Source: an uncultured Gemmatimonadaceae bacterium
GTDB taxonomy: Bacteria; Gemmatimonadota; Gemmatimonadetes; Gemmatimonadales; GWC2-71-9
Direction: 5' to 3'
DNA length: 64,000 nt
Assembly (NCBI GenBank): GCA_964571795.1
Contig: CAZNDK010000003.1
Location: 74,644 to 138,643, forward strand
Part shown: piece by piece, positions 1 through 64,000 of the stretch
Layout of the letters: each line of letters starts with the position of its first letter
Position numbering within the stretch: position 1 is the stretch's first letter
Translations under genes and position numbers: made by a program
The notes under the pieces: model-generated
What the model saw: the letters and a program-made list of their open reading frames with translations, nothing else
Database searches by the model: none
What the model was told of the DNA's origin: nothing

Positions 1-1
1 C

Positions 2-391
2 CTGGTGTCGGCCTCCGAGGAGGGACTGCTGCTGGGCGAGGTGGCGCGGGCCCGCTTCACGGCCGAAGAGGCGGTGCTCGCCTTTCCGGACGAGGCGGCG
101 GCCCATCTCGTGCTCGGGCGGGTGCTGATCGCGGAAGCGCGCTATGACGAGGCCGTCCTGCGGTTCACCCAGACGCTGCGCTGCGATCCAGCGTGTGCGC
201 CCGCACTACGGCTGCTTGGGCTGGCGGAGGTGGGGCGGGGACGCTTCGGCTCGGCGCTCGAGGCCTGGGCCCGCTGGGAGTCGCTCGACCCGCTGCCCGA
301 CAGCGAGCGCGGGCGCGACGACGTGGTGCGCCGCTGGCGCGCCGCCGTGGACACCCTGAAGGACGCACTCGGAGGACGCCGTGAGCAATGA
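2..391 (+). CDS. TPR-repeat protein, C-terminal part (5' end outside window)
   Basis: The frame is open from the window edge to TGA 389-391. It contains helical TPR-type repeats (AHLVLGRVLIAEARYDEAVLRFTQTLRCDP; APALRLLGLAEVGRGRFGSALEAWARWESLDP). Its stop overlaps the next start by 11 nt. Confidence 0.55.
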   Translation: MVSASEEGLLLGEVARARFTAEEAVLAFPDEAAAHLVLGRVLIAEARYDEAVLRFTQTLRCDPACAPALRLLGLAEVGRGRFGSALEAWARWESLDPLPDSERGRDDVVRRWRAAVDTLKDALGGRREQ

Positions 392-1241
392 AGACATCCG
401 CGTCCTGACCGCGCAACTGGCCGCCGACCCCTCGAGCCTGGTGTTCCTCCCGCTCGGCGAGGCGCTCCGGCGTCGCGGCCAGCTCGACGCCGCCGAGAAG
501 ATCGCCATCGCGGGCCTCACGCGGTACCCGGACCTGGCCGACGCCCACGACCTGCTGGCGCGCGTCCTCGGCGACCGGGGTGACCTCGAGCGCGCCTTCG
601 ACGAGTGGGATATCGCGCTTCGCCTCGACGAGCGCCATGCCGGCGCGCACAAGGGCATCGGGTTCCTCTACTACGTGGCGGGCGACCTCCCGCAGGCGCT
701 CGAGCACCTCGAGGCGGCCCTGGCCATGGATCCGGAGGCGGAAGGGGTCGCCGCCGCGGTGGCGCGGGTGCGCGAAGCGCTTGCCACGCCGGAGACGGCG
801 CGGGCGCGGCCCGACGCCCCCGCGGCGGTCCGGCCGGAGGAGCGGCATAAGGCGCCGCAGCCACGCGGCCCGGCCGATGACGCGCCCGCCGTCTTCGAGG
901 GCCTCGAAGGCGCCATGGACGGGCTCCTCCTGCTGGACGGCAACGGGTTGCGGCTGGGCGGCGGCCTGACCTCGCCCTCGGGGGAGGCGGTGGGCGACGC
1001 TGTCGCGGCGCATCTCGCCGGTGTCTTCCGCGACGCCTCCCGCGCCACGCGGCTCCTCTCGCTCGGGGCGTGGACCAGCGTGGCCGCCGAGACTGGCGAC
1101 GCGAACCTCTTCCTCTGCGCCCCGACGCCGGACTCGTTGCTCCTCCTGGTGCGCGACAACAGCGTGCCGATCGGCCGGCTGGCGCACCAGGCGGAACGCG
1201 CCGCGGAATCCGCCCGCCGCTGGCTGGAGCGGCCGGCATGA
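381..1241 (+). CDS. TPR + Roadblock/LC7 fusion protein
   Basis: The N-terminus has TPR-type repeats (GQLDAAEKIAIAGLTRYPDLADAHDLLARVLGDRGDLERAFDEWDIALRLDERHAGAHKGIGFLYYVAGDLPQALEHLEAALAMDP). An Ala/Pro/Arg-rich linker follows. The C-terminal ~110 aa show a Roadblock/LC7 pattern (MDGLLLLDGNGLRLGG..DAVAAHLAGVFRDASRATRLL..NLFLCAPTPDSLLLLV). GTG start; the stop shares ATGA with the next gene. Confidence 0.7.
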   Translation: MSNEDIRVLTAQLAADPSSLVFLPLGEALRRRGQLDAAEKIAIAGLTRYPDLADAHDLLARVLGDRGDLERAFDEWDIALRLDERHAGAHKGIGFLYYVAGDLPQALEHLEAALAMDPEAEGVAAAVARVREALATPETARARPDAPAAVRPEERHKAPQPRGPADDAPAVFEGLEGAMDGLLLLDGNGLRLGGGLTSPSGEAVGDAVAAHLAGVFRDASRATRLLSLGAWTSVAAETGDANLFLCAPTPDSLLLLVRDNSVPIGRLAHQAERAAESARRWLERPA

Positions 1242-1588
1242 GCACGAAGCTGCTCGACTCCCTCGAGACCGTCACCCGCGTGCGGGGCGTGCGCGGCGCC
1301 ATGGTGGTCTCGGCCGAGGAGGGGCTCGTCGTCGCGGAAACGTCGATGGAGGGCATCGACGGGTCGGCGGTGGCGGCGCTGACCGCCGGCGTCGTCGCGC
1401 GGCTCACCCGTGCCACGGAGGCCGCCGGCCGCGCGGCGCCCGCCTTCGTGCACCTGCAGGCCGAAGGCGGCGCGCTCCTGGCCGTTCCCGCGGGAGTCGA
1501 CCTGCTGGTCGTGGCGGTGACGGACGCCGAGGTGAACGTCGGGCTGGCCCGGCTGGAGCTCCGCCGCGCCGCGGAGCAACTGGCCTGA
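1238..1588 (+). CDS. Roadblock/LC7 domain protein (MglB/MglC-like paralog)
   Basis: 116 aa with the typical Roadblock pattern (VRGVRGAMVVSAEEGLVVAETSMEGIDGSAVAALTAGVVARLTRATEAAG..ALLAVPAGVDLLVVAVTD). The ATG at 1238 overlaps the upstream stop (ATGA), and its own stop overlaps the next ATG (TGATG). Confidence 0.75.
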   Translation: MSTKLLDSLETVTRVRGVRGAMVVSAEEGLVVAETSMEGIDGSAVAALTAGVVARLTRATEAAGRAAPAFVHLQAEGGALLAVPAGVDLLVVAVTDAEVNVGLARLELRRAAEQLA

Positions 1589-2049
1589 TGCGTGTCATCG
1601 AGCCCTGGGTCGCGGACCCGCTGCAGCGCTTCCTGGCGGAGTCGTCGGCCAGGCTGGTGCTCCTCACCACGTCATCGGGTCAGGTGGTGGCGCAGCATGG
1701 GTTCACGCGCGCGCTCGATGTGATGTCGGCCTCCGCGCTCGGGGCCGCCATCATGGCGAGCACGGAGGAGCTGGGACGGCTCACCGCGTCGGGGGCCTCG
1801 CGGGCGCTGTCGCACCAGGGTCCGTCGCGGGGGCTCTTCCTCTCGGCGTTCGACCTGCCGCAGGGCCGCTGGATCGGGCTGGTCGTGTATGACCGCGACA
1901 GCTCCCTCGGCCTGGTCCGGCTCTTCTTCGACCAAATGGTGCAGGAACTCCAGGCGCTCGCGCCGAAGGAAACGCCGGCCCGCGAGGTGCTGGCCGCCGA
2001 CTTCGAAAACGAACTCAACGCGAGCCTCCGCTCGCTCTTCGGACGGTAG
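1588..2049 (+). CDS. mglB: MglB-like Roadblock/LC7 GTPase-activating protein
   Basis: It lies directly upstream of mglA, the order seen in Myxococcus. It has a Roadblock core (LVLLTTSSGQVVAQHGFTRALDVMSASALGAAIMASTEELGRL). The block IGLVVYDRDSSLGLVRL resembles the VVLVVIFDNRTSLGLVRL block of M. xanthus MglB, as I recall that sequence from memory. It also carries a C-terminal extension. Confidence 0.75.
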   Translation: MRVIEPWVADPLQRFLAESSARLVLLTTSSGQVVAQHGFTRALDVMSASALGAAIMASTEELGRLTASGASRALSHQGPSRGLFLSAFDLPQGRWIGLVVYDRDSSLGLVRLFFDQMVQELQALAPKETPAREVLAADFENELNASLRSLFGR

Positions 2050-2052
2050 CAG

Positions 2053-2655
2053 ATGTCGCTCGTCAACTTCACGACCCGGGAAATCACCTGCAAGATCGTC
2101 TATTACGGACCGGGCCGGTCCGGCAAGACGACCAACCTGCAGTACATCTACGGGCGCGTGCCGGAGAGCCGCCGCGGACGGATGGTGTCGCTCGCCACCC
2201 AGTCGGACCGCACCCTCTTCTTCGACTTCCTGCCGATCGACCTCGGGAGCATCAGCGGCTTCACCACCCGGTTCCAGCTCTACACAGTGCCCGGCCAGGT
2301 GTACTACAACGCCACCCGCAAGCTGGTCCTCCAGGGCGCGGACGGGGTGGTGTTCGTGGGCGACAGCCAGGCCCGGCGGTACGACGACAACGTCGAGAGC
2401 CTGCAAAACCTCCAGGAAAACCTGCTGGCGCAGGGCGTGGACATCCGCCAGCTGCCGGTGGTGTTCCAGTACAACAAGCAGGACCTGCCGCGCGACCTCA
2501 TCCTGAACCCGGCCGAGCTCGACGACGCGCTCAATTTCCGCGGGGTCAAGAGCTTCGGCGCCGATTGCCTGCACGGGCACGGGGTGTTCGAGACCCTGAA
2601 GGGCATCTCGGAGCTCGTGCTCCAGCGGCTGGCGGCGGGGAGTCCGGCGGCGTGA
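2053..2655 (+). CDS. mglA: MglA, Ras-like small GTPase (polarity/gliding regulator family)
   Basis: Near-colinear similarity to my recollection of M. xanthus MglA: REITCKIVYYGPGRSGKTTNLQYIY (P-loop), SDRTLFFDFLP (intrinsic Arg region), FQLYTVPGQVYY (switch II Gln), QYNKQDL (G4). Confidence 0.92.
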   Translation: MSLVNFTTREITCKIVYYGPGRSGKTTNLQYIYGRVPESRRGRMVSLATQSDRTLFFDFLPIDLGSISGFTTRFQLYTVPGQVYYNATRKLVLQGADGVVFVGDSQARRYDDNVESLQNLQENLLAQGVDIRQLPVVFQYNKQDLPRDLILNPAELDDALNFRGVKSFGADCLHGHGVFETLKGISELVLQRLAAGSPAA

Positions 2656-4652
2656 CCACGCAGCTGAGCCCGCAATTCCGCTTCGACGGGTTCATCGTCG
2701 GCGCGGCCAACCGCCTGGCCGCCACGGCGGCGCGTGCGGTGGCCGAGTCGCCCGGCACCGCGTACAACCCACTCTTCATCTACGCCCGGCCCGGGCTGGG
2801 CAAGACCCACCTCCTGATGGCGATCGGGCACGCCGCGCAGGCCATCAATCCGGCGCTGACCGTCGAGTACGTGACCCTCGACGACTTCGTGGAGGCCTTC
2901 CACACGGCGGTCGGGGCGGGGCAGGGCGAGGTGTACCGGCGGCGGTTCGCGGAGTCCGACCTGCTGTTGCTGGACGACGTGCAGTTCGTCACCCACCGCC
3001 GCGAAACCCAGGCCGAGCTGCTGCGGCTGGTCGACCAGATGCAGACGGCCGGGCGCCAGATCGTGCTGACCAGCGACCGCCCCCCCGCCGAGATCGAGGC
3101 GCTCGACGAGCGGCTCCTCCGGCGGGTCGCAGGCGGCCTGGTCATCGACATCGCGGCCCCGGACTACGAGACGCGGGTCGCCATCCTGCGCCGGAAGGCG
3201 GAGGAGCGGCAGGCGAAGTTCCTGCCGGGGGTCCTCGAGGCGGTCGCGACGCTGGCGCTCGACAGCGTGCGTGAACTGGTGGGTGCGCTGAACCGGCTGG
3301 TGGCCTTCCAGTCGGTGGGCGAGGCGCCGCTGGACGCCGCGCAGGCCCGACTCGTCCTCGGCGTCCGCGCCATCGCGGCCGATGTCCCCGCAGTAGGGCA
3401 GGCGGACGGCGATCCGGAAGAGCCAGTGCGCGCCCTCGGTCCGACGCATCCTGCCGGCGCGGCTCCCGCGGAGGCGCCCGATGAGTTCGGCGCGTTCCTG
3501 AGCGAAGTGGCCGATACGCTCACCCGGCAGGTGGAGGGGTGGCGTCGGCGGGTCGAGGAGGCCATCGCGCGCTGGGAGGACCAGGGCTACCGGACGGCTC
3601 GGCTCGCCGGGTTGCTCGATCGCGGCCTCGACGGCGACCCCGCGGAGGCGCTCTCGGGCTTCGTGGCCGACGTCGAGCGGCTGCAGGCGCTGCAGGCCGA
3701 GGCGGCGGCGCTCGCGGCCGACCTCGCCGCCGACCCGGTGTTTCGCGACCCCGACGCCATTCCGGTCGCCGAGGCGTTCCTGGCCCGCGGCCGCGAAGGT
3801 GCGTCGCCCCCGCCGCCGCCCGAGCCGATCTGGGTGTTCGACGACCTGGTCGAGTCGGCCGGCAACCGGATGGCGCTGCGCTCGACCCGCGAGGTGGCCG
3901 AGCGCCCCGGCGTCGCGTACAACCCGCTGGTCATCCTTGGCGGCGCCGGCGTCGGCAAGACCCACCTGCTTCACGCGCTCGGCAATCTCCTGCAGGCCGC
4001 GCCGGGCGCGGTCGTCGCCTGCCTCAACACCCAGGATTTCACCGACGAGCTCATCGAGGCGATCGAGCGCGATCGCGTGGGGCAGTGGCGGTCGCGTTAC
4101 CGGCGCGTGACCGCCTTCCTGCTCGATGACGTTCAGCTCGCCGCCGGCAGGGAGAGGACCCAGGAGGAGCTCTTCCTCCTCTTCAATCATCTCCTGGAGC
4201 AGGGCTCGCAACTGGCCTTCACTTCGTCGGTGGCCCCCGGCACCATCGAGCATTTCGAGGAGCGACTCGCCAGCCGGCTCGCGGGCGGGCTCGAGGTGGA
4301 GCTGCCCCCGCCGGAGCGCGAAGTGCGCCAGGCCGTGATCGAGCGGCTGCTCGGCGCCCGGTACGACCGGGTGGACGCCGAGCTGGCCAGCTTCCTGGCC
4401 GGCCGCCCGGCCGAGTCGGTGCGCGCGGTGCAGGCCCTCGTGCAGCGCATCGAGGCGGCGGCCGACGCGCGGCATGCGGAGCCGGATGTGGCGCTGGCGC
4501 GCGAGGTCCTCGAGGGCGCCGCCCCGAAGCCACCGCGGCCCGCGCCCGGCGTGCGCACCAGCGGCGTCGGGGCCGGCGGCATCCGGAGCCCGGAAAAGGC
4601 GGTCTGGGAATGGCCCGATCTCGGTGAGCGGCTCATCGAGGAGTGGCGCTGA
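2652..4652 (+). CDS. Tandem DnaA/Hda-like AAA+ ATPase (two AAA+ modules, no DnaA domain I or IV)
   Basis: GTG 2652 overlaps the mglA stop (GTGA). Module 1: PGLGKTHLL, LLLLDDVQF, IVLTSDRPPAEI, LDERLLRRVAGGL, SVRELVGALNRL. Module 2: GAGVGKTHLL, AFLLDDVQL, LAFTSSVAPGTI, FEERLASRLAGGL, SVRAVQALVQRI. No HTH/DnaA-signature C-terminus is visible. Confidence 0.8.
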   Translation: MTTQLSPQFRFDGFIVGAANRLAATAARAVAESPGTAYNPLFIYARPGLGKTHLLMAIGHAAQAINPALTVEYVTLDDFVEAFHTAVGAGQGEVYRRRFAESDLLLLDDVQFVTHRRETQAELLRLVDQMQTAGRQIVLTSDRPPAEIEALDERLLRRVAGGLVIDIAAPDYETRVAILRRKAEERQAKFLPGVLEAVATLALDSVRELVGALNRLVAFQSVGEAPLDAAQARLVLGVRAIAADVPAVGQADGDPEEPVRALGPTHPAGAAPAEAPDEFGAFLSEVADTLTRQVEGWRRRVEEAIARWEDQGYRTARLAGLLDRGLDGDPAEALSGFVADVERLQALQAEAAALAADLAADPVFRDPDAIPVAEAFLARGREGASPPPPPEPIWVFDDLVESAGNRMALRSTREVAERPGVAYNPLVILGGAGVGKTHLLHALGNLLQAAPGAVVACLNTQDFTDELIEAIERDRVGQWRSRYRRVTAFLLDDVQLAAGRERTQEELFLLFNHLLEQGSQLAFTSSVAPGTIEHFEERLASRLAGGLEVELPPPEREVRQAVIERLLGARYDRVDAELASFLAGRPAESVRAVQALVQRIEAAADARHAEPDVALAREVLEGAAPKPPRPAPGVRTSGVGAGGIRSPEKAVWEWPDLGERLIEEWR

Positions 4653-6271
4653 TGGCCATCAAGGGCAGCCTCAAGGAAGCCAGCCTTCCCGACGTGATCC
4701 AACTGCTCGCGCTGGGCCGGAAGACCGGCTGCCTGGCAGTCGCCGACCGGCAGAACTTCGGCTACACCTATTTCGACGACGGACGGATCGTCTACGCCTC
4801 CATCGTGAACCGGCGGGACCGGCTGGGCGATCTGCTGGTGCGGAACGGGCGGATCACCGATGAACAACTGCGCGCCGCGGTGGACCGGCAGGCAGGCGAC
4901 CGCGACCGGAAGCTGGGCGAGATCCTGGTGGAGCTGGGGCACATCACGCGCGCGGAGCTCGAGGAGCACATCAGGGTGCAGGTCGAGGAAGCCGTGTACT
5001 ACCTGTTCACCTGGAGCAGCGGCACCTTCAACTTCGAGGCCGGGGTGCGGCCGGAGCGGGAGGACTTCCTGGTGTCCATCAACCCGGAGTCGCTGCTGCT
5101 CGAGGGCGCGCGGCGGGTGGACGAATGGAGCCTCATCGCCAAGAAGATCCCGACGCTCGACATCGTCTTCGAGGCCGACCAGCCCCGGCTGCAGGCCGCC
5201 GGCGTCCGGCTGAGCGACGAGCAGGAGATCATCCTGCCGCTCCTGAACGGCCGCAACGACGTCCAGGACGTCGTGGACGCGTCGGGGCTCGTCGAGTTCG
5301 AGGTGGGCAAGGCCATCTACGGCCTGCTCGCCGCCGGGTTCGCCCGGCGGGTGGGAACCTCGGCCACCCAGCAGTCGGAAAAGGTGAACGACGCCCGCGT
5401 GGAGGAGCATCGCAACCTCGGGGTCGCCTTCTACAAGACCGGCATGTTCGACGAGGCGGAGCGGGAGTTCCGGCGGGTCGCGGAGTTGCGCGCCACCGAG
5501 GGCAACGCGCCGTTCTACCTGGGGCTGATCGCGCTCCGGCAGGCGCGCTGGGCCGACGCGGCGGAGTCGTTCAAGAGCGCGGTGGACCTCGGCGGCCCGC
5601 GGCCGGCGGCGCTGCACAACCTGGCGCTGTCGCTCGAGCGGCTCGGCAAGCTGGCCGAGGCAGAGGCGGCCTGCTCCGAGGCGGTGAGCCGCGCGCGCGA
5701 GGACGCCCGCCCCATGCTGCTCTGGGGTGTCATCGCGCTGAAGCGGGAGGACGCCGAGGTGGCCGAGGGCCGGCTCGCGCGGGCGCGCGAGCTGCTGGGA
5801 ACCAAGCCGGTGCCGCCGCTCTGGTTCTGGGCGGCGGAGCTGGCAGCGGCCTCCTCGGGCGACCTGCCGAGGGCGGTCTCGGTGGCCCGCGAGGGCGTCC
5901 GTGCCTGGCCCGTGCATCCCGTGCTCCGGAACAACCTGGCGGTGCTGCTGGAGCTGACGGGGGAGCTCGCCGAAGCCGAGAGCGTCCTGCGGGCCACGCT
6001 CGCCGAGGAGCCAAGCCTGCCCCAGCTGTCGAAGAATCTCGGCGACCTCCTCTATCGCGGCGGTCGGTACGACGAGGCGCAGGAGGCCTTCGACCGCGCC
6101 GCCAAGCTGGCCCCGGACCTTGGCGACGACCTCTACTTCAAGCTCGGCAATCTGGCATTCCGCCGGCGCGACCGGGAGCGGGCGCGTGACTGCTGGCGCC
6201 GGGCCGCGGAGCTGAATCCGGGCCATCAACTGGCCCGGTCGAACCTCGAGATCCTGGATGTTCCCGCGTGA
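4652..6271 (+). CDS. PATAN (DUF4388) domain + TPR-repeat protein
   Basis: The N-terminus MAIKGSLKEASLPDVIQLLALGRKTGCLAVADRQNFGYTYFDDGRIVYA matches the DUF4388/PATAN pattern. A GSPII_E_N-like segment follows (RLGDLLVRNGRITDEQLRAAV..KLGEILVELGHITRAELEEHI). The C-terminal half has TPR repeats (HRNLGVAFYKTGMFDEAEREFRRVAEL etc.). ATG 4652 shares TGATG with the upstream stop; an in-frame GTG at 4643 is the alternative start. Confidence 0.7.
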   Translation: MAIKGSLKEASLPDVIQLLALGRKTGCLAVADRQNFGYTYFDDGRIVYASIVNRRDRLGDLLVRNGRITDEQLRAAVDRQAGDRDRKLGEILVELGHITRAELEEHIRVQVEEAVYYLFTWSSGTFNFEAGVRPEREDFLVSINPESLLLEGARRVDEWSLIAKKIPTLDIVFEADQPRLQAAGVRLSDEQEIILPLLNGRNDVQDVVDASGLVEFEVGKAIYGLLAAGFARRVGTSATQQSEKVNDARVEEHRNLGVAFYKTGMFDEAEREFRRVAELRATEGNAPFYLGLIALRQARWADAAESFKSAVDLGGPRPAALHNLALSLERLGKLAEAEAACSEAVSRAREDARPMLLWGVIALKREDAEVAEGRLARARELLGTKPVPPLWFWAAELAAASSGDLPRAVSVAREGVRAWPVHPVLRNNLAVLLELTGELAEAESVLRATLAEEPSLPQLSKNLGDLLYRGGRYDEAQEAFDRAAKLAPDLGDDLYFKLGNLAFRRRDRERARDCWRRAAELNPGHQLARSNLEILDVPA

Positions 6272-7089
6272 TCGTGGACGACGAAGAGGGCTTCAAGGCG
6301 CTGACGCGCCGGGTGTCCCGCGACGCGGGCCTCTCGCTGGACGCCTACAAGGACAAGTGCCTCCGACGGCGGCTGCTCGTCCGGATGCGCGCCTGCAGCG
6401 TGCACACCTATGCCGAGTACATGTCGGTCCTCGACCGGCGGCCCGAGGAGTGGGACAAGCTGAAGGACGCGCTCACGATCAACGTGACGCGCTTCTACCG
6501 GAATCCCGAGACCTGGGACCGCCTCCGCCAGGACTTCCTGCCGGAGCTCCTGCGTGCGCGCCAGGGGCGCGTGCAGGCGTGGAGCGCAGGGTGCTCCTCC
6601 GGCGAGGAGCCCTACACGCTCGCCATGCTCTGCGCCGAGGTGGCCGAGTCACTGGGCTACGCGTCCTGGGCCGAACGGGTACGGATCGATGCCACCGACA
6701 TCGATCGCGAGAGCCTCGAGCGCTCGACCGCCGGACGCTACCCGCATTCCGCATTCCTTGAGGCGCCAGGGTGGATGACGGCCCGGTATTGCGAGCCCAC
6801 GGAGGACGGCTGGCAGGTGCGCGACGCCGTCCGGCGCATGGTGACGGTGCGTCGCCTCGACCTCACCCGGGAGGCGCGTCCCCCGGCCAGCGCGGACCTG
6901 ATCCTGTGCCGCAACGTCGTCATCTACTTCGACCGGCCGATGCAGGAACGGCTCTTCGGCCAGTTCGCAGAGGCGCTGACCCCGGGAGGCATACTCGTGC
7001 TGGGCAAGGTCGAAACGCTCCTCGGCGTCGCGCGGGAGCGGCTCACCCTGGTCGACGCCCGCGAGCGCATCTTCCGGCGGCCCGCATGA
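6268..7089 (+). CDS. cheR: Chemotaxis protein methyltransferase CheR
   Basis: CheR N-terminal helical domain (LDAYKDKCLRRRLLVRM) and SAM-binding motif (VQAWSAGCSSGEEPYTLAM; LILCRNVVIYFD). The GTG start overlaps the upstream stop (GTGA). Confidence 0.9.
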   Translation: MIVDDEEGFKALTRRVSRDAGLSLDAYKDKCLRRRLLVRMRACSVHTYAEYMSVLDRRPEEWDKLKDALTINVTRFYRNPETWDRLRQDFLPELLRARQGRVQAWSAGCSSGEEPYTLAMLCAEVAESLGYASWAERVRIDATDIDRESLERSTAGRYPHSAFLEAPGWMTARYCEPTEDGWQVRDAVRRMVTVRRLDLTREARPPASADLILCRNVVIYFDRPMQERLFGQFAEALTPGGILVLGKVETLLGVARERLTLVDARERIFRRPA

Positions 7090-7574
7090 AGGCCGGCGAG
7101 ATCATGGTCCACGTGGCTGAATACAAGGTGGGCGGGGCGGGGGACACGCTGATCACGGTGGGGCTGGGCAGCTGCGTGGCGGTGGCGCTGCACGATGCCG
7201 ACGCCAAGGTCGGCGGGCTGGCCCACATCCTGTTGCCGTCGCCGGCGCTGAGCCGCCGCGACCCGAACCCCGGCAAGTTTCCGCAGACGGCCATCCCCCT
7301 CCTCCTCCAGGACATGGTCGGCCGAGGTGCCCGCGCGTCGCGCATCACCGCGCGCCTGGCGGGGGGCGCCTCCATGTTCATGAACCTGCAGCCGGCCGGG
7401 ACGATCCAGATGGGGGAGCGCAACCTCGTGGCGGTGCGCGCTGCGCTCACCCACCACGGCATTCCCCTCGTGGGGAGCGCCGTCGGGGGCGACTTCGGGC
7501 GGACCATCCGCTTCTTCGTGGACGACGGGCGCATCGAGGTCTCGACGGTTCGCCGGGGAGTGACGCATCTCTAG
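7086..7574 (+). CDS. cheD: Chemoreceptor glutamine deamidase CheD
   Basis: 162 aa with CheD motifs ([34 protein letters not shown]). ATG 7086 overlaps the cheR stop (ATGA). Confidence 0.85.
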
Positions 7575-8631
7575 CCTGCCGACGGTCCTGGTTGCCGACG
7601 ACAGCGCGCTGATCCGGCGCCTCCTGACGGAGATCATCGACGGCTCGGGCGAGTTCCGCGTGGTGGCCACGGCACGGCACGGGCTCGACGCGCTCCGCAA
7701 GGTGCACGAATACCAGCCCGACCTGGTCACGATGGACCTCGAGATGCCGGAGCTCGACGGCCTCGGCGCCATCGGGTACCTGATGTCCGAGGCCCCGCGC
7801 CCGGTCGTGGTCATCAGTTCGTACGCGGGGCCCGGCACCGCCGGGGCCATCCGCGCGCTGGAGCTCGGCGCGGTGGAGCTGGTGGCCAAGGAGGCGGGCC
7901 GGGACGACGAGTCGCGGGGCCGCTTCTCCGCGCGGGTGCTCGAGGCGCTCCGGGCTGCGCGCGCCGCCGATATCCATCGGATGCCGATGCTGGCCCGGCC
8001 GCACCGGCCCGACCTGCCGGCCGATTCGTTCGCGCTGCCGGGGCGCGCCCGCTTCTGCGTGGCGATCGCCGCCTCGACCGGCGGCCCGCGGGCGCTCGCG
8101 GAGGTCATTCCGCACATCGCGCGCGGGCACCAGGCGGCGGTGGTGGTCGTGCAGCACATGCCGCCCCGCTTCACGCGCAGCCTGGCCGAGCGTCTCGCGG
8201 TGCAGAGCGACCTGGCGGTGGTCGAGGGCGAGCACGGCGCCCCGCTCGTGTCGGACACCGCGTACATAGCGCCGGGGGATTATCATATGCGAGTGACGGA
8301 CGGACCCGACGGCATCGCGCTCGCGCTCGACCAGGGACCGCCGCTCTGGGGCGTGCGGCCTGCCGCCGATCCGCTGTTTCGGTCCGTGGCCCAGCTGTTC
8401 GGGCGGCGCGCCGTGGGCGTGGTCCTCACCGGGCTCGGGCGCGATGGCGCGGAAGGGCTCCGGCAAATTCACGACGCCGGCGGCAAGGGCATCGCGCAGG
8501 ACCGCGGGAGCTCCACCATCTTCGGTATGCCCAACGCGGCGCAGCTCGCCGGCGGGGCCGACCTGGTGCTCCCGGTCGGCGAGGTCGGCGCCCGCGTCAC
8601 GGCGCTGCTGGCCCGGATGAACCTCGCGTGA
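7567..8631 (+). CDS. cheB: Chemotaxis response regulator protein-glutamate methylesterase CheB (start codon unresolved)
   Basis: Receiver domain ([34 protein letters not shown]) plus esterase triad contexts ([33 protein letters not shown]). The first canonical start, GTG 7660, would delete receiver strand 1 and the DD pair. The frame is open from 7564 with only ATC 7567 (6 nt after GGAG) or CTG 7576/7588 as possible starts. Confidence 0.8.
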
Positions 8632-9065
8632 CCGCCGTCGGCACGTGCCAGTACCTGCTGGTCCACGCCGGCGGACGCCCGATCGGGCTCGAGGTGGCCG
8701 AGGTGCTGGAGGTCGTCGACCTCTCGGCCACGTTCGCCGTGCCCACCCACGAGCCGGCGCTCCGCGGCGTGGTGGCCGTGCGCGAACGCCTCGTGCCGGT
8801 GGTGAACCTGTCGGCCGTGCTCTGGGGCGACTCCGCGCCGGCCGTCCGTGGCGAGGTGGGCGTGCTCGCGCGGGCGGGCCGCCAGCGCATCTGCCTCGAG
8901 GTGGACAGTGCGGAGGCGGTGCTCGCCGAAGACGTGGTGCCGGTGCCCGCCGGCGAGTCGCTCCCGTGGGCCATGGGAGTCGCCCGCCGCGACGGGGCGC
9001 TGGTCCCGATCCTTGACCTCAAAGCCCTGGGAGCCCGGCTCCTGGGAGGGAAGAGCGGTGCATGA
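8628..9065 (+). CDS. cheW: CheW-like coupling protein
   Basis: 145 aa with a CheW-like pattern ([57 protein letters not shown]). GTGA overlap with the cheB stop. Confidence 0.7.
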
Positions 9066-9523
9066 CGACCGGCGATGACATCCAGGTGGTGATCTTCCAG
9101 GGCGGCACGCAGGAGTTCGCCCTCGAGATTTCCCAGGTGGACCGAATCCTCCGCTACCAGCAGCCGTCGGCGGTGCCGAGCGCGCCCGACTTCCTCGAGG
9201 GCGTCCTGCCGTACGGCGGCGGTGTCGTGCCGGTGGTGGACCTTCGGAAACGCCTCGGGGTCGAGGCCCGCCAGCAGGACGAGACCCGGGTCATGATCGT
9301 CACCATGGACGGGCAGCGGGTCGGGATGATCGTGGACGGCGTCCGCGAGGTGCTGCGCATCGACAGTCGCCGGATCGCCGCCCCGCCGGCCATGGTGCGG
9401 GGCCTGGCGGCCAAGTACATCGCCGGCGTCCTCACCCTCGAGGGCCGCACCGTAATCCTGTTGCAGGCGGGTCGGTTGTTCAGCGGCGAGGAGCGCCTGC
9501 AACTCGAGGCCGCCGCCACGTGA
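9062..9523 (+). CDS. cheW: CheW coupling protein
   Basis: 153 aa with the classical CheW pattern (VVIFQGGTQEFALEISQVDRILRY..PDFLEGVLPYGGGVVPVVDLRKRLG..VGMIVDGVREVLRI). ATGA overlap. Confidence 0.85.
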   Translation: MTTGDDIQVVIFQGGTQEFALEISQVDRILRYQQPSAVPSAPDFLEGVLPYGGGVVPVVDLRKRLGVEARQQDETRVMIVTMDGQRVGMIVDGVREVLRIDSRRIAAPPAMVRGLAAKYIAGVLTLEGRTVILLQAGRLFSGEERLQLEAAAT

Positions 9524-10392
9524 CGGAGGGCTGGCTCACGGCCCTGCGCGACGAATACGCCGCCCTTGCCGCGCGACTGGGCAAGGCGCCGGCCGGGGCG
9601 GAGCGCCAGGCCATCAAGCGGGACATCATCGCCTACTTCAAGAGGGTGGACGGCACGCTCGGGGAGCTTGCGGCGCTCAAGGAGCAGATCCGCGCCCTCG
9701 TCGAGCAGTACAAGCAGCTGGCGGCCGACGCCGAGGACACCGAGGCGCCGCAATTCACCGGCGCCCGGCCGGTGGTGCACGCCGATCACCTCGGCGCATC
9801 GACCTACATCGAGAAGGGCTGGAGCCTGATATCGCTCGGCGACTTTCCCGGCGCCATCCAGGCCCTGGGCAAGGCGCTCGCCCTCTCCCCCGACGACACG
9901 CAGGCGCTCTCCCTGCTCGGCTGGGCTCAGATGCTCGCCGAAGAGTACGACGAGGCGCTCGGCACCTTCTCGAAGGTCCTCATGCGGGAGCCGGCGAATG
10001 CGCTGGCCCGAATCAACGTCGGCTACATCTGCCTCAAGAAGCGCATCTTCGGCGAGGCGATTGAGCATCTCTCCCGCGCCATCCGCCTCGACAACGACCG
10101 GAAGGCCACCCTCTACGCGCACTTCTACCTGGGGCTCGTCTACCAGGAACGCGAGATGTACGAGGACGCGGACGCCTTCTTCCGCAAGGCGCTGGCCCTG
10201 GGCCCCAACCTGATCGAGGCCTACTACGAACTGGGCCGGTCGCTCTGGTTCATGGGACGGAAGGACGACGCGAAGCAGGCCTGGACCGACGGACACAAGG
10301 CCAACAAGTTCAACCCGTGGGGCAAGCGTTGCCGCGAACTGCTCGACCTCGCGGCCGCCGGAGGGGACATCCCTCGACGTTCTCCAGCCTGA
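9520..10392 (+). CDS. Coiled-coil + TPR-repeat protein
   Basis: N-terminal heptad-like segment (GELAALKEQIRALVEQYKQLAAD), then TPR repeats (YIEKGWSLISLGDFPGAIQALGKALALSPDD; ALSLLGWAQMLAEEYDEALGTFSKVLMREP; HFYLGLVYQEREMYEDADAFFRKALALGPN). GTGA overlap with cheW. Confidence 0.7.
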   Translation: MTEGWLTALRDEYAALAARLGKAPAGAERQAIKRDIIAYFKRVDGTLGELAALKEQIRALVEQYKQLAADAEDTEAPQFTGARPVVHADHLGASTYIEKGWSLISLGDFPGAIQALGKALALSPDDTQALSLLGWAQMLAEEYDEALGTFSKVLMREPANALARINVGYICLKKRIFGEAIEHLSRAIRLDNDRKATLYAHFYLGLVYQEREMYEDADAFFRKALALGPNLIEAYYELGRSLWFMGRKDDAKQAWTDGHKANKFNPWGKRCRELLDLAAAGGDIPRRSPA

Positions 10393-11321
10393 TACTCGCT
10401 GTCGCGCTCCTGCAGGGACAACCGACCGCCACGACGGTGGGGCGCGTCACGGCGGTCGCCTGGCCCGCCGACGCGGCGATGGCCGCCGGGCTGGCGGAAC
10501 TCGCGGACCAACCGGCCACGTGGCCCGGACTCGGGCAGCGAGACCTCGGTGAACTCCGGCTGGTCGTCACCTCCGATTCCCAAAGCTTCCGCGAGTTCAC
10601 GCGGGGCCGGCTCCCCGGCTGGGGCGCCGGTGCGGCCTTCCCCGGCGGGCGCACCATCGTGCTCCGCGCCGACGCGGGCGACGTGGTGGGGACCCTGCGC
10701 CACGAGCTCGCGCACCTGGCGCTTCATCAGGCGGTCCGGGGGCGCGTGCCGCTCTGGTTCGACGAGGGCTACGCAACCGTGGCGAGCGGCCAGTGGGACA
10801 TCTTCGACCGGCTCGGCGTGAACCTGGCCGTGGCGAGGGGCGCCACACCAGGGTTGCGGGAGCTCGACGGGGCGCTCCGCGCGTCCCAGATGTCGGCCGA
10901 TGCCGCCTACGCGCTGGCGGCCACGGCGGTCCTCGAATTGGCCCGGCGGAACCCGACCGGCACGCTCGATCCGCTCTTTGAGCGGCTCGAGGCCGGCACC
11001 GGATTCGACGAGGCGGTGCTCGCGACCACCGGCTTGAGCCTGGATCGGTTCGACGAACTGTGGCGCCGCAGCGTCCGGTTGCGGTTCGGGTTGGTCACGT
11101 GGATGCTCGGCACGGGGCTCTGGATCGTCATGGCGGCCCTGCTTGCCATCGGGTACGAGGCTCGACGCCGCCGGGACCTGCCGAGGAGGGCGGCACTGGA
11201 CGTCGGGTGGGTGGTCGAGCCGGAGGAGCCCCCGGCCGACCTTCCAGGTCAGGACACCGGCGGCCCGGAAGTGCCCCCAAATGAGGCCGGCCCGCTTGAC
11301 CATGGGCGCACTCCCGGCTAG
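10317..11321 (+). CDS. Putative MA-clan (HExxH) metallopeptidase-like membrane-anchored protein
   Basis: HELAH motif followed by WFDEGYA (a possible third zinc ligand Glu). The N-terminus is signal-like (RRRGHPSTFSSLILAVALLQG) and there is a C-terminal TM segment (LVTWMLGTGLWIVMAALLAIGY). The start is uncertain: GTG 10317 overlaps the upstream gene by 76 nt, and GTG 10437 is the alternative. Confidence 0.55.
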   Translation: MGQALPRTARPRGRRRGHPSTFSSLILAVALLQGQPTATTVGRVTAVAWPADAAMAAGLAELADQPATWPGLGQRDLGELRLVVTSDSQSFREFTRGRLPGWGAGAAFPGGRTIVLRADAGDVVGTLRHELAHLALHQAVRGRVPLWFDEGYATVASGQWDIFDRLGVNLAVARGATPGLRELDGALRASQMSADAAYALAATAVLELARRNPTGTLDPLFERLEAGTGFDEAVLATTGLSLDRFDELWRRSVRLRFGLVTWMLGTGLWIVMAALLAIGYEARRRRDLPRRAALDVGWVVEPEEPPADLPGQDTGGPEVPPNEAGPLDHGRTPG

Positions 11322-11333
11322 CGTTCTCCGCTT

Positions 11334-11525
11334 ATGCCCGAACCATCAAAGGTCACGAAGGCGCGTGCTATCCCGCTGGGGCCTCGCAACTTGGCCCTCC
11401 TCGCGGCCGGAGTCGTCTCGCTCGTGGCGGGATACTTGCTCCTCGCTTCCGGAAGCACCAGCCTTGCTGCGGTGTTGCTGGTCCTCGGCTACTGCGTCCT
11501 TCTCCCATTGGGAATCGCGCTCTAG
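11334..11525 (+). CDS. Small two-TM membrane protein (DUF3098-like pattern)
   Basis: 63 aa with two hydrophobic spans (NLALLAAGVVSLVAGYLLLA; LAAVLLVLGYCVLLPLGIAL). GC3-rich codon usage is consistent with real coding. Confidence 0.45.
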   Translation: MPEPSKVTKARAIPLGPRNLALLAAGVVSLVAGYLLLASGSTSLAAVLLVLGYCVLLPLGIAL

Positions 11526-11550
11526 CCCGGGCCATCCCGGTCGCGCGACC

Positions 11551-11624
11551 GGGCGAATAGCTCAGCTGGTTAGAGCGCCTGCCTTACACGCAGGATGTCG
11601 GGGGTTCGAGTCCCTCTTCGCCCA
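11551..11624 (+). tRNA. tRNA-Val (anticodon TAC)
   Basis: Manual cloverleaf: acceptor GGGCGAA/TTCGCCC, D arm GCTC..GAGC, anticodon stem CCTGC/GCAGG with loop CTTACAC, T arm GGGGG-TTCGAGT-CCCTC, discriminator A. CCA is not encoded. Confidence 0.9.
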
Positions 11625-11690
11625 TGGGGCCGCGCGAGCCGCGGTCTGGTCGGTACCCGCACTCTGTTCCGTTCTCTGGAGGCCGCAGGA

Positions 11691-13403
11691 ATGCGCCTGA
11701 ATCGCCTGGTCCCGGTTGTCGCCCTCGGTCTCCTCGGCGCCTTGCCCGCCGGCGCGCAGATCCCCTCGGGCGCACGGCGCCTCGGCGCGCCCGCGGTGGC
11801 GTCGCCCAAGCTGCTGGTTGCTACGCCCTACGCGTTCGTCGAGGGCGATTCGGCCATGGCGGTCGAGGTGGGCAACGCGCTCCGTGTCCGGATGGAAAAG
11901 GTGGCCGGCACCACCTACCGCGTCGTGCCGCTGAAGCAAATGCAGTCCGCGCTCGCCCAGTACGGCTATCCGGTCGATGCCCTCCTGCAGCCGGTGGTGG
12001 CGCGCCGTTTCGCTCTCGAACTGCAGGCGCGGGTCATGCTGACCTCCTCGCTCGCCAAGAACGAGTCCGGCGTGTACGTCATCACCGCCCGGTTGGCCGG
12101 GGTCAACGACGATGCCGGCAACGTGGTCGTGGTCCGCCAGACCGCGGGGCAGACGGCCAAGCAGCTCGGCGAGGCCGTGGCCGATCTCTTCAGCCCCGCC
12201 GTGAAGTCGGCCGATGAGGCCAAGATGTGCGTGGACGAGCGCGCCACCAAGCCGGACAAGGCGGCCGATGCCGCCAAGAAGGCGATCGCCATCCTGCCCA
12301 CGAACGGTCTCGCCCAGTTCTGCCTCGCGCAGCTCGCGATGGACCGGAAGGCGCCGTCCGCCGAGGTCGTCGCGGACCTGCAGGCGGCGGTCAAGGGCGA
12401 TCCGCAGAGCCTCCCGGCGTGGAACGCGCTCGCCCGGGAATACCAGGCCGCGAACGACAGCGCCAACGTCATCGATGCCTACCAGCACATGCTGCTGGCG
12501 GCGCCGACCAACCAGCCCCTCCGCGAAACGGCCTTCAAGCTCTTCCTTCAGTACGGCCGCCCGGACGCTGCCGTCGAGGTGGCCAAGGAAGGCCTGAAGC
12601 TGGACCCGTCCAACGCCGACCTGTGGGACCTGCTCAGCAATGCCTACGCGACGGCCGGAGACTATCCGCAGGCCATCCAGTCCCTCGAGCACGTCTATCT
12701 CGAGGCGCCGGACCGCGCCGACTCGACGTACTTCCTCAAGATCACGGTCTTCGCGGCGGCCCAGCCCGACACGGCCGCCCTGCTCAAGTGGGCCCGACTC
12801 GGCGTGGACAAGTACCCGGACAATTCGGCGCTGCTTGGCCAGCTGGTCACGGCCTACGGCCTGACCGGCCCCGCCGACAGCCTGGTCGCGGTCACCAGCC
12901 GGCTCATCGTGCTCGACCCGACCGCCGTAGCGCCCGCACTCTCCGCCGCCAAGGTGCTCGGCGAGCAGAAGCGGATCACCGAGGCCATGCTCTTCACCGA
13001 CTTCGCCATCCAGCATGGCGACGCGCAGGAAAAGGAGAGCGCCGCCGCCATCCTGACGAACGGGGCGCTGCCGCTCCTCCAGCCGGCGGAGCAGAACCTC
13101 CCGCTGGCGGCCGACGTGTTGCGCCGGGCGGTGGGGGCAGCGGCTCCCGACGGCCGTGTGGCCCCGACCGCCAACTACCTGCTCGGCCTGGCCACGTTCT
13201 ATCAGGTTCCGGCCATCGACAAGCAGGCCGAGGCCACCAAGTCGTGCGAGCTGGCACGCAAGGAAGAGGGGCTCCTGGCGGAAGCGGAGAAGGGATTCAC
13301 CCTCGGCGCGGCCACGAAGCCGGCGGACGCGGCCAAGAATCTCGACTTCATCAACCAGTTCAAGCCGCGAGTGGCCTCGATGATCAAGGCCTACTGCCAG
13401 TAG
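11691..13403 (+). CDS. Secreted TPR-repeat protein
   Basis: Signal peptide MRLNRLVPVVALGLLGALPAGAQ. The rest is a long Ala/Leu-rich helical repeat protein with TPR-like units (PAWNALAREYQAANDSANVIDAYQHMLLAAPTN; ADLWDLLSNAYATAGDYPQAIQSLEHVYLEAPD). The track ORF start at 11595 would overlap tRNA-Val and is rejected. Confidence 0.7.
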   Translation: MRLNRLVPVVALGLLGALPAGAQIPSGARRLGAPAVASPKLLVATPYAFVEGDSAMAVEVGNALRVRMEKVAGTTYRVVPLKQMQSALAQYGYPVDALLQPVVARRFALELQARVMLTSSLAKNESGVYVITARLAGVNDDAGNVVVVRQTAGQTAKQLGEAVADLFSPAVKSADEAKMCVDERATKPDKAADAAKKAIAILPTNGLAQFCLAQLAMDRKAPSAEVVADLQAAVKGDPQSLPAWNALAREYQAANDSANVIDAYQHMLLAAPTNQPLRETAFKLFLQYGRPDAAVEVAKEGLKLDPSNADLWDLLSNAYATAGDYPQAIQSLEHVYLEAPDRADSTYFLKITVFAAAQPDTAALLKWARLGVDKYPDNSALLGQLVTAYGLTGPADSLVAVTSRLIVLDPTAVAPALSAAKVLGEQKRITEAMLFTDFAIQHGDAQEKESAAAILTNGALPLLQPAEQNLPLAADVLRRAVGAAAPDGRVAPTANYLLGLATFYQVPAIDKQAEATKSCELARKEEGLLAEAEKGFTLGAATKPADAAKNLDFINQFKPRVASMIKAYCQ

Positions 13404-13449
13404 GCCTTCCACCCGGACGCGCCCCCGGTTATTATGGTGCGCTGCATCG

Positions 13450-13524
13450 GGGGCTGTAGCTCAGCTTGGTTAGAGTGCCGCACTGTCACTGCGGAGGTCG
13501 CGGGTTCGAGCCCCGTCAGCCCCG
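13450..13524 (+). tRNA. tRNA-Asp (anticodon GTC)
   Basis: Manual cloverleaf: acceptor GGGGCTG/CAGCCCC, anticodon stem CCGCA/TGCGG with loop CTGTCAC, T arm GCGGG-TTCGAGC-CCCGT, discriminator G. Confidence 0.9.
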
Positions 13525-13540
13525 CTCCCGGATTACCCGG

Positions 13541-13576
13541 CACCCCGTTCGCCCTGGCGGACGGGGTGTTCTCTTT
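13541..13576 (+). terminator. Intrinsic terminator after tRNA-Asp
   Basis: About a 12-bp stem (CACCCCGTTCGC / GCGGACGGGGTG, including one G-U pair) around the tetraloop CCTG, followed by TTCTCTTT. Confidence 0.6.
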
Positions 13577-13600
13577 GGACGCTGCCTCCCAGGACATCCG

Positions 13601-14509
13601 GTGACCGAATTCCACCTCCCCGTCCTCCGCGACGCCGTGCTCCAGGTGGCGTCCGGCGCGCGACGCGCCGTCGACGCCACACTGGGCGACGGCGGGCACG
13701 CGGCCGTGCTGCGAGGCGCGGGCGCGGAGGTGCTCGGCATCGACCGGGATCCCGAGGCGATCGCGCGGGCCCGCGAGCGCCTCGGCACCGACGGCATCCG
13801 CTACCTCAACGCGCCCTACGCCTCGGCCGAGGCGCTGGCGGCGGTGGACGATTTCCACCCCGACTTCATCCTGCTCGACCTCGGCGTGTCGTCACGGCAG
13901 CTCGACGACGAGGCCCTGGGGTTCACCTTCCGCCGGGGCGCCGCGCTCGACATGCGGATGTCCCGCGCCGGGCCCACCGCGGCGGATCTCCTCAATCATG
14001 CGCCCGCCGCCGAGCTCGCCGCCGTCTTCAAGGACTTCGGCGACGAACCGCGGGCCCGACGCCTCGCGGATGAGGTCGTGCGGCGCCGAGCCCAGGCGCC
14101 GTTCATGGTCAGCGACGATTTCGTGAACGCCATCCGGGGGGTGCTCGGCGCCCGCTCGGGGCCGGGCGACTTCGCGCGGCTCTTTCAGGCGTTGCGCATC
14201 GCCGTCAACGGCGAGCTCTCCGGCCTGTCCGAGGCGCTTCCTGCGTTCCGTGACAGCCTCGCGCCTGGCGGTCATCTCGCGGTGATCAGTTATCATTCGG
14301 GCGAGGATCGGGTGGTGAAGCACGCCTTTCGCGAGTGGGCCACGGCCTGCATCTGCCCACCGGTGCAGCCGGTCTGTACCTGCCGCGGCCGGGCGCTCGG
14401 GCGGCTCTCGCCACGCAAGCCGATACTTCCGTCTCCTGAAGAAGTGGCCACCAACCCCAGGGCGCGGAGCGCGAGGCTCCGCGTATTTCAGGTTGCCGAT
14501 GACGCTTAA
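13601..14509 (+). CDS. rsmH: 16S rRNA (cytosine1402-N4)-methyltransferase RsmH (MraW)
   Basis: Motifs HLPVL, AVDATLGDGGHA, ILLDLGVSSRQLD, ISYHSGEDRVVK. It is the first gene of the dcw cluster. GTG 13601 was chosen because the longer ORF runs through tRNA-Asp. Confidence 0.9.
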   Translation: MTEFHLPVLRDAVLQVASGARRAVDATLGDGGHAAVLRGAGAEVLGIDRDPEAIARARERLGTDGIRYLNAPYASAEALAAVDDFHPDFILLDLGVSSRQLDDEALGFTFRRGAALDMRMSRAGPTAADLLNHAPAAELAAVFKDFGDEPRARRLADEVVRRRAQAPFMVSDDFVNAIRGVLGARSGPGDFARLFQALRIAVNGELSGLSEALPAFRDSLAPGGHLAVISYHSGEDRVVKHAFREWATACICPPVQPVCTCRGRALGRLSPRKPILPSPEEVATNPRARSARLRVFQVADDA

Positions 14510-14792
14510 GGGCCGGCACTGGGTCATGCTCTGGCTCGCCCTCTTCCTCGGCGTGGCGGCCGCGGTGCAGGCGCGCCAGACGGCCAGCTTCCGCACCGCG
14601 CAGCGCCTGGCCGCCCTCCGCCGGGAGCGGGCGACGCTCGAGGCCCGGCAGGCTGATCTGGAGCGGCGGATTCGCGACGCCTCGAGCCGTCCCGTGCTGG
14701 GCCGCATCGCGCAGGAAGACCTGCACCTGCATTTCCCCCGAGACTCCGAACAGGCGCCACTGCCGCTTCCCGCACCCGCCGGGGCCCGCTGA
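14499..14792 (+). CDS. ftsL: Cell division protein FtsL
   Basis: Small bitopic protein with a TM segment (WVMLWLALFLGVAAAV) followed by a coiled coil (LAALRRERATLEARQADLERRIRD). It sits in the canonical position between rsmH and ftsI. Confidence 0.7.
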   Translation: MTLKGRHWVMLWLALFLGVAAAVQARQTASFRTAQRLAALRRERATLEARQADLERRIRDASSRPVLGRIAQEDLHLHFPRDSEQAPLPLPAPAGAR

Positions 14793-16747
14793 TGGCGCGG
14801 ATCCGCGCGCGGGTGGGCCTGATGGAAGTGGTGCTGGGCCTGTGCCTGCTCGCCATCATCGGGCGTGCCGGGCAGGTGCAGCTCCTGAACGGTGGCGACT
14901 ACGCGAAGGAGGCCGCGAAGAGCCGCACGGAGGTTCGCCCCATTGAGGCCCGCCGCGGAACGCTCTACGACCGGAACGGGTCGACGCTGGCGGTCACCAA
15001 TGAGTCCTATCGCGTCGGCATCGCGCCGAACGAGGTGACCGAGCGAAGCGCCCTCATCCGGACGGCGGCCCGGCAGCTGGACGTGCCGGCCGCGACCCTG
15101 CAGCGCGGTTTCGCCACGAAGAAGCCCTACCTCTATTTCTACGGACCGTACAGCGCCACGGACGTGGAACCGCTCCGGCGGTTCAAGGGCGTGCACGTGG
15201 AGGGGGTATACCTCCGTTCCTACCCCTCCCAGCGGCTGGCTGGCCGTGTCATCGGGCGGATGGGGCCGGACGGGGTGGCGGCATCCGGGCTGGAGCGGGC
15301 GCTCGAGCCGCTCATCCAGGGGACGCCCGGTGAAGAAGTGGTGCTGAAGGACCGAAGGGGGCGGCGCTACGAGTCGCCCGGGAGGCTCCGCACGGATCCG
15401 ATCCCCGGGAACGACGTGGTGCTCACGATCGACGCCGAACTGCAGGACATCGCGGAACAGAGCCTGGCGGAGGCGGTCCGGGAGTTCGAGGCGCAGGGCG
15501 GGGACATCGTGTTCCTCGACCCGAAGACCGGGGAATTGCTGGCGGTGGCTTCCCAGAAGAACGGCCAGGCCGACCTGATGGCCTTTACCGAGCCGTTCGA
15601 GCCCGGCTCCACCGCCAAGCTCTTTACTGCCGCCGCCCTCCTGGCGCTGGATCGGGTCGACTCGACGGACCAGGTGAGCGGCGAGGGCGGGAAATGGGAG
15701 ATGCCGCTCTCGAACGGGCGCACGCGGACGATCGAGGACGTGCACGAGGAAGACGGGATGCTCACGCTCGCCAAGGCGGTCGAGGTCTCGAGCAACATCG
15801 CCATGGCGAAGTTTTCCCAGCGGCTGAGCCAGGAGGAGCAGTACCGACAGCTCCGTGATTTCGGCTTCGGCGCGCCAACCGGCATCGAGCTCCCGTCGGA
15901 ATCCCGCGGGGTGGTGCACCCGCTGGAGCGCTGGCAATCAGACTTGAGCCGGGTGAGCGTGGCGATGGGGTATTACTTCGAGGTGACGGCGCTGCAGCTC
16001 GCCGCGGCCTATGGGGCGATCGCCAACGACGGCATTCTCCTCACCCCCACGCTGGTGCGCGAGGTCCGCGCCCCGGACGGGACGGTGCTCTACCGGCACC
16101 AGCCGGAGCCGGTGCGCCGGGTGGTCTCGCCCGCGGTGGCGGCGCAGTTGCGCGAGTTCCTGCGCGCCGCGAGCGGCGTCGGCGGCACCGGCGCGGCGGC
16201 CCAGGTCGGCAACTACGGCGTGCTGGGGAAGACCGGCACCGCCCGCCGCGTGAAGCGCGGCCAGTTCGTCAACGAATACGTGGCGTCCATGGCCGCCATG
16301 TTTCCCGCGGACGACCCGCAGCTCGTCGTGGTGGTCAAGATCGACGCGCCCAGCACCGGAGGCATCTACGGCGGCGACGTGGCGGCGCCCGTGGTGCGGA
16401 AGATGATCGAGCAGGCGCTGGCCTCGAAGCGGGTGTCGTTCGACCGCGCGCGACTGCTGAAGGGCACGGGCGCGCCGGCCGTCGCGGCCGCCCCCAGGCG
16501 TGCGCCGGCGCGGGTGGAGCCGCCGCGGGTGGTCGTACCATGGCCCATCCCGCGAGACACCACCCCGTCCACGCCGGTGGCCGTCCCGGCAGTCGTCGGG
16601 CTGTCGGTGCGGGCGGCCGCCCTCGCACTCCACCGGCGCGGGTTCGAGGTCGCGGTGTCCGGCGCGGGCAAGGTCACCAACTCGAGCCCCGCGGCCGGGG
16701 CAACGGCGCCCCAAGGCGCCACCGTACGAATTCAGGCGGAACCATGA
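14792..16747 (+). CDS. ftsI: Peptidoglycan D,D-transpeptidase FtsI (PBP3-type) with C-terminal PASTA domain
   Basis: Class B PBP motifs (STAKLF for SxxK, SSN, KTGT). The C-terminal ~57 aa are PASTA-like (VPAVVGLSVRAAALALHRRGFEVAVSGAGKVTNSSPAAGATAPQGATVRIQA). TGATG junction with ftsL. Confidence 0.9.
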   Translation: MARIRARVGLMEVVLGLCLLAIIGRAGQVQLLNGGDYAKEAAKSRTEVRPIEARRGTLYDRNGSTLAVTNESYRVGIAPNEVTERSALIRTAARQLDVPAATLQRGFATKKPYLYFYGPYSATDVEPLRRFKGVHVEGVYLRSYPSQRLAGRVIGRMGPDGVAASGLERALEPLIQGTPGEEVVLKDRRGRRYESPGRLRTDPIPGNDVVLTIDAELQDIAEQSLAEAVREFEAQGGDIVFLDPKTGELLAVASQKNGQADLMAFTEPFEPGSTAKLFTAAALLALDRVDSTDQVSGEGGKWEMPLSNGRTRTIEDVHEEDGMLTLAKAVEVSSNIAMAKFSQRLSQEEQYRQLRDFGFGAPTGIELPSESRGVVHPLERWQSDLSRVSVAMGYYFEVTALQLAAAYGAIANDGILLTPTLVREVRAPDGTVLYRHQPEPVRRVVSPAVAAQLREFLRAASGVGGTGAAAQVGNYGVLGKTGTARRVKRGQFVNEYVASMAAMFPADDPQLVVVVKIDAPSTGGIYGGDVAAPVVRKMIEQALASKRVSFDRARLLKGTGAPAVAAAPRRAPARVEPPRVVVPWPIPRDTTPSTPVAVPAVVGLSVRAAALALHRRGFEVAVSGAGKVTNSSPAAGATAPQGATVRIQAEP

Positions 16748-18204
16748 CCGTGGAATGGAATGACCTGTTGACCTCGCTTCGGCGGGAGGGCCTGCTCGTC
16801 GGCGCGCCGGCGACCAGCGTCCCGCTCACGGGACTCGGGATCGACTCCCGCACCATTGGGACCGGCCAGCTCTACTGCGCGGTGCGCGGCACCACGTCGG
16901 ACGGACATGCGTTCGTCGCCGCCGCCGTGCGCAAGGGAGCGGCGGCCGTGATGGTGGAGGTGCCGACCGGGGCGGGTGTCCCGGAAATCGTGGTGAGCGA
17001 CGGCCGCCGGGCCGCGAGCGTGGCGGCACGGGCCTGGTACGGCGACCCGGCCGCCGGCATGACGCTCATCGGCATCACGGGGACGAACGGCAAGACGACC
17101 ACGACCGGCCTGGTGCGGCACCTGTTCAACGCCAACCGAACGGCGGGCAGCATCGGCACCCTCGGTGCGTTCGACGGGGTGGGGCAGCCGGTGCCGTCGA
17201 CCGCGGGAAGCCTGACCACCCCGGGGCCCGTGGACCTGCACGCCACCTTCGCCGCGCTGCGCGACCGGGGGGTCACGCACGTCGCGATGGAAACGTCGTC
17301 GCACAGTCTCGATCAGGGACGGCTGGACGGGCTGATGTTCGCCGCGGGAATCTTCACCAACCTCACGCACGAACATCTGGACTACCACCGGACGATGGAG
17401 CATTACTTGGCGGCGAAGCTCCGGCTGAGCGCGCTCCTAGGGCCCGCAGGCGTGGAGATCGTCAACGCCGACGACTCGGCGTGGGCCGCGATGCCGCCGT
17501 TCCCGCGGCGCGTGACGTTTGGCGAGTCGCCCGATGCCGACGTGCGGGCCGAGGAGGTCCTGCTCGAGGCCGGGGGCACCCGGTTCCGCATGACCGGCCG
17601 GTTCGGGAACGCCGACGTCCGCATTCCGCTGATGGGCTCGTTCAACGTGTCGAACTCGCTCGCCGCGGCGAGCGCCGCGCTGGCGCTGGACATGCCACTC
17701 GCGACCGTCGTGGCACGCTTGGAGGCGGCGCCGCAGGTGCCGGGAAGGATGGAGCGGCTGGCCGATGCGCCGATGGTGGTGCTCCGCGACTACGCGCACA
17801 CCCCCGACGCCTTCAGCCGGGTGATCGCCACCCTCCGTCCGCTGACACCTGGCCGGCTGATCCTGCTCTTCGGGTGCGGCGGCGACCGCGACCGCACCAA
17901 GCGGCCCGAGATGGCGCGGATCGCCGTGGAGGGTGCGGACCTCGTGGTCATTACCTCCGACAATCCGCGCACCGAGGACCCGGAGCGGATCATGGACGAC
18001 ATGGAGGCCGGCATGGGCGGGGCCCACCACCTGCGCATCACCGACCGCGAGGAAGCCATTCACAAGGCGCTTGCGGGGGCCGGCAAGGGCGACACGGTCC
18101 TCCTGGCCGGCAAGGGCCACGAGACCTACCAGATCGTGGGTACCACCAAGCACCATTTCGACGAGCGGACCATCGTCCAGGCGGCGTTGCGGGGCCGGGC
18201 GTGA
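16744..18204 (+). CDS. murE: UDP-N-acetylmuramoyl-L-alanyl-D-glutamate--2,6-diaminopimelate ligase MurE
   Basis: Mur ligase motifs (GITGTNGKTTTT; DNPR; a DYAHTPDA-type motif). ATGA overlap with ftsI. Canonical dcw position. Confidence 0.9.
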   Translation: MTVEWNDLLTSLRREGLLVGAPATSVPLTGLGIDSRTIGTGQLYCAVRGTTSDGHAFVAAAVRKGAAAVMVEVPTGAGVPEIVVSDGRRAASVAARAWYGDPAAGMTLIGITGTNGKTTTTGLVRHLFNANRTAGSIGTLGAFDGVGQPVPSTAGSLTTPGPVDLHATFAALRDRGVTHVAMETSSHSLDQGRLDGLMFAAGIFTNLTHEHLDYHRTMEHYLAAKLRLSALLGPAGVEIVNADDSAWAAMPPFPRRVTFGESPDADVRAEEVLLEAGGTRFRMTGRFGNADVRIPLMGSFNVSNSLAAASAALALDMPLATVVARLEAAPQVPGRMERLADAPMVVLRDYAHTPDAFSRVIATLRPLTPGRLILLFGCGGDRDRTKRPEMARIAVEGADLVVITSDNPRTEDPERIMDDMEAGMGGAHHLRITDREEAIHKALAGAGKGDTVLLAGKGHETYQIVGTTKHHFDERTIVQAALRGRA

Positions 18205-19553
18205 TCTGGACCAGCGGCAGCGTCCGGGAGGCCCTTGGCCTGCCGGCCGGGTCGACTCCGGGGCAGACGTTCTCCATCGTGTCCACCGACACGCGTTCGC
18301 TTCCGGATGGCGCGCTCTTCGTGGCCCTCGCCGGCGAGCGCTTCGACGGGCACGCGCACCTGAACGAGGCGGCGGCCGCCGGCGCGCTGGGCGCGGTGGT
18401 GCGCACCGGGACGCCTCCCTGTCCCGGGCTCGAACTCTTCGAGGTGCCAGACACGGTCGAGGCGCTGGGGTGGCTGGCTCGGGCCCGGCGGCGGCGGATC
18501 GGCGGTCCGGTGGTGGCGGTGACCGGCACCAACGGGAAGACCAGCACGAAGGAGATGCTCGCCGCCGCGCTCCGCACGCGGTTTCGGGTGCACGCCACGC
18601 GCGCCAACCTCAACAACCTGATCGGGGTGCCCCTCACCATCCTCGAGGCGCCGGCGGACACCGAGGCACTGGTGGTGGAGGCAGGGGCCAGCGTGCCGGG
18701 TGAAATCGGCCGCTACCGCCAGATCATCGAGCCGACGGTGGCGGTGATCACGAACGTCTCCGCTGGCCACCTGGAAGGGTTCGGCTCGCTGGACGGCGTG
18801 CTGGCGGAAAAGCTCTCGCTGGTCGACGGGGTGCCGCTTGCGGTGGTGGGGACCGATCCGCCCGCGCTGACGCTGGGGGCGCGGCGCCGGGCGCGCCGGG
18901 TGGTGACGGCCGGCCTCGACACGGGGGAGCTGCGGCCCGATGCGGTGACGCTAGACGCACGAGGCTGTGCTACGGTCGTGACCGAGCAGGGGCGCTTTAC
19001 CCTGCCGCTCCCCGGGAGGCATCTCGCCGCCAACGCGATGCTGGTGTGGGCGGTCGCGATCCATCTCGGCCTCGACCCACGGGCCGTGGGCCGCGCCCTG
19101 GAGCGCCTGGAGGTTCCCGGGGGTCGGGGGCAGGTGATGGAGGCCGGCGGGTTCACGATCCTCAACGACTGTTACAACGCCAACCCCCTCTCCTTCCGGG
19201 CGGCGATCGCGACGGCGCAGGCCATGCGGGCCGGCAAGCGGCTCGTGTTCGTGGCCGGTACCATGCGCGAGCTTGGGGCGGAGTCGACGGCGCTCCATGC
19301 CCAGATTGCGCGCGACCTCGTGGCGTTGAAGCCCGAGTTGCTCGCGGCGGTCGGGGAGTTCGTGCCGGCGCTGGAGGCCCACCGCGCCGAACTCGGCGGC
19401 CGGCTGGTGGTGGCCGCCGACGTGCCCGCGCTGGGCGCGGCGCTGTCGGCCCGGCTCGAGGGCGGGGAGCTGGTCGTGCTGAAGGCGTCCCGCGGCGTCG
19501 CCCTCGAACGTATAATTCCCCTCCTGACCCCGCGCGCCGCCCCCGGATCCTGA
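18201..19553 (+). CDS. murF: UDP-N-acetylmuramoyl-tripeptide--D-alanyl-D-alanine ligase MurF
   Basis: Mur ligase P-loop AVTGTNGKTSTKEM, ILNDCYNANP, VFVAGTMRELG. GTGA overlap with murE. Confidence 0.9.
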   Translation: MIWTSGSVREALGLPAGSTPGQTFSIVSTDTRSLPDGALFVALAGERFDGHAHLNEAAAAGALGAVVRTGTPPCPGLELFEVPDTVEALGWLARARRRRIGGPVVAVTGTNGKTSTKEMLAAALRTRFRVHATRANLNNLIGVPLTILEAPADTEALVVEAGASVPGEIGRYRQIIEPTVAVITNVSAGHLEGFGSLDGVLAEKLSLVDGVPLAVVGTDPPALTLGARRRARRVVTAGLDTGELRPDAVTLDARGCATVVTEQGRFTLPLPGRHLAANAMLVWAVAIHLGLDPRAVGRALERLEVPGGRGQVMEAGGFTILNDCYNANPLSFRAAIATAQAMRAGKRLVFVAGTMRELGAESTALHAQIARDLVALKPELLAAVGEFVPALEAHRAELGGRLVVAADVPALGAALSARLEGGELVVLKASRGVALERIIPLLTPRAAPGS

Positions 19554-19559
19554 GGCCCG

Positions 19560-20687
19560 ATGTTCTATTACTGGCTGGCCCCGCTCGGCAAGCAGTTCAT
19601 CCTGTTCAACCTGTTCAACTACATCGCCTTTCGCGCCGCGGGCGCTGGGGTCACGGCGCTGCTGGTGTCGTTCGTCGTGGGCCCCTGGGTCATCCGGCGG
19701 CTGCGGGCGCACAAGATCGGCCAGGTCATCCGCGCCGAGGGGCCGGCCAGCCACCAGGGCAAGCGCGGAACGCCCACGATGGGCGGGCTCGTCATCATCC
19801 TGGCCACCCTGCTGCCCACGCTGCTCTGGGCCCGCATCGACAATCGCATGGTGGTGGTGGCCACCCTCGCGACGGTGTGGATGGGTGCCATCGGGTTCCT
19901 GGACGACTACCTCAAGATCGTGCAGGGCAAGTCGCGCGGGCTGGTGGCCAAGTGGAAGCTGGCGGGCCAGTGCACCTTCGGCCTGGTCCTCGGGCTCTAC
20001 CTGCTCTTCTTCCCGGTGGTCCCGGTCACCATCATCCCGGCCACGGCGACGACCGTGCCGTTCTTCAAGTACCTCGTGGTCAACTTCGCGCCGCTCCTCT
20101 TCGTCGGTTTCGTGGTGTTCGTCATCACCGCCTGGAGCAACGCGGTGAACCTGACGGACGGCCTCGACGGCCTGGCCGCCGGGCTCACCGCCATCGCCGC
20201 CGCGGCGTTCGCGTCGTTTGCGTACCTCTTCGGGCGGGTGGACTTCACGTCGTACCTGAACCTCATCTACCTGCCGGGGGCCGGGGAACTGGCGGTGTTC
20301 TGCGCCGCGCTGATGGGCGCGGCGCTCGGCTTCCTCTGGTTCAACGCGCATCCGGCCGAAGTGTTCATGGGCGACACCGGCAGCCTCGCCATCGGCGGCG
20401 CGTTCGGCACGGTGGCCATCCTGCTGAAGGCGGAGTTCCTGCTGGTGCTGATCGGCGGGGTGTTCGTGGCCGAGGCGGTGTCGGTCATGCTGCAGACCTC
20501 GGTGTACAAGTGGTTCAAGAGCACGCGGGGCCGGGAATACGCCGACGCGCACAAGGTGTTCCGGATGGCGCCGCTGCATCACCATTTCGAGAAGCACGGA
20601 TGGGCCGAGACGACCGTCGTGATCCGGTTCTGGATTCTCGGCATCTTCTGCGCGCTGGTGGCGCTGGCCACGCTCAAGGTGCGGTGA
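19560..20687 (+). CDS. mraY: Phospho-N-acetylmuramoyl-pentapeptide transferase MraY
   Basis: Polytopic membrane protein with MraY motifs ([43 protein letters not shown]). Confidence 0.93.
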
Positions 20688-22036
20688 TGCTCGACGCCTG
20701 GCGCGCCGCGGGCCGCGAGGTGGCCGTCATCGGCCTTGGCAGGAGCGGTGTGGCGGCGGCCCGGCTGCTCCGCCGGCACGGCGTGCCGGTCTACGCCTCC
20801 GACGGCGGAGCCGGTCCGGCGCTCGAGGAGCAGGCGGCGCAGCTCCGGCTGGAGGGAGTGGAGGCCGAGGTGGGGCGTCACGACCTCGCGCGGATCGCCA
20901 GGGCGGTCGCCGCCGTCGTGTCGCCCGGCATCGCACCCGAGGCGGCGCCGGTGGCCGCGGCGCGCGACGCGGGGATCGAGGTGGTGGCCGAGTCGGAACT
21001 GGGGCTCCGGTGCCTGCCGGGCACCCGCATCCTGGCAATCACCGGGACCAACGGGAAGACCACCACCACGGCCCTCACCGCCCACCTGCTGGCATCGGCC
21101 GGGCTCCGTGCCGCGTCCGCCGGCAACATCGGGCGGCCGCTCTCCGCCGTGGCGCTCGAGGACTCGCCGCCCGCCTGGCTCGCGGTGGAATTGTCGTCGT
21201 TCCAGTTGCACGACATGCCGGGGCTCGCCCCGGCGGCGGGGGTGCTGACCAACCTCGCGCCGGACCACCTCGACCGCTACGCCACCCTCGCGGACTATTA
21301 CGCCGACAAGGCGAAGCTCTTTCGCAACGCCACCGCCGCATCGGTCTGGATCACCAACGGCGATGACCCCGAGGTGCGCCGGATGATGGTGGACATTCCC
21401 GGCGTGCACCGACAGTTCTCGACGGCTCGTGTGGCCGACGGCTGGTACGATCGCGATGGCGGCCGCCTGATGCTGGGGCGCGCGCCGCTCATTCCGCGCC
21501 GTGAGCTCCTCCTCCTCGGCGACCACAACGTGGCGAACGCCCTGGCCGCGGCGCTCGCCGCGTGGGTGGCCGACGTGCCGATGGCGGCCCTCGCCGACGG
21601 GCTCCGCTCGTTCCGTGCGCTGCCGCACCGGCTCGAGCCGGTGCGCGAGGTGGACGGCGTGCTCTGGATCAACGACAGCAAGGCCACCAACATCGCGTCC
21701 ACCGAGGTGGCCCTCGCGGCGCTCGACCGGCCCTATGTCCTCCTCCTGGGCGGGCGGCACAAGGGTGAGCCCTATACGCGCCTGGCGCCGTTGCTCGCTA
21801 GCGGCTGCCGGGCCGTGATCGCCTACGGGGAGGCCGGCCCGCTCGTGAAGGCCGATCTTGCCGGTTCGGTACAGGTAGTCGACGGAGGCTCGTTCGACGA
21901 CGTGCTCGGCAAGGCGAAGCGCCTGGCCCAGCCGGGCGACGCGGTGTTGCTGTCTCCCGCCTGCTCGAGCTACGACATGTTCAAGAACTACGAGGAGCGC
22001 GGCGCCCGGTTCCGCGCCGCGGCGGAGGCGTTCTGA
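20687..22036 (+). CDS. murD: UDP-N-acetylmuramoylalanine--D-glutamate ligase MurD
   Basis: N-terminal Rossmann fold (VAVIGLGRSGVAAARLL), AITGTNGKTTTT, INDSKATN. TGATG junction with mraY. Confidence 0.9.
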   Translation: MLDAWRAAGREVAVIGLGRSGVAAARLLRRHGVPVYASDGGAGPALEEQAAQLRLEGVEAEVGRHDLARIARAVAAVVSPGIAPEAAPVAAARDAGIEVVAESELGLRCLPGTRILAITGTNGKTTTTALTAHLLASAGLRAASAGNIGRPLSAVALEDSPPAWLAVELSSFQLHDMPGLAPAAGVLTNLAPDHLDRYATLADYYADKAKLFRNATAASVWITNGDDPEVRRMMVDIPGVHRQFSTARVADGWYDRDGGRLMLGRAPLIPRRELLLLGDHNVANALAAALAAWVADVPMAALADGLRSFRALPHRLEPVREVDGVLWINDSKATNIASTEVALAALDRPYVLLLGGRHKGEPYTRLAPLLASGCRAVIAYGEAGPLVKADLAGSVQVVDGGSFDDVLGKAKRLAQPGDAVLLSPACSSYDMFKNYEERGARFRAAAEAF

Positions 22037-22044
22037 GCGCCCCG

Positions 22045-23175
22045 GTGGCGCGGCACCCCGGTGAGCTCCGGTGGGAAACCCGGCTGCTCACGGTGGTGAC
22101 GGCCACGATGGTGGTGTTCGGCATCGCGAACGCGTACGGCGCGCTGAGCCTCCAGACGCCGGGCGGCGCCGCGGCGTTTGCGCTTCGCCAGCTGGTCGGC
22201 GCGCTCGTCGGCCTCCTGGCCCTCAGCGTCGTGGCGAGCGTCGATTACCATGTGTGGCGCCGGGCCGCCTGGCCCCTGCTGATCGTCACCATCCTGCTCC
22301 TCCTGATTCCCGTCCTGCCCGGTCTCGGCCGCTGGTCTCCGTCGCTCAACGGCGCCCGTCGGTGGGTGAGGTTCGGCAGCTTCCAGTTCCAGCCTTCCGA
22401 GCTGGCCCGCCTCGCCATCATCATCTGGTGCGCCATGCTGGCGGCCAAGAAGGGCGCCCAGGTGCGGGAGTTCAAGAAGGGCGTCATGCCGTTCCTCGTG
22501 GGCATCGGGGCGGTGTCCCTCCTGATCTTCCTGGAGCCCAATCTCTCGATGGCCACCCTGGTGGCCCTGCTCGGCATGGTGGTGCTCTTCGCGGCCGGCG
22601 CCAAGATCGGCCACTTCATCCTGCTGGGGTTCGGCGGGCTGTTCCTGGTCTACGAGAAGATCCAGTCGGCCCAGTACCGGATGGCCCGCCTCACCACCTT
22701 CCTCAATCCTGGCGACGGCACCGACGCCGCTGGGATGCAGATCCACCAGTCGCTGGTCGGCATCGGCTCGGGCCGGTTCTTCGGGGTCGGGTTCGGCGAG
22801 GGCCAGCAGAAGCTCTTCCTGCCGTACGCCTATTCCGACTTCCTGTTCAGCACGATCGGCGAGGAGTGGGGGTTCCTGGGCGTGGTGCTCGTCGTCGTGC
22901 TGTTCGGGATCTTCCTCTGGCTCGGTTTCCGGATCGCGCGCAGCGCCCCGGATCCGTTCGGGCAGTTCCTGGCCGTCGGCATCACCGCGATGGTCGGGAT
23001 TACCGCCGTCATGCACATGGCGGTGTCCCTGGCGCTGATGCCGACCACCGGGCTCACCCTGCCGTTCATGTCGTACGGCCGCTCTAGCCTGGTCATCTCG
23101 CTGGTGGCCACCGGGATCCTCGTGAACATCGGCCGGATGCGAGGCAGGGCGTCGAAGGAGCCCGCGGCCCCGTGA
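22045..23175 (+). CDS. ftsW: Peptidoglycan glycosyltransferase FtsW (SEDS family)
   Basis: Polytopic FtsW/RodA/SpoVE pattern (FQFQPSELARLAIIIW; SDFLFSTIGEEWGFLG; GLTLPFMSYGRSSL). It sits between murD and murG. Confidence 0.9.
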   Translation: MARHPGELRWETRLLTVVTATMVVFGIANAYGALSLQTPGGAAAFALRQLVGALVGLLALSVVASVDYHVWRRAAWPLLIVTILLLLIPVLPGLGRWSPSLNGARRWVRFGSFQFQPSELARLAIIIWCAMLAAKKGAQVREFKKGVMPFLVGIGAVSLLIFLEPNLSMATLVALLGMVVLFAAGAKIGHFILLGFGGLFLVYEKIQSAQYRMARLTTFLNPGDGTDAAGMQIHQSLVGIGSGRFFGVGFGEGQQKLFLPYAYSDFLFSTIGEEWGFLGVVLVVVLFGIFLWLGFRIARSAPDPFGQFLAVGITAMVGITAVMHMAVSLALMPTTGLTLPFMSYGRSSLVISLVATGILVNIGRMRGRASKEPAAP

Positions 23176-24260
23176 GCACCGTCCTCATCGCGGGCGGCGG
23201 TACCGGAGGGCACCTGATGCCGGCGCTGGCGCTCGCCGCCGAGCTCCGCCGCCGGCGCCCCGACCTGGAGCCGGTGCTGGTCGGCGCCGTGCGCGGCATC
23301 GAGTACTCGCTGCTCCCGGCGCGGGAGTTTCGGTATGTCCTCCTGCCTGCGGAGCCGCTCTACCGCCGGCAGTGGTGGAAGAACTGGCGCTGGCCGCTGG
23401 TGGCGAGCCGCCTCGCGAGCTCCGTGGGGCAGTTGCTCGACCGCGAGCGGCCGGTCGCCGTGCTGGGCACCGGCGGATATGCATCGGCGCCCGTCGTCTA
23501 TCTCGCCGGCCGGCGGGGGATCCCGACCGCCATCCAGGAGCAGAACGCCTTCCCGGGCCTCGCGACCCGCCTCCTCAGCCGGCGCGTGCGGCACGTGTAC
23601 CTCGGGGCGCCGGAGGCCAGGACCCATTTGCGGTTCGGCCGTTCGACGACGGTGTTCGACACTGGCAATCCGATCGTGCCCCCCGACCCGGCGCGGGCGC
23701 CCGCCGCCCGCCGCAGGTTTGGACTCTCAGACAACCGCCCCGTCGTGCTCGTCACCGGGGGGAGCCAGGGCGCCGTGGCGCTGAACGAGGCAACGGCCGG
23801 GTGGCTGTCCGCGGGGGGAGGGGAAGGGATGGTGGTCCTCTGGGCCACCGGGACTGGTTCCTACGCGCGGTTCCAGTCGCATCACCGCGCCCCTGACGTG
23901 CAGGTGTTCGACTTTCTCGACCCGATCGCCGATGCCTTCGCGGTGGCCGACCTGGTCGTCGGCCGGGCGGGCATGATGACCTGCGCCGAGCTCTGCGCCT
24001 GGGGGCTGCCCAGCCTCCTGATTCCCTTGCCGACCGCGGCGGCCGACCACCAGACCGCGAACGCCCGGGCGCTCGAGCGCTCCGGCGCGGCGCGGGTTCT
24101 CCTGCAGTCCGACCTGACCGCGGCCAGCCTGGGTTCCGCGCTCTCCTCGATGGTTTCGGACCGGGCCGGACGGGGAGCCATGGCAGCTGCTGCCGCGGCC
24201 CGGGGCCGGCCGACCGCGTCAGCGGACATCGTGTCGCATCTTTTGACGCTTTTGGGCTAG
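23172..24260 (+). CDS. murG: UDP-N-acetylglucosamine--N-acetylmuramyl-(pentapeptide) pyrophosphoryl-undecaprenol GlcNAc transferase MurG
   Basis: GGTGGHLMPALALA motif, VVGRAGMMTCAEL, DHQTANA. GTGA overlap with ftsW. Confidence 0.9.
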   Translation: MSTVLIAGGGTGGHLMPALALAAELRRRRPDLEPVLVGAVRGIEYSLLPAREFRYVLLPAEPLYRRQWWKNWRWPLVASRLASSVGQLLDRERPVAVLGTGGYASAPVVYLAGRRGIPTAIQEQNAFPGLATRLLSRRVRHVYLGAPEARTHLRFGRSTTVFDTGNPIVPPDPARAPAARRRFGLSDNRPVVLVTGGSQGAVALNEATAGWLSAGGGEGMVVLWATGTGSYARFQSHHRAPDVQVFDFLDPIADAFAVADLVVGRAGMMTCAELCAWGLPSLLIPLPTAAADHQTANARALERSGAARVLLQSDLTAASLGSALSSMVSDRAGRGAMAAAAAARGRPTASADIVSHLLTLLG

Positions 24261-24309
24261 CTCCGCTCTTTCGCAACTCTCGACAAGATTTTACATTAGC
24301 TCAATTCCA
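24261..24309 (+). promoter_or_regulatory. AT-richer intergenic spacer; possible internal promoter for murC-ftsQAZ
   Basis: This is the only sizeable gap inside the dcw cluster and is locally AT-rich (caagattttacattagctcaattccaATG). There is a weak TTCGCA(24270)-16 nt-TACATT(24292) pair. No Shine-Dalgarno is visible before ATG 24310. Confidence 0.3.
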
Positions 24310-25683
24310 ATGGACTTATTCAACCCCTCCGATCCTCGGCCTGTGCACTTCGTCGGCATTGGCGGGGCGGGGATGAGCGCACTGGCCCTGATTGCGCGTC
24401 GCCGGGGTGTGGCCGTGAGCGGCTGCGACCCGGAGCCGAGCGGGGCGGCCGATGTGGCTGCGCTGGGCGCCGAGGTATTTGGCCGGCACGACCCGGCTCA
24501 CGCGGCCGGGGCCCGGGCACTGGTGTACACAGCGGCGGTGCCGCCCGATCATCCCGAGCTGGTGCGCGCCCGGGAGCTCGGCATCCCGGTCATTCCGCGG
24601 AAGGAAGCGCTGGCGGGGCTGGTCGCCGGCGGCACCGTGGTTGGCATTGCCGGCACGCACGGGAAGACGACCACCACCGTCATGACCACCGAAGCCTTGG
24701 CGGCCTCTGGGTTGGCGCCGACCGGCCTGGCCGGCGGCCGCGTCGGGCAGTGGGGAGGGAACGCCCGGCTCGATGGCGACGCCCTCTTCGTGGTCGAGGC
24801 CGACGAATACGACAAGGCCTTCCTCGCGTTGCAGCCGACGGTGGCCGTCGTGAACAATGTCGAGGCCGACCATCTCGAGTGCTACGGCTCGCTCGACGCC
24901 CTGGAGGAGGCCTTCGCCACCTTTGCAGGCAGGGCACGCACCAGGCTGGTAGGCGCGGACGATCCCGGGGCAGCGAGGCTAGCCGCCCGGCTCGGCCCCG
25001 GCACCGTGCGGTTCGGGGTGGCCGTCGACGCCGAGCTCCGCATCGCGGAGGTGCGGCAGGACGCCGGCGCCACCTCGGCAAGCGTCCAACTGCCGGGTGG
25101 CGCGCGGGTCACGCTGCGGCTCAAGGTGCCCGGGCTTCACAACCTGCGGAACGCCACGGCCGCGCTCGGGGTGGTGCATGCCTTGGGCGGTCCGCTGGCC
25201 CCAGCGCTCGAAGCGCTGGCGGAGTTCGGCGGGGTGGGGAGGCGGTTCGAGCGGCTGGGCGATGCGGGCGGCGTCACGCTGGTGGACGACTACGCGCACC
25301 ACCCCACCGAGCTGGTGGCCACGCTGGAAGCGGCGCGCCAGGCGTTTCCCGGGCGGCGGCTCGTGGCGGTGTTCCAGCCGCACCTCTTCAGCCGGACCGA
25401 GGCCCACGGCGTGGCCATGGGGCAGGCGCTCGCGGCGGCCGACGTCGCGGTAGTGACCGAGATCTACGCCGCACGCGAAAAGCCGGTGCCCGGCGTGAGC
25501 GGACGCGCGGTGGCCGATGCCGCCAGGGCTGCGGGGGCCGACGTGCACTTCGCGCCGGAGCGCGCCACGGTCGGGCAACTGGTCAGGGGCCTCCTCCGGC
25601 CCGGCGACGTGGTCCTCACGCTCGGCGCCGGCGACATCACCCGGCTGGGACCGGAGCTGGCCGCATGGCTGCGCGCGGCCTGA
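24310..25683 (+). CDS. murC: UDP-N-acetylmuramate--L-alanine ligase MurC
   Basis: VHFVGIGGAGMSALA, GIAGTHGKTTTT, DDYAHHPTE. Confidence 0.92.
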   Translation: MDLFNPSDPRPVHFVGIGGAGMSALALIARRRGVAVSGCDPEPSGAADVAALGAEVFGRHDPAHAAGARALVYTAAVPPDHPELVRARELGIPVIPRKEALAGLVAGGTVVGIAGTHGKTTTTVMTTEALAASGLAPTGLAGGRVGQWGGNARLDGDALFVVEADEYDKAFLALQPTVAVVNNVEADHLECYGSLDALEEAFATFAGRARTRLVGADDPGAARLAARLGPGTVRFGVAVDAELRIAEVRQDAGATSASVQLPGGARVTLRLKVPGLHNLRNATAALGVVHALGGPLAPALEALAEFGGVGRRFERLGDAGGVTLVDDYAHHPTELVATLEAARQAFPGRRLVAVFQPHLFSRTEAHGVAMGQALAAADVAVVTEIYAAREKPVPGVSGRAVADAARAAGADVHFAPERATVGQLVRGLLRPGDVVLTLGAGDITRLGPELAAWLRAA

Positions 25684-26366
25684 CGCGGTTCCGCCGTCCG
25701 GCGGGCCTCGCATTGCTGGTGGCCCTCGGCGGCGCCGCGGTCTGGTTCGGTGGGCCGGCGCTGCTCCGGCACGTGAGCTTCTTCCGGGTACGGCGGGTCG
25801 AGCTGGTCGGCGTCACCTCGTCGAAGCCGGACGTCGTGGTGCAGGCCATGCGCCTGCCGGCCCGGGGAAACGTGTTCGACGATCTCCGGCCCTACGCCGC
25901 CCGGGTGCTCGCGCTCCCCGGCATCCGGAGCGCCGAAATTCACCGCCGGCTGCCTGGGACGCTGGTCGTCGTGGTGCGCGAGGCACCCGCGGTGGCGCTG
26001 GCCCCCCGCGAGGGCCGCCTGGCGATGGTGGGGCGGAATGGGAAGTTCCTGGCGTTCGATCCGGCGGTGTCCGCGCCGGACCTTCCGCTGGTGGACAAGC
26101 CCGATCCGGTTGTCGCCAAGGTGCTGGGGCGGCTCCAGGACATCGATCCGGAGTTATTTTCGAGAGTCACCACCGCCTCGCAGGTCCGCGGGGATGTGGT
26201 GCTGGACTTGGGCGGCCGCCGACTGTGGCTCCGTCCGGACGTGACAGCGGAGGACATTCGCGCGGTGACTGCAGCGGAACAGGTACTCGGCCGGCAAGGC
26301 CGCGCGTGGGCGGAACTCGACGGCCGGTTCGAGGGCCAGGTGGTGGTGCGGTGGCGGGCCGGGTGA
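25665..26366 (+). CDS. ftsQ: Cell division protein FtsQ (POTRA domain)
   Basis: N-terminal TM segment (LALLVALGGAAVWF) and POTRA-like FFRVRRVELVGVTSSKPDVVVQAM. It sits in the canonical position before ftsA. Confidence 0.75.
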   Translation: MAARGLTRFRRPAGLALLVALGGAAVWFGGPALLRHVSFFRVRRVELVGVTSSKPDVVVQAMRLPARGNVFDDLRPYAARVLALPGIRSAEIHRRLPGTLVVVVREAPAVALAPREGRLAMVGRNGKFLAFDPAVSAPDLPLVDKPDPVVAKVLGRLQDIDPELFSRVTTASQVRGDVVLDLGGRRLWLRPDVTAEDIRAVTAAEQVLGRQGRAWAELDGRFEGQVVVRWRAG

Positions 26367-27616
26367 GCGCCTCTCCCCAGCGCCTGGTCGCCGCCCTCGA
26401 CCTCGGCACCACCCGCGCCGTGGCCATCGTCGCGGAGGCCACCGGCGATTCCCGCGAGCCCCTCGCGCGCATCCTGGGCGTCGGGATCGAGCGCACCGGC
26501 GGCATGCGCCGCGGCGTGGTGCGCGACCTCGAGGAGACCACGCGGGCCATCACGAAGGCCATGGCCGACGCGCAGCGGATGGCGGGTGTCGAGGTTGGCA
26601 CGGTGTACTGCGGCATCGCGGGGGAGCACGTCGCGGGCCGGAGTTCGCACGGCATGGTGAGCGTCACCGGCGACGAGATCCGCACCGGCGACGTGGCCCG
26701 CGTCAACGACATGGCGAGCAATGTCTCGTTCGGCCGCGACCACGAGTTGCTCCACGCCATCCCGCAGGACTACATCATCGACCAGCAGCCGGGCATCAGC
26801 GAGCCGATCGGCATGACCGGCTCCCGGCTCGAGGCCGAGGTGTACCTGGTCACCGTGCTCTCGAGCGTGCTGCAGAACCTGCGGCGCGCGGTGGAACGGG
26901 CGGGGTACCAGGTCGGCGAATTCGTGCTCGAGCCGCTCGCCGCCTCGCTGGCCGTGCTGACGCCGGACGAACGCGAGCTCGGCTGCGCCATCGTGGAGCT
27001 CGGCGGCGGTTCGACCAATGTGTCCATCTTCCAGGGCGGCAAGATCCGCCACACCGCCTCGCTGCTGTGCGCCGGGGGGCATGTCACCGCGGACCTGGTG
27101 CACGGGCTCCAGGTCACGCAGCAGGACGCCGAGCGGATCAAGGAGCGGTTCGGGGCGGCCTACGAGCCCCTGGTGCCGGAAGACGACGTCATCCAGCTGC
27201 CGAGCACGCCGGGCCAGGGCGCCCGGAGCGCGCACCGGCGGGTGCTCGCGCATATAATGCACATGCGGCTGCAGGAGGTGCTGGAGTACGCCCTCGACGA
27301 GATCACCCGCTCGGGCTACCACCAGCGGCTGCCGGCCGGCGTCGTGCTGACCGGCGGGGGCGCCATGGCCACCGGCATCGTGGAACTGGGTCGCGAGGTG
27401 TTTGCCATGCCGGTGCGGGTGGGCGTCCCGCGGCAGGCGCTCACCGGCCTCGCCGACAGCGTGGAATCTCCCCGGATGGCGGTGCCCGCGGGGCTCGCCC
27501 TCTACGGGGCGCGGCAACTGGCGCTCGGCAGCGGCTTCGGCAGCGGCGGGCGCAAGGGCACGCAAGTGGAAAAGTATCTCGCTCCCGTCAAGCGTTGGCT
27601 GCAGGACTTCTTCTGA
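26363..27616 (+). CDS. ftsA: Cell division protein FtsA
   Basis: Actin-like ATPase motifs ([15 protein letters not shown]; [15 protein letters not shown]; VLTGGGA). GTGA overlap with ftsQ. Confidence 0.92.
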
Positions 27617-27638
27617 TCCGCCCCGAGAGGACACACCC

Positions 27639-28784
27639 ATGATCTTCGAACTCGAGGAATCGGTCACCCAGAGCGCCAGGATGAAGGTGATCGGCGTCGG
27701 TGGCGGCGGCGGCAACGCCGTCAACCGGATGATCGAGGAGCGCCTGCTGGGCGTGGAGTTCATCTCGGTCAACACCGATGCACAGGCGCTGGCGGCGTCC
27801 CGCTCGGACCTCAAGGTCCAGATCGGGAAGAAGCTCACGCGCGGGCTCGGCGCCGGCGCGCGGCCCGAGATCGGCCGCCAGGCGGTCGAGGAAAACCGCG
27901 ACGAGATCATCGCGGCGGTGCAGGGCGCCGACCTGGTCTTCGTGACCTGCGGGATGGGCGGCGGCACCGGCACGGGGGCGGCGCCGATCGTGGCCCAGGT
28001 GGCCCGCGACATCGGGGCGCTTACCGTGGGCATCGTGACCAAGCCCTTCCTCTTCGAGGGCCGGAAGCGGATGCGCCAGGCCGAAATGGGCATCGCGGAA
28101 CTCCGCAACAACGTCGACACCATGATCGTGGTGCCGAACGAGCGGCTCCTCGCCGTGGTCGGGAAGGGAATTCCCTTCCAGGACGCCCTGAAGAAGGCCG
28201 ACGAGGTGCTGCTGCACGCCACGCAGGGCATCGCCGGGCTCATCACCTCGACCGGCATCATCAACGTGGACTTCGCCGACGTCCGCACCATCATGCAGAA
28301 CGGCGGGGCGGCGCTGATGGGCACCGGCACCGGCCGCGGGGACAACCGGGCCATGGAGGCGGCGCAGCAGGCCATCTCGAGCCCGCTGCTCGACAACGTC
28401 TCGATCACCGGCGCCACCGGCGTCCTGATCAACATCACCGGGGGCAACGACCTCACCCTCGGCGAGGCCAGCACCATCAACCAGATCATTCACGACGCCG
28501 CGGGCGACGACGCCGAGATCATCTTCGGCGCGCACAACGATCCCGCCATGCAGGGCGAGGTGCGGGTCACGGTCATCGCCACGGGCTTCGACCGCACCGT
28601 GACGCACGACGCCGGGCGGGCCGGCTCGGGCATCCTCACCTTCCCGCAGCCGCGCCGCGCGTCCACGCCGGCGCCGCTCTCGACCCCGGCGCCGGCCGCG
28701 CGCCCGGAGCCGCGCCGGACCGCCGCGCCGTCCGACGTGCCCGACATGGAAATCCCGACCTTCATCCGCCGACAGATGGACTGA
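27639..28784 (+). CDS. ftsZ: Cell division GTPase FtsZ
   Basis: [15 protein letters not shown] and the tubulin signature [13 protein letters not shown] Pro/Ala-rich linker leads to the conserved C-terminal peptide [13 protein letters not shown]. Confidence 0.97.
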
Positions 28785-30025
28785 TGCGGGTCGTCCGGTT
28801 CCTCGCGGCGCTCGCGATCGTCCTCCTCGGTGCCTGGGCCACCCTCACGGGCAGCTGGCCCTGGCACCGCCTGCCCGTGGCCGAGCCGATCGTGGTGAGC
28901 AACGCCTGGACCGAATCCGCCGACACGCTGCACTGGGGCGAGACGGTGTCCGAATTGCTGGCCCGGCAGGGCATCGTCGGGGTGAACCTGCAGGACATCG
29001 CCACCCGCTCGCAGTTCGACCCGCGGCGGGCACGCACCGGCCTCGTCTTCAACTTCCGGCGCCCGCGCCTCGACTCCCTCCCGACGGCCTTCTCCGTGCG
29101 CACAGGCGCCGGGGAACGGCTGCAGTTCCTGCGGTCGGAGGAGGGATGGACCACCGAGGTCCAGCCGATCGCGTGGCGGCCGGAGGTGGTCCGCATCCAG
29201 GGCCCGATCGACAACTCGCTCTACGTGGCGCTCGACCAGGGCGTGGACGACGCGATGCTCGGGCGCGGGGAGCGCGAGCGGCTGGCGTGGGACCTGGCCG
29301 ATGTGTACGCCTGGTCGGTGGACTTCACGCGCGACATCCGCCCCGGCGACCGATTCCAGGTGGTGCTGGAGCGGATGGTGTCCGAAGAGGGTGAGGTCCG
29401 GTTCGGGAAGATCCTCGCCGCCGACCTGACGGTGAACGGCCGGGCCCAGACCGCCTTCCGATTCGAGGGGCAGGACGGGAAGCCGTCCTACTACGACGTC
29501 GATGGGCAGTCCCTGAAGCGGGCCTTCCTCCGCGCACCGCTGCAGTTCCGGCGGATCTCGTCGAGCTTCAACCGCTCGCGGCGGCACCCGATCCTCGGGT
29601 TTGCCCGCCAGCACCAGGGCACCGACTACGCCGCCGATTATGGCACGCCGGTGCTGGCTGCCGGCGATGGCGTGGTGGGTCAGGCGGGCCGGTCGGGCGG
29701 CTACGGCAACCTCATCGAGATCCGGCACGCCAACGGGATCGTCACCCGATACGGCCACCTTAGCGCCATCCTGGTCCGGCAGGGCAGCCGCGTCTCCCAG
29801 GGCCAGGTCATCGGCCGCGTCGGGGCCACGGGGTTGGCCACCGGTTCCCACCTGCACTACGAGTTCCGGGTCAACGGGGTCGCGCGCGACTCCCGCCGGC
29901 TCGACCTCGGAAACGGCCAGCCCGTCGCGTCGGCCGATCGGCCTGCGTTCGAGATCGAGCGCGGGCGGCTGACGGGGCTGCTGTACCCGCCCGAAGGCCT
30001 GCCGCTCGCCCAATTCGGCCACTGA
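28784..30025 (+). CDS. M23 family metallopeptidase (MepM/EnvC-like)
   Basis: N-terminal anchor (VVRFLAALAIVLLGAW). M23 catalytic motifs HQGTDYAA (HxxxD) and GSHLHYEF (HxH). The ATG shares TGATG with the ftsZ stop. Confidence 0.88.
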   Translation: MRVVRFLAALAIVLLGAWATLTGSWPWHRLPVAEPIVVSNAWTESADTLHWGETVSELLARQGIVGVNLQDIATRSQFDPRRARTGLVFNFRRPRLDSLPTAFSVRTGAGERLQFLRSEEGWTTEVQPIAWRPEVVRIQGPIDNSLYVALDQGVDDAMLGRGERERLAWDLADVYAWSVDFTRDIRPGDRFQVVLERMVSEEGEVRFGKILAADLTVNGRAQTAFRFEGQDGKPSYYDVDGQSLKRAFLRAPLQFRRISSSFNRSRRHPILGFARQHQGTDYAADYGTPVLAAGDGVVGQAGRSGGYGNLIEIRHANGIVTRYGHLSAILVRQGSRVSQGQVIGRVGATGLATGSHLHYEFRVNGVARDSRRLDLGNGQPVASADRPAFEIERGRLTGLLYPPEGLPLAQFGH

Positions 30026-30037
30026 GCGCCGCAGTCC

Positions 30038-30075
30038 CGCGCCGGCCCCGCCGAATCCTCCCGCCGGCCGGCGCG
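30038..30075 (+). terminator. GC-rich hairpin after the division cluster (possible terminator)
   Basis: A perfect 10-bp inverted repeat, CGCGCCGGCC (30038-30047) / GGCCGGCGCG (30066-30075), encloses an 18-nt loop. No T-tract follows, so an intrinsic-terminator role is uncertain. Confidence 0.3.
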
Positions 30076-30094
30076 TAGGATTTCGCAGAACCCC

Positions 30095-31885
30095 ATGCTC
30101 AACCTTCTCCTGATTCCACTCGGCGCCTCCCTGGCGCTCCTGACCTATCTCCGCCTCGAGCCCCGGGGGCGGCGGACCTGGATTCCCATGGCCGCGCGCG
30201 CCGTGGCCTGGGGAGGGCTCGGGGCGCTGCTCGCCAATCCCGGCTGTCCAGGCTCGGTGGACACCCGGCCGCCGGTAGTGCTTCTCGACGCGTCGCTCAG
30301 CATGACGGCGGCGCCCGAGCAGTGGCGCATCGCGTCGGATTCCGCGCACCGGCTGGGGCGGGTGCGGTGGTTCGGCGATGCGCGGCCCTGGACCGACTCG
30401 ATTCCGGACAGGGGTCGCAGCGATCTCGGCACGGCGCTCCAGACGGCCGTGTCAACCGGCCGGCGCGTCGTCGTGGTCACCGACGGCGAGCTCGACGGCG
30501 CGGGCGACATCCCCGCGGACCTGCTCGCGTCCACTGGCGTGGTGGTCCTGCCGCGGAAGGTCGCGCGCGACCTGGCGCTGGTTGAGGTGAGCGCGCCCGC
30601 CCGTGCCACCGTCGGCGACAGCCTCGAGGTGTCCGCCGAGGTGCGGCTCAATGGCGCCGATTCGGCGGACTCCGCGGCCGTGACAGTGATGCTGGGTGCC
30701 CGGGTGCTGGGGCGCGCCCGAGTCCGGGTGGAGCCCGGCGCCACGGTACCGGTGCGGCTCGTTGCGGCGACGCGCGGCATCCCGGCCGGATTCCACCTGC
30801 TCCGCGTGGAGCTCACCGGCGCGGCCGATGCCGAGCCGAGGGACAATGCCCGGCTGGTGGCGGTCCACCTCGCGGCCACCCCCGGGATCGTGGTGCTCGC
30901 GGCCCCCGGAGACTGGGACGCGCGGTTCCTCTATCGGACGCTCCGGGAAGTGGCGGACCTGCCGGTGAAGGGGTACGTGCAGCTCGAGGCGGACCGGTGG
31001 CGCGACATGGATGGCCTCGCGGAGGTCGGCGCGGCCACGGTCCAGCGCGCCGCGAAGGGAGCCGACCTCCTGGTGGTTCGAGGATCGGCGGACGGGATGG
31101 ACGCCACGACGGGCGCGCGCGGCCTGCTTCGCTGGCCCGATGCCGTCGCCGGAGCCGGCGAGTGGTACGTGTCGGGGGCGCCGGTGTCGCCGGTGGCCAT
31201 GGCCTTCCTGGGCGCCCCAGTCGAATCATTGCCGCCGGTGACCGGCGGGCTAGCGCTGGTGGCGGGGGCCGGCGACTGGGTGGGGCTCACCGCGCAGCAG
31301 GGCCGCCGCGGCGCCGCCCGCCCGGTCCTCCTCGGTCGGCAGGCGGGGAAGCGGCGAGAAATCCTGGTGGGCGCCGAGGGTTTCTGGCGGTGGGCCTTCC
31401 GCGGGGGGCCCAGCGCCGACGTGTATCGCACGATGGTCGCGTCGAGCGTTGCCTGGTTGCTCGCCGCCCCGGAGGAGGGCGCGGCGGAAGCCCGCGCCGT
31501 ACGCACCGTGGTGGAGCAGGGGCAGCCGCTCGTCTTCGAGCGGTCGCGCGACTCGACCACCGCGCTGGCCGTCTCCTTCGACGGGCCGAACGGCGTGCGG
31601 CAGGATACCCTCCGTTTCGGCGGCGACGGACGCGCCATGCTGTGGATGCCGCCGGGCACCTACCGCTACCGGATGGCGGGCCCGCGCGGTGGCGTGGGCA
31701 CCGTGGCGGTGGACACCTGGTCGCGCGAGTGGCTCGCCCGGCCCGTGGTGGCCCGGGCGCAGCCGATGCCCTCGGGTGCGGCGGGCGCGCGCAGGACGGC
31801 GCGTGATTGGCCCTGGCTCTATGCGCTCGTCCTCCTGGCCCTCGCGGCCGAATGGCTGGCGCGCCGCCGGCTCGGGCTGCGCTGA
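30095..31885 (+). CDS. Membrane protein of unknown function (N-terminal double-TM, C-terminal TM anchor; BatA/aerotolerance-like ends)
   Basis: N-terminal hydrophobic spans (LNLLLIPLGASLALLTYL; AVAWGGLGALLA). The ~500-aa middle is predicted to be soluble. The C-terminus WPWLYALVLLALAAEWLARRRLGLR resembles the EW..RRR end of BatA-type proteins, as I recall that family from memory. Confidence 0.55.
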   Translation: MLNLLLIPLGASLALLTYLRLEPRGRRTWIPMAARAVAWGGLGALLANPGCPGSVDTRPPVVLLDASLSMTAAPEQWRIASDSAHRLGRVRWFGDARPWTDSIPDRGRSDLGTALQTAVSTGRRVVVVTDGELDGAGDIPADLLASTGVVVLPRKVARDLALVEVSAPARATVGDSLEVSAEVRLNGADSADSAAVTVMLGARVLGRARVRVEPGATVPVRLVAATRGIPAGFHLLRVELTGAADAEPRDNARLVAVHLAATPGIVVLAAPGDWDARFLYRTLREVADLPVKGYVQLEADRWRDMDGLAEVGAATVQRAAKGADLLVVRGSADGMDATTGARGLLRWPDAVAGAGEWYVSGAPVSPVAMAFLGAPVESLPPVTGGLALVAGAGDWVGLTAQQGRRGAARPVLLGRQAGKRREILVGAEGFWRWAFRGGPSADVYRTMVASSVAWLLAAPEEGAAEARAVRTVVEQGQPLVFERSRDSTTALAVSFDGPNGVRQDTLRFGGDGRAMLWMPPGTYRYRMAGPRGGVGTVAVDTWSREWLARPVVARAQPMPSGAAGARRTARDWPWLYALVLLALAAEWLARRRLGLR

Positions 31886-31906
31886 TCGGCCCGTTAGATT
31901 CCCCGC

Positions 31907-32836
31907 ATGAAACGAGACCGGGTTACCGAGTCGGCCAGGCTCGGGCTGTGGGGCCGACTCAAGCGGCTGGCGCTCACCGACGTCGGCGCCATGGTGCGCG
32001 GCTTCAACGCCTCGGACGTCGAGGCGATGGAGCGGCTCCTCCTCGAGGCCGACTTCGGCGTGCCCGCCACGATGGACCTCATGGCCGTCGTGGAAGACGG
32101 CGTCCGGCGCGGGCGCTGGAAGACTGAGGCAGATCTTCGGGACGGCATCGCGGAGCGGATCGCGCAGCTGCTGACCGGGCCCGAGGACCCGCAGGGCATT
32201 GCGCGGGCCACGCCGGGACCCACCGTGGTGCTGGTCATGGGCGTGAATGGCGTCGGGAAGACCACCACCACCGCAAAACTCGCGCATCGACTGCAGCGCC
32301 AGGGCAGGAAGGTCTTGCTGGCCGCCGCGGACACCTGGCGCGCGGGGGCCATCGCGCAGCTCGAGGTGTGGGCCGACCGGCTCGGGGTGCCGTGCGTTTC
32401 CGGTGCGCCGGGCGGCGACCCGGCGGCGGTCGCGTTCGACGCGGTGGAGGCGGCGCTGGCCCGTGGCGCCGACACGGTGCTGGTGGACACCGCCGGCCGC
32501 CTGCACACGCAGGAAGGCCTCATGGAGGAGTTGCGCAAGGTGGCCCGCGTGGTCGGGCGGCGGGCTCCCGGCGCGCCGCACGAGGCGTTGCTGGTGCTCG
32601 ACGGCACCGTGGGACAGAACGCGGTGCAGCAGGGCAAGCTCTTCGCCGCGGCGGTGCCGCCGACCGGACTGATCGTCACCAAGCTGGACGGCACCGCCCG
32701 GGGAGGAGCCGTCGTGGCGCTCCGCCGCGAGCTCGGCGTGCCGATTCGCTTCCTCGGCCGCGGCGAGGGGCTCGATGATCTCGCCCCCTTCGATGCGCGG
32801 GACTTCGCCAGGCATCTCCTTGCCGACGAGGGGTGA
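31907..32836 (+). CDS. ftsY: Signal recognition particle receptor FtsY
   Basis: SRP GTPase motifs (GVNGVGKTTTTAKLA, DTAGRL, TKLDGTARGG). It is short form, with no long acidic A domain. Confidence 0.93.
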   Translation: MKRDRVTESARLGLWGRLKRLALTDVGAMVRGFNASDVEAMERLLLEADFGVPATMDLMAVVEDGVRRGRWKTEADLRDGIAERIAQLLTGPEDPQGIARATPGPTVVLVMGVNGVGKTTTTAKLAHRLQRQGRKVLLAAADTWRAGAIAQLEVWADRLGVPCVSGAPGGDPAAVAFDAVEAALARGADTVLVDTAGRLHTQEGLMEELRKVARVVGRRAPGAPHEALLVLDGTVGQNAVQQGKLFAAAVPPTGLIVTKLDGTARGGAVVALRRELGVPIRFLGRGEGLDDLAPFDARDFARHLLADEG

Positions 32837-34907
32837 CACCGCCCCCGGCCTCCGGCTCGACACGCCCGTCAAGTTCCTCAAGGGCGTGGGCGAGCGCCGC
32901 TCGGATGCGTTCGCCCGCCTCGGCGTGGCCACCGCGCAGGATCTCCTCTGGCACCTCCCCCACCGCTATCTCGACGCCAGCTCGGTCAGCCCGCTCGCGC
33001 AGGCGCGCGTGGGCGAGGAGGTGGCCTGCATCGGGCGGGTCGTGGACAAGGGTGTCGTCCCCACCCGGCGGGGCCTGCGGATTTTCCGCGCCGTCCTGCG
33101 CGACGCTTCGGGCGTGCTCGAATGCGCCTGGCCGGGGCAGGCCTTCCTCGACCGCACCATCCAGGTGGGGCAGACGCTGCTGGTGGCGGGCACCGTGCGG
33201 TTCTACCACGGCCGCCAGCTCGCGCCGCGCGAATTCCTCATCCTGGCGGACGAAGGCGAGGAGGTCGGCCCCGAGAGCGGGCGCGTCCTTCCGGTGTACC
33301 CGGCGACCGAGGGACTGAGCCACAAAATCATCCGCGGACTCGTGGACCGTCACCTCGACGCGCTGATCGCGCTGGTGCACGACGTGCTGCCGGCCCAGCT
33401 CCGCTCGGAGCTTGGGCTCCCGGTGCTGGCCGATGCGCTCCGCGCGGTGCACCGGCCCGGCACGGTCGCCGAGGCGGAGCTGGGGCGCCGGCGGCTCGCG
33501 TTCGACGAACTTTTCGACCTGCAGCTGATGCTGGTCCGCGCGCGCACGCTGGCCAAGCGCCAGCGCAGCGGTATCGCGTTCGAGGTGCGCCGCGAGCTCA
33601 CCTCCGCGCTCAAGGGCAAGCTCCCGTACGAGCTCACCGACGACCAGAAGCAGGCCATCCGCGAGATCACGGCGGACATGACCGCGCCCGAGCGGATGCA
33701 CCGCCTGCTCATGGGCGACGTCGGGACCGGCAAGACCGTGGTGGCGCTCTTCGCCATGCTGCTGGCCGTCGAGAACGACTTTCAGGCGGCGCTGATGGCG
33801 CCGACCGAGCTGCTGGCGGAGCAGCACGCACGGACGCTGGCCGAGCTTCTGGGCCCGCTGGCCATCGTGCCGGAGCTCCTCCTCGGCAAGATGACCGCGT
33901 CGGCCAAGAGCGCCGCCCGGGCCCGGCTGGGGCAGGGGGGCGCCCGGATTGCCGTGGGGACGCACGCCCTCATGCAGGAGAGCGTGGCCTTCCGGCGGCT
34001 CGGCCTCGTGGTCATCGACGAGCAGCATCGCTTTGGCGTCGAGCAGCGGGCGGCGCTCATCGGCAAGGGATCGGCGCCCGACGTGCTGCTGCTGTCGGCC
34101 ACGCCGATCCCGCGCTCGCTGGCGCTCACACTGTACGGCGACCTGGACGTGTCGCGGCTCCGGGAGCGGCCGCCGGGGCGGGGTGTCACCCGCACCGCGC
34201 TCCGGAGCGAGCAGCAGCGGGAACGGGTGCTCGCGTTCGTCGAGGCGGAATGCCGTGCGGGCCGGCAGGCGTACGTGGTCCTGCCCATCATCGAGGAATC
34301 GGAGAAGGCCGACCTCCGCGCCGCCACGACCATGGCGGAGATGCTTTCGGCGCGGTGGCCCGACCTCTCGGTCGGCCTGGTGCATGGCCGGCTCAAGGCG
34401 GAGGAACGGGACCGGGTCATGCGACGCTTCCGCGACGGCGGGGTCCAGGTGCTGGTGGCCACGACGGTCATCGAGGTCGGCATCGACGTGCCGAACGCCA
34501 CCGTCATGCTGATCGAGCACCCCGAACGCTTTGGCCTGGCGCAGTTGCACCAGCTGCGCGGCCGGATCGGGCGGGGCGCGGGGGACAGCCATTGCATCCT
34601 GCTGGTGGGGGGGAGGCCGCCGGACCGCCTGAAGGCGTTCGCGGCCACCAATGACGGTTTCGCCATCGCCGAGCTAGACCTGAAGGAGCGCGGCATGGGC
34701 GATCTCATCGGCGCGCGGCAGTCGGGCGGGATCGAGGTGCGCCACGCGCGGCTGCCCGAGGACACCGACCTCCTGCAGCGGGCCCGGGACCTCGCGGGCG
34801 AGGTTCTCGCCGCGGACCCGATGCTGCAGCGCACCGCCAACCAGCCGCTCCGTGCCCGGGCGCTGGCCCGGTTCCCCCGGGCCACGGAGTTGTTCCGCGT
34901 CGGGTAG
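32775..34907 (+). CDS. recG: ATP-dependent DNA helicase RecG
   Basis: N-terminal [31 protein letters not shown], a wedge domain, and helicase motifs ([34 protein letters not shown]). The start is ambiguous: ATG 32775 or 32793, and either overlaps ftsY. Confidence 0.9.
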
Positions 34908-34945
34908 CGGGTGTAAAATGCACCTCCTGTCGACCCTCACCGCCA

Positions 34946-36250
34946 TTGAGTCCCATGCCTTTCGCCCGCATCAACGAATTGAGCCGCCACGCCGGCCAGG
35001 CCGTCACCGTCCGCGGCTGGGTGTCCACCACCCGGTCGAGCGGCAAGATCGCCTTCGTGGTCGTCCGCGACGGATCCGGATACCTCCAGGCCGTGTTCTC
35101 CAAGCGGGAGGTGTCCGACGAGACGTGGGCGCGGCTCGCGGCGCTCACCCAGGAGACCTCCGTGGCGGTCACCGGCGAGGTGCGGGCCGACGCCCGTGCA
35201 GCGGGCGGGTATGAGCTGACGGCCAGCGCACTCGAGATTCTCGGGGCCAGCCCGGATTTTCCGATCACCCCGAAGGAGCACGGCAGCACCTTCCTCTTCG
35301 AGCATCGGCACCTCTGGCTCCGGAGCCGGCGCCAGGTGGCCATCGCACGGGTGCGGAACGAGGTGGAGCAGGCCATCCGCGACTTCTTCTACGAGCGCGA
35401 CTTCGTGCTCGTGGACACGCCGATTCTGACCGGCTCGATCGGCGAAGAAGCCGGCAACCTGTTCAGCACCGATTATTTCGATCTCGGCAAGGCCTATCTC
35501 GCGCAGACGGGACAGCTGTACGTCGAGGCGGCGGCCGCGGCCCTCGGCAAGGTGTACTGCTTCGGGCCGACCTTCCGGGCCGAGAAGTCGAAGACGCGCC
35601 GCCACCTCACCGAATTCTGGATGGTGGAGCCCGAGGTGGCCTGGAACGACTCAGACGCCAACATGCGCCTGCAGGAAGACTTCGTCACCTACATCGTGGC
35701 GCGGGTGCTGGACCGTCGGCAGGAGGACCTGAAGGAACTGGAGCGCGACGTGACTCCGCTCCAGCGGGTCGTTGGCCCATTTCCGCGCATCACCTACACT
35801 GACGCGGTGGCGAAGCTGCAGGGGCTCGGCTCGGACATCGAGTGGGGAAAGGACCTGGGGGGAGACGACGAGACCCTGCTGGCCCAGCAATACGACCGCC
35901 CGGTGTTTGTGTGCAACTACCCGAAGGCGATCAAGGCGTTCTACATGAAGGAAAACCCCGACGATCCGCGGACCATCCTGGGCAACGACTGCCTGGCGCC
36001 CGAGGGCTACGGCGAGATCATCGGCGGATCACAGCGCGAGGACGACCACGACAAGCTGCTCGCCCGCATCGTGGAACAGGGGCTCGATCCCGAGGCGTAC
36101 CGCTGGTACCTCGACCTCAGGAAGTACGGGACGTTCGTCCACAGCGGGTTTGGCCTGGGCCTCGAGCGCACCGTGGCCTGGATTTGCGGCAACCCGCACA
36201 TCCGCGAATCGATCGCGTTCCCGCGGCAAATCCATCGATTGTACCCCTAA
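34946..36250 (+). CDS. asnS: Asparagine--tRNA ligase
   Basis: Class IIb aaRS with an OB fold ([24 protein letters not shown]), motif 2 ([22 protein letters not shown]) and motif 3 ([10 protein letters not shown]). AsnRS-type length of 434 aa. Confidence 0.9.
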
Positions 36251-36253
36251 CGC

Positions 36254-36277
36254 CCTCAGTCCTCAGTCCTCAGTCCT
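36254..36277. repeat. Tandem heptamer (CCTCAGT) x3.4
   Basis: cctcagt cctcagt cctcagt cct lies directly after the asnS stop. On the minus strand it encodes the last residues (GLRTED*) and the stop of mazG. Confidence 0.8.
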
Positions 36278-37065
36278 TTCACCTCGTCCCATAACGCGTC
36301 GAGCTTCGCCAACCCTGCCGAGTGCAGGTCGATCCCGCGCTCGGCAGCGAGCCGTTCGACCGCGCGGAAGCGGTCGGTGAACTTCCGGTTGGCCCGGTCC
36401 AGGGCGATCCCCGGGGCCACTCCCGCCTTCCGCGCCAGGTTCACCACCGCGAACAACAGGTCGCCGAGCTCGTCGATCAGTTCGTCCGGAGCGTAAGCTG
36501 GCGGCCGGTGCTCCGTGTACGGCCCCGCGGCCCCGCCGCCCCGCTGTCCCGGCTCCGGCAGGTGCTCCTCCACCTCGCGCAGTTCCTCCCGCACCTTGTC
36601 CAGCGGCCCGTGGACGTCGTCCCAGTCGAATCCGACCGACGCCGCCCGCTCCTGCAGGCGGAAGGCGCGCAGCAGGGGGGGCAGGGTGGGTGGCAGTCCC
36701 TCAAGTGTGCCCCGGGGGCGCTCCCGGCGCTTGAGCTGCTCCCATGGCATGGCCGGTCCGAGGTCGAAGAGATGGGGATGACGGCGCTTCATCTTGGCCA
36801 CCAGGTCATCCGCCACCTGTTCGGCGGTGAATTCTCCCAGTTCCTCGGCCAGCACCAATTGCCAGGCCAGATGGAGGAGAAAGTCGCCCATCTCGTCGCG
36901 CAGCAGGTCGGCGTTTCCAGACGTCAGGGCCTGGTCGACTTCCAGCACCTCCTCGACCAGGTAGGGGCGGAGCGTTTCCCGGGTCTGGGCCCGATCCCAG
37001 GGGCAGCGTGACCGCAGGTCTCTCACCATCTCCATCGCGCGTCCAAGCGCTGAATTCTCTTGCAT
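36256..37065 (-). CDS. mazG: Nucleoside triphosphate pyrophosphohydrolase MazG
   Basis: Tandem MazG domains (CPWDRAQTRETLRPYLVEEVLEV..EMGDFLLHLAW; EELREVEE..ELGDLLFAVVNLAR). This is the only minus-strand gene in the window. Confidence 0.9.
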   Translation of the reverse strand: MQENSALGRAMEMVRDLRSRCPWDRAQTRETLRPYLVEEVLEVDQALTSGNADLLRDEMGDFLLHLAWQLVLAEELGEFTAEQVADDLVAKMKRRHPHLFDLGPAMPWEQLKRRERPRGTLEGLPPTLPPLLRAFRLQERAASVGFDWDDVHGPLDKVREELREVEEHLPEPGQRGGGAAGPYTEHRPPAYAPDELIDELGDLLFAVVNLARKAGVAPGIALDRANRKFTDRFRAVERLAAERGIDLHSAGLAKLDALWDEVKGLRTED

Positions 37066-37100
37066 TTATCCTCCGTGAACGGTATCATACCCGCCGTCTC

Positions 37101-38189
37101 GTGAGCGCGTCAAACCCGATCCCGACGGCCCGTGCCTGGGCCGATGTCGACCTTGGCGCCCTCGTCGCCAACGCCAGGACCGTGCTCTCGGTCTCCGGCT
37201 CCCGTCTCCTTCCCATGGTCAAAGCCAACGCCTACGGCCTCGGTGCCGTTCCGGTGGCGCGCGCACTCGAATCGGTGGACCCCTGGGGCTTCGGGGTCGC
37301 GACGCTCGCGGAAGGCGTGGAGCTCCGCAGGGCAGGGATCCGCCGCCCGATCATGGTGTTCAGCCCCCTTTCAAGCGACGGATTTGAAGTCTGCCTTCGA
37401 GAGGATTTCCGGCCGGTCTTCGGGGACCTCGAAGGGCTGAGGCGATGGATAGCCCTCGGCGACCGACCGTTCCACGTCGAAATCGACACTGGGATGGCGC
37501 GCCTGGGGTTTCGCTGGAGCAACGCGGCTGAGCTGAGCGAGGCGGGGCGGCTGCTCGGCTCGGCAACGGGATGGGAAGGGGCGTTTACCCATTTCCACTC
37601 CTCGGACTTCGACGCCCACGCCGTGCAGCAGCAATGGGAACGGCTCAATGGAGCCGTTGCTGGCTTTCCCCGGCGCCCGGCGATGGTGCATGCCGCGAAC
37701 AGCGCGGCCGCGCTCCGCGGCAAGGCCTTCGCGGGGGACCTCGTCCGGCCCGGCATCTTCCTGTACGGGGGTGTGGCGGGTGTGGACGTGCCGGGCCCGC
37801 GGACCGTGGTCCGCTTCCGGGCGCCGGTCGTGGCGCGGCGGCGGCTGGCGGCGGGCGACTCCGTGAGCTACGGCGCCAGCTGGCGTGCCCCGAAGGACAC
37901 CATGATCGTCACCGTGGCGGCGGGGTACGCCGATGGCATTCCCCGTGCGCTCAGTGGCGCCGGCGCGGTGGAGCTCGGGGGCCGCGTGTACCCCATGGTC
38001 GGCCGGGTAACAATGGACTTCGTCATGGTGGACGTCGGCGACGCGGAGGTGCCGCTGGGCGCCGTAGCCACGCTCTACGGCGGGGCGGTGACTCTCGAGG
38101 CACAGGCCGCCGCCGGCCGCACCGTCAACTATGAAATCCTGACTGGAATCGGCGCGCGGGTGGCGCGCCGGTATGGGGAGGCTCCGTGA
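37101..38189 (+). CDS. alr: Alanine racemase
   Basis: PLP-lysine motif LPMVKANAYGLG, then GFGVATLAEGVELR and YGGV. GTG 37101 was chosen because the longer ORF from 37008 would overlap the 5' end of mazG. Confidence 0.88.
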   Translation: MSASNPIPTARAWADVDLGALVANARTVLSVSGSRLLPMVKANAYGLGAVPVARALESVDPWGFGVATLAEGVELRRAGIRRPIMVFSPLSSDGFEVCLREDFRPVFGDLEGLRRWIALGDRPFHVEIDTGMARLGFRWSNAAELSEAGRLLGSATGWEGAFTHFHSSDFDAHAVQQQWERLNGAVAGFPRRPAMVHAANSAAALRGKAFAGDLVRPGIFLYGGVAGVDVPGPRTVVRFRAPVVARRRLAAGDSVSYGASWRAPKDTMIVTVAAGYADGIPRALSGAGAVELGGRVYPMVGRVTMDFVMVDVGDAEVPLGAVATLYGGAVTLEAQAAAGRTVNYEILTGIGARVARRYGEAP

Positions 38190-38443
38190 ACCAGCATTTC
38201 ATGTCGCTCATCCTGGGCCTCGCCCAGCAGGCCGAGGGCGCGCTCGCCGGCAAGCTCCCGCCGGGCGCCGAAGGACTGAGCGCGGCCGACGCGCGCCAGG
38301 TGAGCCAGGCCCTGATCGACACCCTCGGCATGCTGCAGCAGAAGACCGCGGGGCACCTGGAGCCCGACGAGCAGAAGCTGCTCGACGAGGTCCTGACGAT
38401 GCTGCGGTTCCGCTTTGTCCAGACCGGGGCGCCGCCACGGTGA
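38186..38443 (+). CDS. DUF1844-like small protein
   Basis: 85 aa. The pattern FMSLILGLAQQAEGALG..QALIDTLGMLQQKTAGHLEPDEQKLLDEVLTMLRFRFV matches my recollection of DUF1844. GTGA overlaps at both ends. Confidence 0.55.
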   Translation: MNQHFMSLILGLAQQAEGALAGKLPPGAEGLSAADARQVSQALIDTLGMLQQKTAGHLEPDEQKLLDEVLTMLRFRFVQTGAPPR

Positions 38444-39609
38444 CCCGGCGCGCGGCCATCATCGTGCTCGACGGGCTCGGGATTGGCCCGGCTCATGACA
38501 CGGAGGCCTACGGCGATGCGGGCAGTGACACCCTCGGCAACACGCTGCGGGCGGTCGGCGGGCGCAGGCTCCCGGAACTCGAGGCGCTCGGACTCGGGCG
38601 TTGCGCGCCGCTCACCGGCGTCGCCGCGGTCCAGTCGCCCAGGGCCGCGTGGGGCACCTGTCAGCCCGCCGGCGCGGGCAAGGACTCCACGACGGGCCAC
38701 TGGGAGTTGTGCGGCCTCACGCTGGCCCGGGCCTTCCCGACGTACCCACGCGGGTTCCCGGACGAGGTCATCGCGGAGTTCTCCCGGCGCACGGGGCGGG
38801 GCGTGCTTGGCAACAAGGCGGCCTCGGGCACGGCCATCCTCGACGAGCTGGGCGCCGAGCACGTCCGCACCGGGAGCTGGATCGTGTACACCTCGGCGGA
38901 CAGCGTCTTCCAGGTGGCGGCGCACGAGGGCGTCGTGCCGCTGGAAGAGCTCTACGGCGCCTGTCGGGAGGCCCGGGCCCTGCTGCAGCCGCCGCACGCG
39001 GTGTCACGGGTCATCGCGCGGCCGTTCGTCGGTGAGCAGGGCGCCTGGAAGCGGACCTCGCATCGCAAGGACATCAGCCTGCCGCCGCCCGGCCCGACGT
39101 TGCTGGACCGCCTGGCGGACGCCCATGTGCCGCGCATCGGGGTGGGGAAAGTGGACGATCTCTTCGCCGGCCGGAACATCGCGAGCATCCACGCCGCGAC
39201 CAACGCCGAGGGCTACCACCTGATCGGCTCCGCCCTCGCCAGCATGCAGCGGGGGCTGCTGCTCGCGAACATCCTCGAGTTCGACCAGACCTGGGGACAC
39301 CGGAATGACGTGCCGGGGTTCGCCGCCGGCCTCGAGGAGCTGGACCGGGCCGTGCCGCGGCTCCTGGCGCAGGTTCGCGAGCAGGACCTCGTTATCTTTA
39401 CCGCGGATCACGGGAACGACCCGACGACCCCCTCCACGGACCACTCCCGGGAGCGGGTGCCGCTGTTGGTGTACGGGCCGCAAGTCCGGCCGGTGCCGCT
39501 CGGGGAGCGGACCACCTTCGCCGACATCGGGCAGACCGTGGCGGAATTCCTCGGCGTGTCCCCGCTGGACTCGGGTCGCTCCTTCCTGGGAGACATCTGG
39601 CATGGCTGA
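38440..39609 (+). CDS. deoB: Phosphopentomutase
   Basis: IIVLDGLGIG..GDAGSDTLGN, KDSTTGHWE, SADSVFQVAAHE, TADHGNDPT. Confidence 0.9.
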   Translation: MTRRAAIIVLDGLGIGPAHDTEAYGDAGSDTLGNTLRAVGGRRLPELEALGLGRCAPLTGVAAVQSPRAAWGTCQPAGAGKDSTTGHWELCGLTLARAFPTYPRGFPDEVIAEFSRRTGRGVLGNKAASGTAILDELGAEHVRTGSWIVYTSADSVFQVAAHEGVVPLEELYGACREARALLQPPHAVSRVIARPFVGEQGAWKRTSHRKDISLPPPGPTLLDRLADAHVPRIGVGKVDDLFAGRNIASIHAATNAEGYHLIGSALASMQRGLLLANILEFDQTWGHRNDVPGFAAGLEELDRAVPRLLAQVREQDLVIFTADHGNDPTTPSTDHSRERVPLLVYGPQVRPVPLGERTTFADIGQTVAEFLGVSPLDSGRSFLGDIWHG

Positions 39610-39994
39610 CGCCCTGGTCGCGGCGGCGAGGGCGGCCCAGCAGCGCGCCTACGCGCCATATTCGCACTTCCGGGTCGGTGCGGCGCTGGAGGCCGCAGAC
39701 GGCACCGTATTCAGCGGTTGCAACGTCGAGAACGCCTCGTACGGGCTCACCATCTGCGCCGAACGCACCGCCCTGGTGTCCGCGGTGGCCGCCGGCGCTC
39801 GCGGGTTCCGCCGGATCGTGGTCGTGAGCGACAGCGACCCCCCGGCGTCGCCCTGCGGGGCCTGCCGGCAAATGCTCGCCGAGTTCGGGCTCGACTTGCG
39901 CGTGCTGGCGGTGGGGCCCGCGCGCGAACAGTCCTGGACGCTCGCGGAACTGCTGCCGGACGCCTTCACGCCGCATCGGCTCGGCGCCTCTTGA
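39602..39994 (+). CDS. cdd: Cytidine deaminase
   Basis: Zinc-binding motifs CAERTAL and PCGACRQ. 130 aa, homotetrameric-type size. Confidence 0.9.
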   Translation: MADALVAAARAAQQRAYAPYSHFRVGAALEAADGTVFSGCNVENASYGLTICAERTALVSAVAAGARGFRRIVVVSDSDPPASPCGACRQMLAEFGLDLRVLAVGPAREQSWTLAELLPDAFTPHRLGAS

Positions 39995-40016
39995 TTCACC
40001 TTCTTCGCGGGTCGGC

Positions 40017-41222
40017 ATGGTGCGATTGACCAAGGGAATGTGGGGCCTCGCCCTCCTGCTCGGCCTGGCGGCCTGCACGGAGGACCTGACGACCCCGGGC
40101 ACCTGCCCGCAAACCTGTCCCGGCGGCGTGGTCGAGGTGAAGGACACGGTGCTCGACGCCGTGTTCGACCTGGACAGCTCGTATGCGGGGTACGTCTATC
40201 CGGGGGAGGGGTCCGGCCTGCTGGTCTCGACGGCGGGGCCCACCGACCAGTACCTGACGACGATCCGGTTCGGCAGGCGCCCCGATTCCATCCGGGTCGG
40301 CGACAGCACCTACGCCTACACGATCGACAGCGTCGCCATCAGTATCGGGGTACTGGCCCGGGATCCGGCTGCCTTGGGCATCGTCCTCCAGATGCATCGC
40401 GCACCGGCCACGGTGGACAGTGGGGTGACGTACGCGGACGTGGCCAGCTACCTCACCCCGGCCACCCTGTTGGACACCCTCATCGTGCCGGACACGATGG
40501 AGAACGGCAACCTCCGGGCCGTCTTCTCGGGAGCGGACCTCCTCAAGGTGGACATCCCGCCCGCCGACAGTGGGGTCCTGGCCATCGCGCTCGGGATGAC
40601 CGCCACCACGAATACGGGCGTGGAGCTCGGCAGCACCACGGCCGCGCAGTTCCTGCCCTCGATCACCACCTACATCACCGTCGCCACGCTCGACTCGACC
40701 AAGCAGCCATCGCCGATCCAGCGCGCGCCGACCTTTGCCACCTACGTCGAGCAGAATCCCCCGGTGATGGCGCCGGACCAGCTCCTGCTCGGCGGCGCGC
40801 CGTCGTCGCGGATCATCGTGCGGTTCAGCGTGCCGTCGTCCGCGCTGTTCGGCGTGGAGATCCTCCGTGCCGAGTTGGTCATGACGCCGGTGGCGCCGAT
40901 CGAGGGGGTGCCCGGAATTCCCAGCACCATCACGGCCCGCGGCGTGCTGAGCGACCAGGGGGCCAAGTCGCCGCTCGTGCCGCTGCTGTCGACCACCACC
41001 TCCCTCACGGCCGGGTCGGCGGACAGTGTCACGCTCGAGGTGATCAACCTCGTGAAGACGTGGCAGCTGCCCGAGAATCCCCCGGCGCAGGCGTTCTTCC
41101 TCTCGCTCCAGCCCGAGGCGTCGTCCTTCACGCGCCCGGTGTTCGCGTCGACCCGCAGCGCGTCCGGTGCCCCGCGCCTTCGCATCACCTACGTGAAGCC
41201 GCTCGACTTCGAGGACCCCTGA
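40017..41222 (+). CDS. Lipoprotein of unknown function
   Basis: Lipobox LLLGLAAC at the N-terminus. The body is Thr/Ser/Val-rich and likely all-beta. The C-terminus (SGAPRLRITY) is reminiscent of DUF4270/DNRLRE-type carbohydrate-associated lipoproteins, but this is only a weak recollection. Confidence 0.55.
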   Translation: MVRLTKGMWGLALLLGLAACTEDLTTPGTCPQTCPGGVVEVKDTVLDAVFDLDSSYAGYVYPGEGSGLLVSTAGPTDQYLTTIRFGRRPDSIRVGDSTYAYTIDSVAISIGVLARDPAALGIVLQMHRAPATVDSGVTYADVASYLTPATLLDTLIVPDTMENGNLRAVFSGADLLKVDIPPADSGVLAIALGMTATTNTGVELGSTTAAQFLPSITTYITVATLDSTKQPSPIQRAPTFATYVEQNPPVMAPDQLLLGGAPSSRIIVRFSVPSSALFGVEILRAELVMTPVAPIEGVPGIPSTITARGVLSDQGAKSPLVPLLSTTTSLTAGSADSVTLEVINLVKTWQLPENPPAQAFFLSLQPEASSFTRPVFASTRSASGAPRLRITYVKPLDFEDP

Positions 41223-42365
41223 GTGCGACGCCTCATCCTCGTTCCGTTTCTCCTGTGCGCCGTCCCGACCGGCGCGGTGGCGCAGTCGTCGATCTTCGGC
41301 GTGCGCGGGCTCGGCATTCCGCAGGCGCCGATCTCCGTTCGGGCCACGGGCATGGGCGGCAGCGTGTCCCTGGTGGACGGGCTGTCGAGCACCAACCCCG
41401 CGGCCATCACGTCCGTCGTTGGGCTCACCGCCGGGTTCAATTTCTTCCAGGACTGGCGGTCGAGCACCACCCCCGCCGGCGAGGGTTCGGCCTCGGACGA
41501 CGGCTTCCCGCTGGTCACCGTGGTCAACCGGTACAAGGATTCGCCGGTCTACTTTTCGGGCAGCTTCGGCACCTACACGGACCGGGACTTCGGCATCGTC
41601 ACGATCGACACGACCAACGTCAACGGCTTCCCGGTCGGGTACCGCGACTCGCTGGAGTCGAAGGGCGGCACCTCGGATTTCCGGCTGGCCATTGGCTACC
41701 GGAGAGGGCGCACGCTGTCGCTCGGGTTCGGCTTTCACTTCATCACCGGCTCCAACCGGATCACACTGCACCGGACCTTCAGCGACACCGTGCTCGCCAA
41801 CGTCAACCAGCGCGCGGAACTCGCCTACAACGCCATCGGCCTGAGCCTGGGCGGGGTGTACCACCCCACCGAAAAGCTGCTGATCGCCGCCGTCATCCGG
41901 CACGACGGCGAAATGAACGTGGACCTGGACTCCACCCAGGCGTACACCTTCGAACTCCCGTGGTCGTTCGCCGGCAGCGCGCAATACCGGGTCGGGCAGA
42001 AGGCGATCGTGAACGCCGAGGTCGAGTATTCCACCTGGTCGGACGCCAGCACGGAGATCCAGGAGGTCGGCGGCGTGGGGGCGGATAACGCGCTGCGCGC
42101 CGCGATCGGCGCCGAGATCACGACCAACGTCGCCTCGCCGGGGAAGTTTCCGGTCCGGGTCGGGGTGCGGACCGCCCAGCTGCCCTTTCCGCTCGCCCCG
42201 GGCCAGCAGCCATCGGAGTTCGGCGTGTCGGGCGGCACCGGCATACGGTTCGCCAAGGGCCACGCCGCGCTCGACCTGGCGCTCGAGCGCGTCTGGCGGA
42301 AGGCCGACGGCGGGTATTCCGAGGATGCCTGGATCTTCTCCTTCGGCCTCGTCCTGAAGCCCTGA
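41223..42365 (+). CDS. Outer-membrane beta-barrel protein of unknown function
   Basis: Signal peptide (LILVPFLLCAVPTGAVAQS), a VRATGMGGS motif near the N-terminus, and alternating amphipathic beta-strand patterns throughout (DFRLAIGYRRG, LSLGFGFHFITG, AWIFSFGLVL). The GTG immediately follows the lipoprotein stop. Confidence 0.6.
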   Translation: MRRLILVPFLLCAVPTGAVAQSSIFGVRGLGIPQAPISVRATGMGGSVSLVDGLSSTNPAAITSVVGLTAGFNFFQDWRSSTTPAGEGSASDDGFPLVTVVNRYKDSPVYFSGSFGTYTDRDFGIVTIDTTNVNGFPVGYRDSLESKGGTSDFRLAIGYRRGRTLSLGFGFHFITGSNRITLHRTFSDTVLANVNQRAELAYNAIGLSLGGVYHPTEKLLIAAVIRHDGEMNVDLDSTQAYTFELPWSFAGSAQYRVGQKAIVNAEVEYSTWSDASTEIQEVGGVGADNALRAAIGAEITTNVASPGKFPVRVGVRTAQLPFPLAPGQQPSEFGVSGGTGIRFAKGHAALDLALERVWRKADGGYSEDAWIFSFGLVLKP

Positions 42366-42366
42366 C

Positions 42367-43691
<1,325 letters not shown>

Positions 43692-43695
<4 letters not shown>

Positions 43696-43976
43696 TTCAC
43701 AACCTCGTCGAAGAGCATGTGGTGCAGGCCTACGACCAGCTCCGGGGTCATTTCCCCGATTTCTGCGGCTGCGAGGTGTGCCGGAGCGACGTGCTGGTGT
43801 ACGCGCTCAACCGGTTGCCGGCCCGGTATGTCGCCTCCATCGAGGGCACGGTGGTCACCGAGCTGAACCTCGACAAGGACCAGACCCGCGTGACGATTGA
43901 GATCAACGTCATGGAGGGATTCCGCAAGGTGACCCGCGCGCCGCGCTGCGGCAGGGCCGTTCCGCCGCCCGCATGA
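43692..43976 (+). CDS. ComFB family protein
   Basis: 94 aa. It has the N-terminal pattern NLVEEHV..YD and a Cys cluster, CGCEVCRSDVLVYALNRLPARY, that is typical of late competence development protein ComFB. ATGA overlap with miaB. Confidence 0.7.
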
Positions 43977-43989
43977 GCGCCGAGGGGCC

Positions 43990-46248
43990 GTGAAGGCCCC
44001 CACCTCCGCCTGCATTGCCACAGCCTACGGGGCCGGTCTCGCGACCGGCCTCGCGCATTTTCCGGCCCTGACGTGCGTGATCCTGATGGGCATCCCGTTC
44101 TGCCTCCGGCGGGGAGCACGCTGGCGCCTCCTGGCGGGGCTCTGCATCGGGCTCGGTCTCCTCTCGGGCCGGCTGGCCAGATCCCGGGATTCGCAGAGCT
44201 GTGCCGCGCGGCTCTCGGCCGGATCGGTCCGCGTCACCCTGCGCGCGCGCGAGCCGGTGGATTCTGGTGGCTCGCGCACCGAGGCGGCCGTCGTCGGCCT
44301 GCCTTGCCATGGCCCGGTCGCGGTCCGCTGGCCCAGGACCCTCGCGGCCCCGGCGGGTGCCGAGTTCGATGTCGCGGGCCGCTGGCGGCCGCGGCCGGCA
44401 CGATTCGACCGCCCGGGAGGCATCCTGGTGGTGTCGGAGGCAGCGGCACGGCCGCTCGCCCAGCGCCCGGCCGAACGGCTCCGCAGCGCGCTGCACCACA
44501 CCGCGCTGCAACTCTACGGCCGCCGGGCGCCGCTGGTCGATGCGCTGATCCTCGGCCGGCGGGGCGACCTCGACCCGATGATGCTCGATGACTTCGCGGG
44601 ATCGGGGCTGGTGCACCTGCTTTCGATCAGCGGGTTCCACCTCGGGTTGCTGGCGGGCTGGGTGTATGCGCTCCTCAGGCTCGCCGGCTCCGCCCGCGGG
44701 CATGCGAGCCTGGCCGCGGCGGGCTTCGCGATCGGGTACACCCTCTTTCTCGGCTGGCCCGCCCCGGCCGCCCGGGCCGCCGCGCTCACCCTCCTCGTCG
44801 CCGTGCAACAGATCCGGCAGCGGATGCCGCAGGGCACCGCCTTGCTCGGCACCACGGCGCTTGCCGTCCTCCTCGTGGATCCCTGGGCGGTCCTCGATCT
44901 CGGCGGCTGGCTCTCGGTGACGGCACTCTGGGGCGCCATGACCTTCTCATCGTGGAGTGACCGGAGGCTTGGGCGAGGCGCGGTGGCCCGGATGCTCTCC
45001 GGCTCCACCGGCGCCACGCTCGCCACCGCGCCGCTCACGGCCGCCGCGCTCGGCACGGTCGCGCTGGCCGGGCTCGGGCTCAACCTGGTGGCTATCCCGC
45101 TCGCGGCCCTCGTGGTGCCGGCGGTCGTCGCGAGCCTGGCCGTCGGACTGGTCCTGCCTTCGTTGGCCGCGCCCCTCGCCGCCGGCGCCGGGGTCGGCCT
45201 GGGGCTGCTGCAGGAGCTCGCGAGGTGGGGCGCGGCACTCCCGGGCGGGCACCTGGTAATGGCAGCCACCCCCGCTTCGGCTGTGCCGTGGGCGGTCCTG
45301 CTGGTCGGGGCGCTCTGGAGCATACGCCGCACGACTCGGCGCGAGGCGGCGCGGCGCCTGGCGTGGATCGCGACGGCAGCCGTCTGGGCCGGATTGTTGG
45401 TTGCCGTCGCGCCTGGGCTCGGCACCCGCCCTGACGAGGGTTCCGGACTCGCGTTACATTTTCTCGATGTCGGGCAGGGGGATGCCGCGGCCATCCGGAC
45501 TCCCGGTGGCCACTGGGTCCTGGTCGATGCGGGCCCGGCATCCCCGGGGTCGGACGCGGGCCGAAGCGTGGTGGTTCCGTTCCTCCGACGGCACGGGGTG
45601 GTGCGGCTCGATGCCCTGGTCCTGTCCCACGCGCACGCTGATCACCTCGGCGGCGCCTCGTCGGTGCTCGAGCGGATTCCGGCGGGGGAAGTGATCGACC
45701 CGGCACTGCAATCCGTCGATCCGCTCTACGCCGGCTTCCTGGCCGAGCTCGACGAGCTGGACGAGCCGTGGGTGCGGGCCCGACGGGGAGACGCCTTCGT
45801 CCTCGACAGCGTGCGGTTCAGGGTCCTGCATCCGGACACCACGTGGGACGAGTGGGGCACCGACTTGAACGAGAACTCGGTCGTCCTCCTGGTCGAGTAT
45901 CGGGACTTCACCGCGGTGCTTTCGGGTGACGCCGGGCTGCCGGCCGAGGCCCACCTGGCCGGCCGGGTCGGGCGGGCGGACCTGCTCAAGGTGGGCCACC
46001 ACGGGAGCCGGGGCGCCACGGGGGAATCGTGGCTCAGGGAACTGCGGCCCGCGGCCGCGATCATCAGCGTCGGCGAAGGAAACCGGTACGGGCATCCTTC
46101 GCCCGAGGCGCTCGGACGGCTGGCGTCGGCGGCCGTCGACGTGTACCGCACCGACCGCGACGGCAGCATCGAAGTCCGGACCGACGGCACCAGCATGACC
46201 ATCCGCTCCCGCCGGGGAGCGGCCACGCGCACCGTGAGCGATCCATGA
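43990..46248 (+). CDS. comEC: DNA internalization-related competence protein ComEC/Rec2
   Basis: Polytopic competence domain ([22 protein letters not shown]) plus a C-terminal metallo-beta-lactamase domain ([13 protein letters not shown]; [13 protein letters not shown]; LKVGHHGS). Confidence 0.88.
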
Positions 46249-47258
46249 TCGGAACCACCGCCGTCACCACCATCGAGCGGTTCATCATCGACCAGGAGCA
46301 CAAGTACCCGGAGGCCACCGGGGAATTGTCCAACCTGCTCTATGACATCGCCCTCGGCGCCAAGCTGATCGCCGCCGCCACGCGGCGCGCGGGGCTGGTC
46401 AACGTGCTCGGGGCCATGGGCAGCGTCAACGTGCAGGGCGAGGAGCAGCAGAAGCTGGACGTCTTCGCCAACGAGATTCTCAAGAACGCGCTGAACCACA
46501 CCGGCCGGGTCTGCGTCATGGCGTCCGAAGAGGACGACGCGCCGATCCCCATTCCGCCCGAGTATCCTGCGGGAAAGTACGTCGTCATGTTCGACCCGCT
46601 CGACGGCTCCTCCAACATCGACTCCAACGCATCGGTCGGGACGATCTTCAGCGTGTACCGCCGGGTGTCGATGGAGGGCAGGGGGACCATGGAGGACGTC
46701 CTGCAGGCCGGCCACAGGCAGGTGGCCGCGGGGTACGTCCTCTACGGGTCGAGCACCATGCTCGTGTACACCACCGGCCAGGGAGTCCACGGCTTTACCC
46801 TCGACCCGACCATCGGCGAGTTCCTGCTGTCCCACCCCGCCATCACGACGCCCGCCGTGGGCAAGTATTACAGCGTGAACGAGTCGAACTACGCGCGGTG
46901 GAGCCGGGGAGTGCAGATGGCGGTGCGCGGCTTCCACGGCGACACGCCGGAGCGGATGACCGGCAAGAACAGCCGGTACATCGGCGCGTTCGTCGCGGAT
47001 TTCCACCGCAATCTGATCAACGGCGGGATCTTCCTCTATCCGGCCGACACCAAGAATCCGAAGGGCAAGCTTCGGCTGCTGTACGAGTGCAGCCCGCTCG
47101 CCTTCCTGGCCGAGCAGGCCGGCGGGGCCGCCACCGACGGCGTCCGCCGCATCCTCGACATCCAGCCCGAATCGCTGCACCAGCGTGTGCCGCTGGTCAT
47201 CGGCTCCAAGGCGGACGTGGAGTTTGTGACGCAGACCATCCGGGAGTTCGAGGCGTGA
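46245..47258 (+). CDS. fbp: Fructose-1,6-bisphosphatase class 1
   Basis: [53 protein letters not shown] overlap with comEC. Confidence 0.9.
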
Positions 47259-47271
47259 GCGGGCGCACGCC

Positions 47272-48825
<1,554 letters not shown>

Positions 48826-48896
48826 ACCTTCCTTGAACCCCGCCTCCGGAGCGGCTAAGTTTAGTGCTTGGCTTTACTTAGACCGGGCGGAGCGGC

Positions 48897-49247
48897 ATGC
48901 CGACGTACGATTATCAGTGCACTGCGGGCCACACCTTCGAGAAGATCCACAAGATGTCCGAGTCGCCCCGGGTCAAGTGTCCGACCTGCGGCAAGCCGGC
49001 GGCGCGCCGCATCTCTGGCGGCTCCGGCCTCGTCTTCAAGGGGAGCGGCTTCTACATCACGGACTACGGCAAGGACGGGAAGGGCGCCCGGAAGGCCGAA
49101 TCGGGTGACGGCGCCTCCTCCACGGCGGTGAAGTCGGACTCCGCGTCCGCCGGTTCCGAAAGTTCCAAGGCGCCCAAGCCAGCCGAGAAGTCTCCCAAGG
49201 AGAGCTCGCCGAAGCCGGCCGCCGGGCCGAAGAAGGCGGCCGAGTGA
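48897..49247 (+). CDS. FmdB-family zinc-ribbon protein
   Basis: MPTYDYQCTAGHTFE...VKCPTCG (the CxxC_CxxC_SSSS pattern, with one half degenerate) and FKGSGFYITDY. The tail is low-complexity and Ser/Lys/Pro-rich. Confidence 0.75.
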   Translation: MPTYDYQCTAGHTFEKIHKMSESPRVKCPTCGKPAARRISGGSGLVFKGSGFYITDYGKDGKGARKAESGDGASSTAVKSDSASAGSESSKAPKPAEKSPKESSPKPAAGPKKAAE

Positions 49248-50881
49248 GCGAGGCACTGCGGCAGGCGCTGGCGCGCGTCGCCACGTCCATGGGGGCCGAC
49301 GGCGTCGAGTTCGTGGTGGAGCGTCCCAAGGACGCCGGCCATGGCGACGTCGCCACGAACCTGGCCATGGTGCTGGCCAAGGTGCAGAAGGCGCCGCCCC
49401 GCGCCATCGCTGCGCGGGTCATCGAGGCGCTGGACCTCCCGGCGGGTGTCGTCGAGAAGACGGAAATCGCCGGGCCCGGGTTCATTAACTTCTGGCTGGC
49501 CAGCGACGAACTCGGGAACTCGCTGCGTGCCATCATCGACGCGGGGCCGCGCTACGGCGCGCACGACTTCGGCAAGGGCGTCCGCGTCAACATCGAGTTC
49601 GTCTCCGCCAACCCGACGGGCCCGCTGCACGTCGGGCACGGCCGGGGCGGGGCGCTGGGCGACGGCATCGCCGCCCTCCTCGCGTGGACTGGTCACAACG
49701 TGACCCGCGAGTTCTACATCAACGACGCCGGGGTGCAGATCGACCGGGTCGGCCAGAGCCTCTGGGCGCGGGTGCAGGAAGCGGTCGGGCGACCGTTCGC
49801 CATTCCCGAGGGCGGCTACCACGGCGACTACCTGAAGGAAAACGCGGCGCAAATCCTGGAGCGCGAGGGCCGCGCCTTCGCCGACCTCCCGGAGGCGGAG
49901 GGGGTGCGCCGGTGCCGGGCCCTGGCGCTCGTCATGCAGCGCGAGGAGCAGGACCACGACCTCGCCAGCTTCGGCGTGCGCTACGACGTGATGACCTCGG
50001 AGCAGGCCTTCTACGACCGGGGCGCCATCCCGGCCACGCTGGCGCTGCTCGAGTCGCGCGGGCTCACCTTCGAGCGCGACGGCGCGCTCTGGTTCCGCAC
50101 CACCGATTTCGGCGACGACCAGGACCGCGTCCTGCGCAAGAGCGACGGGAGCTACACCTACTTCCTCCCCGACATCGTGTACCACGTGGACAAGCACGAG
50201 CGCGGGTTCGACCGGGTCATCGACGTCTGGGGCGCGGACCACCACGGGTACATCCCGCGGGTGCGGGCGGCGCTGCGGGCGCTGGGCTACCCCGACGAGT
50301 TCTTCGACGTGTCGGTGGTGCAACTGGTCAAGGTGCTCCGGGGCGGTGCCGAGGTGAAGATGTCCAAGCGCTCGGGCGAGTTCGTGACCCTGCGCGACCT
50401 CGTCGAGGAAGTCGGGCCCGACGCCGCCCGGTACTTCTTCTTGATGCGGCGGGGCGACGCCCAGCTCAATTTCGACCTCGACCTCGCCACCAGCCAGACC
50501 GACGAGAACCCGGTGTTTTACGTGCAGATGGCGCATGCGCGGGTGAGCGGCATCTTCCGGGTGGCTGGCGTGGCACCGGAGCGCGCCACGGCCGACGTCC
50601 GGCTCGACGCGCTCCCGGCGCCGGAAGACCGGGAGCTTCTGAAGAAGCTGACCGCATTTCCCGACGTGACCGCGCGCGCCGCCCGCGACCGGGAGCCGCA
50701 CAAGATCACCGGCTACCTGGAAGAGCTCGCGCGGCTCACCCACGGCTGGTACCACAAGTGCCGCGTCCTTGGCGAGCCGCCCGAGGTGGAACGGGCACGG
50801 CTGGCGCTCGCGCGTGCCACACGGATCGTCCTGGCCAACGGCCTCACCCTTCTCGGCCTCACGGCCCCAGACCGGATGTGA
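49244..50881 (+). CDS. argS: Arginine--tRNA ligase
   Basis: Class I motifs SANPTGPLHVGHGRG (HIGH) and KMSKRSG (KMSKS), with an anticodon-binding DALR C-terminus. GTGA overlap with the zinc-ribbon gene. Confidence 0.92.
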   Translation: MSEALRQALARVATSMGADGVEFVVERPKDAGHGDVATNLAMVLAKVQKAPPRAIAARVIEALDLPAGVVEKTEIAGPGFINFWLASDELGNSLRAIIDAGPRYGAHDFGKGVRVNIEFVSANPTGPLHVGHGRGGALGDGIAALLAWTGHNVTREFYINDAGVQIDRVGQSLWARVQEAVGRPFAIPEGGYHGDYLKENAAQILEREGRAFADLPEAEGVRRCRALALVMQREEQDHDLASFGVRYDVMTSEQAFYDRGAIPATLALLESRGLTFERDGALWFRTTDFGDDQDRVLRKSDGSYTYFLPDIVYHVDKHERGFDRVIDVWGADHHGYIPRVRAALRALGYPDEFFDVSVVQLVKVLRGGAEVKMSKRSGEFVTLRDLVEEVGPDAARYFFLMRRGDAQLNFDLDLATSQTDENPVFYVQMAHARVSGIFRVAGVAPERATADVRLDALPAPEDRELLKKLTAFPDVTARAARDREPHKITGYLEELARLTHGWYHKCRVLGEPPEVERARLALARATRIVLANGLTLLGLTAPDRM

Positions 50882-50885
50882 CGCG

Positions 50886-51806
50886 ATGAGCCTGCTCGTC
50901 GTCGGCAGCGTGGCACTGGATTCGATCCACACCCCGTTCGGCGAGACCGCCGACGCGCTGGGCGGCTCCGCCGTCTACTTCAGCGTCGCGGGCGCCCTCC
51001 TCAATCGCGTCCACGTCGTCGGCGTCATCGGCGACGACTACCCGGTGGCGGAGCTCGAGCGGCTGGCGCCGCTCGGGATCGACTGGAGCGGCGTGGAGCG
51101 GGCCGCGGGGGAGAGCTTCCGCTGGAAGGGGAAGTACTCGTACGACCTGCAGAGCCGGGAAACGCTGGAGACGCGACTCGGTGTCTTCGCGCAATTCCAG
51201 CCCCGCCTGCCCAAGGCGCTGCTCGGCTCGAAGTTCGTCTTCCTGGGCAACATCGACCCGGAACTGCAGCACAATGTGCTCGACCAGATCGCGGCACCCA
51301 GCCTGGTCGTGTGCGACACCATGAACTACTGGATCCAGAGCAAGAAGCCGACGCTCATGGAGCTGCTGAGGCGGGTGGACATCCTGATGGTCAACGACGG
51401 CGAGGCGCGCGAGCTGTCGGGCGACTGGAACATCCACCGGGCGGGCCGCTGGATCCTGGCGCACGGCCCCAAGCGGGTCGTCATCAAGCAGGGCGAGTTC
51501 GGCGCGCTCCTCATCGAGCCGGGCCGGACCTTCTACGTGCCGGCGTTCCCGCTCGAAGAGGTGTTCGACCCGACCGGCGCCGGCGACGCCTTCGCCGGCG
51601 GGTTCATGGGCTACCTTGCGCGCGCCGGGGTGACCGACAGCGACCACCTGCGGCGCGCCATGGTATACGGCGCGGCGATGGGGTCGTTCGCCGTGTCGCA
51701 GTTCGGAATCAAGGGGTTCGAAGGCGTGACGACGGTGGACGTGGAGCAGCGGGTGCGGGCCTTCCACGACCTGACCCACGTGGTGCTGGCGGAACGGGTC
51801 CCGTGA
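50886..51806 (+). CDS. PfkB-family carbohydrate kinase
   Basis: Ribokinase-like fold signature DPTGAGDAFAGGF and N-terminal LLVVGSVALDSI. The substrate is not inferable. Confidence 0.8.
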   Translation: MSLLVVGSVALDSIHTPFGETADALGGSAVYFSVAGALLNRVHVVGVIGDDYPVAELERLAPLGIDWSGVERAAGESFRWKGKYSYDLQSRETLETRLGVFAQFQPRLPKALLGSKFVFLGNIDPELQHNVLDQIAAPSLVVCDTMNYWIQSKKPTLMELLRRVDILMVNDGEARELSGDWNIHRAGRWILAHGPKRVVIKQGEFGALLIEPGRTFYVPAFPLEEVFDPTGAGDAFAGGFMGYLARAGVTDSDHLRRAMVYGAAMGSFAVSQFGIKGFEGVTTVDVEQRVRAFHDLTHVVLAERVP

Positions 51807-52840
51807 CGCGCCCGGCAGAACCGCGTCAGTACGCCGCCGCAGGCGTGGACCTGGCCGACGCCGAGTCCGCCAAGGCCCGCATCGGGCGGCTGGTGGCCAG
51901 CACCCGCACGCCGTTGACGGCGGGGCGGGTGGGCGCCTTCGGCGGCATGGTGCGCCTCCCGGCCGGCCTCCGCCAACCGACGCTGGTCATGAGCACCGAC
52001 GGGGTGGGCACCAAGGTGCTGGTGGCCCAGCAGGCGGGGCGGTACGACACCGTCGGCGAGTGCCTCGTCAACCACAGCGTCAACGACATCCTTGTGCACG
52101 GCGCGCGTCCGCTGGCGTTCATGGACTACGTGGCGGGCGCGGGGCTCGGGATCGAGGTCCTGGCGGACATCGTCGAGGGCGTGGCCCGCGGCTGCCGGGC
52201 CCACGCGATGGACCTGGCGGGCGGCGAGACGGCCCAGATGCCTGGACTCTACGCGCCGGGTCACTTCGACCTGGCCGGTACCATCGTCGGCGTGGTGGAG
52301 GAAGCCGAGGCGCTGCACGGCGATGCGGTGTGCCCGGGCGACGTGTTGCTCGGCTACGCCTCGACCGGCCTCCACACCAACGGCTACACGCTGGCCCGCA
52401 AGGTCGCGGCCGACGACCTGCGACTCGGCGTGCACGATCCGCTGCCCGGTCTCGGGCAGACCGTCGCTGAGGCGTTCCTCGCGGTGCACCGGAGCTACGC
52501 CCGGGCCATCACGCCGGTGCTCGGACGGGTGCACGCGCTGGCCCACATCACCGGCGGCGGCATCCCGGGCAACCTGGTGCGGGTGCTGCCCGAGGGATGC
52601 GAGGCCGTGGTCGATGCCCGGAGCTGGACCTGGCCGCCGCTGTTCCGGCTGCTGCAAGACGCCGGAAAGGTGTCGACCGAGGAGATGCGCGACGTGTTCA
52701 ACCTCGGCGCGGGAATGATTGCCGTGCTGCCCGCGGACGCGGTGGGTGCCGCGCAGGCCGCGGGCGCCGCCGATGGCGTCAGCACATGGGTCATGGGCGA
52801 GGTGCGGGCGGGCACGACGGGCGTCCGGTTTGGCGGGTGA
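51803..52840 (+). CDS. purM: Phosphoribosylformylglycinamidine cyclo-ligase PurM
   Basis: YAAAGVD, STDGVGTKV, NDILVHGARPLAFMDY, GGETAQMPG. GTGA overlap. Confidence 0.92.
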   Translation: MTRPAEPRQYAAAGVDLADAESAKARIGRLVASTRTPLTAGRVGAFGGMVRLPAGLRQPTLVMSTDGVGTKVLVAQQAGRYDTVGECLVNHSVNDILVHGARPLAFMDYVAGAGLGIEVLADIVEGVARGCRAHAMDLAGGETAQMPGLYAPGHFDLAGTIVGVVEEAEALHGDAVCPGDVLLGYASTGLHTNGYTLARKVAADDLRLGVHDPLPGLGQTVAEAFLAVHRSYARAITPVLGRVHALAHITGGGIPGNLVRVLPEGCEAVVDARSWTWPPLFRLLQDAGKVSTEEMRDVFNLGAGMIAVLPADAVGAAQAAGAADGVSTWVMGEVRAGTTGVRFGG

Positions 52841-52859
52841 CTCCCGCGGGGCTGCCGGG

Positions 52860-53936
52860 ATGACCGACGCGACGGCAATGGAGCGAGCCCTCGAGCTCGC
52901 CTGGCGCGGATGGGGCCGGGTCCACCCGAACCCGCTGGTCGGTGCGGTGGTGCTCGATGCGGCCGGCGCGGTGGCCGGTGAAGGGTGGCACGCCGAGTTC
53001 GGGGGCCCGCACGCCGAGCGCGTGGCGCTCGAGGCCGCCGGGCCGAGGGCGCGGGGCGGCACCCTCGTGGTGACGCTCGAGCCCTGCGCCCACGTGGGGA
53101 AGCAGCCGCCGTGCACCGAGGCGATCCTCGCCGCGGGCGTGGCCCGCGTGGTGTACGCGCTGGACGACCCCAACCCCGAAGCGTCCGGCGGCGCCGAGCT
53201 GCTGCGCGCCGCGGGCGTGCGGGTGGAGGCTGAGTGCCTGCGACCCGAGGCAGCGGTCCAGAACGCCCCGTTCCTCGCACGATGGCGGTTTGCGGATCGC
53301 CCCTGGGTGGCCCTCAAGCTGGCCACTTCGCTGGACGGGCGCATCGCCGATCGCTTCGGCCGCTCGCGGTGGATTTCGGGGGAGCCGGCACGTGACTTCG
53401 TGCACTGGCTGCGCGCGGGGATGGACGCCATCGGCATCGGCGGCGCCACGGCCCGCGCGGACGATCCCTCCCTCACCGTGCGGGGCGAGATCCGGCCGCG
53501 GGTGGAGCCACTGCGCGTCATCTTCGACCGGGCCGGCAGCCTGCACACGACGCTGGAAGTGCTCCGCACCGCGAAGGAACGGCCAACCTGCGTCGTGGCC
53601 GGGCCGCTGCTCTCGAGCGAGCGGGCCGAGGCGTTGGGGGAGGCGGGCGTGACGCTCATCCGTGCCGCCGGCCTTCGCGACGGCATGGCGGCGCTTCGCC
53701 GGATCGGAGTCGGTGCGATGGTCGTCGAAGGCGGGGGGCAGCTGGCGGGCGCACTGCTTGGAGAAGGCCTCGTGGACCGCTTCTACTGGATCCAGAGCCC
53801 GGTCTGGCTTGGGGAGGGGGGCGTGCCGGCGGTGGCTGGCCTGCCGGGCGTCGAGTTGGCCACCGCCGAGCGGTGGACGGTGGTCGAGCGCCGGGCCCTG
53901 GGGGCCGACACGCTGCTCGTGGCGGACCGGGGCTGA
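52860..53936 (+). CDS. ribD: Bifunctional diaminohydroxyphosphoribosylaminopyrimidine deaminase / 5-amino-6-(5-phosphoribosylamino)uracil reductase RibD
   Basis: Deaminase zinc motifs HAERVAL and EPCAHVGKQPPC. C-terminal reductase domain (VALKLATSLDGRIA). Confidence 0.9.
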   Translation: MTDATAMERALELAWRGWGRVHPNPLVGAVVLDAAGAVAGEGWHAEFGGPHAERVALEAAGPRARGGTLVVTLEPCAHVGKQPPCTEAILAAGVARVVYALDDPNPEASGGAELLRAAGVRVEAECLRPEAAVQNAPFLARWRFADRPWVALKLATSLDGRIADRFGRSRWISGEPARDFVHWLRAGMDAIGIGGATARADDPSLTVRGEIRPRVEPLRVIFDRAGSLHTTLEVLRTAKERPTCVVAGPLLSSERAEALGEAGVTLIRAAGLRDGMAALRRIGVGAMVVEGGGQLAGALLGEGLVDRFYWIQSPVWLGEGGVPAVAGLPGVELATAERWTVVERRALGADTLLVADRG

Positions 53937-54535
53937 TGTTCACCGGCCTCGTCACGGCTGTGGGCACCGTCCGGACCGCGCGGTCCGCCGACGGCGGGCG
54001 CGCGCTGGTCATTCGGGCCCCGTTCCGCGGCCTGGCACTGGGCGAGAGCATCGCGGTGGATGGAGCCTGCCTCACGGTGTCGCGCCGGCTCCGCGGCGCG
54101 TTCGAGGTGCACGTGGTGGCCACCTCGCTCGAGCGCACGACGTTTGGCGCCGTGCGCGCGGGGCGCCGGGTCAACCTCGAGCGCGCGCTCCGCGCCGGCG
54201 ACCGGCTGGGAGGCCACCTGGTGCAGGGACACGTGGACGGCGTCGGGACCATCCGCCGCATCCGCCGGCAGGAGGACGCGCTGCTGATGGACATCGCCGT
54301 GCCGGCCGCGGTGGCGCGGGCCACGGTGCCGCTTGGCTCGATCACGGTGGACGGGGTGAGCCTCACGGTCAACGCGCTCCGCGGGCGGGGCGTGGTCCAG
54401 GTATCGCTGATTCCTTATACCTTACAGCACACCACCCTCGGGGACCGCCGGGTCGGCGATCGGGTCCACCTGGAGGGTGACACCATCGGGAAGTACGTGG
54501 CGGCCTGGCTGTCGCGCCGCGGAGAGCATACATGA
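53936..54535 (+). CDS. ribE: Riboflavin synthase alpha chain
   Basis: MFTGLV start and duplicated lumazine-binding repeats ([13 protein letters not shown] / [12 protein letters not shown]). Confidence 0.9.
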
Positions 54536-55737
54536 CGTTCGCGAAGATCGAGCAGGCGATCGAGGACCTGCGGAACGGCAAGATCATCATCGTGGCCGAC
54601 GACGAGGACCGCGAGAACGAGGGCGACCTCGTCTGTTCCGCGGAACTCGTGACGCCCGAGATGATCAACTTCATGACCCTCCACGGGCGCGGGCTCATCT
54701 GCCTGGCGCTCACGGGGGAACGCTGCGACCAGCTGGGCCTGGCCCAGATGGCGGAGCACAATACCGAGGCGCTCGGCACCGCGTTCACGGTCAGCATCGA
54801 CGCCGAACGGCGCTTCGGGGTCACGACCGGCATTTCGGCGGCCGACCGCGCCGCCACCATCCACGTCGCCATCAACCCCGCCACCGTGGCCGCCGACCTC
54901 CGGCGCCCCGGGCACGTCTTTCCGCTCCGCGCCCGGCCGGGCGGCGTGCTGCAGCGGGTCGGCCAGACCGAGGCCAGCGTGGACCTCGCGCGCCTGGCGG
55001 GGCTGGCACCGGCCGGCGTCATCTGCGAAATCCTGAACGCCGACGGCACCATGGCGCGCCGGCCGGAGCTCGAGGTGTTCGCCGAGACGCACGGGCTCAC
55101 GTTCGTGACGGTGGCCGACCTCGTGGCCTACCGGCTCCAGAAGGAGCGGCTGGTCCACCGGGTGGCCACGGCGCGGCTTCCCACCGACTTCGGCGACTTC
55201 CGCGTCATCGGGTACCGGAACGACGTGGACCGTGCCGAGCACGTGGCGCTGGTGCACGGCGAGGTGGAGGGCGCCCAGAACGTGCTCGTGCGGATGCACT
55301 CGAAGTGTCTCACCGGCGACGTCTTCGGCTCGAAGCGCTGCGACTGCGGGGCACAGCTGCACGCCGCCATGCGGCAGGTGGTGGCCGCCGGGTCCGGCGT
55401 CATCGTCTATCTCGACCAGGAAGGGCGGGGCATCGGGCTCCTCAACAAGCTCCGCGCCTACGCCCTGCAGGACGGCGGTGACGATACGGTCGAGGCCAAC
55501 GAGCGGCTCGGCTTCGCCCCGGACCTCCGGAACTACGGCATCGGCGCGCAGATCCTGAAGGACCTCGGCCTGTCCACCATCCGCATCATGACCAACAATC
55601 CGCGCAAGCTGGTCGGCGTCGAGGGCTACGGCCTCGAAATCGTCGAGCGGGTGCCGCTCCTCATCGACCAGACCACCGAAAACTCGGACTACCTCACCGC
55701 CAAGCGCGACAAGCTCGGCCACCTCCTGGCCCACTGA
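54532..55737 (+). CDS. ribBA: Bifunctional 3,4-dihydroxy-2-butanone-4-phosphate synthase / GTP cyclohydrolase II RibBA
   Basis: DHBPS motif [11 protein letters not shown] and the GCHII zinc motif [15 protein letters not shown]. Confidence 0.92.
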
Positions 55738-55739
55738 CC

Positions 55740-56219
55740 ATGCCTGAATACTCCGGTCGCCTCGGCCCCGTGGGTCGCGTGGCCATCGTGGTCGCCCGCT
55801 ACAACGAGCTCGTCACCGGCAAGCTGCTCGAGGGCGCCCGCCACTGCTGCCGGGACGCCCGCATTGCCGACCGCCACGTGGACGTGCTCTGGGCGGCGGG
55901 GGCGTTCGAGCTGCCGGTGCTCGCCGAGGAGGCCGCGCGCTCGGGGCAGTACGCCTGCCTCGTGGCGCTCGGCGCCGTGGTGCGCGGAGAGACACCGCAC
56001 TTCGAATTCGTGGCCGGCGAGGCCACCCGCGGACTCGGCGAGGTGTCCCGGAAGCACGTGCTGCCGATCGGCTTCGGCCTTCTCACCGTGGACACCATGC
56101 AGCAGGCACTGGATCGGGCCGGTGGCGCCGCGGGCAACAAGGGCTATGAAGCGGCGGAGGCGGCAATCACCGCTGCCGACGCCCTGGCGCGGATCAGGCG
56201 GGCCGATGCTCCGGTCTGA
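55740..56219 (+). CDS. ribH: 6,7-dimethyl-8-ribityllumazine synthase
   Basis: VVARYNELVT, WAAGAFELP, LGAVVRGETPHFEFV. Confidence 0.9.
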   Translation: MPEYSGRLGPVGRVAIVVARYNELVTGKLLEGARHCCRDARIADRHVDVLWAAGAFELPVLAEEAARSGQYACLVALGAVVRGETPHFEFVAGEATRGLGEVSRKHVLPIGFGLLTVDTMQQALDRAGGAAGNKGYEAAEAAITAADALARIRRADAPV

Positions 56220-56616
56220 GACCCGCGCGCGGGCCCGCGCGCGCCAGTTGCTCTACACCTGTGAAATCACCGGCGCCGGTTCGGCGGGCGCGGCGACCGG
56301 GCTCGCGCGCCTGACGGGGCCGGAGCCACGGGTCCTCGACGGGGCCGAGGCGCTCGCCGCCGGCGTCCTGGCCGAGCGGGAGCCGCTCGATCGCCTGATC
56401 CAGGGCGCGGCCGACAACTGGCGCCTCGAGCGCATCGGGATCGTGGAGCGGAACATCCTGCGGCTCGGCATCCATGAACTTCGGCTCGGCGTCACCCCGC
56501 CCAAGGTCGTCATCGACGAGGCCATCCGCCTCGGTCAGTGGTTCGGCGGGCCCAAGACGCCGGCCTTCGTCAACGGCGTGCTCGACCGGATCGCGCACTC
56601 CCTCGGGCGGCTGTGA
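56206..56616 (+). CDS. nusB: Transcription antitermination factor NusB
   Basis: Canonical position after ribH. It has the NusB pattern (RARARQLLY; ERNILRLGIHEL; PPKVVIDEAIRLGQWFG; FVNGVLDRI). Confidence 0.85.
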   Translation: MLRSETRARARARQLLYTCEITGAGSAGAATGLARLTGPEPRVLDGAEALAAGVLAEREPLDRLIQGAADNWRLERIGIVERNILRLGIHELRLGVTPPKVVIDEAIRLGQWFGGPKTPAFVNGVLDRIAHSLGRL

Positions 56617-57722
56617 ACCTCCTCGTCGTCAACTGGCTCGACCGCCTGAATCCGCTCGCCGGGGGCGCCGAGATTCACCTGTTCGAGATCTTTCGGCGGC
56701 TCGCGGCCCGCGGGCACCGGGTGCGGCTGGTCTGCTCCGGCTGGCCGGGGGCCACGCCGGTGGAGACGGTGGACGGGATCGAGGTGACGAGGGTCGCGCA
56801 CCGGAACACCTTTGCCCTGGCCGGCCGGGGAGCGGTCCGCCGGGCGCTTGCCGCGGAGCGGCCCGACGTCCTCATCGAGGACATCAACAAGCTGCCGCTC
56901 CTCCTCGCCGGGCTGACCGACGTGCCGATGTGCGTCCTGGTGCCGCATCTCTTCGGGGCCACGGCCTTCCAGGAGGCGCCCTGGCCGATGGCCGCCACGG
57001 TCTGGGTGGCCGAGCGGCTGATTCCGGGGGCGTACCGCCGGGCCGACTTCGAGGCCATCAGCGAGAGCACCCGGGACGACCTCGTGTCCCGGGGCGTCGC
57101 ACGGGACCGGATCCGGGTCATCCATCCCGGCGTGGACGCCACGGAGTTCTACCCCGATCCCTCGGTGCCCCGGTCCGCTCCTCCCTCCTTCCTCTATGTG
57201 GGGCGCCTCAAGCGCTACAAGCGTGTGGACCTGGCCATCCGGGCCCTCGGCATCGCCCGGCGGACCCGGCCGGACCTGTCACTCGACATCGCCGGGACCG
57301 GAGACGACCGCCCCCGGCTGGAGGCCCTGATCGCGGAATCGGGGCTGGGAACCGCCGTCCGGTTCCATGGGTTTGTGACCGAGGAGCGCAAACTGCAGCT
57401 CCTGCGGAGCACGTGGGCAAATCTCTTCCCTTCGCCGAAGGAGGGGTGGGGTATTACCGTTGTGGAAGCGGCCGCGTGCGGCACGCCCTCCCTCGCCTCC
57501 GACAGCCCCGGACTCCGGGATTCGGTGCGGGACGGGGAGACCGGCTTCCTGGTCCCCCACGGAGATCCGGCGGCGCTGGCCGCCCGAATGCTGGAACTCG
57601 CCGCGGACGCCGCCCTGGTGGACCGCCTGGGACAGGCGGGGCGCCGATTCGCCGAGTCGTTGTCGTGGGACCGTGTGGCCGATTTGACCGAGTCCCATCT
57701 CCGGGAGCTCGCCGGCCGTTGA
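56613..57722 (+). CDS. GT4-family (GT-B fold) glycosyltransferase
   Basis: N-terminal GGAEIHLFEIFRRLAARGH and the C-terminal E-x7-E region (PSPKEGWGITVVEAAACGTPSLASD). GTGA overlap with nusB. Confidence 0.8.
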   Translation: MNLLVVNWLDRLNPLAGGAEIHLFEIFRRLAARGHRVRLVCSGWPGATPVETVDGIEVTRVAHRNTFALAGRGAVRRALAAERPDVLIEDINKLPLLLAGLTDVPMCVLVPHLFGATAFQEAPWPMAATVWVAERLIPGAYRRADFEAISESTRDDLVSRGVARDRIRVIHPGVDATEFYPDPSVPRSAPPSFLYVGRLKRYKRVDLAIRALGIARRTRPDLSLDIAGTGDDRPRLEALIAESGLGTAVRFHGFVTEERKLQLLRSTWANLFPSPKEGWGITVVEAAACGTPSLASDSPGLRDSVRDGETGFLVPHGDPAALAARMLELAADAALVDRLGQAGRRFAESLSWDRVADLTESHLRELAGR

Positions 57723-57746
57723 CCTGACTCCTTCACGGGGGGTTGC

Positions 57747-58064
57747 ATGCCCGTCACGATCACCGCCCGCCATTGTGAACTGCCCGACCTGCTCCGCGAG
57801 CGCGCCAACGAAGTCGCGGCCCGCCTCGAAACCCGCGTGGGGCGACCCACCGAGATCGCCCTCCTGTTCGACGTGGACGCCGGTGTGCCGACTGCCGAGA
57901 TCCGGCTCCGCGCCGCCGGTGAGGACCTCGTCATGGCCGCCGGCCGCGGCGACGACCATCGCACCGCGCTCGACCAGGCCGAAGCCAAGGTGCGCCGCCA
58001 GCTCGAGAAGCCGGGCACCCGCCGGCTCCGGAAGCGGAAGCCCACCGAACTGGACAATGTGTGA
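57747..58064 (+). CDS. hpf: Ribosome hibernation promoting factor (short HPF/YfiA family)
   Basis: 105 aa with the S30AE pattern (PVTITARHCELPDLLRE..IRLRAAGEDLVMAAGRGDDHRTALDQAEAKVRRQLEK). Confidence 0.75.
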   Translation: MPVTITARHCELPDLLRERANEVAARLETRVGRPTEIALLFDVDAGVPTAEIRLRAAGEDLVMAAGRGDDHRTALDQAEAKVRRQLEKPGTRRLRKRKPTELDNV

Positions 58065-59026
58065 CCCTGCGACTCCGTGACCTGGTCGAGAGCAACGGCG
58101 AGGCGCTCCAGCTCGAGTGCCTGACCGGCGCACTCGGTCTCGACCGGTTCCTGCCCGATGCGGAGGTGGCGAGTCCCGGCCTGGCGCTGGCGGGGTTCAC
58201 CACGCGGTTCATCGCCAACCGCATTCACGTGCTGGGCGAAACGGAAATCACCTACCTGGCGGCGCTGGACGCCCAGGCCCGGAAGGCGGCGCTCGACGGG
58301 CTGTTCGGCTTCGACCTGCCGGTGCTGTTCGTGACCAAGGGGCTGCCGGTCCCGGTCGAGCTGCTCGAGATCGCGCAGCGCCGGCAAATCCCGGTGGTCC
58401 GGACCCAGCTCAAGACGGCGGAGTTCTACCGCCGGATCAAGCCGGTGCTGGAGGACGCATTCGCCGCGCGGACCACGCTGCACGGATCGCTCGCGGACGT
58501 CTATGGCGTCGGGCTCCTCTTCATCGGCCGGTCCGGGATCGGCAAGAGCGAGTGCGTGCTCGACCTGGTCGAGCGCGGCCACCGGCTGGTGGCCGACGAC
58601 GTGGTGCAGGTGTCCCGGCGGGGGAGCGGCGTGCTGATCGGCAAGGGCCACGAGCTGGCCCAGCATCACATGGAGATCCGGGGCATCGGGCTGGTGGACA
58701 TCTCGGCGCTGTTCGGCGTGCGGGCCATCCGCCAGCAGAAGCGCATCGAGGTGGTGGTGCAGTTGGAGGACTGGGACAACGCGAAGGACGCCGAGCGCAC
58801 CGGGCTGGCGCAGCAGGAAGTCGAGATCCTCGACGTCAAGGTGCCCAAGGTGCTCGTGCCGCTCAACCCCGGCAAGAACCTCACCGTCATCTCGGAAGTC
58901 GTGGCGATGATGCACCTGCTGCGGTACTCGGGCGTGGACGTCGCCGCCGCCTTCAACGAGCGCCTCATCCGCCGGATGAAGGAGCAGCGCGGCATCCGGG
59001 AGTACCTCCAGGAAGACTATGAGTGA
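58061..59026 (+). CDS. hprK: HPr kinase/phosphorylase
   Basis: Full-length (321 aa) protein with the P-loop GRSGIGKSE and signature GHELAQHHMEIRGIGLVDI. GTGA overlap with hpf. Confidence 0.9.
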   Translation: MTLRLRDLVESNGEALQLECLTGALGLDRFLPDAEVASPGLALAGFTTRFIANRIHVLGETEITYLAALDAQARKAALDGLFGFDLPVLFVTKGLPVPVELLEIAQRRQIPVVRTQLKTAEFYRRIKPVLEDAFAARTTLHGSLADVYGVGLLFIGRSGIGKSECVLDLVERGHRLVADDVVQVSRRGSGVLIGKGHELAQHHMEIRGIGLVDISALFGVRAIRQQKRIEVVVQLEDWDNAKDAERTGLAQQEVEILDVKVPKVLVPLNPGKNLTVISEVVAMMHLLRYSGVDVAAAFNERLIRRMKEQRGIREYLQEDYE

Positions 59027-59393
59027 GCCGCTGCGCGGCGTCGTGGTCTGTCACGGAGGGCTCGCCTCGGCGCTGGTGGACGCCGTCGAGCAGATCACCG
59101 GACTGACCGGGCGCCTGGTCCCCATCAGCAACACCGATTGCGATCGCGACGGTCTCGAGCAGCGGATCGCCGACACGATCGCCGGCCGGCCGGCCGTGGT
59201 GTTCGTGGACATGCCGAGCGGGTCCTGCCTGTTCGCCGCCCTGCACCGGCTCCGGAACGAGCCGCACGTGAAGGTCGTCACCGGCGTCAACCTTGCCATG
59301 CTGATCGACTTCGTCTTCCACCCCGACGAACCGCCCACCGAGGCCGCGGCCCGGGCGGTCGCGACCGGGGAGCGGGCCATCAAGACGCCCTGA
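59019..59393 (+). CDS. PTS EIIA component, mannose/fructose/sorbose family
   Basis: GVVVCHGGLASAL (active-site His context) and VFVDMPSGSC. 124 aa. Confidence 0.8.
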   Translation: MSEPLRGVVVCHGGLASALVDAVEQITGLTGRLVPISNTDCDRDGLEQRIADTIAGRPAVVFVDMPSGSCLFAALHRLRNEPHVKVVTGVNLAMLIDFVFHPDEPPTEAAARAVATGERAIKTP

Positions 59394-59866
59394 TGCCCAT
59401 TCGCCTCTGCAGGATCGACGATCGCCTGATCCACGGCCAGGTCGTGCTGGGGTGGGCCCGGGCGCTGGGCATCGGCGACATCGTGCTGGTGGACGACGAC
59501 GTGGCCGCGAGCGCCTGGGAACAGGATCTCTACCGGATGGCGGTACCCCCGGAATTGCAGGTCGAGTTCGTGGGCACCGCCGAGGCGCGCCGCCGGCTCG
59601 CCGAATGGGAGGCGGGTTCCACGGCCGTCCTCATCCTGACGGGCAAGGTGGACACGATGGCCCGGTTGCTGGACGGCGTGGCCCATCCGCCGCCGGTCAA
59701 CCTCGGCGGGATTCACCATCGCGCCGGCCGGATCGAGCGGCTGCCGTACGTATACCTGACGGACGAGGAACTGCAGGAACTTCGGCGCCTCGAGGAGGCC
59801 GGGGTGCAGGTCACTGCCCAGGACGTGCCGAGCGCCGGGGCCGTCGAACTGGGCAGCTTGCCATGA
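59393..59866 (+). CDS. PTS EIIB component, mannose/fructose/sorbose family
   Basis: N-terminal RIDDRLIHGQV (phospho-His motif of EIIB-Man). TGATG junction. Confidence 0.85.
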   Translation: MPIRLCRIDDRLIHGQVVLGWARALGIGDIVLVDDDVAASAWEQDLYRMAVPPELQVEFVGTAEARRRLAEWEAGSTAVLILTGKVDTMARLLDGVAHPPPVNLGGIHHRAGRIERLPYVYLTDEELQELRRLEEAGVQVTAQDVPSAGAVELGSLP

Positions 59867-60552
59867 GCACCCTGCCGCTGCCCGTCATCGGAATCCTCCT
59901 CCTGCTCTGGGGGACCATCGTCGGCCTGGACCTCGTCAGCGTACCGCAGGCGCTGCTCTCCCGGCCGCTGGTGGCCGCCTCGGTCGCCGGCTGGTTGGTC
60001 GGCGACCTCAACACCGGACTCCGGGTGGGCGCGGTGCTTGAGCTCTTTGCGCTCGACGTGCTTCCGGTCGGCGCCAGCCGATACCCGGAGTACGGCCCCG
60101 CCGCCGTCGGGGCCGCGCTGACCGCCGCGTCGTTGCCACCGCGCATCGGCATCGGGGTCGGCGTGCTGCTTGGACTCGCGGTGGCGATTCTCGCCGGGTG
60201 GTCGCTTGGCTGGCTGCGGCACGCCAACGCACGGCACGTCCACCGGCTGGCCGCCGGGGTCAACAGCGGCTCGGTGCGCGCGATCCGAACCCTTCAATGG
60301 GCTGGGCTCGGTCGGGATCTGTTCCGGAGCGCCACCATGACCCTGGTCGCCATGGCGCTCGCGTATGGGTCGTTCGTCCTCGGCTCCCTGGTGTGGCGGT
60401 TCCCCACGTTGGTTACGGAGGCGCTGATCGGCGTCGGGCTCGCGGCCGCGCTGTCTGGTGCGATGCGCACCGCCGGGCAGGGAAGGCGCCTGGCGTGGAT
60501 GGGCGTGGGCGTGGCCGTTGGACTCGTGGTCGCCCTGGCGGTGCCGGCATGA
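59863..60552 (+). CDS. PTS EIIC component, mannose family (short)
   Basis: Polytopic 229-aa protein (GTIVGLDLVSVPQALLSRPLVAASVAGWLVGD) in the canonical IIC position. ATGA overlap. Confidence 0.7.
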   Translation: MSTLPLPVIGILLLLWGTIVGLDLVSVPQALLSRPLVAASVAGWLVGDLNTGLRVGAVLELFALDVLPVGASRYPEYGPAAVGAALTAASLPPRIGIGVGVLLGLAVAILAGWSLGWLRHANARHVHRLAAGVNSGSVRAIRTLQWAGLGRDLFRSATMTLVAMALAYGSFVLGSLVWRFPTLVTEALIGVGLAAALSGAMRTAGQGRRLAWMGVGVAVGLVVALAVPA

Positions 60553-61283
60553 AGGGCCGGGGACGTGCGTTCCTGCGGCTCCTGGCCGTCCAGGGCGCCT
60601 GGAGCTACGAGCGGATGACCGGCATCGGCATGGGATACGCTGCCGAGCCCCTTCTCAGCGACCTCGAGGCCGAATCGCCGGAGCGACATCGCGAGGCGAC
60701 CGCGCGCTCGGCCGAATACTTCAATTGTCATCCGTACCTGGCTGGCCTCGCGCTGGGCGCGACGGTCCGCGCGGAGCACGAGGGCGTCCCTGGCGCGCAG
60801 ATCCAGCGGTTGCGCACCGCGCTCTGCAGCCCGCTCGGTGCGCTTGGCGACCAGGTGTTCTGGGCGGGCCTGGTCCCGATCATCATGTCCCTCGCCCTGG
60901 TGGCCATTGCCCTCGGCGGAGGCGGGATCGTCCTGGCCGTTGCCTTGGTGGCGTACAATGTCGTCCGGGTGCTCGTCAGCCGGTGGGCACTCTCGACCGG
61001 TCTCGGAACCGGCATGCAGGTCGGCACCGCCATTTCCGGCTCCTGGCTGCCGCGCACGGCAGCCCGGATCGCCGCGCCGGCGGGATTCGTGGCCGGCTTG
61101 GCCGTGCCGCTGGTCGGCGCGTGGCTCCTGGCCTGGGTGGCGCCGCACACGACCGTCGTGGCCATCGCGAGCGCCCTGGCGGCCCTCGCGCTGTTCCGCT
61201 GGGGCGGCTCCCGCTGGACCTCGCCCCGCGTGGCGCTCCTGTTCGCGGTGGTCGCCTTCCTCTGGACGAGGGTCGTGCCGTGA
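60549..61283 (+). CDS. PTS EIID component, mannose family (short)
   Basis: FLRLLAVQGAWSYERMTGIGMGYA and FNCHPYLAGLALG match the EIID-Man N-terminal pattern. C-terminal TM helices follow. ATGA overlap. Confidence 0.75.
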   Translation: MKGRGRAFLRLLAVQGAWSYERMTGIGMGYAAEPLLSDLEAESPERHREATARSAEYFNCHPYLAGLALGATVRAEHEGVPGAQIQRLRTALCSPLGALGDQVFWAGLVPIIMSLALVAIALGGGGIVLAVALVAYNVVRVLVSRWALSTGLGTGMQVGTAISGSWLPRTAARIAAPAGFVAGLAVPLVGAWLLAWVAPHTTVVAIASALAALALFRWGGSRWTSPRVALLFAVVAFLWTRVVP

Positions 61284-61546
61284 TCGAACGCGAAGCGACC
61301 ATCGTCAACCCGCTTGGCATGCACGCCCGGCCCGCGGCCCGCCTCGTCAAGCTGGCGGCATCGTTCCAGTCGCACATCGAGATCGTCAAGGACGGCCTCT
61401 CGATCAACGGCAAGAGCATCATGGGGGTCATGATGCTGGCCGCCGAATGCGGCAGCTCCATCACGCTCCGCGCCGAAGGCCCCGACGCGGAAGCCGCGCT
61501 GGCCGCGCTGGCCGCGCTGGTGGCGGAAGGGTTTGGCGAATCGTGA
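61280..61546 (+). CDS. ptsH: Phosphocarrier protein HPr
   Basis: 88 aa with His15 context NPLGMHARPAA and Ser46 context INGKSIMGVMML. GTGA overlap. Confidence 0.9.
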   Translation: MIEREATIVNPLGMHARPAARLVKLAASFQSHIEIVKDGLSINGKSIMGVMMLAAECGSSITLRAEGPDAEAALAALAALVAEGFGES

Positions 61547-63348
61547 GTAGCGATCGGCTCCTCCAGGGCATCGGCGTCTCGCCGGGAGTCGGGTTCGCCC
61601 CGGCCATGGTGGTGCACTGGGGCTTCCCGGAGGTCCCCGACCGCACGGTCGAGGAAACCGAGATCGACGGCGAGGTGCGCCGCCTCCACGGCGCCGTGCA
61701 GGAGGCGGTCGAGGGGCTGGAGGCGCTCCGCGAGCGGGTCCTCCAGCGCGCCGGCGTCGAGGAGTCGCGGATCTTCGAGGCCCAGATCCTGATGGTCCAG
61801 GACTCCGACTTCCTGGCCGGGGTCGAGACGCTGATCCGGAACAACCAGTTGAGCGCGGAAACCGCCTACGAGTTCAAGGCGCTTGAGCTGCGCAACCTGT
61901 GGGCGAGTTCGGGGAGCGCGCAGCTCCGCGAGCGGCTGACCGACCTCACGGCCATCCAGCGGCGGGTCGTGCTCAAGCTGATGGGCGGGTCGGAGCGCGA
62001 GCCCTGGTCCGGGGCGCTGGACGAACAGGTCATCGTCGTGGCGCACGAGCTCTCGCCCGGGCTCACGGTGCAGCTGGACCGCGAGCACGTGGTGGGGCTG
62101 CTGAGCGAGGAAGGGACGCGGACGTCACACGCCGCCATCCTGGCGCACTCGCTGGGCATCCCGGCGGTGATGGGCGTGACCGGCGCCCTGCAGCGGGTGC
62201 GCGACGGCCAGATGCTGCTCCTCGACGGGCGCACCGGCGTCGTCATCCTCGACCCCACGCGGAACGAGCTCGACGCGGCCAAGACCCGCCTGCACCGGCG
62301 GCACCGGCTCGAGCTGAAGCTCGAGGCCGGCCTCACCGCGCCGGCAGTCACCCCGGACGGCCGCGCGATGACCCTGCGTGGCAACGTGGACCTGCCCGAG
62401 GAGATCGAGCCTGCGGTCCGGCACGGGGCGCAGGGAGTCGGGCTCCTGCGGACCGAGTTCCTGCTGACCGGCCGGGCGGTGGTGCCCTCCGAGTTCGAGC
62501 AGGCCGACTACTTCCGCCGGGTGGCGCAGGCCTTCCCAGGCCAGCCCATCGTGGTGCGCACCTTCGACCTGGGGGGCGACAAGTTTCCCGCCGCCTTCGA
62601 CGCCCCGCACGAGGCGAATCCCTTCCTCGGCTGGCGGTCGATCCGGGTCTGCCTCGATCACCCGGAGATCTTCCGGCCCCAGCTGCGCGCGCTGCTCCGG
62701 GCGGCCGTGGGGCGCGACCTCCGCATCATGCTCCCGCTCATCACGCGGGTGGAGGAGGTCCTGCAGGTGCGGGCCATGCTGGACGAGGAGCGCGCCGCGC
62801 TCGCCCGCGCCGGCGAGGAGCTGCCTGGACGCGTGCCGCTCGGCGTCATGATCGAGACGCCGGCAGCGGTGATCCTGGCCGACCGGCTGGCGGCGGTGTC
62901 GGACTTCTTCAGCGTCGGCACCAACGACCTGACGCAGTACACGCTCGTGGTGGACCGGGGCAACGCGCGGCTGGCGGAGCGGTTCACCACCGAGCACCCC
63001 GCTATCCTGCGGCAGCTTCGCACCGTGCACGCGGCGGCGGCAGCGGCCGGCATCCCCGTCAGCATCTGCGGCGAGATGGCGTCGGAACCGCTGTCGGCGG
63101 TGTTGCTGATGGGGCTTGGGTTCGTGGAATTGAGCGTGGCGCCTCCCGCCCTGCCGCTCCTCAAGCTCGTCGTGCGGAGCGTACCGGCCAGCGTGGCCGA
63201 GGAGGCGGCGCGGCGCTCACTGGACGCGGGCGATTCCGCCGCGGTGCGCGACATCCTGCGCGTCGCCGTCGGGGGCCACCTCGACCTGGGCCTCATCGAC
63301 CCGGCCGGTGCGTTGCCTGCCTCCAACCCGGCCGCTAGCTTTCCTTGA
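61543..63348 (+). CDS. ptsI: Phosphoenolpyruvate-protein phosphotransferase (PTS Enzyme I)
   Basis: GIGVSPGV, phospho-His motif [24 protein letters not shown]-utilizing motifs GLLRTEFL and [11 protein letters not shown], and CGEMAS. Confidence 0.92.
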
Positions 63349-63382
63349 TTCGACGCTTTCGTCCTCCTCAACCGGTTCTGCG

Positions 63383-64000
63383 ATGACTGCCAAGCGCGCC
63401 CATCCCAAGCGGTACCTCTTCACCTCCGAGTCCGTGACCGAAGGCCACCCCGACAAGGTGGCCGACCAGATCTCCGATGCCGTGCTCGACGCGATCCTCG
63501 CCGAGGACGCCAACGGCCGGGTGGCGTGCGAGACCATGGTCTCGACCGGCATGGTCATGGTGTCCGGGGAAATCACCACCAAGACCTACGTGGACATCCC
63601 GGGGATCGTGCGGAACACCGTCGAGCGGATCGGCTACAACGACGCCACCTACGGGTTCGACGCGCACCACTGCGCGGTGCTCTCGTCGATCGGCCGCCAG
63701 TCGGCGGACATCGCGATGGGCGTCGACGAGGTGGGCGGCAAGGAACAGGGGGCCGGCGACCAGGGCATGATGTTCGGGTATGCCACCCGCGAAACCCGCG
63801 AGCGGATGCCGCTGCCGATCATCCTGGCCCACCGGATCGCCGAACGGCTGGCCGATGTCCGGAAGGGCAACAAGGGCCTCGACCAGCTCGAGTGGCTGCG
63901 ACCCGACGGCAAGTCCCAGGTGTCGGTGGAGTACGAGGGCGACCGGCCGGTCGCCGTGCGGACCGTCGTCGTCTCGACCCAGCATGCCGAGCGCCATGCG
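63383..64000 (+). CDS. metK: S-adenosylmethionine synthase (3' end outside window)
   Basis: I translated this by eye from ATG 63383: [68 protein letters not shown]. The frame is open to the window end, so it is absent from the ORF track. Confidence 0.9.

Follow-up and report, generated by a model that had tools for sequence, protein, structure and literature searches.

Genes at the start of the window

The first 10.4 kb of the window (the whole 64-kb stretch of DNA analysed here) raise the question of why the adaptation enzymes and couplers of a Che pathway should be encoded in one string with the polarity GTPase MglA and its partner MglB, and whether this pathway has a kinase of its own. ORF and domain analysis identified 13 genes between positions 2 and 10392, all on the + strand, and when the labels proposed in a first-pass annotation were checked with Pfam, PDB and NCBIfam, the coordinates and each of the domain calls were confirmed. 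The genes and their downstream neighbours are as follows:

2..391, + strand: PATAN(DUF4388)-TPR protein, C-terminal TPR part (TPR families; whole protein ~384 aa)
381..1241, + strand: TPR-Roadblock protein, 286 aa (N-terminal TPRs, TPR_2 and others; C-terminal Roadblock/MglB-like domain; GTG start with an 11-nt overlap with the upstream stop)
1238..1588, + strand: stand-alone Roadblock/LC7 protein, 116 aa, MglC-like in size (Robl_LC7 38.5 bits; ATGA overlap)
1588..2049, + strand: MglB-like protein, 153 aa (PDB matches; directly 5' of mglA)
2053..2655, + strand: MglA, group-1 Ras-like polarity GTPase, 200 aa (241 bits to M. xanthus MglA, full length)
2652..4652, + strand: DnaA2, tandem DnaA-domain-III AAA+ ATPase, 666 aa (two Bac_DnaA stretches)
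4652..6271, + strand: PATAN(DUF4388)-TPR protein, 539 aa (DUF4388 133 bits, plus TPRs)
6268..7089, + strand: CheR methyltransferase, 273 aa (CheR and CheR_N; GTGA overlap)
7086..7574, + strand: CheD deamidase, 162 aa (CheD 96 bits; ATGA overlap)
~7567..8631, + strand: CheB methylesterase, receiver domain complete (read from 7567: CheB_methylest and Response_reg residues 7-113)
8628..9065, + strand: CheW, 145 aa (CheW 63.8 bits)
9062..9523, + strand: CheW, 153 aa (CheW 111 bits)
9520..10392, + strand: TPR protein, 290 aa, ending the coupled string (residue ~93 onward matches TPR families)
10437..11525, + strand: Peptidase_MA_2 protein and 63-aa protein, downstream neighbours (same position in all loci)

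The window edge truncates the first gene, of which the first ORF represents the C-terminal third; contigs with the same sequence as the window reach 1.1 kb further upstream and match the ~384-aa PATAN-TPR protein of locus L007 at 85–90%, and the full-length relative combines DUF4388 with TPRs. Three proteins with Roadblock-type domains follow. The C-terminus of the TPR-Roadblock protein scores below the Pfam threshold (Robl_LC7 19.1 bits), and a profile of 14 orthologous C-termini matches Thermus MglB (1J3W, E 9.5e-5), while the top PDB match of the 116-aa protein is the Roadblock protein 7f8m, followed by M. xanthus MglB. The MglB-like protein has no match in Pfam and its score with the NCBIfam MglB model (26.9 bits) is far under the model cutoff; in the PDB it best matches M. 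xanthus MglB (E 2e-7), as well as Thermus MglB, and it is presumed to be the GTPase-activating partner of MglA. MglA itself contains the P-loop GPGRSGKT, R53, T78-V-P-G-Q82 and NKQD motifs and is 81–100% identical across the order (median 86%).

The 539-aa PATAN-TPR protein has a predicted MshEN-type c-di-GMP-binding motif pair in its PATAN domain (nt 4820–4981), which is kept in its orthologs and scores 50.2 bits with the NCBIfam model NF053729 'c-di-GMP_motif, MshE-related' (cutoff 38). The 145-aa CheW is the most divergent of three CheW proteins (median 48% identity across the order), and the 290-aa TPR protein (median 72%) begins with a region of ~80 residues that has no TPR matches and that the first-pass annotation took for a coiled coil, a putative label.

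Gene junctions and the start of cheB

The junctions in the window measure, in order, -11, -4, -1, +3, -4, -1, -4, -4, (cheD/cheB), -4, -4 and -4 nt. The first-pass annotation had put the largest gap at 3 nt, which holds wherever a junction could be measured, and at cheD–cheB only if cheB has a non-canonical start. There is no ATG, GTG or TTG in the cheB frame between the upstream stop (7561–7563) and GTG 7660, the first canonical candidate, and yet the conserved receiver N-terminus TVLVADDS, including the acidic pair, is encoded upstream of 7660 by a stretch in which the peptide is conserved and third codon positions vary. Translation would then begin at ATC 7567, CTG 7576 or CTG 7588, and when read from 7567 CheB does have a complete receiver, as claimed for it earlier. 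In most of the order the corresponding place does offer an ATG or GTG start, and 4 of the 10 closest relatives likewise have no canonical start upstream of the conserved TVLV strand. A search for a terminator that would split the string found no terminator-like site on the + strand within 1–10392, the first being located at 13550.

The upstream part of the unit and its conservation

The same annotation had described a kinase-less adaptation module, having seen no CheA, CheY or MCP in the 54 kb downstream. A tblastn search bears out this last observation, with no CheA, CheY, CheW or MCP homologues between 10.4 and 64 kb, where the sampled ORFs are housekeeping genes (the dcw cluster, recG, tRNA synthetases, riboflavin genes and others). 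The missing genes lie on the other side. For this genome the upstream part is inferred from relatives with 83–88% DnaA2 identity, and in every relative where the contig is sufficiently long, the window genes are directly preceded by cheW-cheY-cheA-cheC, by a gene for a TPR protein of ~890 aa and by the part of the first window gene that encodes its N-terminus, placing cheA, cheY, the third cheW and cheC 3.5–7 kb upstream of the window start. The CheA of these relatives has an Hpt-P2-dimerisation-HATPase-CheW architecture, and the lack of a kinase is thus an artefact of the window edge. The string and the DNA up to 10 kb away have no receptor gene, and as judged by sequence the Che pathway is complete save for its receptors.

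The window therefore holds the last 13 of 18 genes in a unit kept across the Gemmatimonadales, in the order cheW-cheY-cheA-cheC, TPR, PATAN/TPR, TPR/Roadblock, Roadblock, mglB, mglA, DnaA2, PATAN/TPR, cheR-cheD-cheB-cheW-cheW, TPR. In a genome scan, full-length relatives of DnaA2 turned up in at least 420 species-level genomes, and we fetched ~100 loci (80 from the scan and ~20 from metagenomes), nearly all of which are named Gemmatimonadales or Gemmatimonadota. The Gemmatimonadales hosts are soil bacteria.

As far as the contig reached, gene order was identical in each fetched locus, including those with DnaA2 identity as low as 52%. The median gap lies between -17 and +18 nt at each of the 17 internal junctions, the two boundaries between Che and non-Che genes included (cheC to TPR +3 nt and PATAN-TPR to cheR -4 nt, in 94–99% of loci), and most junctions overlap. 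The first real gaps come after the last TPR gene (median 59 nt before the Peptidase_MA_2 and 63-aa genes, whose membership of the unit is uncertain). The 18 genes are probably co-transcribed. That mglBA is physically joined to the Che genes in one dense string, as first noted in this window, recurs throughout these loci, although the picture of two modules fused end to end has to be amended, since Che genes flank the Mgl block on both sides. The phospho-acceptor residues of CheY, both CheC phosphatase motifs and the P-loop, R53, T78 and Q82 of MglA are intact, and CheY is much more constrained than the other proteins (median identity 93%, vs 56% for CheA). We found no published description of this 18-gene unit in the literature.

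Natural variants

Two more distant lineages carry reduced versions of the unit. Lineage B (loci L134 and L135) has the same chromosomal context and keeps cheY-cheC with the whole TPR/PATAN/Roadblock/mglBA/DnaA2/PATAN-TPR/TPR set, and has shed seven Che genes, lacking cheA, all cheW, cheR, cheD and cheB at the locus; with cheR-cheD-cheB-cheW-cheW gone, the final TPR gene adjoins the PATAN-TPR gene. In lineage C (L131 and L140), cheW-cheY-cheA-cheC adjoin TPR-PATAN-DnaA2 in another chromosomal context with no MglAB and no Roadblock protein. As CheY and CheC travel with the TPR/PATAN/DnaA2 set in both contexts, we infer from the sequences a shared core in which CheY and CheC have the large TPR protein, PATAN and the DnaA-like ATPase as conserved partners, and to which MglAB is an extra.

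The DnaA-like ATPase

In each half DnaA2 has a domain-III AAA+ module like that of the DnaA/Hda family, in which Walker A/B, arginine fingers and sensor II are all present. It differs from the family in having domain III in tandem, no match to Bac_DnaA_C and neither domain I nor domain IV (Pfam), a middle region that is helical, and a conserved tail at the C-terminus (VWEWPD...IEEWR, nt 4602–4649). The N-module is very close to B. subtilis DnaA domain III (217 bits, 41% identity), whereas the C-module is only Hda-like. The predicted structure (pLDDT 80) has two AAA+ modules and its top Foldseek matches are DnaA domain III. The Walker A/B motifs, R154/R158, R538/R542 and both sensor-II Arg residues are invariant, and the gene always adjoins that of the large TPR protein. 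It should be noted that the database name 'chromosomal replication initiator protein' is very probably wrong for DnaA2, even though it exceeds the TIGR00362 DnaA cutoff.

A proposed link from Che signalling to polarity

The occurrence of a full Che pathway, MglA/MglB and DnaA2 in one string suggests a hard-wired link between sensing and the choice of pole. Our preferred reading, to which we give a probability of roughly 55%, is that an F1-like Che pathway would pass its CheY output to a TPR/PATAN/AAA+ scaffold that sets MglA/MglB polarity. Receptors encoded elsewhere would assemble into arrays with the CheW proteins and regulate CheA, which would phosphorylate CheY and CheB, and CheR, CheB and CheD would adapt the receptors while CheC limits the lifetime of CheY-P. 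The flagellar switch would not be the sole target of CheY-P and perhaps no target at all; CheY-P would dock on the cytoplasmic TPR/PATAN/DnaA2 scaffold, which in the Gemmatimonadales includes three Roadblock-domain proteins and MglA, so that docking would shift the MglA-GTP/MglB balance and select or switch the active pole of a polar motility organelle. The MshEN-type motif of the PATAN domains makes an additional c-di-GMP input to the scaffold probable, and the ATP cycle of DnaA2 probably drives scaffold assembly and disassembly. Candidate organelles are type IV pili, through PATAN-to-PilB-type contacts, or a polar flagellum, and this motility target is a guess because no pilus or flagellar gene is present in the window or in any fetched locus.

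The scheme is that of Frz acting on MglAB in Myxococcus (PMC4546325), with F1-like Che proteins, different adaptors and a single encoded unit. Both systems combine a Che-type phosphorelay with an MglB-type Roadblock GAP and a group-1 MglA (identity ~65% as estimated by eye in the alignment; 241 bits), and both have extra Roadblock (MglC-like) and TPR (SgmX-like) partners; in M. xanthus, MglA-GTP binds the 14-TPR protein SgmX, leading to PilB recruitment (PMC11580455). The presumed common logic is that CheY-type regulators reset a polarity GTPase. As the first-pass annotation had stated, the Frz and mgl genes of M. xanthus lie at separate loci (Wuichet & Sogaard-Andersen 2014, PMC4316618). Frz also differs in using FrzE, a CheA-receiver fusion, as well as FrzCD, FrzZ and FrzX, whereas the unit has a CheA without a receiver domain, a single Thermotoga-like CheY and no receptor gene. 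RomR, RomX and RomY were not seen in the cluster, and CheC, CheD, DnaA2 and the PATAN proteins have no Frz counterpart.

Alternative explanations

The resemblance of the Che proteins to an ordinary flagellar F1-type set counts against this proposal. Their best reading, from component set and protein matches, is Thermotoga/Bacillus-like: the unit has the same components (CheA, W, Y, C, D, R and B) as the F1 systems of Thermotoga maritima and Bacillus subtilis, its CheY shares ~68% identity and the alpha4-beta5-alpha5 face with that of T. maritima, CheC matches T. maritima CheC with both phosphatase motifs, and CheA scores best with the haloarchaeal (F1) model. The B. subtilis fla/che operon also has its receptors encoded elsewhere. 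What is interleaved with the Che genes of the unit is an eight-gene TPR/PATAN/Roadblock/MglAB/DnaA-like block, not flagellar genes. The unit could then serve ordinary flagellar chemotaxis, with this block receiving no signal and positioning the array and/or a single flagellum at the correct pole, in the manner of ParC/ParP or FlhF/FlhG. FliM may simply be what CheY-P binds, as cultured Gemmatimonas have one polar flagellum, with MCP genes elsewhere (PMC9862903), and three CheW proteins (in which the unit differs from these F1 systems) and many TPR scaffolds would suit array building. We consider this unlikely, though it is the strongest of the alternatives, as no flagellar gene is near any version of the cluster, and an array positioner would be expected to travel with array components and not, as in lineage B, with a diffusible regulator and a phosphatase.

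It is improbable, too, that the Che and Mgl/TPR operons are functionally independent, having been compacted into a housekeeping-flanked super-operon in the ancestor of the order and held together by inertia. Synteny alone is weak evidence here, because the ileS-lspA-rluD and rsmH-dcw flanks are as syntenic within the order as the cluster itself, which suggests that gene order in the region is generally frozen, and rluD overlaps the first cheW by 8 nt in 93% of loci. However, Che genes stand on both sides of the block, junction overlaps persist at 52% protein identity, lineage C retains the adjacency in a different context, and lineage B kept cheY and cheC with the block when its other Che genes were lost.

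An output to the cell cycle, in which DnaA2 co-oligomerises with DnaA or acts like Hda so that Che/Mgl signals gate replication initiation or division, is improbable despite the closeness of the N-module to true DnaA, the retention of both arginine fingers, and the adjacent dcw cluster (rsmH-ftsI-...-ftsZ, 3 kb downstream). DnaA2 has no DNA-binding domain IV and no domain I, and lies far from the dcw cluster in lineages C and D where it has other chromosomal contexts; its constant partners, PATAN and a TPR protein, are typical components of hubs for motility and polarity. A CheR/D/B/W/W module fused to mglBA with no dedicated CheA or CheY is very improbable, as it agrees with the contents of the window but is refuted for the relatives by the genes directly upstream, the first window ORF being a cut gene of the same string.

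Comparison with other polarity and motility systems

Actinobacterial conservons (CvnA-D) also encode an MglA-family GTPase, a Roadblock protein and a histidine kinase in one operon (PMC4316618), but the kinase is a membrane sensor kinase rather than CheA, the GTPase is a group 2 MglA, and genes of the Che, TPR, PATAN and DnaA-like kinds are absent. In Bdellovibrio bacteriovorus, MglA binds the TPR protein Bd2492 in a hub with RomR and CdgA, a receptor for c-di-GMP, at one pole (PMC3983030), a combination of MglA, TPR scaffold and c-di-GMP-binding protein like that of the unit; the Bdellovibrio system, by contrast, is encoded by dispersed genes, lacks both MglB and a Che/Frz input, and has as its c-di-GMP receptor a degenerate GGDEF protein rather than an MshEN/PATAN protein. 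Che-like genes are also linked genetically to PATAN-domain proteins in the cyanobacterial Tax/Pix systems, where PilB1, the pilus motor, is bound by PATAN-REC regulators that set the direction in which cells move (PMC9090330; bioRxiv 10.1101/2021.06.11.447907). In the unit, PATAN is fused to TPRs in place of the receiver domain and carries the MshEN-type motif, and MglAB and DnaA2 are present as well.

A continuous string of Mgl and Che genes

Thirteen genes lie on the + strand between positions 2 and 10392 of the window (71% G+C), and the domain labels they were given in the first-pass annotation were borne out by our profile searches.

Genes of the string within the window (coordinates, strand, product and basis of assignment)
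2–391, +, TPR protein (profile search)
381–1241, +, TPR protein with a C-terminal Roadblock domain (Pfam Robl_LC7 19.1 bits, below threshold)
1238–1588, +, Roadblock protein, 116 aa (profile search)
1588–2049, +, MglB-like protein (closest solved structures: MglB of M. xanthus and of Thermus)
2053–2655, +, MglA (241 bits to M. xanthus MglA)
2652–4652, +, DnaA2, 666 aa, two DnaA-domain-III AAA+ modules (profile search)
4652–6271, +, PATAN/DUF4388-TPR protein, 539 aa (profile search)
6268–9523, +, CheR, CheD, CheB, CheW and CheW (profile search)
9520–10392, +, TPR protein, 290 aa (profile search)

The junctions are, in order, −11, −4, −1, +3, −4, −1, −4, −4, cheD/cheB, −4, −4 and −4 nt. A scan of the window found no terminator-like hairpin on the + strand before 13550, and a sigma-70 promoter scan (0 sites versus 0.4 expected) was uninformative at 71% GC. 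The earlier description of 13 back-to-back genes with gaps of at most 3 nt holds at every junction except cheD/cheB, where the canonical cheB start is missing. There is no ATG, GTG or TTG in the cheB frame between the stop at 7561–7563 and the GTG at 7660, and the N-terminus of the receiver, including its acidic pair (TVLVADDS), is encoded 5′ of 7660. In the majority of Gemmatimonadales cheB starts at an ATG or GTG that overlaps cheD, but the subclade of the window has lost this start: a canonical start 5′ of the conserved TVLV strand is absent from the window and from three of the nine closest relatives, and the remaining six have one only where the Val codons of TVLV fall. Codon changes within ISSLPTVLV leave the peptide itself conserved, and the region 5′ of GTG 7660 is therefore translated. 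To judge from the sequence, translation presumably starts at the conserved ATC 7567 or at CTG 7576 or CTG 7588, by coupled re-initiation.

Upstream genes, kinase and receptors

The first-pass annotation had described the Che genes as an adaptation module without a kinase, and to judge from the relatives this is an artefact of the window edge. Short contigs identical to the window reach 1.1 kb further upstream and show that the first window ORF encodes the C-terminal end of a PATAN-TPR protein of ~384 aa. Relatives with 83–88% DnaA2 identity carry immediately upstream, in order, rluD, cheW, cheY (120 aa), cheA, cheC and genes for an 897-aa TPR protein and the PATAN-TPR protein (the CheA domains in these relatives are Hpt-P2-dimerisation-HATPase-CheW). 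By comparison with them, the window probably holds the last 13 genes of an 18-gene unit. Our own search of the 54 kb downstream found no cheA, cheY, cheW or mcp. The ORFs sampled in that stretch have housekeeping functions (dcw cluster, rsmH to ftsZ; recG, tRNA synthetases, comEC, riboflavin genes, ptsI and metK). Three sizeable high-GC3 + strand ORFs, at 30095–31882, 40017–41219 and 41223–42362, matched no Pfam family at E ≤ 1e-5.

We searched for receptors by tblastn (E ≤ 10) using a Tsr signalling-domain sequence. Neither the window nor any of 88 loci gave an MCP with this probe, nor did the six loci reaching 7.5–10 kb upstream of cheA; an MCP from a che cluster of another kind, unrelated to this one (L120), was detected, which indicates that the probe works. 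The genes further upstream are yggS-like, ileS, dksA-like, lspA and rluD, with no mcp among them. The receptors must be encoded elsewhere in the genome, as they also are in the case of the B. subtilis fla/che operon. Gemmatimonas phototrophica is reported to carry an MCP gene at a distant locus (PMC9862903).

Conservation across the Gemmatimonadales

A scan with the DnaA2 alignment, taking one genome per species, identified full-length relatives in at least 420 genomes, and the best 80 of these are all named Gemmatimonadales, Gemmatimonadota or Gemmatimonadaceae save for one probably mis-binned contig. This 4070-bp contig (L029) is binned as Solirubrobacterales (Actinomycetota), and its length, coordinates and identity scores equal those of a contig from a Gemmatimonadales MAG (L032), which probably makes it a case of mis-binning instead of horizontal transfer. 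When gene order was compared by tblastn with all 23 proteins in the 80 genome loci plus ~20 metagenome loci, the Mgl-Che arrangement recurred with the same order wherever the contig reached: rluD, cheW-cheY-cheA-cheC-TPR-PATAN/TPR-TPR/Robl-Robl-mglB-mglA, continuing with DnaA2-PATAN/TPR-cheR-cheD-cheB-cheW-cheW-TPR, then Peptidase_MA_2, a 63-aa protein, TPR570 and rsmH. The whole string sits between ileS-lspA-rluD and the rsmH-led division/cell-wall cluster. Median gaps at all 17 internal junctions in these loci range from −17 to +18 nt, and the first real gaps are found 3′ of the last TPR gene, where successive medians are 59, 212 and 218 nt. The rluD-like pseudouridine synthase gene (1–916 in the relatives L007 and L008), whose place would be upstream of base 1 of the window, shares 8 nt with the first cheW in 93% of loci, and the transcription unit may therefore begin further upstream, in the housekeeping genes. 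A tandem cheY in one locus (L013) was found to be a single gene broken by an assembly frameshift. Our search for a cultured strain carrying the cluster was seeded from a 65%-GC subclade, one contig of which is labelled Gemmatimonadaceae, and all proteins it returned come from MAGs or metagenomes. The sole lead to a cultured strain is a published table entry for G. aurantiaca, GAU_1115.

The proteins of the string differ in their median identities to the reference (CheY 93%, MglA 86%, CheC 77%, last TPR 72%, DnaA2 59%, CheA 56% and CheW 48–58%). CheY (L007:935–1297 and orthologs) is 89–100% identical across the order and 67–72% in two more distant lineages (B and C, described below), whereas CheA in the same loci as CheY is only ~55% identical. 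As far as conservation is a guide, the extreme constraint on CheY relative to CheA implies that CheY has several simultaneous binding partners.

Properties of the Che and Mgl proteins

Both CheY and CheC resemble their Thermotoga maritima namesakes: the CheY match has ~68% identity and scores 173 bits over 117 residues, and CheC is closest to T. maritima CheC, with both D/SxxxExxNx22P phosphatase motifs kept. Among the NCBIfam models CheA scored best against the haloarchaeal one (441 bits, compared with 327 for the E. coli type), and the auxiliary proteins CheC and CheD and a five-domain CheA, all traits of the F1 class, are present. The Thermotoga-like CheY and CheC, the haloarchaeal CheA model and the presence of CheD point to a predicted F1-like system. 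It should be noted that this differs from the Frz system of Myxococcus, in which FrzE is a CheA-receiver fusion and the cluster includes the FrzCD receptor and the dual-receiver FrzZ; here CheA has no receiver domain, neither FrzCD nor FrzZ has a counterpart in the string, and the sole receivers are those of CheY and CheB.

The match of MglA, a group-1 GTPase, to the M. xanthus protein (5YMX) covers residues 1–197, and its P-loop (GPGRSGKT at 19) and NKQD (at 141) are intact, as are the switch II Thr (T78-V-P-G-Q82) and the intrinsic arginine finger (R53 within D52-R53-T54). The MglB-like gene ends 3 nt 5′ of mglA, a tandem kept in all loci. Its product has no Pfam Robl_LC7 match and scores 26.9 bits against the NCBIfam MglB model (cutoff 200); in the PDB it is most similar to MglB of M. 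xanthus (E 2e-7), followed by that of Thermus (E 2.5e-3). The TPR-Roadblock protein also matches Thermus MglB (1J3W, E 9.5e-5) when a profile is built from the C-termini of 14 orthologs. The N-terminus of this last protein (381–440 and orthologs) has the conserved sequence [ST]x[DE]DIRxL[TS]xxLAxxPxSLxFLxLGEALRRRGQL. We do not propose this as a FliM-like CheY-binding peptide: the likeness is faint, the key Asp is Arg, and it may be the first TPR helix.

DnaA2 and the PATAN proteins

DnaA2 consists of two Bac_DnaA domains (domain III) and has neither DnaA_N (domain I) nor Bac_DnaA_C (domain IV), which places it outside DnaA proper. The N-module shares 41% identity with domain III of B. subtilis DnaA, and the C-module is more diverged and only Hda-like; both keep Walker A/B, sensor II and two arginine-finger-type residues, which we take to be the equivalents of E. 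coli DnaA R281/R285. In the structure model (pLDDT 80) the protein is predicted to form two AAA+ modules with a helical middle (278–383) and two disordered stretches, and to have no helix-turn-helix domain. Its invariant C-terminal tail VWEWPD...IEEWR (4602–4649), of the form W-x-W-P-D...R..E-E-W-R-COOH, follows a disordered stretch and forms a final short helix in the model. It is reminiscent of the peptides, such as EEVD, that TPR clamps bind at the C-termini of their partners; with five TPR proteins in the cluster, one might imagine a similar contact here, though purely as speculation by analogy. QLSPQF at the N-terminus was rejected as a beta-clamp motif, as its counterpart in the alignment is LNPKYTF, with which DnaA domain III ordinarily begins.

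The PATAN domain (PF14332, cutoff 25) scores 133 bits in the 539-aa window protein and 115 bits in the upstream paralogue. In the former its helical insert (4820–4981) reads RLGDLLVRNGRITDEQLRAAVDRQ-AGDRDR-KLGEILVELGHITRAELEEHIRVQ. Two copies of a 24-residue motif, the MshEN motif of Wang et al. (PMC5013675), are recognisable here, and the pair is conserved across the order with a spacer of 6 residues compared with the usual 5 and a second motif beginning K/R. The 539-aa protein scores 50.2 bits against NCBIfam NF053729 (cutoff 38) and the 384-aa paralogue (L007:6598–7752) 37.7 bits; in the paralogue the first Arg is lost and only motif II is intact. These motifs make a c-di-GMP input via the PATAN domain probable.

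Reduced versions in more distant lineages

When 1.84 billion representative proteins were searched exhaustively with HMMER, full-length DnaA2 relatives were recovered down to ~33% identity, and among these are three reduced arrangements in addition to that of the Gemmatimonadales (lineage A).

Reduced versions of the cluster (loci, G+C content, context and gene order)
Lineage B, L134/L135 (3024–14497), 57% G+C, same ileS-lspA-rluD...rsmH context: cheY-cheC-TPR886-PATAN/TPR-TPR-Robl-mglB-mglA-DnaA2-PATAN/TPR-TPR
Lineage C, L131 (1136–12067) and L140 (521–12064; labelled Candidatus Cloacimonetes bacterium 4572_55), 49% G+C, different context: cheW-cheY-cheA-AAA_22 ATPase-CheW-domain protein-cheC-TPR826-PATAN-DnaA2
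Lineage D, L137 (7373–12701), a Gemmatimonadota MAG: only a large TPR protein beside DnaA2

The lineage B locus lacks cheA, any cheW, cheR, cheD and cheB, and the lineage C locus lacks MglA, MglB, Roadblock and cheR/D/B and has as extras the AAA_22 ATPase and the long CheW-domain protein. The catalytic motifs of CheY and CheC are intact in lineages A, B and C. In the three Che-containing architectures the constant association is CheY, CheC, a large TPR protein, PATAN and DnaA2; MglAB/Roadblock is present in two of the three, as is the kinase. Simple inertia is an unlikely explanation of this association because it recurs in a different chromosomal context.

Proposed mechanism and alternatives

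From the observed gene content, coupling, conservation and intact motifs we infer a mechanism, to which we give a probability of about 0.55, in which the Che pathway acts through a TPR/PATAN/DnaA2 scaffold on the MglA polarity switch. Receptors encoded elsewhere would control CheA together with the CheW proteins, and CheA would phosphorylate CheY and CheB; CheR, CheB and CheD would adapt the receptors and CheC would time CheY-P. The scaffold, with assembly driven by ATP binding and hydrolysis by DnaA2 and with PATAN proteins modulated by c-di-GMP, would be the docking site of CheY-P, and docking would shift the balance between MglA-GTP and MglB/Roadblock so that the active pole is selected or switched. 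Individual links of this kind are known: MglAB is under the control of Frz (PMC4546325), SgmX, with its 14 TPRs, is bound by MglA-GTP to recruit PilB (PMC11580455), an MglA-TPR-CdgA hub is found in Bdellovibrio (PMC3983030), and PATAN regulators bind PilB1 (PMC9090330).

The main rival is that the Che genes serve plain flagellar chemotaxis and the Mgl/TPR/DnaA2 block positions the array or flagellum. A single polar flagellum is reported for G. phototrophica (PMC9862903), and we found no pilus or flagellar genes near any version of the cluster in the fetched loci. However, what lineage B retains with the block is the diffusible CheY and the CheC phosphatase and not the array parts, and we regard this rival as rather unlikely. 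Functional independence of the Che and Mgl modules is a weaker candidate still; in lineage C Che genes again adjoin TPR-PATAN-DnaA2, in another chromosomal context, and the Che/non-Che boundaries in the Gemmatimonadales are +3 and −4 nt in 94–99% of loci. We also doubt, somewhat more strongly, an output to the cell cycle through DnaA2, a protein with two DnaA-type modules and neither domain I nor domain IV. A system that works without a kinase, given the cheA genes of the relatives, is the least credible of all. A defence system was considered for the TPR proteins and NTPases and rejected, as PADLOC returned only trivial P-loop and TPR fragments.

Beyond the Che-to-MglA mechanism, we tentatively raise the possibility, in our judgement the less likely side of an open bet, that the TPR-PATAN-DnaA2 trio is an ATP-driven, c-di-GMP-sensitive scaffold that reads CheY-P with CheC as the timer, is unrelated to the flagellar switch or known pilus regulators, and had MglA/MglB/Roadblock plugged into it by the Gemmatimonadales. 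If so, chemosensory pathways would have in the trio an output device that had gone unrecognised until now, the control of a Ras-like polarity GTPase by a chemotaxis pathway would have been invented a second time, independently, outside the Myxococcota, and a single encoded unit would name all the adaptor proteins of the chemotaxis-polarity link.

To our knowledge the link from chemosensory pathways to MglA/MglB has been worked out piecemeal in one organism, Myxococcus, with the parts scattered round the genome. The first-pass annotation had noted that Frz and mgl are at separate loci there, in agreement with the survey of Wuichet & Sogaard-Andersen (PMC4316618), in which the mglA of M. xanthus and of B. 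bacteriovorus lies away from the genes for its partners in signalling, group-1 mglA neighbourhoods vary with PATAN genes only occasionally nearby, and G. aurantiaca GAU_1115 is tabulated simply as 'MglB>MglA>'. Our full-text literature searches found no description of a Che-MglAB cluster, a Che/Mgl-linked tandem DnaA-like protein or Gemmatimonadota chemosensory systems. Every part belongs to a known family; what is new is how they are combined, the encoding in a single string and the constant pairing of Che with a DnaA-derived ATPase. In an abundant soil phylum one conserved string holds the genes for the pathway, for the GTPase and its presumed GAP, for two further Roadblock proteins, for TPR scaffolds, for PATAN adaptors with a probable c-di-GMP site and for an unexpected DnaA-derived ATPase, which provides a concrete, testable parts list for the signal-polarity link, with the sister lineages as natural 'deletion mutants' showing which parts travel together.

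A new role outside replication is also suggested for the DnaA-type AAA+ module, and a widespread annotation error is flagged. Many of the best matches to DnaA2, among thousands of related database proteins, are named 'chromosomal replication initiator protein DnaA' (in metagenome records), and this label is likely to be a systematic misannotation because DnaA2 lacks domains I and IV. We note that DnaA2 scores 453 bits against the TIGR00362 DnaA equivalog model (cutoff 344), and passes only because its two copies add up.

Follow-up and report, generated by a model that had tools for sequence, protein, structure and literature searches.

AAA+ modules of the DnaA fold are known to serve in the initiation of replication and in its control (DnaA, Hda). 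A 64,000-nucleotide stretch of DNA from an uncultured Gemmatimonadaceae bacterium (hereafter the window) encodes, immediately after mglA, a polypeptide with two such modules. This raises the question of what a tandem protein of this kind is, and whether it acts in replication or in some other process.

The tandem gene and its overlap with mglA

The gene for the tandem DnaA-domain-III AAA+ protein (666 aa) occupies 2652..4652 on the + strand, from a GTG start to a TGA stop at 4650-4652. The same span was picked independently by a GC3-based gene call; GC3 is 0.92, and 0.78-0.98 over the entire ORF, linker included. As the initial annotation had it, the GTG at 2652 lies inside the mglA stop codon, giving a GTGA start/stop overlap at 2652..2655 (+ strand). 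An RTGA overlap is kept in 32/32 loci read, including those at 36-43% identity, which bears out the proposed translational coupling. The two halves of the protein are 36% identical and there are >120 full-length homologues at 60-95% identity; therefore the gene is neither an assembly duplication, as had already been argued from the divergence of the halves, nor a product of chance.

Both modules are DnaA domain III

Module 1 (aa 1-236; 2652..3359, + strand) comprises the core and lid of DnaA domain III. It matches PF00308 at aa 5-166 (Pfam, E 9.4e-50) and is 42% identical to B. subtilis DnaA domain III (PDB 8bv3, E 1e-52). Module 2 (aa 393-625; 3828..4526, + strand) is a second domain III, with a PF00308 match at aa ~393-550 (E 4.7e-42) and 38% identity to the B. 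subtilis domain. Both modules are conserved across the family. The closest structures for both are of DnaA domain III (8bv3: Foldseek TM 0.95, rmsd 1.4 Å), and in the predicted model both carry the initiator-specific two-helix insertion between beta2 and beta3 (the Walker B strand), at 76-88 and 92-100 in module 1 and at 460-472 and 476-484 in module 2. Structure prediction and Foldseek thus agree with the first assignment of both modules to the DnaA/initiator clade, with Hda below the cut-off.

The protein begins where domain III begins, its residue 4 aligning with residue 110 of B. subtilis DnaA. Neither PF08299 (domain IV, E<=0.01) nor PF11638 (domain I) was found by Pfam, and TIGR00362 (model length 437) matches each half only at model positions ~101-337, which correspond to domain III. 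The profile searches therefore upheld the original view that PF00308 is present in each half and that domains I and IV are absent.

The catalytic motifs of module 1 are Walker A G48-T52 (GLGKT, nt 2793-2807), Walker B D108/D109, sensor I D142, box VII R154/R158 and sensor II R207. Those of module 2 are Walker A G433-T437 (in GAGVGKT, G431-T437, nt 3942-3962), Walker B D492/D493, box VII R538/R542 and sensor II R591; the Walker A coordinates of both agree with those first annotated. Within the Gemmatimonadales clade the catalytic residues of module 1 are invariant in the alignment, and K51, D108/D109, R158 and R207 as well as K436, D492/D493, R542 and R591 do not vary. Judged by its Walker A/B, arginine-finger and sensor II residues, the tandem protein is predicted to be a catalytically competent AAA+ ATPase. 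The nucleotide-binding and arginine-finger positions are indeed intact in both halves, as first reported, with one exception among the remaining sites: the sensor I Asp (TSD) is present in module 1 only, and module 2 has Ser (TSS) in its place.

Across 77 sequences (the window protein and 76 cluster representatives), the Walker A Lys of module 1 is present in 77/77 and its Arg finger in 58/77; the corresponding counts for module 2 are 62/77 and 62/77. About one fifth to one quarter of the sampled members have a substitution of at least one catalytic residue in one or other module, so dual catalysis is not universal in the family. Equivalents of the DnaA ssDNA contacts are only moderately conserved in module 2 (I468, with I/V in 47/77, and R502, 54/77), and are not conserved in module 1 in the same alignment. 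An active pseudo-dimer of the two modules is plausible from their residues; the AF2 model gave no confident packing of one module against the other (pTM 0.47).

A middle domain and a C-terminal motif

The region between the modules (aa 237-392, ~155 aa) consists of a disordered stretch followed by a helical domain. The former (aa 237-276, ~40 aa; 3360..3479, + strand) has pLDDT <50 at 239-275, is gapped and unconserved in the alignment, and ranges from 7 to 69 aa across the family. The latter (aa 277-392, ~115 aa; 3480..3827, + strand) has invariant columns with the consensus DEFxxFLxE…W297…W308xxxG312…R365xP367 and pLDDT ~90 (88.5 when modelled alone). It matched nothing in Pfam, in sequence searches of the PDB or in Foldseek, and hhalign gave no match to DnaA domains I, II or IV. 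It is a novel domain without a known relative family, and is present as eight tandem repeats in one protein (P0270). The region is thus not just the ~180-aa Ala/Glu/Arg/Pro-rich linker of the initial annotation.

The C-terminal tail (4527..4649, + strand) had been described as short, Pro/Gly-rich and ending in EEWR. The ending is right, but the tail carries a strongly conserved motif: R635..G638…E648-K649-x-V-W652-x-W654-P655…R660-L-I-E663-E-W-R666-COOH (EKxVWxWP…RLIEEWR-COOH). Its columns are invariant in the alignment, the motif recurs in representatives of 50%-identity clusters as distant as ~33% identity, and short helices are predicted at 647-665 (pLDDT ~70).

The gene lies in a conserved chemosensory cluster

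All genes of the cluster are on the + strand. The window starts within a PATAN/TPR gene, of which only the 3' TPR part is included (5..391, TPR matches); its complete orthologue in another locus (L003, 4583-5740) encodes DUF4388 and TPR and is preceded by genes for a TPR protein (897 aa), CheC and CheA. Next come a TPR and Roadblock/LC7 fusion (286 aa, 381..1241; TPR families, Robl_LC7 at aa 180-256), a Roadblock/LC7 protein (116 aa, 1238..1588; PF03259, E 9.5e-10) and an mglB-like gene (153 aa, 1588..2049), the last assigned by M. xanthus MglB structures (6h5b/6izw, E 2e-7), a weak NCBIfam MglB match and its conserved position. The mglA gene (200 aa, 2053..2655) matches M. xanthus MglA structures (5ymx/6izw, E 6e-71), and the TVPGQ and DRTLFFDF motifs of its product align with M. 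xanthus MglA; by sequence, the product is a bona fide MglA-type small GTPase. It is 83-100% identical in most related loci and lower, at 48-75%, only in fragmented matches (L033, L035).

Downstream, a gene for a PATAN (DUF4388) and TPR protein (542 aa, 4643..6271; PF14332, E 6.5e-39, plus TPR) begins with a GTG, and its first 10 nt are also the final 10 nt of the tandem gene. Where it lies downstream of the tandem gene it adjoins it directly in all sampled lineages. Residues 60-111 of its product (nt 4820-4975) contain two predicted MshEN-type c-di-GMP-binding motifs, and it scores 50.2 bits against NF053729 ('c-di-GMP-binding, MshE-related'; cut-off 38). Then follow, by Pfam and in conserved order, cheR (6268-7089), cheD (7086-7574), cheB (first canonical start 7660 in a stop-to-stop ORF from 7564, ending at 8631), cheW (8628-9065) and a second cheW (9062-9523). 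The distal end of the cluster (9520..13403) encodes, by Pfam, a TPR protein (9520-10392), a Peptidase_MA_2 protein (10437-11321) and a further TPR protein (11691-13403), and these genes are also found in L040, L042, L043, L045, L048 and L049. The sole + strand terminator-like site is at 13550-13568, with none inside the cluster, which lies directly upstream of the dcw division cluster (mraW-ftsL-ftsI…ftsZ). Neither the window cluster (positions 1-13403) nor the annotated stretches of related clusters showed an MCP gene, and pilus genes were absent from the window and from the fetched flanks of MglA-linked loci. PADLOC defence models gave only a P-loop-local 29-bit match to mad8 for the tandem protein and none for its neighbours.

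A large family with tandem architecture

The initial annotation named only DnaA-clade proteins with a single module (DnaA, Hda). Tandem ones are no rarity: two-module proteins make up ~70 of the best 150 50%-identity cluster representatives, and hundreds of independent contigs encode the tandem architecture in intact reading frames with high GC3. Tandem DnaA-III proteins form a large family of DnaA descent that is uncharacterised, occurs in MAGs of Gemmatimonadota and in a few relatives, and is often auto-annotated as "DnaA". We found no publication on a tandem DnaA-III protein, in line with the earlier remark that no MglA partner of this type had been described.

The order CheA-CheC-TPR-PATAN/TPR-Roadblock×2-MglB-MglA-tandem gene-PATAN/TPR-CheR-CheD-CheB-CheW×2-TPR-peptidase-TPR is kept in full in every sufficiently long locus among 35 Gemmatimonadota loci, and recurs at 36-50% identity in four further lineages (L040, L042, L045, L048). 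In these four, and in every one among the 35 clade loci that reaches the upstream gene, mglA is directly upstream, with only fragmented matches in L033 and L035. Five deeper lineages (L038, L044, L043, L049, L036) have lost the MglA linkage, while retaining PATAN and/or a giant TPR protein together with Che genes. A conserved linkage to MglA therefore stands for part of the family but not for its deeper branches; across the family, PATAN(DUF4388)/TPR proteins and Che genes are partners of wider occurrence.

One member (P0211) combines the tandem DnaA modules and middle domain with a C-terminal receiver domain and adjoins Hpt/REC genes. DnaA-type modules fused to an MshEN domain occur within a PilD/PilB pilus cluster, but as these proteins are without the middle domain and tail they form a separate family and provide an analogy only. 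A PATAN HMM built from the tandem-gene clusters matches, via its helical insertion, the MshEN N-termini of the MshEN-DnaA and of PilB-PATAN fusions.

Comparison with known proteins and systems

The tandem modules share the fold of DnaA domain III (B. subtilis 8bv3/8btg, T. maritima 2z4r, A. aeolicus 2hcb/3r8f), including the two-helix insertion, Walker A/B, box VII arginines and sensor II, at 36-42% identity to canonical domains. Unlike DnaA, however, the tandem protein has two modules per chain, is without domains I, II and IV, and adds the novel helical domain and C-terminal motif. It has neither the helix-turn-helix of domain IV, with which DnaA binds DnaA boxes at the origin, nor domain I, which recruits the helicase (DnaB/DiaA interaction), and so is not built like the replication initiator. 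The contexts differ too: DnaA is associated with oriC/dnaN, whereas mglB/mglA and PATAN/Che neighbours surround the tandem gene in every locus long enough.

Hda/HdaA is a single-module DnaA paralogue of ~230 aa that inactivates DnaA-ATP with the beta clamp and has an N-terminal clamp-binding motif of the QL[SP]LPL type. Like the tandem protein it is a DnaA-derived AAA+ protein without domain IV, but under TIGR03420 (cut-off 194.8) the whole tandem protein reaches 156 and its halves 82.6 and 82.5, and the matches to Hda structures are much weaker than those to DnaA (E 1e-6 vs 1e-52). The clamp motif is absent: the N-terminal consensus, MTxxLNPxxRFDxFVVG, is a standard domain III start in which Q4 is unconserved. 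Within the initiator clade (DnaA/Orc/Cdc6/DnaC/IstB), of which both modelled modules show the two-helix insertion, an IstB/DnaC identity was also rejected (NF038214 100.9 vs cut-off 200; NF005931, DnaC, 40.5 vs 357), and no partner transposase is present in the window cluster. Type II AAA+ proteins (p97/Cdc48, NSF, ClpB) likewise have two modules per polypeptide. Their modules are of the classic and HCLR clades, and they assemble as closed hexamers stacked in double rings, whereas initiator-clade proteins typically form open spirals; the poor global superposition (TM 0.25-0.29, rmsd ~20 Å) and the DnaA-clade membership of both modules speak against such an unfoldase.

With the M. xanthus Frz-MglA/MglB-RomR/RomX switch and its TPR effector SgmX, the cluster shares MglA (~62% identical, by eye from the alignment), MglB, extra Roadblock proteins, TPR proteins and Che-type genes. 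RomR, RomX and FrzS were not recognised in the window cluster, and to our knowledge the described Myxococcus module includes no AAA+ ATPase; compared with it, the PATAN-TPR proteins and the tandem ATPase are lineage-specific additions. PATAN regulators (PixG, PixE, PatA, SgnC) and the MshEN receptors of PilB/MshE resemble the conserved PATAN neighbour with its MshEN-type c-di-GMP motifs; the tandem ATPase itself is not homologous to them, and they count as its partners or analogues. In the tandem-gene clusters the PATAN proteins have TPR repeats in place of receiver domains.

Discussion

The tandem DnaA-III protein is real, conserved and unstudied. Because it is co-encoded with MglA inside a large conserved chemosensory gene cluster, its role most likely lies in cell signalling rather than DNA replication; the REC fusion (P0211) and the Che, PATAN and MshEN-type c-di-GMP motif neighbours were counted towards this view. 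MglA sets pilus polarity in Myxococcus and Thermus. In cyanobacteria the PATAN domain is a binding partner of PilB1/PilC and suffices by itself to reverse phototaxis (bioRxiv 10.1101/2021.06.11.447907), PATAN proteins have been recovered near the MglA effector SgmX (PMC11580455), and MglA/MglB genes sometimes adjoin PATAN genes (PMC4316618).

We tentatively favour a model, at somewhat below even odds, in which ATP gates the assembly of the tandem protein and so makes it a switch in an MglA/PATAN/c-di-GMP/Che pathway of cell polarity that probably controls type IV pili. It would be a slow, switch-like ATPase like other initiator-clade AAA+ proteins. The ATP site of each module would be composite, with the arginine finger supplied in trans by a neighbouring module of the same chain or another, and ATP would thereby drive head-to-tail assembly into an open oligomer or platform. 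The assembly state may be coupled to MglA-GTP, which the start/stop overlap would keep in stoichiometric supply, and to the neighbouring PATAN-TPR protein with the MshEN-type motifs in its PATAN insertion; the conserved C-terminal motif may be a docking peptide for a TPR partner. The switch would most likely act on a type IV pilus-type motor, setting its polarity or its activity, with the Che pathway in control. Architecture and clade, the catalytic residues, conserved gene order, the RTGA overlap and the uninterrupted run of the cluster up to its terminator-like site were counted for the switch; no pilus gene being seen in the window or the fetched flanks, the separate status of the MshEN-DnaA fusions, the AF2 model without confident packing of the modules, the substituted catalytic residues in part of the family and the dcw adjacency, which fits a division role too, were counted against it.

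Alternatively, the modules could hetero-oligomerise with genuine DnaA-ATP, either to stimulate hydrolysis as Hda does or to cap DnaA filaments, and so couple replication status to MglA polarity or division. We regard this as unlikely. Their identity to canonical DnaA III, the initiator-specific helices, both box VII arginines, the module 2 ssDNA-contact equivalents and the abutting dcw cluster in the window and in L040 are consistent with it, but the ssDNA-contact equivalents are unconserved in module 1, the N-terminus (LxPxxRFDxFVVG) is not that of a clamp binder, TIGR03420 stays below its cut-off, and dnaN, dnaA, recF or gyrB adjoin no family member sampled. The initial annotation had also raised a replication or cell-cycle link; gene context offers nothing in its favour, as all the fusions and neighbourhoods found point to signal transduction. 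A little less probable again is a second nucleotide switch in series with MglA, which would co-assemble with DnaA-ATP or unwound DNA and relay the status of replication to the MglA/PATAN/Che machinery of cell polarity and to the neighbouring division cluster. Such co-assembly is conceivable because the DnaA oligomerisation surface (arginine fingers, initiator helices) and the module 2 ssDNA-contact equivalents are kept, and, if true, it would be a direct molecular link of chromosome replication to cell polarity, motility or division.

The dcw neighbourhood also bears on an improbable reading in which the MglA/PATAN/tandem-ATPase cluster, rather than serving a motility machine, sets the position or the timing of the divisome or of polar growth. 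The cluster lies directly upstream of mraW-ftsL-ftsI…ftsZ both in the window and in one lineage at 36% identity, other members are near DivIVA (L043) or near bactofilins, an amidase and an EPSP_synthase-family (PF00275) gene, possibly MurA (L036), and cyanobacterial PatA, which accumulates at division sites and interacts with divisome proteins, is a precedent. However, this adjacency may be just inherited synteny, the terminator-like hairpin that separates the cluster from mraW argues weakly against this reading, and the Che genes and PATAN-PilB precedents favour motility. The Che surroundings and the lack of an MCP gene in the stretches annotated would suit a nucleoid- or ssDNA-bound ATPase that anchors or partitions a cytoplasmic chemosensory array, like the ParA-like PpfA/ParC but with a DnaA fold; related clusters have an extra small AAA_22 ATPase beside cheA/cheW, and module 2 keeps its ssDNA-contact equivalents. 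We think this very improbable: the protein has no domain for binding dsDNA, conservation of its ssDNA-contact positions is only moderate, and we know of no precedent for DnaA-fold positioning systems. Finally, JGI labels many members 'chromosomal replication initiator protein DnaA', and the summed TIGR00362 score (452.9) exceeds the cut-off (343.9), as for a true dnaA, but the cut-off is passed only because two partial, domain III, matches are added. Readings of the gene as a genuine dnaA, as the product of a duplication in assembly or as a pseudogene in decay were rejected as next to impossible, given its domain pattern, the divergence of its halves, its high GC3 and its homologues on independent contigs.

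The switch that we favour concerns a two-module DnaA family that has lost all DNA-recognition domains and differs in kind from DnaA and Hda. Its members are firmly wired to a polarity GTPase of the Ras type, to adaptors of the PATAN/c-di-GMP type, to TPR scaffolds and to a chemosensory pathway. The family would exemplify the re-use of an initiator-type ATP switch for cell signalling. Since the TIGR00362 cut-off can be passed by adding two partial matches, "chromosomal replication initiator" labels in public metagenome annotations can mislead origin prediction and gene-content surveys. Gemmatimonadota are a widespread soil phylum with almost no cell biology; the tandem family is a way into polarity and motility control in this phylum, and the tandem ATPase is a candidate for a new component class of MglA systems.

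Start, reading frame and the two DnaA modules

The tandem gene (window 2652-4652, + strand), which encodes a 666-aa protein, lies in DNA of about 73% G+C, where the ORF list gives a longer, 695-aa frame from TTG 2565 to 4652. Three lines of evidence support GTG 2652, within the mglA stop (…ggc gtg a cc…), as its start. This codon was picked independently by a gene caller that uses codon-position G+C, it matches the N-termini of homologues in the family alignment, and a GGGGAG box lies ahead of it. Third-position G+C is high (0.78-0.98) in every 50-codon block, "linker" included, and the whole 666-aa frame is therefore coding. The start chosen in the initial annotation is thus supported, and every motif quoted there was found at its residues and nucleotides. 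Predicted genes throughout the window (1-64000) are on the + strand, many with 4-nt start/stop overlaps, except for a MazG-like gene (36256-37035); a second minus-strand call (31894-32694) is spurious, as the + strand there encodes FtsY (31898-32836).

The family alignment, an AlphaFold2 model and a second model, restricted to the middle region, divide the protein into five parts. Module 1 (aa 1-236) begins exactly at the start of DnaA domain III, and module 2 spans aa 393-625. Pfam detected PF00308 (Bac_DnaA) in both halves. The first hit covers aa 5-166 (E 9.4e-50 for this half searched alone) and the second aa ~393-550 (E 4.7e-42), which confirms the proposed tandem of DnaA-type modules. 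Neither Bac_DnaA_C nor DnaA_N was found by Pfam, in agreement with the initial view that DnaA domains I and IV are absent, and the protein has no DNA-recognition or helicase-recruitment domain. Each half aligns to TIGR00362 (NCBIfam) only over model positions ~101-337, which correspond to domain III with its lid. The two halves are only 36% identical, which rules out an assembly duplication, as had been argued from their divergence. In a crude NJ tree, sequences of module 1 and module 2 mostly cluster apart, and this is consistent with a single old duplication.

The AlphaFold2 model (mean pLDDT 84, pTM 0.47) shows the DnaA strand order and the two-helix initiator-specific insertion in both modules. 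Its best structural match in Foldseek was domain III of B. subtilis DnaA (8bv3; TM 0.95, rmsd 1.4 Å), with domain III structures from T. maritima (2z4r) and A. aeolicus (2hcb/3r8f) also among the top matches. Profiles and structure matches together support the structural interpretation first offered for this protein. The alignment likewise upheld the claim that nucleotide-binding and arginine-finger residues are intact in both modules. Within the Gemmatimonadales clade all catalytic residues are invariant in both modules apart from the sensor-I Asp, which is retained in module 1 only. Over 77 sequences (the window protein and 76 cluster representatives), the Walker A Lys is kept in 77/77 for module 1 and 62/77 for module 2, the first and second Walker B Asp in 77 and 75 for module 1 and in 65 and 59 for module 2, and the arginine finger in 58/77 and 62/77, respectively. 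Positions equivalent to the ssDNA contacts of DnaA are not kept in module 1 (H84, E118) and are moderately kept in module 2 (I468, R502). We also considered the N-terminal 'QLSPQF' as a beta-clamp-binding motif and rejected it; the segment corresponds to LNPxxxF, with which DnaA domain III normally begins, and its Gln is not conserved in the family alignment.

A conserved middle domain and C-terminal tail

The region between the modules had been read as an Ala/Glu/Arg/Pro-rich linker. This holds for aa 237-276, which are disordered and vary from 7 to 69 aa in length across the family, but not for aa 277-392, which form a conserved helical domain with invariant DEF…F-L-x-E, W297, W308, G312 and R365-x-P367. 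Modelled separately, the middle region had a pLDDT of 88.5. The middle domain had no match in Pfam, among PDB sequences or in Foldseek, and its profile showed no similarity to any part of the full-length DnaA profile (hhalign); on these results we rejected the idea that it derives, in degenerate form, from domain I, II or IV of DnaA. That it is an autonomous, repeatable module is shown by P0270, a 1248-aa protein from a JGI metagenome, in which eight tandem repeats of ~100 aa, with the signature W-x2-[EQ]-G-[YF]…DPD, are followed by one DnaA domain III only. The N-terminus of P0270 was also considered as a PATAN (DUF4388) domain, which would have made it a PATAN-DnaA fusion, and neither Pfam nor a custom PATAN HMM supported this. 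The EEWR end noted initially is present; however, the tail (aa 626-666) is not merely a Pro/Gly extension, as it closes in a conserved motif, E-K-x-V-W-x-W-P-x4-R-L-I-E-E-W-R-COOH.

A new family under misleading names

More than 120 full-length homologues are 60-95% identical to the window protein. In NCBI they appear as "DnaA/Hda family protein [Gemmatimonadales bacterium]", and JGI often gives "chromosomal replication initiator protein DnaA". The JGI name is an artefact, because the summed score against the DnaA equivalog TIGR00362 (452.9, trusted cut-off 343.9) passes only by adding two partial domain scores; this annotation trap covers window 2652-4652 and homologues P0001-P0120. When the representatives of 50%-identity clusters were searched exhaustively, about 70 two-module proteins, down to ~33% identity, were among the best 150 hits, and nearly all two-module representatives carry the middle domain and C-terminal motif. 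The 35 genome loci are all labelled Gemmatimonadota, except for one "Acidimicrobiia" contig that is probably mis-binned. Homologues P0170, P0296, P0309 and P0314 are labelled Gemmatimonadota, and the branch of P0188 is labelled "Candidatus Cloacimonetes bacterium 4572_55".

The protein shares its fold with DnaA but lacks domains I and IV and is encoded away from the origin. Hda matches it far more weakly than DnaA domain III does, and the NCBIfam models for Hda, IstB and DnaC all scored below cut-off. Membership tests likewise placed it outside the IstB/DnaC group and the type II AAA+ unfoldases, and tandem ATPases of the p97/ClpB type show only generic AAA+ similarity (TM <0.3). Targeted literature searches found no description of such a tandem DnaA-like protein, in line with the initial statement that no MglA partner of this kind had been described. 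The best description is of a new, uncharacterised family of the initiator clade, in which two domain III modules are combined with a novel helical domain and a C-terminal motif, and which has been recruited into an MglA/PATAN/Che module. Its members are already deposited in databases, where they bear generic or incorrect names, and nothing has been published on them.

One member, P0211 (L050:9249-11465), carries a REC domain at its C-terminus instead of the Trp-rich tail, and its second module is degenerate, with Walker B changed to HG. Its neighbours are Hpt-REC-Hpt-REC genes and a hybrid histidine kinase. P0211 is a direct fusion to phosphorelay signalling.

An MglA, PATAN and Che neighbourhood

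Of the 35 genome loci, all that extend far enough share one gene order: TPR, TPR/Roadblock, Roadblock, MglB-like, MglA and the tandem ATPase, followed by PATAN/TPR, CheR, CheD, CheB and CheW. In the orthologous locus L003, the part visible in the window is preceded by CheA, CheC, an 897-aa TPR protein and a second PATAN/TPR protein. The window cluster continues after the first CheW with a second CheW, a TPR protein, Peptidase_MA_2 and another TPR protein, and has no + strand terminator-like site before 13550. MglA matches M. xanthus MglA structures (E 6e-71) and the gene ahead of it matches M. xanthus MglB structures (E 2e-7); the GTPase and its MglB-like partner are genuine. The translational coupling to mglA proposed initially is borne out by a four-base RTGA overlap in 32/32 loci read, including lineages at 36-43% identity, and the last 10 nt of the tandem gene are shared with the PATAN/TPR gene that follows it.

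Three Roadblock/LC7-type proteins are encoded ahead of mglA (381-2049), namely a TPR-Roadblock fusion (381-1241), a 116-aa Roadblock protein (1238-1588) and the MglB-like protein (1588-2049), and they suggest a multi-subunit Roadblock platform. In cheB the receiver begins 5' of the first in-frame ATG/GTG/TTG (7564-7660), and no canonical start lies between the preceding stop and 7660, as is also true of L001, a locus of 95% identity. Translation must then begin at a non-canonical codon (CTG/ATC), unless the receiver is without its acidic pocket. A small AAA_22-type ATPase of 266-272 aa lies between che genes (cheA or cheB, and cheW) in related clusters (L038:2035-2853; L044:3743-4561; L048:7074-7874) and has no counterpart in the window cluster. 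A defence-system role was rejected, as PADLOC gave it no support.

More distant members show which partners are general. P0161 (L040), P0132 (L042), P0173 (L045) and P0298 (L048, whose MglA is 77% identical) have MglB-MglA upstream and PATAN/TPR and Che genes downstream. P0194 (L043) and P0174 (L049) have no MglA and keep the downstream PATAN/TPR and Peptidase_MA_2 genes. P0188 (L038) and P0290 (L044), also without MglA, follow the order CheW-CheY-CheA-AAA_22-CheW-CheC-TPR(826)-PATAN-tandem ATPase, which is complete in L044 and begins at CheY in L038. Of these partners, P0170 (L036) retains just a giant TPR protein, which lies upstream; the upstream 200-202-aa genes in L036 and L049 were considered as MglA and are not MglA. 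A TPR-flanked Peptidase_MA_2 gene (10437-11321 in the window) marks the distal end of the cluster in the window, L040, L042, L043, L045, L048 and L049, and this distal Peptidase_MA_2/TPR group is conserved in most sampled lineages, MglA-less ones included. Therefore, the linkage to MglA envisaged initially is kept across a large part of the family (the 35-locus clade, L040, L042, L045 and L048) but is absent from five deeper lineages (L043, L049, L038, L044 and L036), and the most general partners are PATAN and TPR proteins and the Che pathway.

PATAN domains, MshEN motifs and pilus ATPases

In the window PATAN/TPR protein (4643-6271), the helical insertion of the PATAN domain holds two tandem 24-residue MshEN-type c-di-GMP-binding motifs (aa 60-111, nt 4820-4975), RLGDLLVRNGRITDEQLRAAVDRQ and KLGEILVELGHITRAELEEHIRVQ. 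The protein passes NF053729 "c-di-GMP-binding domain, MshE-related" (NCBIfam) with 50.2 bits against a cut-off of 38. The motifs are kept in all PATAN proteins of related clusters, and through the insertion that bears them the PATAN HMM matches the N-termini of MshEN-containing proteins. P0416 and P0417 are PilB/TadA-like secretion ATPases (968-1080 aa) that combine MshEN, T2SSE and PATAN (PF14332) and carry several MshEN-type motif repeats.

In a type IV pilus cluster of another lineage (L047:1062-17238), DnaA-type modules are fused to true MshEN domains between pilD and pilB. The order is a pilin-like gene, pilD, a 921-aa MshEN and two-DnaA-module protein, a 421-aa MshEN protein, a 246-aa single-DnaA-module protein, an 1876-aa MshEN and two-DnaA-module protein, TonB_C and pilB. 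These fusions have neither middle domain nor tail; we therefore rejected them as family members, and they serve as an analogy only.

Cyanobacterial regulators bind the N-terminal part of PilB1 and PilC through their PATAN domain, which suffices to reverse phototaxis; the same preprint remarks on the co-occurrence of PATAN and GspE_N (10.1101/2021.06.11.447907). Candidates found near SgmX, an effector of MglA, include PATAN proteins (PMC11580455), and PATAN genes occasionally adjoin MglA/MglB genes (PMC4316618). None of these three sources mentions a DnaA-like ATPase.

Possible function

The evidence rules out both an artefact and a true dnaA. A DnaA-like or replication-coupling role would be in keeping with the retention of the initiator sequence and with the genes next door, where a complete dcw (division/cell-wall) cluster (13601-28784; mraW, ftsL-like, ftsI, murE, murF, mraY, murD, ftsW, murG, murC, ftsQ, ftsA, ftsZ) directly follows the signalling cluster. 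However, the genomic context gives no support to such a role, nor to the link to replication on which the initial annotation speculated, and we consider it unlikely. A role at the division site seems quite improbable, and one in nucleoid-anchored positioning of arrays more improbable still.

The dcw cluster lacks mraZ, and its adjacency to the signalling cluster (…TPR-mraW-ftsL-ftsI) recurs in L040, where the tandem ATPase is only 36% identical. Elsewhere in the window, two well-supported coding regions, 30095-31885 (596 aa, after an M23 peptidase gene) and 40017-41222 (401 aa, ahead of an OMPP1/FadL-like gene), matched no Pfam family at E<=1e-4.

AAA+ proteins of the initiator clade assemble head to tail in an ATP-dependent manner through an arginine finger acting in trans, and their hydrolysis is slow and partner-stimulated. 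Because of this established behaviour, we propose that the tandem protein may be an ATP-gated assembly switch or platform. Its assembly state would be coupled to MglA-GTP and to c-di-GMP-responsive PATAN-TPR proteins, and it would act downstream of, or in parallel to, the Che pathway. TPR domains that bind C-terminal peptides are a general precedent, and one might speculate that the acidic/aromatic motif at the extreme C-terminus docks onto one of the many TPR partners. Most likely the output would be a type IV pilus-type motor, in its polarity or its activity. This is the weakest step of the proposal, since no pilus gene was seen in the window or in the flanks read for the MglA-linked loci. 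With the function that we infer, the tandem ATPase would be a surprising case of an initiator ATPase re-used in a signalling cluster, in a phylum that has been little studied.
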